A stretch of DNA of 47,054 bases, the filler included, from Streblomastix strix (taxonomy: Eukaryota): NCBI GenBank assembly GCA_008636045.1. It is 2 parts of 2 records of this genome, joined end to end, with 100 filler letters (N's around TTAATTAATTAA, not from the genome) between each part and the next. Parts side by side here need not be neighbours in the genome. Positions count along the whole stretch, not along the records: positions 1 to 23,479 come from SNRW01000281.1; 1 more part is not named here. One strand, written 5' to 3'. Positions 1 to 47,054 of the stretch are shown in pieces. Position 1 is the stretch's first letter. Each line of letters opens with the position of its first letter. Both the position numbers and the translations under genes were made by a program. The notes below the pieces were generated by a model. The model had not been told where the DNA came from, searched no databases, and saw only the letters and a program-made list of their open reading frames with translations.

Positions 1-232
1 ATCATTTTTTTTCAAACTAATGACTTGTTTTTCTCAAAATAAAATTAAAAATCAAAAATAAACATAACGTGCGTAAATGAAAGCGAATTATCATTAAAAT
101 AATCATTTGGTATTTAAATTCGTTTTTCAATAATATTTTAAACAATTTTTTACTAAAATTATGACATATGCTTTCACTCTCACCTATTTCTCTATTCATT
201 TTAACTTTTTAGTTTTATGAATTAGAATTATA

Positions 233-1134
233 ATGGATGGAATTTTTGGAGAGCTGGAGCAAGAAGAAGACCAAATTTATGAGTAGAACCAATGTATGCA
301 TCTATTTATTTGTAGTATTTAATTCATTATTTTACACTAATATTTTTAATTATTCAGCTCCAAATGAAACAATAAATATTCCTAGCTTAAATTCTATATA
401 ATAATATCCAATGGTGTAAAGAGGAAATTGTAGGATTTATATTGGTTCAATCAACTTTGAAGTTTGTGAAGATGCTGTAAAATCTTTGTTTCTCCCATTT
501 GGACCAATAAAAAATATTACCCTTTAGATGGTATACTATAGATTATTTTTTTATTACTTATTCCTATTTAATTATAAATTTATTATTATTATTATAGGAT
601 CCTTCAGGATTAAGATCGAAAGGATTTTGTTTTATTGATTTTGTCCACCCAGAGTCTGCAGAATCTGCTATATAAGAAATGAATGGTTTTTATTTTGCTG
701 GTAGACAAATTAAAGTTAACACAACCACACCAACACCACAAACTCAAGGATCAGTTGTTGCTCAATAGAATGCATCAGGTCTTTCAATGCAAACAACACA
801 ACCATTAGGTGTTGCCAGAATGGATTGTAGAATTTATGTAGGTGCCATCAATTGGAATTTGAAAGAAGATGATTTAAAAGGCCTTTTTGAACCTTTTGGG
901 AAGATTAGAAACTGTTAATTGATCCCTAATCCTGAAACAGGCAAACATAAAGGCTATGGGTTTGTTATACTTATAATTGAGTTAATTAAAATTAATATTT
1001 ACTTTTAAATTATTAGATTCATAGATTTTGAGAAGAATGAAAGCGCGGAGGAAGCAATCAAGGCTATGAATGGATTTGAACTGATGGGCCTTAAAATCAA
1101 AGTTAACTATCCAACATTAACTGCCATAAACTGA
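233..1134 (+). CDS. PUF60: PUF60-like tandem-RRM splicing factor (3 GT-AG introns; no C-terminal UHM)
   Basis: With TAA/TAG=Q, RRM1 reads CRIYIGSINFEVCEDAVKSLFLPFGPIKNI..KGFCFIDF..AIQEMNGFYFAGRQIKVN. RRM2 reads CRIYVGAINWNLKEDDLKGLFEPFGKIRNCQLIPNPETGKHKGYGFIDF. Ends at TGA 1132-1134. Confidence 0.75.
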
Positions 1135-1503
1135 AATACCCTGACAAAATGCTATAAATAAAATATTTATTATTTAAATATTGATATTTATAATGTTATG
1201 GGATTATGGATTTACAATTCAATAATAAATAATGAATAACAGCTCAAATATAAATAGGGACTTTTGTAGACTATCAAAGCGCGTTTAACTAAAAAATGTA
1301 TATTATGCATTTATAATGAAGCTTTTACTCTTTTATATATTACTGCTATAGTTTTTTTGACTGTGAAGCTATCGTAAATTTAGACAGAAACATTAATTAC
1401 TAATTTTCAGCCATTTCATAAAAAAATTTCGTAAATACAAGATAATTTTTAATTAAATGATATTATACATATTTTTCATTATTGTTTTATTAGTTTTGCA
1501 AAG

Positions 1504-3326
1504 ATGTAGACGCGTGGTGAGAAAATAGTAGAACTAATAGACGATTCTGGCGCGTACAAAGCATACACAACAAATAATCAACTAAAAAAACCTTAACAAA
1601 CTGCTAAAATCAGAGAAGAAGGTGCCAGTGAGAAAAAGCGTGTTTATCTTCCTTCATTATTTAATTAGAATCCAGAACTGGTGTGCTATATTTTGCATTC
1701 AGACAGTTTATTATTATTTTTTTTAGATTAGCGTTCTTCGTCAAATCGAAGATCCAAATGAAAATGAAGTCATTAATCCCCGGCACCTGACATATACTGG
1801 AATTAAGATCCCATCACTGGAGGAAACAAGTGAGCCTGGTGCTGTGTGCTTTTGAATTTTCTTTATTAAATAATATTTACTATAATTCCATTTAGGTATT
1901 AAGATATAAAAAAGAGAGATTTGAATTTAACAGAATGAGACCAGCATGTGTAGAAATTGGTAAGCAGCTTATATTCATAGGTATTATAATTTTCTAATTT
2001 TTATTCAGTTGGAGAATTGGATATACCATAAGATGAAACCAAATTGACACCTTCTTAACGAAAGGCATAATTTGCTGCTGATCTTGAGACTGTTAAAGCC
2101 TAAAGATTAATAATTAATGAAAAAGGAATATTATCTAAGAAAGCTATTCTTAGAAGGAGAGGAATGGAAACTGCAGTTATGAGTGGTGAGAGAGATCCAC
2201 TTACTGCAGAAGCTGGAATGTCTCCCGCTCAAATTAAATTCAATAAGTAATCATGGGATGCTGAAAATTAGAAAAGAGATGAAAGGAAATAAAGTGAGCT
2301 AATTTTCTTTTTATTTATTATAATTAACGTCTTTTATACACATTTTATTCATTAGAACTTGCCTTTTTCCATCGCACAACTGCCCCATTAGAGCACATTC
2401 CACTTGTTCGTTAAGATACATTTGAGAAATATAAAGATTATATCAGTAGAAATACAAAAGATGATGGAGCATTAACATAAAAACCATATTGGAAGGGGAA
2501 AGGATTAGCTCCTATAGATGGACTAGCTAGAAAGGTAGTAAGTGTGTGGAGGCGACCTTCAGTTAGGATATATGTTCCTGTAGAAAGGGACTTTAATATA
2601 GTCCATAACAAGTTTACTCAACCTCATACATACCTTGGAGAGGAATTTTAGATATCAAATAAAGATGGCGATGATGCACCTTTAGTTGAAATGATTAAAT
2701 AAGAAGGAGATACAAAAGAAGTTGCTGTTGCACATGATGATATTAATAAAAGTATTGATGGAAGTGGAGAGAAGAGCAAATAACATTAAACTAAATCTAA
2801 ATAACCAACATATGAGGTTATTGATGAGAATAAAGTGAAGATGGGTGGAGCATAGTATGGTGTGAGGAAAGGAGGTTGGGGTCCTGATGGATATGAAACT
2901 CCAGGAGTTATTGAATTGAGGAAGAAGGCTTAAGATAAAAGCATATTCCACACTACTAATGAACATAAGATATATCTGGATCGTGTACCAGAGCGTTCTT
3001 TTGTTTCAACAAATCCAAATTGCAGATACCCAAGTTCACTTCCACATCCTGATCCTCCTCCTCTTCCAGTTATTTGTGATTCAAAAGAGATGACAATTCT
3101 TCCAAAAATGGAAAGAGAATTTGATTCAACAGTCAAATCACAGCCAAAGCGCCATTTCTTCAATACGAGCCCAGATGTGATGCTACATCCTCACGAGTTG
3201 AAGCACCTCCCATTCCTACTGACTGAGTCTTAATAAGCGAAGGTAGACAAGGAATTGGTTCGCACTGGCAAAAGATACTTTCCTTCTTAACCTGATTAAG
3301 TGATGAATGTAACTTATAGAATTTGA
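1504..3326 (+). CDS. Hypothetical protein, multi-exon
   Basis: ATG 1504 (MQTRGEKIVELIDDSGAY..). Short AT-rich GT..AG introns start near 1681, 1844, 1960 and 2294. The long last exon is open under code 6 to TGA 3324-3326. No recognisable family motif. Confidence 0.6.
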
Positions 3327-3912
3327 AATCACATAGCCTGTAAATTCTTTTCTATTATAATTTGTAAATACAGTTAAAATGAAATAATTTTCTTGTTTAA
3401 TGTATTTCGATTAACATTTATTTGACTTTATTAAAATAAAGAAAAAAATTTATCAAAAATATATAGAGGGAGAAAACTAAACTGCTTAAAATATGCTAAT
3501 AAAACAATATTGCACATTATTAATATATTCTTATATCAGTGAGAAAGAAAGTTAGAAATTGAAAAATTCCTAAAGAAATTGGTTCAATTAATCAATTAAA
3601 TTTAATAATAAAAAATATAATATGAGTGTGAACTATAAAGAATCAAGGAGATATTGAAAGAAAGTTAAAACAATTTATATCTACTTCATAACATTATGTA
3701 TATTGAGATATAATAATAACTATCTATCAAACCTCAAATCTTCTTAAACCACTCTCATACTATAATAACCAAATAAATAATAAAGTAGAATAGAATGATA
3801 ATAAGTATTAAGAAAGTAGTTTGACGCTTAATAAATGACATGGCAAATAATTAATATTTGGCAGAAGATGATAATAAGAATTTATTTATAAAGTATTTAT
3901 ATAATATATTCA

Positions 3913-6453
3913 TCATTTTCTTTGATTCTGTTGAAATTGCCCAGGTTGAACTGGTCTAGCCAATCCTGGTTAAACTGTAGCTTATATTCCTGTTTAACCA
4001 GGTCTTGTAACTAATCCATTCTATGCTTGTTATCCTGCAACCTACTATCCAGTAATTATAGTGCGTTGTTGAGTATTAGAACTTTATGGGGCTATTCCAG
4101 ACTATATATTTCCACCAACTGCACCAGCTTATGCTCCAATTAATCCAGTCTGTTGTTATAAGCGCTGTTATTATTACTGATGTTAAACAGCTGCTACAAG
4201 TTATTGAATATACTATTGTTAAAGTTAAAGTTGAAGTTACATTTTATATTGTTATTATTATTGAGGAGTTAATCCCGCTGGAATTTAGTGTTATGAAATT
4301 AATTGGTTAATCTAAGATTGCATTTATTATTATTATTAAGGAGTTAATTGAGAAATAAGCTGTTACATTTATTATTAATGAAGTTATTGTTATTATTAAG
4401 GAGTTAGTTGTTATGCTTATGGACTCTGGGCTCCACTATTTGTTCCAGATCTTGGAACTTAGACACCAATTTGAGCTGGTTATGATCCAGAAGGAACTGA
4501 AGGTGGATTTTGAATTTAAGTTTAATTTGCTGTTCCTGATAATTGATTCTATGACGAAGAGACTTATAATCCACCCGAAGAACCAACTTTTGGAATTGAA
4601 TTAGGCAACGCTGTCCCACTAATAGCATTTCCTGATGCATTCAAATTTGGTTTGGAACCAGACTATTATGCAGTCAATGCATTTTATGAGTTTTAATTCA
4701 ACAAATCTTTATCCTATTTATCCTTTTCTTCTTTTTCTTTATCACCTTCTTCAGTTGTCCAATCATATATGAAATCAAGTGTATATCTAATTATTATAAC
4801 AATATTAAATAAATAATATAATGAAACATTTAAAAACTTTGTTATAATAAAAATATAATAATATAATAAATAAGTACCCAGCTTTAACAAATAAAGAACG
4901 GAAGAGTCTACGGAGATAGAAATAATCTGGTTTAGTGTCAAAATTCAAATCCTATCAAAAAAAAATCAATAATAAAAAATTAAAATCCAACTTTATTAAG
5001 TATTTTAAGATCAAAAAATAATTCAACAATGTATCCAACCTTCACATATTTCATATATTGAGCAAATTCGGGAGGGCAGTCTTTACACAATGTTTCAACA
5101 GGGATACTCATCTTCATATCACAAATTGCTCTGAATTTATTTGCTCTATTTTCAATCTTTAAACCCTGTTCATAAATTAAATGATTTACAATAATAAAAA
5201 AAGAAGTTTGAATATATAGAATGAAATATATATATATATATATATAATATTTACAATTCTTAAGTAAAATATCTATTAATATAACCTGCCAAGGAAGGGT
5301 CCCTGTGAGAAAATAGATGAGAACATATCCAATTGCTTCAAGATCATCTCTTCTTGATTATTCTACTCCATGATGTGAATTCTAAATAAAGAAATAATAT
5401 GATAAAATAGTAATAATTAATAATTTAAAAGACTATCTAATTGTTCATACAATAGAAGCATATCTCACAGTTCCAGTTAATCCTTTATCTTCTCTATAAG
5501 GAATGTGTTGATGTGTTGAAGAGTCTCTATATCTCTTAGCCAAACCTTAGAATTAATAAAAGATTATATAATATATTCAACATATATTACATTATTCATA
5601 AATGTAATACATACCTAAGTCAATAAGATATACAATATTCTTCTTCTTACCTCTTCCCATAAGAAAGTTGTCTGGCTTGATATCTCGGTGGACCTTTTTG
5701 TAATTAACATAAACAATAACGAATAAAAAATTAAGATTAATTGTAATTACTAATTCATACATAATCACGCGAATGGAGGAACTCTATTCTACATATCATT
5801 TGATCTGCCAGCATTATTGTTGTTTTCAATGAGAAGTGATTGTTTGGTTTTGCACTATAATAACCAATCAAACAAATTATATAAATAATCAGTAAATTAA
5901 TCAAACGTAATTAAATCTTCCAGAGATTTGCCAAGAAGATCCATAACCATAACATTGTAGTTACCTTCTGTTCCAAACCATTTTACCTTCACATATATAA
6001 ATGAATGAAAATTAGACAATATTAAGATTAATCAGATTATGTTTGAATTAAAAAAGATTTGATACACACGTTTGGAATTCCTGGTCCTCCATTAAGATGT
6101 TTGTATAGCTTGCATTCATACATTAGTTATGGCATCTTCGCGTTTGTTGGCTGATTAATATATAATGAATATTAAATGTTAAAAATAACTGGTATTATTC
6201 AATTAATTTAAATATATCCACTTATACCTCTAGCTTCACACCATACTCTTCATCTGTACCAGGGACGATTCCTTTGTAAATATCACCTATTAATGATAAG
6301 AAATAAATGGTAAATATGAGTATAATATATAATTAAATGCAAACCAAATGATCCAGCACCTATCTTTTTATCTAGCTTGTATCTACCACCAACAATCTGT
6401 GGTACGCGTGTTGTAGTTTATGCTTATTGAGCAGGTTTTTTCTTATCAGCCAT
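3913..6453 (-). CDS. CK1: Casein kinase 1 with long Gln-rich C-terminal tail, many introns
   Basis: Motifs read: [121 protein letters not shown]. The tail ends [10 protein letters not shown] (TGA at 3913-3915). Confidence 0.95.
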
Positions 6454-7223
6454 TTTCTACAAATTATTTAATTTTAATTATAAAAAGGCAAATATATAAA
6501 ACATAAAAATAGAAAAAAAAAAGATATTTAAGAAAGTATTAATGATCGGTGAGGACTTTTTCATTCAATTTTCATAAAAAAATTAGATTCAAAAATACTT
6601 AATATTAAATAGCTATCATTTTAAAAAATTATAATGTGAAATATGTCAAATGGCGTGAAATCAGTGTGAAAATAAAAAATAATTTTTTCTCTCTACTAAG
6701 GATAAAAGACGCAATTTGAATTTAAGAAATGTTATTCTAAGTATGATATTAACGGATAAATATTAATCAAACAGCGAAATGCTCGAAATTTTTTACCTTC
6801 AACTTTTGTTTTTTGCAGAGGCTAATGGGGATTTTGGATAAATATTTTCGCTATTTGGCAGTAATTCTAACTAATCATTAAATTTTTAATGATATGTTTA
6901 TACTTACAGAGCAAATATACTAATTTTTGAAAAATTTCCTTGAAAATAATGAAGATAAAATTATTTTTGAATTAATAATTTGAGATACTTCGCGTAGAAA
7001 GGCGAGCTGACCTCTTTATTGCACATAAGCCGATGTGTCGGGCCCAGATCGTACGAAAAATGATGTGTTTCTATAAACAATTAAATAAAATTAACTTATC
7101 ACTGCTGTTTCAACATGAAACATTATGATTTTCAACTCCATTTTACATTATTTCTGTCCGACCTCCTCCTCTATCAGTGCGTAAACATCCGCTAGGAACA
7201 ACTTGCACATGTCTCAGCTCATC

Positions 7224-7524
7224 AGAAGATATTATTGGCGAACTTGGCACTATTTTCAAAATCGTAGACAAATCCAAATAATAAACGCGCCAGAATTATG
7301 CTCGCCTGAAACACCTAAAATATCATATTAGTCTCAAGAATTAACCTTATAAAACGATGTATTTTTAACATAGAATAATGCTTAAAAAGAATCGTGCAGG
7401 AATTCAGCTTATCATCATAATAGTTTCATTACCTCAAAACTGCTCGTTTAATTCTGAACGTTTATTATATACATTTGCCATACGATTTTATAATATATTG
7501 CCAATTTCGCCAATAATATCTTCT
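7224..7524. repeat. Imperfect inverted repeat (arms ~75 bp: ~7224-7298 and ~7449-7524) upstream of the viral polymerase
   Basis: Left arm: agaagatattattggcgaacttggcactattttcaaaatcgtagacaaat..ataataaacg..cagaatta. Reverse complement of right arm: agaagatattattggcgaaattggcaatatattataaaatcgtatggcaaat..ataataaacg..cagaatta. Confidence 0.85.
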
Positions 7525-7601
7525 CGCTAATGATTCACTAATTGTTTAATTATCTTAGGGTAATTTATTTATCTTATCATACTATTTTATATTTATAATA
7601 A

Positions 7602-10600
7602 ATGGCCTTAACTAAATCCTAATTTTTGTCAATATTGAAAATTTTCGAAATCTCTTCAATTGGAACTGTCAAATAGCTCAAGCTGAAGGTAAACTAATTA
7701 TTGGACTAATTCAAGTTTCCTAAGCGAGGAGACAGAACTATGTTCACTAAGGTTATATCATTTGAGATCGAAAAATAGATAGATCAATTATAAGACTATG
7801 TAATTCAAAAAGACATACTCAAAGCTTAGAAATAAAAAATTAAAGCAACTAACTTCAAATAGACTAGATAATAAATAGTTAGACTATATCACTTTACTTA
7901 ACAATGGATCGATGAAATATAAAAGAAGATAAACTTACGCAAAAATAAAACTATAAGAAAGGATTATGATAGCATTAACTGCTTTGAATGTTTATTGTTC
8001 ACTAAGCCATAAGATAATGATACTTGTAGATAAGCGATAATAAAAACTTGATAAAAATTTAATATTGAAACAATAGTTAAAGAAATTGATGATGAATCAA
8101 TTAAAAACTTCGATAATCAAATCATATCAGCTGAAGATATTAGCAATACAGTTAATGCAGTATATAACGAAAACAATAGAAGTGCATTTAAGATACAATT
8201 TTTATTCGGTACGATTAGTGACGAATTAAAATATGGTAATATTATCTATGATCAATAACCACTATTAGAAAAAAAATATATAATAATATGAACCAGCAAT
8301 GATTATTAATGAAGAATCAATAGTTTATTATATATAATTCGTTAATAGTTGTATAGTTGAGATGTAATACTTTCAAATAACCGAATCAACTAAATATTGA
8401 TGTATCGGTATATGTTCATTGATAGTAAAGGATAGTTTATCTCCATTAGCAGGACTTTGTACATAGGAGTTAATTGATTAACATTATACTTCTCATGGGT
8501 AATAACTATTCAATCAATAGTCCGATTTGAATAATTGCTTCTGGTTATCATACTCTATATTCATATTAAAAGGAAAAGTATCACCTGATCAAATTAAATG
8601 TGAATCTAAAAAATAACTATGAGAATTCTATGATCTAACGAAGAAATAATACGATACATTCATTAACGATTATAAAGGATTTGATGTAGTTGATGAGTTA
8701 AAATAATTCGTTTTTAAGAAGAAGATTAATATTAATATATTCTATTACGATAATGACAAAAAATTCTAATACTTAGGATAGAAATTAATTTACAAGAAAC
8801 TCAGGAACATTCAATTTGATGATAACAATGAAACATAAGAAGAAGAATAAACAGATGAAATAGTGCCGTCATTTGACATTTTACTAGTCTCATCCCAAAA
8901 CGACAATTAAGATTTTTATCATATATTCTATATAACTAATACAGATGGATTATCTAGATAAAAATATTGTTCTCAATGTTATAAATAATCATACGATCCA
9001 AAGGATGATCATTTCTAAAGAGACTACGAAAAACATGCTAGTTAATGTAAGATTATCAATAGTAAAATATTTAAGAAAGTCAAACTAGATGAATTACCAT
9101 TTCCATACTGTCCACATATATAGCGAAATGAAACTTATGCTTATCTATTAGCTAACAATGCAACACAATAGTTTAAACCTACATAATATTACATTACATA
9201 TGATTTTGAAACAGTAGAGCGTAAAGTTAATACTTATTTTGGTAAATCAATCAATAAGGAAGATAAATCAATTCGTAATAGCTAATGGATCTCAGTATCA
9301 GAACCTCTATCCGTAGCTTCAACTACTAAATTTTAATGAAAACGTTAATATAAAGATGAAAACCAATGTATAAAATTTGATACACCATATGGACCAACAG
9401 CGTTGAAGACTATCCATTTTTGACTTACATAATGGAGCTGATTTTAATTATTAACGATTAGAGTAGATATTCAATGAAGTTGAACAAGTATCATATGATA
9501 ATAAGTATTATGATGAAGCAAGCATTTCTTATGCCACACTAAAAAATATTTCATATAACTAAAACGTATCAATTATCAGTTTCAAATATAGCAGATTTGA
9601 TTAAGTTCTATTCTCTAAATATCTTCATTATGATAATTGGATTATATTAGATTATATTGGTAGTTTTGGATAATAAAACAGATAATAATTAAAAATAAAC
9701 AGACTATAAAATGAATTAATTTCATCAATGCAATGAACTACACTTAACCTACTAATTTAGCCAATTTCGCTAAAGATTTCGGTAATAATGATAACTAATC
9801 TAAAGTTCTATTTCCATGTGAAGGTATTATTTATGATAACTATAATTTAGAGCTAATCAAATCATAACCCTTCCCAATTAAAGCATTCGATTCAATGTTG
9901 AAAAATAAGACTATGTCAGATGATGATTACTTACTATATCAAGATAATGATAAGAATTATGAAATAAGATGGGACTATCTTCAACACTATAATGAATTAG
10001 ACATATAGATAATGATATAATCGTTAGACAATCTCATTAATTGGTTTTATTAATACAACGTTGATATGCTTAGTTTCATGAGCCTTGCCGCTATTGCAAA
10101 TGCGATTAGAAATGAAATTGCTTACAAAGATTTCGATCTTAAAACTAATTACCCTTAACATCAGATCAAGTCCAATCCATTCATTCTATCGAAAAGCTAT
10201 TGGAATTGTAAAGTAATTGGATGTAACACTTAAGATCAAATAAAACATAGAAAGACAAACAATAACGTTAACATTAACGATTTCGATTATTGTAAGGATC
10301 TATTTGACCGTTCTACCTGTATGATTTGTGGCGATAAATTTATATTGAATAATAAGCCTACATTGGATCGTATTGATAATAACCTTCCACATACAAAATC
10401 AAACTATTAGCTCAGATGCTTATATTGTAATCGATATAAATCGGATAAGGATGAAAAGATAAGTAAACAATTTATTCAACTACGTTGATTTTGTAATATT
10501 ACCCATCTTCCATAAACAATTGTAAATGATGAAATATATTAAATCTTGAAACGAAAAATAATAGATGGACTATCAAATGTAATATACCGATATAATAGAG

Positions 10601-12135
10601 CTAATATGGATACAATTAAACGTTACTATTATAATGAGTAGAATCTGACTATAACTGTAATCAATTCTAATCATACAATATCTCGTGCATGTTGTGCTGA
10701 TTTTAACTCATTATACCCCTCTTGTTTCTCATCTTAATGGCATCCCTTTAACAAACATACTAATAGCATAATGTATATGTGTGGATCTGTAACAGGAATA
10801 GTTAAAGATTATGAATTAGCTAGAAAAATAACACACTCAAATGATCGATTCAATGATAAGGGATAACTATTCATTGCTTAACTTAAAGGACACATTAATG
10901 AAAAATACATTAACGATTATATTAACTTTCCACCTATTATTCGTAACTTATCGTACACATCAAATAAGAACGTCATCAGTGAATATATATTTGACTAGAT
11001 ATGAAATGCAGGTGTTAGAACTGACAAATAAGAAAGGAAATTAATTAATCTATTATTTACTCATAATTAAATATATGACTTTTAGTTCTTATTACTTATC
11101 GTTCTTAATTGATGATTGTCATTTTATAATCGATGATATTAAACAATAAGTTATTTTAAATAATCATATTAAATTTAATAGTTTCGTTAATGAATTCATG
11201 AATAAATGTATTGAAGCAATTAAATAAAAGAATGGTGGTTTAGATAAATTTTGTAAGATGATTTTAAACGCTTTTTATAGATCTGATGGTATAAATACAG
11301 TGAAATATAATAAGATAAAACTACTTACTAAAGATAAGACTAAAGAAGCCTGTATTAAATAAACATAGATGAATGATTGTAAATTGGTAGATAAACTTTA
11401 TGCTGTTAAATTTAACCTTAAGGATTGTGAATGCAATACATGTTTATAAGTAGCTTAGTTTACATTAGATAATGCTAAATATTTGGACTTAAATTTCATA
11501 TATAATTTCATGTATAAATGCTTAAATAGGAATAAATTACATTTCATAGATGGAGATACTGATTCAGCATATTGGGCAATTAGTGGAAAATAATTACCTA
11601 AGATTTATTAAGATGAATTATAGATTAATTAATAAGAAAATGATGATAACTTACATTAAGGTTTTAAATCTGTTATCAAAGACTAGCAGTTCAATGATAA
11701 TAACGCAAAATATTTCTTTCAAACTATCGTAGGTGATAAATCAGATGAAAAGAAATTACTAAGTTTGTCTATCGAAAATGAAAGTGATGAGATGTTTTCA
11801 TTAGCCCCTAAGAATTACTATATTCATACATTTAAAAAATAGAAATTAATCAAAGTAATTAAATTTAAAGAAATTAATCTTAAATAGAACAATATAAACA
11901 AATAAGACGTCATTGATAATATCGGTAGAGAAAAAAAAACACAAGGAACTAATTTGAAACTAGGTTAATAAGCCGACTAATAAGACTAACTTTCAAAGAC
12001 TTATTGTATGAGTAAGTTATTATCAACTAAGAATGCGTTAACAGGAATATAATCTAAGATGGTAGTAATGAAAAATAGTTAAAGTTGTTTACCGTTAATC
12101 TAAGGATTAACAATTGATAGTTATATAGATTTTTA
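7602..12135 (+). pseudogene. Protein-primed family B DNA polymerase polyprotein (pPolB), disrupted
   Basis: ExoI YDFET (9199-9213), ExoIII YNELD, motif A DFNSLYP (10699-10719), motif B KMILNAFYR (11255-11281), motif C GDTDS (11552-11566), then LAPKNYY. In-frame TGAs at 8620, 9337 and 10486; frameshifts near 9420, 9715 and 11070. The 3' end is approximate. Confidence 0.92.
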
Positions 12136-12141
12136 ATAATT

Positions 12142-13341
12142 TCATTTCTTTTTCGATTATTTTTTTAGCATTTATTCCAACAGCTTTGCTATTACCTTTC
12201 TTTCTTTTGAGTTATTTCTATGGTTCTATTGTAGACATCAGTTCTTTTTCGCTAATGTAATTTTGCTTATGTTTGACTTAATTTACTTTCTCAGCTTTAG
12301 TTAATACATTATTCAATTATAAATACGAAGATGTTTTATCGTTAACTCACATACTTATTTTCTTTAAAGGAAATTAACTTGAATTAAGAAAAGTCAATCC
12401 CAAATCCATTGATCCAAGCTTATAATTCATTGCTTAATTCTGATTGATCATTACATATGTTAATCAGCTTTCGTTTTCCTTTTATTTTTCATCTTCTTAT
12501 ACTAGTTATTTTTATTAATCTTACGGTCAATTTGAAGATTAAGGCATTGGATTTAATACTTCATCACCTAATTATTCCTATTATTCGGAAGTTATAAGCT
12601 CTTTATCTTTTTAGTACTCTCATTCTATCTCTTTTTCGTTTTCTTCTTCTATATTTATTTATCTTTATTATTTTCATTAGTAGGTAATTCTTTGTTTCCT
12701 AACTCCTATGATTATTAATAAGTAAACGCATTGAAGATATGATATGGTCGTATATCTGAATAATTGTATATTCCTGAAGTTAGATAAGCATTAACATTAG
12801 ATATATCAACTAACGAAGGATCATTTATTCCAACTGAATTATCAATCTTATTTTTTACTCTTGCATTTACATCAGCCTAAATATAAGACAGATTCTAAGC
12901 TAATGATTACATTGTAAATTAATCTAATGATTTATATGAACCAGTTTCTATTCTATATTTATAGAGTATTTCATCTTGTTTTTTCTCGTAAAATGATGTT
13001 GTATCCGCTAATTCCTTTTATTAATTTTACACTAACGATAGTTACTATTTGCATTTTTAATCAATAAAGCTATTGATCATTTACAATTATTAAGTACCTA
13101 CATACTTATCCTTAATTAATTATTTTATATCTGTACTTTCATAGCATCATTAATTTATCCACTTATATCAGTTAGATCTAATTTTTAGCTATTTCCTATA
13201 ATATTAGTTTAGATACATTTAATAGACCGATTTTAAATAATGAAAAATGTAAATATATGAATATATGGAATATAGTTAATTTTTATCATCATTACTATGT
13301 TTAGCTACTAACTCAGACCCAATAATAGAATTAGGATTCAT
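12142..13341 (-). pseudogene. Degenerate hypothetical viral ORF(s)
   Basis: ATG 13341 (MNPNSIIGSELVAK..) is followed by long code-6 open stretches broken by frameshifts. No motif recognised. Confidence 0.35.
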
Positions 13342-13539
13342 TCTACGATAATATAATAAACGATTGAAGATGGAAAAATTAAAAACGATTATTGAATAAG
13401 CCTAAATAAATAGTTAAGAAGCGCTATTATTGTTGATGAGTATGTTAGATGACAAAAGATTAAGAAAAATAAATTGATCATTTACTATATTTTATATCAT
13501 TATCGTTTTAATCTTATTTTTGCTTTTGTTTATATTTAT

Positions 13540-13865
13540 CAAATATATTAATTATAGTGATTATATCTTATTCATTTAGTTTTACCTTTTAAATCTATCG
13601 AATAGCTGTATGTTATAATTCAGTGATTGTTTATCTAAATTATTTAGTAATTATATATTGCTTCTTTTTAAATAAACTTTGTTATTATCGAGCTTTATTT
13701 TTAGTTTTTTCTATTGTATTATATTTCTTAGGTCTACCACATTTAACACTTTCTTTTCTTTCATACTTACGTTTCGGAGTAATTATATTATTAACAGCAA
13801 TCGAAGATTGGAGCTCTGATAAGTCATTGTTACATATTTATTTCGTTTACTTGTTCCATTTTCAT
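13540..13865 (-). pseudogene. Small basic AT-hook-like DNA-binding protein (viral)
   Basis: Minus strand reads ITPKRKYERKESVKCGRPKKYNTIEKTKNKARQQQ, with GRPKK at ~13724-13738. Boundaries approximate. Confidence 0.4.
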
Positions 13866-13889
13866 TTGATAAAAAAGTCTATTTATATT

Positions 13890-14920
13890 TAATATCTAAA
13901 TTTATTATATCATCACGTACCTTCTTAGCGAAATAAATAGGTATTTCAGCTTATTATATATCTTTATAATGTTTCATTAATAAACGTGTTAAATTCCCAT
14001 GCTAATACTTTTCGAATATTGCCAACTCATTAAACTATCTACGCTGTTTTTTAAATTAAAGTGATGTCTTAGATAAATCAAGATAAATCAATATGCCGTT
14101 TCGTTTCGTTAGTTTTATTAATTAATTCTATGATTATTTAATAGTATCTAATTTCCTTATCTATTATCGTATATATTTACCTTCCAAATCTTCATTCTAA
14201 TTAACCTATGTTGGGTTGTATTTTAAATCAAACGCTTTATGAGGTTTATAATTATAATATTTAACTACTTATTATATTAACTTTGGATTAATCATATCTT
14301 ATCCAATAAATGTATCTCTAATGGTACGGATAACTCTATCAACAATTTTATTTTTATTAGTAAATTTTGCTTTACTCATGTAATATTATATATGAAGAGA
14401 TGATAAGAAATTTTATACCATTTTACTATCAATAGCACATTCACCATCAGATTTTTGATTAGTTACATGTTAATATTTGATTAATTAATCAAGATACCTT
14501 AATATTTCTTCTTATATTTTATATTTACTCTCATAAACAATTAAAAATTTTGAATTGATATTAATACAAAATAAAAAATCTTGGTTATCAACAAATTTTA
14601 TATCTATCTCCCATGATCCTAGTGATTTAATGAAATAAGGTCTTTAGAATTACTTTAACGGTTTTAACCTCCAATCTTATATCATATTCTATTTTTCGAA
14701 TGGATTTTCAAAATCATAGACCATATCTTATTAATCTTCATCAATTGTTTTCTATTATCGCTTTACGCTAGGTATAAATTTTTATTTTAATTTTCCTTTG
14801 GATTAGTAATGTGATATTAATTGAATTTATCAATGTATTATTTATATAATTCTGCTATTGTTTTAATATATTTTACTTTAGAACCAAAACCTGATTCTGT
14901 GAATTATTTTTGTCAGTCAT
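13890..14920 (-). pseudogene. Retroviral-type (RVE) integrase of Polinton type, D-D35-D triad
   Basis: GSWEIDIKF..FLFCININSKF (D at 14602-14604), SDGE (D at 14446-14448), KNKIVDRVIRTIRD (D at 14338-14340), YYNNKPHKAF..P. The catalytic core is in one frame; frameshifts lie outside it. Confidence 0.85.
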
Positions 14921-15239
14921 ATAAATTAAAATTAGTTTTAAATTAATGGTTCAAACTATTTACAAATTCTTTCAAACTTAATTTATTTATTTCCCATGCC
15001 TTATCATTAATAAATTTTTTCATTTCAATTCAAAAATAATTAATCATTTACAATGTATATCACTCAAACAGGCGTATTAGATAGCGAAGTTGAATATCTT
15101 TTCGAATAGTTCATGTCAATTAATCTCGATTGATTCAAGAGCATTAATTATAGTCTAATTGAAGATTTCGATATTCAACACATTAAATCATTGAATTTAT
15201 TACAACTATAATAGTAAATTGTTATATATGTCCATAAAC

Positions 15240-17036
15240 TAATTAGGTATTCTTCTTCCAAAATTATCGTACAATTTTAATATAAAAAAATCTATTCAAA
15301 CCCATTAATCCAGTCTATGATAGCATATTCTAACCCCATAGATCAGGTGCTCCTATTAGATTCTATTTATAGCACACATTTGAAAATCCTATATTGTTAA
15401 TCATTTACATTATTGATCCTTACATCTAATTATCAACATATATAATTAACATCTATTGAAACTCTAAAAAATTACCGATATAAGGGCAAAAGATAGATAT
15501 ATCCGATAATAATGACTATTAATTGCATTTAGTTTTATAGAACCAATCTTATAGGTCAAATATTATTTCGTTAGAGGTAATATTTGCCAATTGATTAGTG
15601 TTATTTTAGTTATTACCATCATATAAATCTAATCCACCTGTTAATTGTATATATAAGTTATTTAATAATACTATTCTATTCACATACCAATTTTAATGTG
15701 ATTTGCTGTTATATTCATTAATTTCAGATGGTACGTAATGTCTATATTAATTAAATAGTTATATTTCTACATATATCCTTCCACTATTATTCATTTAACA
15801 CAGATAATGAACATATCATTCTAATGGGAAATGTATCAATACTATTACTAACTTATAATTTCATTAATGATTATACATTAATAGGGTCTACATCAGTTTC
15901 AATTAAATTTCTATTAGTTAAATTTATCTATTTACCATAATTATACCTTATATTAAAGTTATTGGACTAATAACTGCCCTATAGCGGTTCGATGGATGTT
16001 GTAAAGTTATTAGCTGTAGGTTCATATATTTTTATTAGATCAATACATCGATAAGTTATAGATAAATCAGGATCAAATATCCAATATTGAGATAAAAAAG
16101 CGTCAAAACGTAAATTTATACAGTTTAATGCTGAACTACATATATCTGTTCCATTATTTATTTTTAAACTGTATATATTATTCTATTAATTTTATGTATG
16201 TTCATTTACACCGTTATTGAAACAGATAGAATTGGAGTTAGTACTGTTGAACAGTTCAAAATTCTATTCTTGTGGATTAATGAACTCATTAAAATCAGTT
16301 TGTTTCAAAGCAGTAATCAATGGATTACAATGTATTGTAAACGCGTGAAAATTGTAAACGCGTGAATAGTAAAATTTTATTTTGAATAATCTTATGAAAA
16401 TTATCTTGGATTACACTATTTCAATAAATTAATTCAAAAAATGCACATATTAATAAATTTTACACCTCAAAAAAAATTTTTTTTTAAATTTTAGTTTGTA
16501 AATATAAAATTTTTTATTTTAAATATATATAAAAGCTTAAAGAAGTTAAACTTTTAGCAATTAAAATATAATTAAAATCCATTTTTCATGAATTTTAATT
16601 TATTTTTTATTTTTGAGAAATTTTATATTGAATTAATGTATATTATGACAATTTTTAGAAAATAATTTGAAATTTATTTTTATTATTCACGTGTTTACAA
16701 TTTTCACGTGTTTACAAACTATTGTATTAATTTTGAACTATTTATTTGAATCTAGTGAATACATATTATTTATTATAGTTTTCATTTTAATTCTAATAGA
16801 TAGAAGATATTCAATATATTATAGTTTAAATGTTTCATTTGAATTCTTAACTTTAATGCTAGTAGATTATGTCTTAGTTCAATATATTCATCGTCAATGA
16901 AGAAGCATAGATTTAAAGGTATATTGTTCATACTACTAATTTAGAATTATTTATATCCTGTTGGAGCTTAAGTTATCCATTCAACGTTGTCTTTTTCGCT
17001 GTCATTGTTAATTATTTACAATCTTATTTAAGCCAT
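15240..17036 (-). pseudogene. Beta-rich viral hypothetical protein (possible minor capsid/penton), interrupted by a MITE
   Basis: ATG 17036 (MAQIRLQIINNDSEKDNVEWITQAPTGYKQFQISSMNNIPLNLCFFIDDEYIE). The frame is rejoined when the MITE is removed. The penton label rests only on size, composition and context; the 3' end is approximate. Confidence 0.4.
16328..16724. mobile_element. ~397-bp MITE, Tc1/mariner-like (TA target duplication), TIRs with an internal 17-bp tandem repeat
   Basis: TA|caatgtattgtaaacgcgtgaaaattgtaaacgcgtgaata ... tattcacgtgtttacaattttcacgtgtttacaaactattg|TA. The interior is extremely AT-rich and non-coding. The reconstructed empty site restores SNKQFKINNPLITALKQTD. Confidence 0.85.
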
Positions 17037-17057
17037 TTGTTCAATGCATAATTAAAT

Positions 17058-17890
17058 TCAATGAATTGACGTTTCTTTAACAGATTTTTTGATAAATTCC
17101 ATTACTTTATTTTCATTTTAATCATTTGGAATAATAAATTTATGCTTTTTCATTTTGATATCTCTATCGTTTAACTTCTTTTTAACCTCATAATTAATTG
17201 TATTAGCTATTGGTAAATCATTAATGAATAGAGTTGATGTTTTAATTAAAGACGGTTAATTCTTTAAACTATTTATATATATAATCTATGTATTTTGAAT
17301 TACTTTCCATCAATGTCATCGTTTTTTAGTTCAACTGAGTAAATATAATCGTATCATTTATTCTGTGGAACAAATCTAGGTTCTATATGTTATATTGTTT
17401 TACTATAATCAGTGTTTTTACTTTATAGTTATTCGATAATTCTATTAGTGCTATCTTCAAACGTTATATGTGTTAATTAGCATTTTTTGTTAATTGAATC
17501 AATTATATCAGTAAATACATCAAGATATTTTATACTAGTTTTCTAACGGATGATACTAACTAATCTAGAGTGCATATATGTTCTTCTTACTTCATTTGTA
17601 TATTCGTTGATTAATCGATAGTCAATTAGGGCTGGAACATTATCGTTCCGACCCCCCTAAACTCATTAAGTTTAGTGAAAATTGTTTTCTTATATCCTTT
17701 ATACAGCGATGATTATGTAATAGTTTTTAAATGTTTTCTTGCATTTTATTTTTTCATTAATAATTTGAACTAATTTGGTTGCATTAAAGTATCCATCTTA
17801 ATCTCGTATCATTATCTCAAATCCGTTATAAGATTCAATAGTGAAGGTTTCGTTATTGGATGTAATTATAGTTGCTGCTGGGTTTACCAT
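17058..17890 (-). pseudogene. KilA-N domain DNA-binding protein (viral)
   Basis: SYNGFEIMIRDQDGYFNATKLV..RRTYMHSRLV matches the KilA-N signatures (DGYxNAT and TYxH). The C-terminal half has an in-frame TGA and a frameshift. Confidence 0.8.
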
Positions 17891-18599
17891 TTAATCTAAT
17901 GATAAAACAATAAAAAATGAAAAATAAATGATTTTCAATTGGATATTTCAATGAGTCCGAGAGAATTAGCTCGGGTTAATCTGTTGGATAATATCAGATT
18001 ATAGGTTTCAAATCTTTAATAGTTTCATCAATATACTAATATCTTATTTTCTCTAATTTCATAACAATTCTTTACTTTATTATTTCATTATTTTTCTTTG
18101 CCTTTTCTCTTAATTAATCTTGTTAATCAATCAATGATTATATCGTTTATAATTGTTAATAATGTGTATTATTTAATTGTTAATTTTCTGATGCAATTTA
18201 AGTTATTTACATTAAGTTAAGAATAAACAAGGTCAATTTAACAACTATTCGAAATATTACTATTCTTCTTTCTATTGTTATTCAATCTACTATTATTCTT
18301 CTTGAATTAATTTCTTTAATTATATATTCTATATTTTATTGTTCTCATTAACTGGATAGTTATATTGATATAAACCATATTACTTAAGCTATTTATAATA
18401 CTTTGATTTCCCGTTTTTTTTGACTCAGTTAACCAATAGAATTTTTTATTGTATAATCTTTGATCATTAAACTTATACTGGTTAAAGGATTCAATAACCT
18501 TACCATTAATCTTGATATTATCTTATAGTTAGTGGAATTTTGTTTTATCTTTTTCTGAATATGATATTTATGAAAATAGTAAAATTTAAAATAATTTTA

Positions 18600-18881
18600 T
18601 CATTATTTAGGACTATTAGTATGTCTATCTACATCACTTGCGATTCTTGCCCCTGCACTCATAGCTGATCCAATCGCTGGATTTATGGTACTAACTGGTG
18701 CAACTAATGTACTTAGAACTTTATTCAATGTTGGAGCAACCCAATGAGCTGCTTTCTTCATGTCCCTAATATTTTACTACAGATATTCTTAAGTCCACTC
18801 CAAAAAGTCATATTTTAAATTAAAATTATTTAAGTTAGTCTATTAGAGTTTAATAACAGGTTTTTTTAATCTAAATGTCAT
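18600..18881 (-). pseudogene. Small protein with amphipathic helix (candidate membrane-lytic/core protein), one frameshift
   Basis: MTFRLKKPVIKLQQTNLNNFNLKYDFLSGLKNICSKILG/DMKKAAHWVAPTLNKVLSTLVAPVSTINPAIGSAMSAGARIASDVDRHTNSPKQ*. Confidence 0.55.
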
Positions 18882-18964
18882 TTACATCATGAAATTATTT
18901 GAAACGATTCACGTCAGCGTAACATTCAGATTATATTAATTCATATTCATAGTTCTAAGAATTA

Positions 18965-20841
18965 ATGCAGACTTAAACTATCATTCCACAATCTTTTAAT
19001 ATATCTAAATAATAATTCGTTGATCAATCTATAATTTAACTTACAAATGATGGGGCCCATTATACTGGAGCTCCATTAGCTACACGTGGAACTGCAACAT
19101 GTTCATGTATTTAAACATTTTAAATCAGTTGGTAAATATAGATACCAGCTAATACATTAGTGATATAGATTAATTGAATATAATCTGATGGAGCTGCAGG
19201 TTAAGTGTAAAATAGATAGGTGTCTAATTATTATGCTATTAATACAGGTAATTGGCTTATAGCATAAGTTGTAACAATGTAATCAGGTGCTAAAGCTGAA
19301 ACTATGTAACTATATATAGTACAGATGAACACATTAAATTTTGTTTAGGATTCTCAACAGCTTGTGGACATTATAGTTAGATAGCTATAAATAAAGATTC
19401 ATAAAAATTATGGGATACTTCAATATACGCTAGAGAATATGCAATAATTGCATCAAACTTATTGACTGATTAATGTATCTGTAATTCTGTATCAGTTTCA
19501 CTGCTTGAAAGTATCGTATAATGTAAATGTCATTGTGGAGTATTTATTGAAATACCTGTATCTGATATTAGTGTTGTAAATGCTTTTAATTATCTAATTC
19601 CATATGATATAGTATTTTGTCGAGTAATGTATTTGAACTAATTGAATCCTATATTTAATAGTTTTCCTGTATTTACTAGAAACTATGCGTCATTGTATAT
19701 ATAATTATGTATGTAAGATTTCTTATAAGATTTGAAGGTTGTATGGTTAAATAAGTATAATCCACAGTTAAATGCATATCTAGCTTATGCAATGATACCT
19801 CCTAAGAAACATGATATAATTTGCTTAAGATATAAAGCAGTTACTGTTTCAACGTATGAAAGATACGCTATTCGATTGATTAATATGGAAGGTAAACCTA
19901 ATACAGAAAATGGACCATCAGCTACAATAAGTTAAATTAAAAATGCTAAATTCACTGAATTGTATATAATAATAATCTATGTTTAAATATGGAAAATGAA
20001 GGACTAATAATTGATATGATTCGAAACTAAAGGATTATTAACTTTACAATATCAGTTTTACATACTTAATTATCTAATTTTCCTGCTAGTAATATTGGTG
20101 ATGGATGTTATTTTATTTAAACAATAATGCAATTCGCTAACATTAAATCGATGTCTGTTACTTTCGCTATGCCTTAATATCCTATATAGTTCTTTCCTGT
20201 TTTATTCAAAAATATAGGTTTGATTATAGATTAACGTTATGTAATTTCTAGTGATTATCTTACACTAACATAAGATATCTATGGTTAAATGTTTGATAGA
20301 TTCGTTCGTTAAGATGCCGTTATCGCTTAATCCGATTTAGATCATTCATTAGTGTTTGAAAATTAATCTATAGATGATAAAAATCATCTTTATGGAATTG
20401 AATCAGGAATTGGCTAAGTGTTTGAGAATGTGTTTTATCTTACTACCTTGTGGTAGGAGACTAAAGCAATTAATGTATTCTATCCTAATAAGTTTATATT
20501 AGGATGGAAATTAGTTACTAATGATTCATTCCTGCGAGGATAAAATTTTTCAAAAAAAAATAGGAGCAAGAATTAATATATAAGGATAAATCGGAGTTAC
20601 ACATGTAGATGATATTTGTACTGATGATGCTATAAGATTTGTTTTTATTGATTAAAATGATTTTAAACATTTTACCTCAAATAAACGTTATCCCAATATT
20701 AAGAATGTAAAATTAACACTATTGACTCACTATCTATGTGAAGGAATTGTTCAAATAATGTTTGATGATAATCCTGATCGATAAGTTCTATCGTTAGAGG
20801 TTATCTGTGAGATAGGTAGAAGTGCTATTAGAATTGTTTGA
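18965..20841 (+). pseudogene. Candidate major capsid protein (double jelly-roll), disrupted
   Basis: ~620 codons, with no low-complexity tracts and a beta-strand-like pattern (FPVFTRNYASLYIQL; PNKFILGWKLVTNDSFLRGQN; HYLCEGIVQIMFD). It lies between the amphipathic ORF and the fibre gene. Several frameshifts; TGA at 19175. The fold is inferred, not demonstrated. Confidence 0.55.
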
Positions 20842-20869
20842 ATACACTTATTATTTTTATCTTTAACAA

Positions 20870-21473
20870 ATGGATCCAATATAAAAAAAAGAAACTATTC
20901 AAAAAATTAACGTCAAAGATAATCAAGGATAAATTTCAAGTTATAATGCTTCTGGAATAGCTTGAAAGAATGATGAGAAGACTATTATACAATAAAGATA
21001 TATGTAATCTTTTATACTATGAGTTAGTTAATCTTTGATATAATTTTGATAATCATACTGAAATGATATAAACATTTAAAAGATAAAACGATAATGAATA
21101 ATATATGAATAAACTATACAATGATAATACCCATGAAATTGAGTGAATATATAATAAAAGAAAGGAAGAGATAAACATTAATCCAAAAATAATCAAGATT
21201 AAATAGTACCTATTAATGGATGCAACTAACGATGATAAACAGATATATAATTAGTTTGTATCATAATAAACCATAAGTTATTTTACAGTTACTATCAATT
21301 AAATTCAATCTTTTAGTTGGAATCAATTATGAAAGAATAGTAAGATAGTTAATGTAGTTGATTAATTAATTACATTTATCTTAGAGTATTAATTCAGTGC
21401 TATCAAATAGGCTATCTTTAATACATTAGTAATAACTCTGTTACTGGCATCCTTGATGCTATTATTTTTGTGA
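20870..21473 (+). pseudogene. Degenerate hypothetical viral ORF
   Basis: ATG 20870 (MDPIQKK..LFKKLTSKIIKDKFQVIMLLEQLERMM). Helical and charged, with three in-frame TGAs. Confidence 0.35.
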
Positions 21474-21605
21474 AATTTCATCTTTAATTTGTTTAATTAA
21501 TGCTTCAAAGATATGATATATTTCATTATCCGATGCGTTTATCTTTCTACCTAATTACTAAGCTATTATAAACAATTAATCCATTTAATAGAAAAATAAT
21601 ATTGT

Positions 21606-23479
21606 TCATTGGCTAACATTGGAAAATAATACTGTTCTAGCATTCCAGTATAGATTCTATCCATTAGCATATAAACCACCTGTATTAGTTGAATTAATAT
21701 CCCATTATACAGCTTTACCTTTTGAATAAGTTATTGACGAATCTCCATTATTTTATACATCTGTTCCTGAAATAACTGCTCCATTGAACGTTAATGTATT
21801 TCCATCAGCGGATATCATTAGTACTTAGTTATCTTGAAGAAATTATTCTCCAACTTCAACTCTTAATTCACCAGTAGGAGTACTTACTATGCTCCTCTAA
21901 CTTGATATTGTTCCGGCAGTTTAATTCGGATTATATCCTAGAAAAATTCTACTATAGTTACTAATGGAAGAACATGATATTCTTAATCCTTCATTAAAAC
22001 TACTACCAGTTGGATTAATTTATGTTGCACTACAAATAACTCAAGCAAATATTTTATTCTAGAAATTGATTAATCAGTTTTAACATCTACAAATTCATTA
22101 TTATTAAATGTTATTTTTGAACTATCACTACTAATACTTAAACCAACACAATGGTCAGCTTATCGCAAAGATGATGGATTTATTGTTATTGCTTTATCAC
22201 TTGTTTTACTTATATCCCATTGTCCTGATTGAGTATTATTTGTCGCCGTATTAAAACATTCTAAACATAATGATGATGATTCAACATTGTAATTTCCATT
22301 TTAAATATTATTATTATATGAAGTATAATTTAGACCAATTGTATTAACTTTTAACAAATTGTTTATTATTCCACCATCTCCTAAATTATATGAAATTGAT
22401 ATTTATATTTATCTGCCACTAACTGATGCAACAATATCTTATGTGAGAATCACGGTAATTCGATTAATCCAGAATGAGCTTTAATTACTAACAGTAACGG
22501 TTACATTCCCACTACCAGACATCATATGTATCCAAACAATTTATTCAACAGTGGAATATGAACCAGTATGAGTATATAATAATTAATCAGCTCCATAACT
22601 AATATTATATGCTGGTGATTACTCATAAGATGGCACAGTAAATGCACTATATAGTAGTAATTTCATTAGCAATATAATTAAGTACAAAATCAACAGTTTA
22701 CATAGCATTCGTACAACAATACACCTAAAATGATATATAAAGTGCTCCAGTACTTGTTCTTTTTGGAAAAACACATAGTCTAATATATCCAACTGCTCCA
22801 CTAGAATATGTTCTAGAGAATTTACTATCTACTGTAGTTGAATTACTAATGGCGCATAATATTGTAGTTGCTAATTCCCCAGTTCTAATGAACTTAGTAG
22901 CAGTAATGTTACCATCATAAGTCAACTACTATGGATGTTAATGATCGTTTCTACAATAATAATCACTCGTATCATTAGATGCAGCTGATAAATGAACTAA
23001 TGGTATATTAGTTTCTGTTGGATCAACATTAAAGGTATGTTAATGTGTTGCACTAGCATATATATTAGCTGTACATGCAGTTCCAGTACGAGTATCTTTT
23101 TCATACCCCATTACTTAAATTTACATGATGTGTATGATCTGATCTAGCATAAGTATTGGCAACACCTTCTTCACCTGTAGCAGTATCTTTTGCTGATAAA
23201 ACAATAGAAACTTATAATGGATATTTATGATCTGATCTAGAATACTCATTACTTATACCTGTATTACTTGTTTCAAAAGATTCTTAACGTATTGAATCAC
23301 TAGCAGGTGTTACTTAATCCGCTACTATTTAATCTGTTTCATACCAACTTGTATCATATATCCATACTAATAAATCTTCAGCATTATAAGCGTAGTCACC
23401 TTTAGAAACATTTGACATAGCTAATATCTCATCATTAGTAGTAAAATAGCCCCTGAAATGAGTCTAACATGCAAAGTCA
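21606..23479 (-). pseudogene. Phage tail-fibre-like protein with four Y-x-R-x-D-H-x-H-P-type repeats (5' end lost in gap)
   Basis: HFRGYFTTNDEI..KGDYAY..WIYDTSW, then repeats YSRSDHKYP, YARSDHTHH, YASATHQHT and YCRNDHQHP, then YDGNITATKFIRTG and a G/S/T/N-rich beta region ending LYWNARTVLFSNVSQ*. Confidence 0.7.
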
Positions 23480-23579
23480 NNNNNNNNNNNNNNNNNNNNN
23501 NNNNNNNNNNNNNNNNNNNNNNNTTAATTAATTAANNNNNNNNNNNNNNNNNNNNNNNNNNNNNNNNNNNNNNNNNNNN
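23480..23579. other. Assembly gap / artificial linker (N44-TTAATTAATTAA-N44)
   Basis: Symmetric N runs around a standard six-frame-stop 12-mer. True adjacency of the two halves is not established. Confidence 0.95.
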
Positions 23580-25967
23580 AAGAGAAGAGAATCTAAAAGA
23601 GACATGAATAATGCATAATATAGAAAGAAGAGGATTATGAGGGAGAGTCAGACGTTCTATAAGATACTCATGGGGTAGTAGATTGTTACTAATGATGATG
23701 ATGATGATGATGATGATTAATAGGGTACTTCAATTGAGGCTAAAATAATGAAGGAGATTCGAGATTAGAAGAAGAAAGAAGGTCAGAAAACAGCAGATGA
23801 TGAATAAGAAGATGATGAAGAATAAGAATAATAACAGAATGCTAAATTATAGATTAATAAAGATCTATTATAGTAAATGTATATGAATAAAGAAATTGAT
23901 CAAGTTAAATTAGCTGAACTTAAGAGTGCAGAAGAAATAGATCCTAATTCTGCATTAGGTAGAGTATATGCAGCAGCTAAGATAGCAATGGATTAGAAGG
24001 TTAAAGATGAATAAGAATACAAATTAAAATAAGAAGAAGATTATCTGTATTAATTAGAGCTATAAATGAGAGCAAGAGAATATCCAGCATTATACTATCC
24101 ATATTATCCATTCTATTTACCTTCTTCATCTCCATATACATATAAAGCATTATTCCCATAAGGGATAAGGAATCAAGCTATATAATATTAATCAGGTAAT
24201 GGAAGATAATAAATAAATAAGAAAGAAAGGAAATAAATTGAATTACCAAAGAGATTGAGAAGAAATGAGAAGATACTCAAATTCTTGGAGAGATTGGAAG
24301 ATGAATAAATCAAAAGTGAGCAAAATTTGGCTTAATTGAGAAAATTAGTGGAAGATGAAAGAAAGAAGAACTTCATATCCATAATGAGTAATATAGTCAA
24401 TTTTGTAGATTATGAAGGATAGGAGAAGATATTAGAAGAGAAGAAGAAGAAGCAACAGGAAGCATTTAAAAGGAAACAGAAGAAGCTTCTAAAATAGAGA
24501 TTGGATAATGTCAGAAGAGCCAAAGAAAGATAACTTGGTATATATGTAGAAGAGATTAAAGCTAGAATATATAAATCTGACAGTTAATAGAATACAGATA
24601 GATCATAAGATAGTGATTCAGATAGTTCATCATCTACATCCAGATTGAGTGAGAATGGATCAGAAGGGAAGATGAAGAATAAAAAGATATCAGATTAATC
24701 TTCATCACCACTCAAATAGTAGAGTAGTATATAAGAGAAGAAGAATAAGAAGATTGAAGAATAAAGAACAAAGAAGATTGAAGAAGAGAAAACAAAGAAA
24801 GAAGAAGAAGAAAAGTTAGAAAAGGATAAATAAACAATAAAGAGTAAAATGAAGTTAATTCCACCTCCATAATTCAGAGATGGAGGAATATATGCCAATT
24901 ACAGTAAATAATACTCAATTATTGACCCAAATTACTCAATTATCTTAAGTTCAGCCAGAGGGACATAGTAATTATCTCCATTCTTTTATCCAATCAATTC
25001 AGATGAGCAGAGAATATTGGAGAGTATAAAGAAGAAGAAGAAATAATAAGATGAAGAAATGAAGGATAAATAAAAAGATAAATAAATAATAGATTCAAAT
25101 ACTGATAAAGAGAAAGAGAAAGAGAAAGATAAAGATAAAGAATAATTGAATAAGGATACATTATAGAAGAAATAATAAGATACAACTGATTAAAGAGTAT
25201 TATAAGATAAACAGAGAGAATGGATGCTATAGAATCTGAGAGTATAGAAACCAACTACAAGTAATAACAGACCTTCAACTAAAGAGAGGATCAAGATCTT
25301 ATAGAATTAATAAGTAGAAGATGATGGTACAATGTTCTACAGTATATTTGGAGAAGGAGGAAGAGAAAGAATTGATCGAATGATTGTGAGTAACTTTGAG
25401 AGATTGAAAGGTAAATAAGGTGCAAAGTCATACAGTCAGTGGTATATACCATAAGCTTAATTAAGAGTTGCTCCATCATCATACTCATAAGGAGCAGCAG
25501 TTGCAGCTCTTATTTCTGCACCTCCTCAACAGTCATATAATTCATAATAATAATAACCTCAGCCTTAATCACCTTTCTTTAGACCTGAAGTTGCAGAATT
25601 GAGTGGATAATTCATACCAACTATTCAATCACCTCATCATAAACCATATATTACACTTCCTAAATTGGATTCATCTACTCAGATTAAGAAACCAGGAAGC
25701 GGGTAATACTCAACAAGAAGTGGATCATACTCCAGTACAATGAAGAATGCTAATCTAACATCGCGAAGTCATGGAAACTATTTCCCTGCACCAACTGATA
25801 CTCCCAAATTAACTCCAAGCTCTCCGCATCAAAAGAAGTTGTATCTTCAGTAAAACTCACCAATTCAGACAATTCCTGCTCCATCTGGGGTCCAATTCGC
25901 TTCTCCAACTCATCTAACACTTCCACTTACTAAAGAGAACACAATGAAGAAAGAATATTAGAATTGA
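23580..25967 (+). CDS. 5'-truncated hypothetical low-complexity coiled-coil protein (K/E/Q-rich, S/P-rich C-terminus)
   Basis: A single frame is open for ~795 codons under code 6 (KRRESKRDMNNAQY.. to ..KENTMKKEYQN*, TGA 25965-25967). Confidence 0.7.
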
Positions 25968-26199
25968 TTTTGAATATGGAGTTGCTATTGTTGTTGAAAC
26001 AATTGAAATATATTATTTTTATATTTATTTTTATGGATTTCATTACATGTATATATAATAATTACTTTAATAAATTTAATTTGAAAAATAAAAAAAAAGT
26101 TAAACAGGAATTGATTTATGTGATGTTTTATTTTTATTGGTACACAATTAAATGATTAAAATAAATAATAAAGAAATAGTTAAATAAACAAAAAATTGA

Positions 26200-27720
26200 T
26201 CATGTTTTCTTTGGGAAACGACTTAAAAGCTTCTTCTTCTACATTTACCAACATTATGAATGGTAAAGCTTTGGAATCTAACTTTGAAATGCAGATATTG
26301 AATTAGATCCATTCAAATAAATAATATTCATATCAATTGATTCAATCTTCTTTCTTTCATCTTCAGAAGTGTGTAATGGATCATTTGCTTATATTGCATC
26401 CTTATAAATCCATATTCCTCCTTCTTAATTCAATTCTTTAGATAATTCCTCATTACAAACAGGACATACTGATTGTGTTGGATCATAAATTATTTCATTA
26501 TTTCTACTTTCATCTTCATTTTCTAATCTTCCATAATATTTATCTGATTCAGATTCACGTCCAATACTCTTCTATCTTTTATTATTCTTATTATTTCTTA
26601 TTTTCTCAATTTATTATTCTTATTCTTTCTCCAATTATTCAGAATCAATTTTATCATATAATTAAAGCAATTCTTATTATTCTACATTAATCCATTCATC
26701 TTCTGTTGAATACCATCCACGTGTATGTGAAAGATATTACCTGAGTCTCCTAATTGAATAAAATTATTCTAATTTCAACTCATTTGGAATTTTCTGAATT
26801 ATTTCTTCATATATTTATCCTGGTTATTTATTCTCATCTCCAAATATTTTGCCATCTCCTTTAATTAAGTTATTTAATCTTTCTGTTAAATTAGATTCAA
26901 CTGAATGAATATTTTGGTGACTTTTCTGTTACTTACTGTCTTTGAATCTCATACCACACCTTCCACATGTTAATGGAAGTGCTTTCTCATACAGATAATC
27001 ACCATAATTCGGAGTTTGGGCTTCAATTTTACCATCCTAATTGAAGAACACATCAGGTTTCTTACTGAAATCTCGATTATCTTTTTGAGGCTCGGGGCTT
27101 TTATAAGTACTTTTATCAGCAGAAGGAGCTCTCTGATAAAACTTTGAATTTGGAATAGGTTCTGGAATCTAATAACTAGTTATTTATGTAGGGGTAGGCG
27201 CACGTTAGAGAATAGCATTAAAGTCGTCTGAACTAGGTGGGAGAAACCTGAGGATTGTTTCTCCAGGGTTTTCAATAATCAATCGATTGGCGGGTTGAGA
27301 AATTCCTGGTACTTAAAGTGGAACACGCTTCGTACCCAATGTAAAATCTATGGTTATTGTGTATTGCTACATTTGAAAAATTGCATTATCATCAAATACT
27401 CCTCTCCACGTCGCTAACAACTCACGAAGCTTCCCTCGCTCGTCCGCTCCGGCATCCAGATAAATCAGATTGAACGTATCAGCAATACCACCTCCTATTA
27501 ACGCGTTCCACGGATGGCCACATTTTTTGGCTAGATGATCAGCTAGATAAAGTGCGGCTAGGCGTTTGTCTTTTTCGCCCAGTGCCGCCCTCTCCAGCAC
27601 AAGACTTACGATTTCTCTCTCTTCATCCACGCTATCCATGGCAAGCATTCCTAGAGCCTCAATGGTTGCTCGCTCTGGAGCCCCCAGCTCCGCAAGCGCT
27701 GCTGCGAAATCAGCAGCCAT
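26200..27720 (-). CDS. PCF11: Pcf11-like pre-mRNA cleavage/termination factor (506 aa, no introns seen)
   Basis: N-terminal CID (DFAAALAEL..KRLAALYLADHLAKKCG..KLRELLATWRGVF), zinc finger LYEKALPLTCGRCGMRF..H..H, TRGWYSTEDEW, second zinc finger CPVCNEEL..WIYKDA..H. Confidence 0.85.
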
Positions 27721-27723
27721 GTA

Positions 27724-29650
27724 ATGATGGGAATAGAACAACCAAACGATGCTATTGGATCACCACTGCATCTTTTCCGTAAAAGATGGTGGATTCTGAT
27801 TGCGCTCAGCGTAAATTAGCTGCTTCTCGGTGCTGGAGTCGTAGTTTACTATGCAGTGTAAAAATCCACATTTGAGTACTATAAAAGTGCTGGAATTACA
27901 ATTAAGAAACATAATTTGATAATATCAATTAGTTTATTTATTATTTTGTTGGTAATTTGCATTTTTTTTTTAATTTCTCTATTTTGCTATTTTCTTGCCG
28001 ACAGGCTCTGTTGTTTTTGAAATTTGCGTGATTTTGATGATGAAAATTTACTCATGATTCAATAATTTTCGAGCGCTTATTCTGATATCTTCATGGGCAC
28101 TGGCAATCTCTGGTGTATTGAGACTTATTCCTACATGGATTCCAGTGCTAAGATCTAAAGCATTTGTTTTTATAATAATCCAATGCTTGTTAGCATAGAT
28201 TGGTGGAGCATTTTGTTGTTCAGCTCCGTCATAAGCAAGTGCAACGTGGTTTGGAGCAAAAGAAAGAAAAGTTGTTAGTGCAATCCTTTTGTAAATGTTA
28301 AATGCTGGTACTGCAATTACATATTTAGTTATTCCATATATTGTATAGAAAGGAGTTCATTTAGAATATGCTCTTTATATCATTTTTGTATCATAATCAA
28401 TCATTACTTTGCTAATAACAATCTATTTTCCATCCTGACCAAAAATTCCACCATCATTCTCTGAATAATTTTAGAGAGAGAATCAAAGATAATCAAACAA
28501 CAATAATTATTATAATAAAATGTAAAGTAATGACATCTCAAATCATCATTTAATAAAACTAAATACAAATATTAACTAAACCATAGAGAATAATTATGAT
28601 TTATATAAACCTTTAAAAGATGAAGCTATAATAAAAGATAAAATTCAATCTGAAAATGATGATAATGATACTTTTTTACATTAATAAATGCAAATATTTG
28701 AACTTTCTCCTCAAAATGAACCAATTTCAACACCTTTAAATGTAGAACAAAGTATTTCACCTTAAAATATTGATTAAACATCCTTACTACTAAATAATAA
28801 TTTAAATGAATTAAATAATTCTATATTTTCTCCAGATTCTTATTTAACCCCAATAACACCAATATTTGATTCTCTTCTTATTAAGAATAAAATATAACAA
28901 ACTTAATCATTTATTTCAACAATCAAATTCATATTTAAACCAAAAATGCTTATTTTCTTACTTTTTTCTTCATTTTAATCTGGATCACTATAAGCTTGGA
29001 AAGGTAATATTACATATATATTTACATAAATTGGATCCAGTGAGACATTGGGAGGTATAACTTCATTTCTTGCAATAATATTCACAGTTATTGGTGGAAT
29101 TACAATATCTTCAATTACATCAAGAGTATTAAAAAAGAAAGAAAAGTTAATAATTGGAATATTATTTGTAATTGTTGACATTCTTATGATAGTTAATATG
29201 CTTTTATTACCATTACCTGATATTAATAATAATAATAATAATTAATAAGAATACGTCAATAATCATCATAATAAAATTATCATTAAAGCTCCATCTATTA
29301 TATTAGTAATACTAATTATACTTGCTGGTTCATTAGGTGGTACTCCAATACCTCTTTATTTTCATATTGTAAATGAATTGGGATTCCCAAATATATCAGA
29401 AACTATATCAGCTGGTGCATTATAGTTTTGTTTTGTAATTATTAGATCTATAATGCTGTTTGTATTTTCATTGGTTAATGTTGAATATTTCACATTAATT
29501 GTTGTTTCTGTTATAATTATTAGTACAATTCTTATACCATTCATCCACATTGAGTATAAACGTTCAAATATTGAAGATTAGAAGTAGGATTATGAAGTTA
29601 ATATATAAGAGGATAATGATGTTTAAAGAGTATAAATGCAGAATTTTTGA
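27724..29650 (+). CDS. MFS transporter, SLC49 (FLVCR/DIRC2/MFSD7)-like, with two in-frame TGAs (possible pseudogene)
   Basis: FRKRWWILIALS; probable intron ~27932-28004; SATWFGAKERKVVSAIL; YFPS*PKIPPS; PLYFHIVNELGFPNISETISAG; EYKRS. About 12 hydrophobic segments around a large N-rich loop. Confidence 0.8.
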
Positions 29651-29794
29651 TCTCCATCTCTTTATATTTTTTTATAAATAGCAAACATTGTTTTTATATT
29701 TAGCTATTTATTTTTTTAGTTTATTGTTTATTTAATATTCGTAATAAACACCTTTCCATTGTGATTAATGTTGTGTAAGATTGGTTCCCATGAG

Positions 29795-32367
29795 ATGGAA
29801 GCCAAGCGAGAGAGCATCGCATACTTTTATGATGCGGACATCGGCTCTTTTGTATACGGTCCTGCTCATCCAATGAAACCGCATCGCGTCCGCATGACAC
29901 ACGACCTCGTTGTGCACTACGGGCTTGGTGAGCGCATGTAAATTTTTGTATGCCGACCGCTCTTTCATAACAACTTGCGCCTTATTGTGATTTACTTAAC
30001 ATACTTTGATGTGACTTGTGCAGCGTCCACGACTACTGCTTCCGGAAGAGATGAAGGAATTCCACGCGGAAGAATACGTGAGCTTCTTATCGGCCGTCAA
30101 CCCAGCCTGCGCTGCACAGTATAAGACGCACTGTGCTCGATGTATGCTCTAACATCACTTCTCTTCACTCTCACACTTAATATATATGTAATGTTTGCAC
30201 AGTCAACATGGGCGATGATTGCACGATTTTCGATGGTCTTTTTCGCTACTGTCAGATCACAGCTGGTGGATCTGTTGGTATATTTTATTTTAATTTGAAC
30301 CATGCATCTTAATTTTCATGGTTGTTATAAATCTTGGATAGGTGGCGCAGTAAAGCTAAATTAAGAGAGCGTCGATGTCGCTGTGAATTGGTCAGGTGGG
30401 CTTCATCATGCTAAGAAAGCTGAAGCTTCAGGATTTTGTTACATCAATGACATAGTTCTTGCTATACTCGAACTACTCAAGTATGAATATTAATATTTTA
30501 TTATCTATTTTTTTAATAAATCATAAAATCTATGTTTTATTTATTTATTTATTTATTATTAATAGAATCCATCCAAGAGTTATGTATATTGATATTGATG
30601 TTCATCATGGAGATGGAGTAGAAGAAGCATTCTATACAACAGATCGTGTGATGACTGTATCATTCCATAAATATGGTGAGTTCTATCCAGGTACTGGTAG
30701 TATTAAAGTATGACTATGATATTTGATGAATGTGTAATTTGTTGTTATTGGATATTGATCAATCTTTATTTTAATGTAATTATATGTTATTCATTCATTC
30801 AGGATCATGGAGTTGGAAAGGGGAAGTATTATTCAATTAACTTTCCACTTCTTGATGGAATTGATGATGAGACATTTTAATTCTTCTTTCAAATGGTTTA
30901 TTATCTTATTAATTTACAATTTATACCATTTATTATATTTATTATATATATTTATTAATATTTTTCATTCATTCATAGATTGTAGCCAAAGCAGTATAAG
31001 TCTATCAACCAACAGCCATTGTGATGTAGTGTGGAGCAGATTCATTAACATAAGATCGATTGGGATGTTTTAATCTAACTTTAGTAGGTCATGGATCATG
31101 CATTGAATTTGTTCGTTAGTTTGAATTACCATTATTAATATTAGGTGGAGGAGGATATACAATTAGAAATGTATCCAGATGTTGGACATATGAAACAGCT
31201 TTATTAATTGATAGTTTCAGTGGATAATTGAGTGGATATCCATCTGATGCATAACCTGGAAGTAGAAAGAATGTTCTGAGTAACTAAATTCCTAAAACTA
31301 ATTTCTTTCATCATTATGGACCATTACATACATTACATTTAGATCCTTCTCCATAAGAGAATAAGAATTCAATTGAATATTTAAGACTTCATACATAAAG
31401 AATATTGGAAAATTTAAGATAAATTGAATCTGCTCCTTGTGTAGTTGGAGATAGTAATGATAATCATACAATTGATAATGAGAATTAATAATATAGTATT
31501 GACAATGAAAGATTATTGAATGATGAAGATTAAGATATAATGACATATACTGGTTAGACTCTATAATAATAGAAAGTTGAATAATATAATGATACTAATA
31601 AAGGAATAAATAAAAGATCATTCAATGCTTCCAGAGGAGTTGAGAAATAATATGATAAGAAGTAAAGTTAATAAAGAAGAAGTAAACTTTCAGATTTCCC
31701 AGATATTAATAATGCATAAATGAATATAAATACAGTAAATGAATGGGAACCTAATAATAAGTTTTATAAAGAATAGATTTAATTCTTAATTCAACCATTT
31801 CTTAATAATGCAAATACAAAATAAGATAAGAATAATACAACAGATTAAACTTCTTTATCAACAAGAAACGTTAAAAGAAGGAAATCATAATCATAGAATA
31901 ATGTTTAATTGAATGAAAATGAAGAAATAAATATGAAACAAGATAAGAAAACAATGGAGAAAGATGATGATGAAGAAGAAGAAGAAGAATAATAATAATT
32001 AAATGAAGATGAAGAATAATAATAAGAATAAGAATAATAAGAATAGGATGATGAAGATGATGAAGAAGATGAAAGTGATTCTTCAAATGAATAAATGAAA
32101 GAAGATTAAAGTCCATTAAAAGTTAATCATAATTTGATTTTAAGATCAAATAAATAATCATTGAATTAATAAGAAGAAGATGAAGAAGAAGAAGAAGAAT
32201 TAAACAATGAATTATATAATGTAGATTATGAAGCACCAACATCTATTAGAGGATTAAGAGACAGACATTTATTTGCATAAACACATTCAAAAGGAGAAGA
32301 TCGTCCAAGAATAACATAAAGAATGAGAGATAATAGATAAACAGATTTAGATGACTAAGATGAATGA
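29795..32367 (+). CDS. RPD3: Class I histone deacetylase (Rpd3/HDAC1-3-like) with long acidic N/Q-rich tail
   Basis: [92 protein letters not shown](TAG=Q)[25 protein letters not shown]. An alternative in-frame ATG is at 29768. Confidence 0.95.
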
Positions 32368-32750
32368 AGATATTGAATTATAGATGCTGAAGACTATGGA
32401 ATGTTTATTATTAAAGAGAATAATAGAATATATGAATTAATATAATCAGATACAGAATAGAATATTAATACAGAAAGATTCTTATGAAGAGGAAAAGAGA
32501 GAAAATAAATTGGAAGTCAGAACTGGAAGAGGAATCATGTGAAGAATAGGATAAAGATTAACGGATACCGATCACGAGTTCAAAATCTGATAATATACTA
32601 AACAACACACAGATAGATAATCAGAAGTGGTGCAAATGCAAGTATATTCTCCTCTTATCAGTTCAGGCTTCCATTTCATTTATGAGGCAATGGGAAGTTT
32701 TGTAAATATAAAATTTTATTTCATAATATGCTATATTGATTGTTTTTTCC

Positions 32751-33284
32751 ATGGAAAGACTTCCTTTCGCATCTCCAATGGCTGGAGAGAAACTAAATTA
32801 ACGTATTATGAAGATTGTAAAACACAGTTTGTAAAAAATATTATTGCAGGTGAGAAATTATGTATTTTTTACATTTTCTTTTTTACTTGATCATCATAGC
32901 TGCAAAGCACAAATTTTTAAGACGAGGAGTTAAAGAAGTTGTTAAGAGCATTAGAAAAGGTAAAAAGGGGTTTGTATTAATCTTTTTGGAATAAAAACTG
33001 ACTTATAATTAATTTTTTTTTTACTTTGCCGATTTTGGGCCAGAATATGTATTCTTGCAGGTGATGTCTCACCTATTGATGTTATATCACATTTGCCTGT
33101 ATATTGTGAGGAGAACAATATCCCATACATTTTTGTAGCATCGAAAGCTGAGCTTGGATTGGCAGCATCTACAAAAAGACCGACATCTTGTGTGCTTGCA
33201 CAGACACTTCCACCAGATAAATTACCAGAAAAGATCGAAAAAAAATGGAATTAAATTGTTTCAGAGCTCGCTTAAATTACATGA
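32751..33284 (+). CDS. NHP2: H/ACA snoRNP subunit NHP2 (L7Ae family), 2 introns
   Basis: PFASPMAGEKL..LRRGVKEVVKSIRKGKKGICILAGDVSPIDVISHLPVYCEENNIPYIFVASKAELGLAASTKRPTS. Confidence 0.9.
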
Positions 33285-33844
33285 ACTGATATCAATAAAA
33301 TTATATATTTTTCTAGAATTTTTTTTATATAATTTATCTACTTTCTAATAGTCTTATATTAAATTATATAACTATATTTAATTTTTGTTCAACAATTCAA
33401 AAATAGCTCTAATTGAACAGTGAATAACATTCACAATTACCTTGAGATGGAAAAAATCAGGTTTTTAGTTTTAACATAATCTTACGATATAATATTGTAT
33501 ATTTCATGTTTTTAAATCACTTAAATATTGCATAATTCGCATAACAACTACCTATTTATCTTATATATATGTTATTATTGATATTGCAAATTATTACAAA
33601 AAAATTGTTTTTCGCATTATCCAAACATTAAATAACAATTTTAATTAAAAATAAATATGTAAATTATTATAAAATTTATTTTATTTATGAAATTTTTATC
33701 AATTGTTATGATCTTATAAAAGTATATTTATCAGCAACAATGAATCTAGTGCGGCTGAAGACCCAATCAAATAATAGCTTTAATTCATCAATATTCATAT
33801 TATTTATTATATTATTTTTTACATTATTAGATTTTCAACCATTA

Positions 33845-36378
33845 ATGTTAGACCTTGGAACCAGTTTATTGTCAAGCATAATAGAGAAAGAAAAAAATAA
33901 AATCTCAAAGCCAAATTCTGGGGAAAAGAAACTGTACGAAAAGATTTTCAACCATTAATTGTGTAATTTCATACTTTTATATTTATTATTGGTTTTAATT
34001 TAGTAAAACACGTGGAGAAATAGAACGGGAGGAATATCTTAAGAAATAAAAAGAGGTTGATGATATTCGAGGTTTTCTAATATTAACCTTCACTATTCTT
34101 TTTTATTTTAATATTTTACATTCAATACACATTAATTAGCAGCCAAAGCAAAGAGTGATAGTATATAGAACGATATTAAGTACGGGGATCATCGAATAGT
34201 TTGCTTTTTTTAAACTCATATTGTTTTATTATTTAATTAATTGTTGAACAATAGTCTTCATCTAAAGATTAAGGAAAAGGATTATTACTTGAACCTAATC
34301 TGGATGAATCAAAAATTCCACCTAAAACAGAGATTATTGAACGGTTTTACTTATTGTTACTCATTTCAATTATACTTATCATATTTTTCTTTTTTATTTA
34401 TGAATGATATTTATTATCCAGATTAAGAGCTCTTGGAGAACCTGCCTCTTTGTTTGGTGAGAATAACATTTAGCGTTTCCAACGGTTTGAAAAGGATTAT
34501 TGAATAGTAAATATGATGTTAGTTATTTTATTATATCTTTAATTATTAATGAATCCATTCAATATTAGTTTGAGACTTCAAGAAATGAGCAATGATTTGG
34601 CACATGGACAACACAAGTGGTAAAACTCAAAAGTATTTAATTATAAAGATCATATAATATTTATTATATATAATCATATATATTATATATAATCATATAT
34701 ATTATATTATTCACACATATATTATATTATTCTATCATTAGGTAACTACAGCCAGTCGTACAAGAGGAATTCTCTTTGGTTCAATAACATATGATATATC
34801 ATATATAATAGAATCCATCCAATAATCCTAACCTTCATAATAATCATCCTCTACATAATCCTCTAAATATAAGCATCCTTCAACATCCACAACTACTCCA
34901 TCTCCATCTTAATCGCCTTCTCCTTCTCAGACTCCATAAATAATACATTAATAATAAATGAGTAATAATTCACATTCTCCATCTCCATTAAATGATAATA
35001 AAAGTGAGTAATTGAGATCATCTAATAGATCAGTATCTAAATAATAGAGATCTAATACTAGATCTGTATCTAAAGTAGATGAAAGTGATAATTAGAATAT
35101 AATTGAAGATGTTGATGAATTAATGCAGAAAGTGAAGAGAAAGAGAATTGAAGGTAATGAAGATAAATAAGAAGATAAATAAGAAGAGAATAAAAATGGA
35201 TTATTGGAGTATAATGGAAATAAGAGGATTAGATTAGACGAAGATTAAGTTTAATAGGAGGAAATATTATTATAATCAGATTAATAGAAAGAATCATTAT
35301 TATCTTAATCATAAATAACTGCATCTGATCCTAAATTGAACAAGAAATTAGATAAATGTGAATATATACATTCAACTTTGATGGTATTTAATGTCTATTT
35401 ATTATTAACTAAATAATTATATTCATATTCATATTAATAAATAGAAATATCTTCGTATTTGGGAAGATGAATTAAATGAATAAGAAGATGAGATAAAAAG
35501 ATCTGAATAAGGAAGATAGGTATAAATTATTAATATATTATATTATATTATTTTATTTTATATTTATATATTCACATTTCAATTCTTATACTAATTCTTT
35601 CATTTTATATTAGCAATTGAGTGTGTACAGATAATGTGACTCATATATTAAACCTCTATTTAAAATGCTTGAAAAGAAGGTTTGCGAAATTATTGGATTA
35701 ATAAACACTATGTTTTTATCCTTATTTTATTTTTCTATCTATTTTTATCATCATTTTATATTATTTATCAAATAGACTCTCCCTTATGATGTGCGAGATT
35801 ATATCTACAATATTTGTAGGTATTAATTATACATCCATATTAATTGTGTTTTATATTATTTATTATCTTCCTTCTATAAATAGATATTTAGAGAGTCGTG
35901 ATTATGTGAAGGCAAATGATGTCTACTTGCGAATGGCAATTGGGAATGCACCTTGGCCAATGGGAGTGACAATGGTATGAATCTTTATTAGCAAATATAT
36001 TTATGTTATTTATTAATTGAATGAAAGAATAAAATAATACTTTGATATTAATTAAGATATTAATAATAAATAATAAATTATTTATATACTCTAAATTTTA
36101 TTACAATAGGTCGGAATTCATGAGAGAACTGCACGAGAGAAGATCAATACTGAACAGGTAATAATAATATTATAAAATAATAAAGGGAATTAAATATAAA
36201 TACATTTATTGTTATAATTCTCATTTTTCTTCCATTTACAATAATTTAAATTTCTAAGGTTGCACACATCTTGAATGATGAAGCTCAGCGTAAGTACATT
36301 CAATCTGTTAAAAGAATAATGTCATTTGTTTCTGAGAAGTTCCCAAATGACCCATCAAAATCAGTGGGGTGGAAATGA
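33845..36378 (+). CDS. PRP18: Pre-mRNA splicing factor Prp18, many introns (start uncertain; upstream ATG 33740 in frame)
   Basis: [101 protein letters not shown]. Confidence 0.93.
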
Positions 36379-36638
36379 ACATGGATTTAGATGAATAATT
36401 TTTTAATATAAAATATAAATGGATTTTTCAATTATTATGTATCTTAAAATAATAAAATTATATAAATGATGTTCTTTATCTTATTGTTAATTTATTTAAT
36501 AAATAAAGAAATTCAGAAAAAAAACTCTTTAAAAAGGGAAATGACATCTATTAATTGAAACACTTAGTATAGTCATAAATCAAACATTCTTTAAGAGCTT
36601 TTTTTAATTCTTTTTTAATTCATACTCATGCAAATAGA

Positions 36639-39600
36639 TCATTCATCTTCTTCAATGTTTTCATTGCTTGTGTTTTCATTTTCATCAGTACTATTTTCTG
36701 TATTATTATCATCATTACTATCAGTGCTATTATCACCATCTGAATTATCTGAATCTGAATTATCTGAATCTGAATCTGATTCATTGTCTTCCATATTAAA
36801 TGGTTATTATAATTAATATTTATTAATTGTTAATTAAAGTTTTTTAGCTCTTTTTTATATGTATATTTCTACCCTTTTATTTGAGTGAAACAGAAGTATA
36901 TCATTTTCTTCTTCAAGTCCTTCTTATATCATTTCTTCATAAAAATCATCAATTATTTTTCTATTATCAGATTTTGTTGATTCATTCTATATCTTATTGA
37001 ATATTTAACATACTATCTAAATTACTTCTGAGGTTAGATAATCATATATATTTATACCATTTCCAGCATTGAACATGAATCTCGCTAATAACTATCTCTC
37101 TTTTGTTTTACTAATCATTTAACAGATTGTTTCAACTGGGCTTAATTCATTTGCATATAAGACAATTTACAAGCATTGAAATTGCGCTTTAGAAAATTAT
37201 AAATCATTAATTGTTTGCTTATCTTTGAATAGTGAAATATCAATAATTCTTTCAATAAGTTCTGGATAACTTAAAATAAGAATTGCAAACTACCTGAAGC
37301 GTTGCATTAGCACTCCAAGAAATTACATCATATTAGCAATAAGATTAGTTTATATAAATTCTTTATCAAAAGAATTTCTTAATTAAAGTAGTGAATGAGT
37401 TCCAGAATGACATTGTTTGATTTGTTCCGTACAAGAAATAATAATTGAATTAATGTGTTTGATAATATTGGTTTTCAAAATAAATTCATCAAATTCCTTA
37501 TTTTAAAATAATGTTATTAATTCTTATAATGCAATAAAAGAATTTGAGATTAGTTTTGATATTAAAGGAGAGTTAAGAAGTGAATAATTATCTTAACATA
37601 TGTATGGAATAATTAAATCTTGTGTTTTATCTTTATAGAAGTCAAAACTACCATGAAAAGAAAGTTAAGATCTTAATGATATAGCAAGAAGAACATTACA
37701 AACAGTCTCTATTTCATATGAGTCAATTTCATTCTTATTATATGTAGATATTACATGAGCTAATTGAATATATTATGATTAAGATGGTAAGGAATAATCA
37801 GATTAACAATGTTTCATAATCATATCATAGAATTATTAGAGTTTTATTTTGAAGAATTAGGTACATTCATTAAATATATAATATACAGATGAATAAGTAT
37901 TTTCAAAGCAAAGATATCCAATTATTGCTTATAATTTGATATTTTCTTATTTTTCTTTGTCTTTTTCTTTTATTTCATCTTAATTATATTTGAATTTAAT
38001 TATTTTCTATAATGATTAATCAAGTCCAGTATTTGTAAATTAATATAAAAAATGATTTGTATCAAACTTTGTTGCCATTGAAACTCCACGTAATGAAATT
38101 GATGTTACTAATGAGATAATTTTGGCTTTAATGTCCAGAGAAAGATTATTCTGTAAGCATCCTTCAATAATGAATTGCACCCATAGACAGAATTCTTTTG
38201 ACACCAAATTGAATAACAAATTATCATCAACATTATTAACAACCTTCTAAAGTTCATTAAGTGATTCATCAACTTCAGTTTCATTCATTCTCTTTGCAAT
38301 TTCAAATAAAATAGAATAAATTCCTTCATTTACTAACAGCATTGCACCACCAATCAATTCTCTGTCATTTATTTCTTTCACAATTGAAATCATTTATTCT
38401 ACTTTTTTCCATATAATATTATCATTCAAAATCATATTATTATTGCAACTTTCATTCATTGATTTTTCTATCTCCAAACTAATTTCATTTTGAATTAAGG
38501 ATATTTAATCCATTTATTCTTCATTATTAAGCCACAATATGAATGCGAAAGCTGTATTATTATCATTGCAATGTCTTACAGCTTTATCAAAAAGTTTATC
38601 TTATCTGTTATATTAAACTTTCATGAATTAATACATAGAATACTTCCTCTATATCAATCCTTAAATTAATTCATCGGATACTAAACTCTTGATTGACTGT
38701 CTCATATTGGTGTTGCCTTATTAATAAAGTATCAAGAGAAGTTCAACATTCAAATATTGATCATCCAAATCATATATATCAAAATCTGATAATGCATATT
38801 ATAATATGCCACTATTCAATATTATATCATGATTACCTTAATAAAGAGATATGTATTTTAATGGATCCATATATCCTGAAAAATCAATTATACATTTTAA
38901 TTAACCTTTAATAAACTTCAACAAGTAATTAATAATCATTTTGAGAATAGATGGTGGCATAAATCTTCCTTTATAGATTAATGAAAGTATTTCGCACATT
39001 AATTCAGATATTTCCTCTCTTGATTCATGTTTAATAAAACATTATTCCAACTTATCGATCATTCCATTATTCTAAAGTTGAATAAATAATGGATTCTTTT
39101 ATGATTTTGGTGAAATTAAATGAAAATAATAAGAAGAAATGTCATCTGAAAATAAAGATGAACCTGAAGCAATAGCGTTTTTAATGGTAATAAGACAGTT
39201 TCCAATCAAACCTACTTAAGGAAGATCAAATAAGCGAGTGAGAATAAGATGAGCATCAAGCTTAAAATATTTGTAGCCCAATATACATGAATTATATCCA
39301 GATAAACAGTAGAATGATTCAAGTAGAATATTGTTAAAAAATGGAAGAGGAATATATCTTACTATGTTGACTAATAATTTCTGTAAATCAGAATTAATAA
39401 TTAATGTGGTATCAGATTCTGAGTATGGCAACAGTCTTCTGACATAATCAAAGATGCAATTTATGATACCCATTGTTTAAGGAGAAATTTATTAGTTTTT
39501 CTTTTCCAATTCTTCAATTTCCTTATTCAATGCGAAGGCCTATGAGATAATTTATGCAAATTTCTCTTCATCAAAAAATTAATCCCTATAATCCTTAGAT

Positions 39601-41188
39601 ATGATGTAGTCTGATCGCAATTGTGTTAATTTCTGTATTGTTAATAATTATTCATTTTTATTCCATTTCAGCATTTATGTTACAGCACGCATTTTTAAAT
39701 CAACATCCGATGATTCAAATATTGGCAGAAATCCAAAATCACCAACAGCGCCCCTGATTTCCTAATCAAGTGTTCCTCCTTTCTCAGAGAGAATTAATAA
39801 AAGTTTGAGAGCATTTTCTTTGATATCACATTATGATTCATCTGAAGTTTAAGTAAGCTAGGCAACAAATTAAACGAAATTATCTGATGCAATCTCTTCA
39901 ATGTTCTCTAAAAAATATTAAAAAATATCAAAATTTTAATTAAAAATATATTTGTAAACCATCATTTTCAGAGAGTTCACATAAAACTTCTAAAAGTTCA
40001 TCTCTTGTTTATGGATTGTTTATCTCTTTTAAATCTCTTTTAATCTGTTAAATAATTTTCTTCTTCATGTTCAGTTCTATTGTCTACAATCTCAGAAGTT
40101 TCGCAAGAGCATATGATCCATTTCCTTTAATCAATTCTGTCTCTCCATTAATAATACATGTATTGTAAATGAGCTGAATTATACCCAATTTTTTCACTAG
40201 TGAGTAAAATGGGTGTGGAGATTTTTATTATTTAAATTTTTTATATCGATGGAGTATGTAACGAATTATTGCTATTACATCTCCTTTTATTTCTTTATTT
40301 GAATGTTCAAGAAGGGGAGATAAGATTTGAATGGGTTCATTCTCAGCTATTTTATCTGTATCTAAACCATTTCCATTTAATATTAAGTTATAAAGCGTTT
40401 GTGTATGTGTATGATTGATTAAATGTAATGGAAGCAATTAAATCAGGTTCAAAAGTAAAATTGGAATTATAACATTATCTTCTCCTCTCGTTACATGTGG
40501 AAATAATTTTATGAGGTGTTTAAGTATATCACAAGATAACTTTGACATAAGAAGATCGCATTCAGAAATTATTGGAATTCTTCCATCTTGTTTCTTTATT
40601 TTATTTCTTGAAAATATCAGTTCAATAAGAAATAATTCAATTTTCTATATTATACTATCTTGAAGCATGCAATTTCCTTGCTTAATATCATCCTCTTCAT
40701 CATTATCATATAAAATAAACCTTTTTTCTACGGTTTCTCTTAATTCATCTGTTATTTTTTCTATTATTAAAATTGTGGATTTAAATAAAACCTTACCAAC
40801 ATTCAATATGGCTTTGGTCAATCCTTCTTCTGTAGCATAAAGCACAATTGCCTGTCTGGATTCAGTCCCATTTTGACTTTCAAGATACATTCCACTGAGT
40901 AGAAAGAATATTAATATGATAATAATATGATTTAAAGAAGTGAATAATACCAAAGTGCACCAAATTTCCCCATCCACCCGTATAATTCAGTTTCTATAGT
41001 TTCTGAGGGTATTTATCCACAGATTGCAACATGATATGATGATAAGTTCCTAAATGTTGATGATAAAATCTGAGTGAATAAAAATATAGAAATATTAAAT
41101 AAGTAATAAATTAAATTCAAACATGATTTTTATTTGAATCATTATTTTCTAACGAGTTTCCACAGTCAATACGTTGTTTCTTTTCCAT
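36639..41188 (-). CDS. Large hypothetical alpha-helical (ARM/HEAT-like) protein, possible degenerate N-terminal RRM, acidic tail
   Basis: ATG 41188 (MEKKQRIDCG..); short introns near 41070-41120, 40900-40960 and 39910-39960; over 3 kb of open Leu/Ile-rich helical frame under code 6; ends SDSDSDNSDSDNSDGD..IEEDE*. Confidence 0.6.
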
Positions 41189-41946
41189 TATAATTCTGAA
41201 AAATAAAAAATAAAATATAATTTGGATAAAAAAAATCAATTTTATCTTTCTGTTTAGCTCGAAAAATGTTATGATGAAATAGTTAGATAAAAAAAAATTA
41301 ATTTTATCTAAAATATTCAATGTCAAAACTTTAAAATTTATATTTATATGGAATTTTATTTTGTTTTTTCAAGTTTTTATACAAAAAAAATAAAATAATT
41401 ATATATCAATTGTTGTTTTTTACATAAAAAAGTATGCATAAATTAAAAAAATTGTTTTTCTGTCTATCAGCCATTGAAGTTAGTTATATTATTTATTTTT
41501 CAATAGTTTAATAGAATATACAATGTAAATAAATTTATCAATAAAAACTACTAATTCTATACGCAGGAAACGTGTGGATAAATTTATATTCAGCCATCCA
41601 CTTAATTTTGGATTAGATTTAATAAATAATAAAATAACTCAATATATATACTGTTTTAATTTCATAATCAAATTTTTGAGATGATCTTACTTACATTAGG
41701 TACAAAATCTTAAATTTTGATTACGCCCTCACTCGCTTTCTAATATTTAGTAATATACCATCTTCAAATACTATAAAATATATTACTTTTATTCCTTCTA
41801 TTTATTTTGCATTCAGATGTTCTACTGTTGAATTTGGAAATTATCACAAAAAATCCGCTTTTTGCTCTATTCAAATTAATAATTTCAATTTTTGCTGCAT
41901 TTTAATTATTATTTTAATTTATCTATTAAAATTCAGAGAATCTACA

Positions 41947-44900
41947 ATGGGTTTAGATTAGTGGCAAAGTGAAGACTTTCTCAAAATTGCCTTTCACGTT
42001 CACGTCAAACAAATTGCATTTATAATGCTCATATCGCTCTTATCGCTTACTGCTGCTATAATTATTCTATCATTAATATTCAAGTTTTTCCCTTCGATTC
42101 GTTCAAAAAGAGGCTATTAAGAAATAGAAAGTGGGTGGCTTTCGCTTGGTTTAGAGAATACAAGTCATGGACCAAACATCAACAGTGCAGATCCTTAGGT
42201 TAATAATATCAAGAATGCTTCAAAAGAGAAACAGAGTTAGAAATAGAAGAAGAATAAAAAATCAGAGAAACAAAAATAAACCACATTAACACCTTCATCG
42301 AAATAAACCAATGTATTTGAATCTGCATCTGGAGAAGCTATTGGGAAATAGATATAGAATTATGACACACTTGAAAATGGATAATTCACTTCATAACATT
42401 TCATTCTTCCTTTCACATCACTGCCAAATGAAATTCTCGCTAAATTAGCGAAGTTTATATCATTTTCCCCAAATCATAATACAAATACTGAATTTCATCA
42501 ATCAGATGAAGATACAGCAATTGAGAAATAAGATAAAAATTTGATTATGAACTAAATAACTAAAATCAGGAAAAGATTGGCTGACACTCTTACATTGGAT
42601 AATTTCACCATTATTAGAAAGTCACAAGTATTTAATCAAGTCTTTTCGCTCAATTCACAATCACAATAATATAGTGAAAATATTACCAAATAATCTGAAA
42701 TAAATGAAATAAATATTTAATAAAGCGAAGATTTGCATAAATTCAGAATAGTTCAGATCCTTAATGAATCAGATCGTGTTCTTAGTGCAGTTGTTGCAAA
42801 AGAAGTAATTGATTAATAAATTGATGATTAATAGAATATGTATCTTCTGAAGATGTTGAAATTAAAAGAAGATATACAAAATAAAGAAGTGAATAATAAT
42901 GAATAGGAAAAGAAAGATAAATCTAAAATTAGAAGTAAAAGTCCTCATATTGACAAAAAAGATCCAAGAGATAATATCATATAAACATTGAATACATTCT
43001 TAGATGAAGCTTCAACTGTGTATTCAATACACCCACGTGAATAGAGTATTAATAATAATGACATTATTGTATAGCATTAGTATTCATAAATCAACTCAAT
43101 AATACAAACATATATATCTCCATAGCCAATGTGTATATATTCATATTATGAATGTGGATCATTGAGAGATAAGCTTAAATACCTTCTTTCTGAAAGAGAA
43201 AGAAAGATTGAAGAAATAAAGAATGAAAAATAAGATGACTATGATGGAAAGAAGAAGAGAATATTTGTATCAAATGAAAGAGAATATGAACATAATATTA
43301 AACCCAGGAAATAACATAAGCATCATAAACATAGAAATGAATAGTAATAATAAGAATAAGAATAAGAAGAAGTAGAATCTAACAATGAATTAAGTCAAAC
43401 TAATTCACAAACTCTATCTCCATCATAATATGCACATATTCAATAACATCAGCATCGATCACATTCTATTTCTGATATTAGGCATAACCATCATTAATAT
43501 GACACTATTCAATCTCAGTTAATATTACCATGGCCTGCTATACACAGACTTGCATTATAATTGGCTAAATTGCTCAAAGATTTGCATAGGTATATTAATT
43601 ATATATTTTGTGTTGTTTTAATAATATTCGTTCATTATTTACATTATTTTTAATCTTAATTGTCTTATTTCTTTATTAGTAATGCAAAGACTATTGAAGC
43701 AATATACCAAACAAGTTAACCAATGAGTGTCAACAAGCCAATATAGGAAACATCATCAACATCAAATTTGATTGAAACATCTTCATCCTCATCTGGAGAT
43801 AAAGAAAAAAAGAAAATTAAGAAAATTAAGAAAGATTCTAAGAAAACTAAAAAAGATAAACATGACAAGAAAAAGAAGAAGAAGAAAATAAATGAAAATG
43901 AAACACTAAAAGAAGATAAGAAAGATTCTGAATCAGAAACTAAAACTGAAGAAGAGACAATTTCAAGTGAATAAAATAGTAATATTAGTAATATAGATTA
44001 AAATGAATAATAATCTGAAGAAGGAAAAGAATTAAAATAATCTGACTTATTATTGAATGAATAAGTATAAACATTATAATAATAAGAATTATAAACCAAA
44101 TTAGAATAAGAAAAATAAATTGATGAGAATATTAATTTGAAGGATTAGTATCCTGTTATTTCAATTACACCTCCAAATGTTGAAGAATAAAAAGAATAAA
44201 AGAAGGAAAATGAATTGAAAAATAAAAACTAAATTATGAAGGATATAGATTTAGGTATATAATTAGAAATAGATAATGATAAAGTGAAGGAATTTCGTGA
44301 GAAAGAAAATAATAATGAAACATAAATAAAAAAGAATGAAGAATAAGAATAAGAATAAGTCATTGAAAAAGAGACAATAAAAGAAAAAGATAAAAAGAAA
44401 GAAAAGGAGAAAAAGAAAGATAAGGAAAAGAAGAAGGAAAAAGAAAAAGAAAAAGAATCATTGAAAGAGAAAGAGAAAGAATAAAATCTATAAAAGGATA
44501 AAGATAAAGATAAAGATTAAAAGATAAATAAAGAAAAAGATAAAAATAAAGATAAAGATAAAGATATTGCAAAGAATACAATATAAGATAAAGATATTAT
44601 TTCATTTGCACATGGTCGAGTGAAATCAACGAATATTTTCTTAATACGAAGAAAGTTGAACCTAAAGAAAGAAGAATAAGAAGAACAAGATAATGAACGT
44701 AACTAATAAGGGAAATAAATGAATATATTTGATGAATATGATTTGTGTTTGGGTGACTTTGGATTGGATATACTTCACAAACATCCAATATAATCTTAAT
44801 CTTTATCTTTATTGAACATTAACAGACAAAATATTCAAAAGACTACAGATGGATAAAAACCTTAAAATATTCTCTCACAAAATAAGACACAAAGTTCATC

Positions 44901-45598
44901 ATCTGTGTAATCAACAGGATTAGATAATACTACTTAATCATTACCCAATATAATGAACTCTTAGAATTAGAATATAATTAATGATAATAATAAAGATAAT
45001 ATGATATAGTTATATTTATCATAAATTAGTTCATATGATGCACCTGAAGTTATGAAGAAAGGGAAATATTCTGAGAAATCAGATGTTTATAGTTTTGGGA
45101 TGATTTGTTGGGAATTAGTTACATGTAGAGTTCCATTTGATAGTTTGTCTCCTTCTGATCTCATCACTTTAGTTGCTGATGGAAATAGTAGACCTCATTT
45201 CAATCTTGATGACAATGACATATTATTAACCAATAATAATAGATCATCAAATAAGACAATAATTCCTGTTTAACAATTATCACTTTATTCATCTTTCATT
45301 AGAAATCGTTATTCATCTCAACTCTTCTAACTTCCACCAACTCGATATGATAGTTCTACTCTCCTGTCACACACTGGTGCATAAATCATTTCATCTTCAT
45401 TTGTTGAAGGAATTCCAAACGGCTTTATTTCACTGGTTGGGCAATGTTGGGTGGTTTGTGACTAAAATATTATTTGAAAATAGTATTAATATTATTATAT
45501 TACCATTCTTTTCCAATTTGAAACAGACAGATCCAGAATTAAGACCAACTTTTGCACATATTTGTGATATCCTGGAAAACTTTTTGTTTGATATATGA
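41947..45598 (+). CDS. Single-pass transmembrane TKL-like kinase, probable pseudokinase, with large low-complexity inserts (upstream exons possible)
   Basis: [30 protein letters not shown] (K 42799); [40 protein letters not shown] (44611-44634); DFG (44755); [35 protein letters not shown]. Confidence 0.8.
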
Positions 45599-45718
45599 AA
45601 ATTAATCATATTTTCGTGCTTATAATAAAACAAATATTATTTTAGCGTACAATGGAAAAGGATCTGCAGTTAGTTTGATAATTGAAAATTTCTGTGCGTG
45701 GGTAATCGTTGAATCAAA

Positions 45719-47054
45719 ATGGCGGTCTAGGACTATCCTCAGCTCTTTCTCGAGCAAACAATTGGATTTGATGGTATGTTTAAATAATATTTGCATATAT
45801 TAATTTTGAATAACTAGCACACTGACGAATTGCACGATTTTTTTCAAAAATTTACCTTCATTCAATTTTGGACCGTGAAATATATGTTTTTGGCCATAAC
45901 TTATTATTATTTATCTTTTTATTATTGGTATAGGCTCAATTATCGAGGGATACATCAAGCACCCCGATGGAGAACATGTTGTTTATGCAATCGGCAGAAA
46001 TGTCGTTATCTAATCACCGGATGGACACACCGAGTTCCTTCGTGAACACACAGAAAAGATTGCATCAATTGCAATATCTAGAAGCGGAAGATACATCGCA
46101 TCTGGCGAGGAAACTCGAACTAGCTATCCAGTGTGCTCCTGTCTCTCTTGAAGCTATTTATCATTTAAATTACTATTTATTTGATCTAATATGCATTTAT
46201 TAGGCTGATATTGTAATATGGGACTACGATGCAAGGAGAATGCTATACAAACTGCATCAACACAATGGAAAGGTCTAAGGAATATCTTTCTCACCTTCTG
46301 AACAGTTCATGGTATCTCTTGGAGGATTGGATGATAACGATGTTGTTGTTTGGAATGTTGCTGAGGGAAAACCAAGTATGAAAAACAACATTCATATTAA
46401 ATTCACATTCAATTTTTTGTTTTATTTAAATATATTTTCAGTTTGCGGACATCGTGTTGCTCTTGAATACACAAACTTCATAAGATTCTTCAATAATTCT
46501 GATGAATCATTTGTGACTGGAGGTAAAAGCAATCCACGAGTATGGGATATTGATTACAAGAACACGAAACTCATCAGTAATGAAATAAATCAAGGTCATA
46601 TGAGAAGAATCTGGACAACTGCAGTCATTGATAATGATGATTAATATGCATATCTTGGTTCTACAACAGGAGACATTGTAGCAATTGATATACAGAATTA
46701 CTATCTCAAACACTTTGGACCAGTTAAAGACAAAGACAAACTTCAAGCAGGTATTTCCTAACTTGAATTGTTCAATCTTGGAGATAAAGGAGCAGCAATT
46801 GTAGCAGGAAGTGGGAATGGAGAAATAGTTCTATACAAAGTGAATGATCCATTGAAAGAGAAGATTCCATTATTAGATACATTAGGAAGGACAGCTGTAT
46901 TGGGGAAAATCACAACATTAAAGATATAACCACTTGGATATGGATTAGCAACAAAGACAATGAAGAGATCAATGAGTCCCAAATAAACAGGATCAAAGAA
47001 GACAGCTGTACCAACTAGAGGACCACCAAGGAAAGTTGATGTTAATGGTCGTGT
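45719..47054 (+). CDS. CFAP52: Cilia/flagella WD40 protein CFAP52 (WDR16), runs off window end
   Basis: LFLEQTIGFDG/SIIEGYIKHPDGEHVVYAIG..EFLREHTEKIASIAISRSGRYIASGE../ADIVIWDY..LHQHNGKVQGISFSPSEQFMVSLGGLDDNDVVVWNV. Confidence 0.88.

Follow-up and report, generated by a model that had tools for sequence, protein, structure and literature searches.

A probable Polinton/Maverick-type viral relic with TAA and TAG as glutamine codons in Streblomastix strix

Gene content and termini of the element

We analysed a 47,054-nucleotide stretch of DNA (the window) from the termite-gut oxymonad Streblomastix strix. A Polinton/Maverick-type endogenous virus spans position 7224 up to an assembly gap at 23480, with eukaryotic host genes in its flanks. 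The features are as follows:

7224..7524, no strand: likely left terminus, with 5'-AG as its first bases; forms a foldback of 301 bp whose arms are ~77 bp long (64/79 aligned columns identical)
7602..12135, plus: pPolB, start and end approximate; upstream of ~8090 from coding potential only
12451..13146, minus: ORF of ~230 aa, from coding potential
13481-13861, minus: frameshifted basic tail of the integrase or a separate ORF, following the integrase
13831..14724, minus: likely rve integrase (Pfam rve, E 0.03 over 93/102 positions, below cut-off)
15200..16310, minus: gene of ~370 aa, frameshifted near 15790, from coding potential
16326..16726, no strand: internal 400-bp foldback with a tandem 17-mer in each arm
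17357..17890, minus: broken KilA-N protein (PF04383, E 3.2e-5), with an in-frame TGA near 17665
18603..18811, minus: small protein of ~70 aa, its N-terminus moderately amphipathic, with a frameshift near 18761
18875-20841, plus: capsid gene, from tblastn, paralogue P0200 being closest
21609..23479, minus: long Ser/Thr/Gly-rich ORF of at least 600 aa, frameshifted and running into the gap, from translation and coding potential
23480..23579, no strand: scaffold gap, which leaves the element without its right-hand portion and right end

The pPolB gene named in the preliminary description is borne out by homology, by alignment and by matches of its homologues to PF03175; the HNH insert has a separate match (E 0.0014). 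It is 70-79% identical to nine S. strix proteins and 34-51% to others; the homologues in Trichomonas vaginalis Mavericks are 41-51% identical, HNH region included. The predicted order is terminal protein, vOTU-like domain, exonuclease (YDFET), HNH insert and palm (DFNSLYP; GDTDS), and motif B carries Arg in place of Gly. Across the terminal-protein/vOTU region, putative Cys and His motifs align among relatives, and the Cys motif is seen in the window's copy. The accessible text of Krupovic et al. 2024 (10.1101/2024.03.18.585575) notes homing-endonuclease inserts in polinton pPolBs.

For the capsid, the AlphaFold model of the intact paralogue P0200 (pLDDT 80.5, pTM 0.86) predicts a double jelly-roll, which Foldseek matched to PBCV-1 Vp54 (E 1.6e-12) as well as to mavirus and Sputnik. 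The predicted fold belongs to the paralogue, not to the window's own copy, and on that footing the candidate capsid of the preliminary description is confirmed as a jelly-roll capsid at 18875-20841 on the plus strand; the capsid-less transposon that had been put forward as a refuting outcome did not materialise. Fold matches also occur in BFVD and in the ESM Atlas, where a cluster mostly of Parabasalia is the second feature match for the capsid. By query, the Foldseek TM-scores lie at only 0.35-0.41, and identity to solved structures is 7-10%. The first capsid model, built on a shallow alignment of 14 close sequences, had a pLDDT of 33, and a search of PDB sequences with the capsid profile yielded nothing beyond a chance match. 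Minus-strand frames over the gene (19.0-20.9 kb) were rejected, the homology lying on the plus strand. Among 106 checked capsid paralogues, which are the depositors' own translations, 23 are 620-680 aa long with a Met start (one chimeric) and 48-91% identical pairwise.

The remaining genes vary in how well they can be assigned. KilA-N, also claimed earlier, stands, its PF04383 match being above cut-off. The integrase is likely of the rve type as proposed, but its matches all fall below cut-off, that to IS481 (E 0.034) included; its third acidic position, as we take it, is Asp rather than Glu, and it had no match in PDB or plasmid searches. The gene at 15200..16310 matches the N-terminus of P0022 weakly and gave no significant match in PHROGs, Pfam, NCBIfam or PDB; by size and position, its product is a candidate minor capsid protein. 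The ORF at 12451..13146 likewise had no significant family match in PHROGs, Pfam or NCBIfam.

Coding frames exist for both the amphipathic and the fibre gene of the preliminary description, but neither has a significant database match. The amphipathic protein has a hydrophobic moment of 0.50-0.53 (90-95th percentile of background) and no Pfam or PDB match; stretches homologous to its gene adjoin capsid genes in P0244, P0263 and P0189. It is a candidate membrane-entry or core protein, presumably resembling adenovirus protein VI. The ORF at 21609..23479 contains three R-x-D-H-x-H/Y repeats, and these motifs make it a candidate fibre; its best match is a PHROG 9689 virion structural protein (E 0.0045, not significant), with nothing in phages or PDB. 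No Walker A motif of an A32/FtsK packaging ATPase occurs in the six frames of 7224-23479, in an element that is decayed and cut by the gap, and no Ulp1/adenain-type protease was matched by Pfam among 34 frames of this incomplete element. The description of the cluster as intron-less holds for the polymerase and the capsid gene, both colinear with their homologues, and for those two only.

At the left end, the foldback has a DNA fold z of -8.5. The flanks before 7224 are unlike one another in 13 contigs of run X1 and three of X2, a 298-bp contig joins host and element DNA with 0 differences, and a divergent 945-bp contig begins at 7224 and continues to 7900. Position 7224 is thus the likely left end of the element, although the foldback at 7224-7524 may instead be a nested MITE. 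The internal foldback has a DNA fold z of -7.9, and 264 bp of its middle are skipped in another contig.

We consider it highly probable that 7224-23479 represents a single decayed copy, integrated in host DNA, of a Polinton/Maverick-type family that has many copies and reads TAA/TAG as Gln, as its host does. Direct observations behind this reading are the polymerase, the capsid fold (on an intact paralogue), KilA-N, host-like Gln codons, lesions, the large number of related copies and a host junction supported by reads. With Mavericks/Polintons (Polintoviricetes), as treated in the accessible text of Krupovic et al. 2024, the element shares a pPolB with putative vOTU-like motifs and a predicted double jelly-roll capsid, and likely also a terminal repeat and an rve integrase, the latter with matches below cut-off; it differs in that an ATPase, an Ulp1-type protease and a minor capsid protein were not identified in its sequenced part.

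Decay of the copy and its genetic code

The polymerase and capsid genes together carry at least six frameshifts and eight in-frame TGA codons. In pPolB, frameshifts lie near 9420, 9700 and 11070, and TGA codons at 8398, 8620, 9337, 9712, 10486 and 11002. The earlier statement that the ORFs read through under code 6 therefore fails for these two genes, and this copy is dead, a pseudogenised relic. An assembly chimaera of similar copies, its stops and frameshifts being consensus artefacts, is an improbable source of these lesions. Such artefacts are reported for multi-copy elements in the accessible part of PMC10120064, and 1438 of the 2372 X1 contigs are only 90-95% alike to the region. Against this, single contigs at depth 8-12 match it with 0 differences and 0 gaps at 9249-9785, 16902-17820, 18715-19431, 19941-20716 and 21234-21810, and those at 9249-9785, 18715-19431 and 19941-20716 span polymerase or capsid frameshifts and TGA stops. 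The contigs of X1 and X2 probably derive from the same sample as the window itself, and are not independent; no contig covers the element from end to end, and its blocks may be joined as a mosaic.

TAA and TAG have a different standing from these lesions. The peptide TQQFKPTQYY, read earlier from codons including TAA and TAG, is found as quoted at ~9164-9193, before ITYDFET. The element is also invisible to standard ORF calling, as claimed: 7224-23479 holds no standard-code frame of at least 100 aa, and all 10 such frames in the window lie outside it. This invisibility is not special to the element, because host genes share it.

Conserved sites in the alignments provide an internal control. 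At 66 conserved Gln sites, 47 codons are TAR and 10 CAR, whereas 21 His sites have two TAY and 17 CAY (Gln versus His sites, Fisher p 2.7e-8) and 48 Pro sites have four TCN and 32 CCN. Expressed as shares, TAR makes up 82% of the Gln sites that hold CAR or TAR, whereas at His and Pro sites the share with C-to-T in the first position is 11%. Element and host frames hardly differ in TAR share (100/120, 0.83, versus 325/412, 0.79; p 0.30). An outgroup test was weak: compared with non-Streblomastix polymerases, Gln is the majority residue at only four of 32 TAR sites, with Gln in 18% of TAA cells versus 2.3% in the background. TAA and TAG are genuine Gln codons here, not products of decay.

The alternative, that a standard-code virus was inserted and its TAA/TAG codons arose later by C-to-T decay, could draw on the decayed state of the copy and on seven TAR codons at Lys, Tyr, Glu or Trp sites. 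We regard it as hardly credible: the contrast between Gln and His/Pro sites rules out post-insertion C-to-T change as the origin of TAR, the host-like TAR share argues the same way, and the statement on the S. strix code in the accessible part of PMC10120064 agrees with real Gln use. Together with the predicted capsid fold, the codon comparison supports the earlier proposal that an endogenous virus of Polinton type is adapted to a host with code 6. AT-biased drift, acting while the family resided for long in the host lineage, likely produced the codon shift, and did so before this copy died. Trichomonas vaginalis uses the standard genetic code, and its Mavericks differ from the element in this respect.

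Life cycle and relation to described elements

By analogy with known Polintons, the active ancestor would have had a linear genome copied by protein priming from terminal repeats, would have inserted by its own rve integrase and would have been enclosed in double jelly-roll capsids; attachment and entry would likely have been helped by the fibre-like protein and the small amphipathic one. About 6% of codons are TAA or TAG, so the element would be translatable only in a host with TAR as Gln, and established translation logic predicts a host range limited by code. An extracellular stage, suggested earlier from the virion-entry modules, may have existed; the sequenced part yielded no packaging ATPase or protease, and the entry modules match nothing significantly.

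It is possible, if on balance unlikely, that the family is instead a genome-bound transposon that kept a capsid gene, forms no infectious particles and spreads within the host genome only. That neither a packaging ATPase motif nor a protease turned up in 16.2 kb fits such a life, as does the finding of no relatives in viral or metagenome contigs by exact-peptide-word scans. However, the gap cuts the element and may hide the ATPase and protease genes on its far side, the candidate genes for a fibre and an amphipathic protein are retained, and the many full-length capsid paralogues that stay open at such divergence suggest selection on the capsid.

The use of code 6 by S. strix viruses is already in print. 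The accessible part of Bellas et al. 2023 (PMC10120064) states that the endogenous viruses of S. strix share the code of their host, with TAA/TAG as Gln; the novelty given to this in the preliminary description was overstated and, with the core idea published, the gain is incremental. It consists of a quantitative and internally controlled check that a Polinton-type virus family adopted the reassigned code of its host when still functional, and of a near-complete gene map and left terminus for a group unplaced in the accessible parts of recent surveys. Two such 2026 preprints put elements of trichomonads or Metamonada outside the MCP clade of animal Maverick-Polintons; one of them (10.64898/2026.06.19.733378) leaves the Metamonada elements ungrouped. 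Standard-code gene calling misses such elements.

PMC10120064, in the same part, gives 820 capsid matches for the S. strix genome and describes the S. strix capsids as one cluster seeded from T. vaginalis (the Metamonada MCP group), which has its S. strix host and its use of TAA/TAG as Gln in common with this element. Four S. strix reference tags from its accessible tables are absent among the capsid matches listed here, five tags of the present capsid lineage had 0 matches in the part of its supplement preceding the S. strix rows, and three short motifs of its printed type occur in 0 of the 299 proteins examined. These absences leave room for a second capsid lineage, and by sequence the present one may be separate from the Trichomonas-like cluster. 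No description of this capsid lineage or gene map was found in the literature that the search covered, subscription papers lying mostly outside it.

Taken further, one could picture a second, undescribed oxymonad virus lineage with a fibre and a protein VI-like entry peptide, still forming particles in the termite gut and code-locked to hosts with TAR as Gln, which would make it a natural example, in a DNA virus, of a genetic-code firewall; we offer this tentatively and think it doubtful as a whole. Were the capsid to represent a second lineage, counts of viral load in the S. strix genome would be too low, and the code-limited host range could be tested with a simple reporter. Beyond S. strix, relatives of the 650-aa capsid are only 20-29% identical, and no T. 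vaginalis capsid is among the best 120 of 278 capsid profile matches. In a quick tree, in which long branches meet, 17 S. strix capsids fall on one branch (SH-aLRT 99).

Genetic code of the window and gene content of the element

The window is AT-rich (GC 21–41%) and holds 10 standard-code frames of at least 100 aa, none of them within 7224–23479. Translation with table 6 (TAA/TAG, or TAR, as Gln) gave 156 frames of at least 120 aa across the window, and 6 of 12 flanking frames matched Pfam (RRM, CID/Pcf11, histone deacetylase, L7Ae, kinase and WD40). The flanks thus carry eukaryotic genes, and because these decode under table 6, the host reads TAA/TAG as Gln. The element had been called invisible to the standard ORF track, which is true of 7224–23479, but since the flanking host genes are also read with table 6, that track misses the whole window, not the element alone. 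An intron-rich gene at 5001–6470 (minus strand), casein kinase 1-like by its motifs, has its start ~750 bp away from the left end of the element; three fragments of it had no Pfam match, nor did a TGA-free 1141-aa frame at 36642–40064 (minus). Between the records, 23480–23579 consists of a 12-base TTAATTAA-type island between two 44-base N runs and resembles a linker introduced in scaffolding; the element's true neighbour need not be the host gene that follows on the right.

The polymerase fragment at 9715–10485 is 70–79% identical to nine S. strix proteins and 38% to a tenth, these ten being among 26 matches; identity to T. vaginalis and other proteins in the same region is 34–51%. Two of three homologues tested match PF03175 above the cut-off, which upholds the protein-primed polymerase of the preliminary description, and the codons quoted there before the ExoI motif YDFET read as claimed. 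By tblastn, homologues align colinearly over ~8280–12124, with frameshifts near 9420, 9700 and 11070 and six in-frame TGA codons; motifs A and C are present, and motif B has Arg in place of its conserved Gly. Between exonuclease and palm lies an HNH domain (E 0.0014), common to all 11 aligned database relatives. Homing-endonuclease inserts of this kind are noted in polinton polymerases by Krupovic et al. 2024 (10.1101/2024.03.18.585575), and upstream Cys and His motifs would fit the vOTU domain described there.

Other genes of the element
13831–14724, minus: likely integrase; rve over 93/102 positions (E 0.03) and IS481 (E 0.034), both under the cut-off
18603–18811, minus: small gene with a modestly amphipathic N-terminus
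18875–20841, plus: capsid, by homology to database paralogues; broken
21609–23479, minus: long ORF, candidate fibre; fibre-like by composition and repeats only

The proposed KilA-N gene was borne out by a match above the cut-off, and the integrase stays probable on its two sub-threshold matches; by its motifs, the third acidic residue of the catalytic set (14200–14640 region, minus) would be Asp where Glu is usual, which may be a lesion or a trait of the family. The proposed amphipathic and fibre genes are present as coding frames, the small gene having no match in Pfam or PDB; its product may be comparable to adenovirus protein VI. Three gene models in the database place stretches homologous to this gene next to a capsid gene. 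Related viruses carry membrane-active and fibre-like genes, according to PMC8502044. No Walker A motif occurred in the six frames of 7224–23479, no protease was identified in the sequenced part, and for a minor capsid only a candidate ORF (15200–16310) was found; because the element runs into the scaffold gap at 23480, ATPase, protease and minor capsid may be absent from the assembly. Between two minus-strand genes, 16326–16726 is a 400-bp AT-rich foldback with a tandem 17-mer per arm (fold z −7.9), whose middle lacks 264 bp in another contig; a regulatory role is conceivable, as is a nested MITE.

Capsid fold and lineage

The window's capsid is broken by frameshifts near 19315, 19965 and 20555 and TGA codons at 18890 and 19175, and structures were modelled on intact database paralogues. 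The model of paralogue P0029 from 14 sequences reached pLDDT 33, and that of P0200, the closest paralogue, from 68 sequences, pLDDT 80.5 and pTM 0.86. Among the Foldseek matches listed for P0200 were only double jelly-roll capsids and scaffolds: PBCV-1 Vp54 (E 1.6e-12), mavirus, Sputnik, faustovirus, adomavirus LO7, virophages and an adintovirus entry, at 6–10% identity and TM by query mostly 0.3–0.4. The predicted fold bears out the jelly-roll capsid proposed earlier; the ESM Atlas concurs (Capsid_N cluster at 0.96), and several paralogues bear the UniRef name 'Major capsid protein'.

All 17 capsid matches in one search, and the best 120 of 278 in a profile search, are from S. strix; a separate profile search gave 178 proteins. 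Of 106 paralogues checked, 23 (one chimeric) have 620–680 aa and a Met start, with mutual identity of 48–91%. A quick tree, in which long branches meet, puts 17 capsids from S. strix together on a single branch (SH-aLRT 99). Full-length relatives outside Streblomastix share 20–29% identity (P0071, P0094, P0126, P0137, P0138, P0147, P0151, P0175 and P0182); three of these nine sit on contigs of ~20–22 kb, candidate intact genomes of related viruses. Capsid DNA occurs in one sequencing run, a termite gut metagenome, which together with the S. strix polymerase and capsid matches points to S. strix as the likely host. A database gene model, that of protein P0099, fuses a capsid C-terminus to sequence resembling the element's terminal motif (7140–7301), one frame of which also resembles the final capsid residues; the likeness may be accidental, come from false splicing or mark a genuine connection.

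The element works like a Maverick/Polinton and matches that group in polymerase and capsid; it may also share the group's integrase, ATPase, protease, minor capsid and paired ends. The analysis establishes which genes are present, how the capsid folds, that the code is host-like, that this copy has decayed and that it has many relatives. By analogy with known Polintons, such an element would replicate from its terminal repeats by protein priming, insert through its integrase and be packaged in jelly-roll capsids; fibre-mediated attachment, peptide-mediated entry and present-day particle formation would be speculative additions. Bellas et al. 2023 (PMC10120064) state that endogenous viruses of S. 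strix are written in the code table of their host and report 820 S. strix capsid matches in one cluster, so a code-matched virus is already published. The capsid lineage may be what is new: the S. strix example printed there differs by eye from the element's capsid, and four of its S. strix reference tags are absent among the capsid matches listed here. Five tags of the present lineage had no match in the rows of that paper's capsid table ahead of the S. strix entries. Metamonada elements are left ungrouped in a 2026 preprint (10.64898/2026.06.19.733378).

TAA and TAG as glutamine codons

In the element's homology-verified frames, TAA/TAG make up 100 of 120 Gln codons (6% of 1650 codons), a share of 0.83 vs 0.79 in eight approximate host frames (325 of 412; p 0.30). 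Such codons could instead have arisen after insertion by C-to-T decay, and in a weak outgroup test against non-Streblomastix polymerases, Gln is the majority residue at just 4 of 32 TAR sites (18% of TAA cells, with a background of 2.3%). Across 1019 paralogue-conserved sites, aligned with TAR shown as stops, conserved Gln sites nevertheless hold 47 TAR, 10 CAR (CAA/CAG) and 9 other codons, whereas His sites, which share the CpA context, hold 2 TAY, 17 CAY and 2 other (Gln vs His, Fisher p 2.7e-8), and Pro sites 4 TCN, 32 CCN and 12 other. Because His and Pro sites rarely shifted, decay would explain roughly one in ten first-position changes rather than four in five; together with the host-like TAR share, this makes a decay origin extremely improbable and sustains the original reading of genuine Gln codons. 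A standard-code cell would terminate translation of such genes within a few dozen codons. With ~1 codon in 17 being TAA/TAG, the predicted host range would therefore be limited to hosts in which TAR is Gln.

Probable left end and copies

Contigs of two sequencing runs, X1 (probably the window's own source sample) and X2, were aligned to the window. Sequence before 7224 is unlike the window's in 13 X1 records (agreement 0.46) and 3 in X2, a 298-bp contig bridges 6999–7295 with 0 differences, and a divergent 945-bp contig starts at 7224 and reaches 7900, all of which point to 7224 as the left end. The end itself, 7224–7524, is a foldback that might alternatively be a nested MITE; 13 records can be placed at two positions, and some could therefore stem from the inner arm. 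X1 contigs at depth 8–12 cross several frameshifts and stops with 0 differences, and these lesions are therefore in the reads. Among the contigs aligned, none spans the whole element. Summed X1 contig depth, which is not copy number, is 30–50 in three host bins and 89–7013 in 27 bins from 6848 on, a pattern that fits many related copies. Just outside the left end, 6961–7062 reaches a summed depth of ~2500–2950 vs 8–110 alongside and is a separate high-copy repeat.
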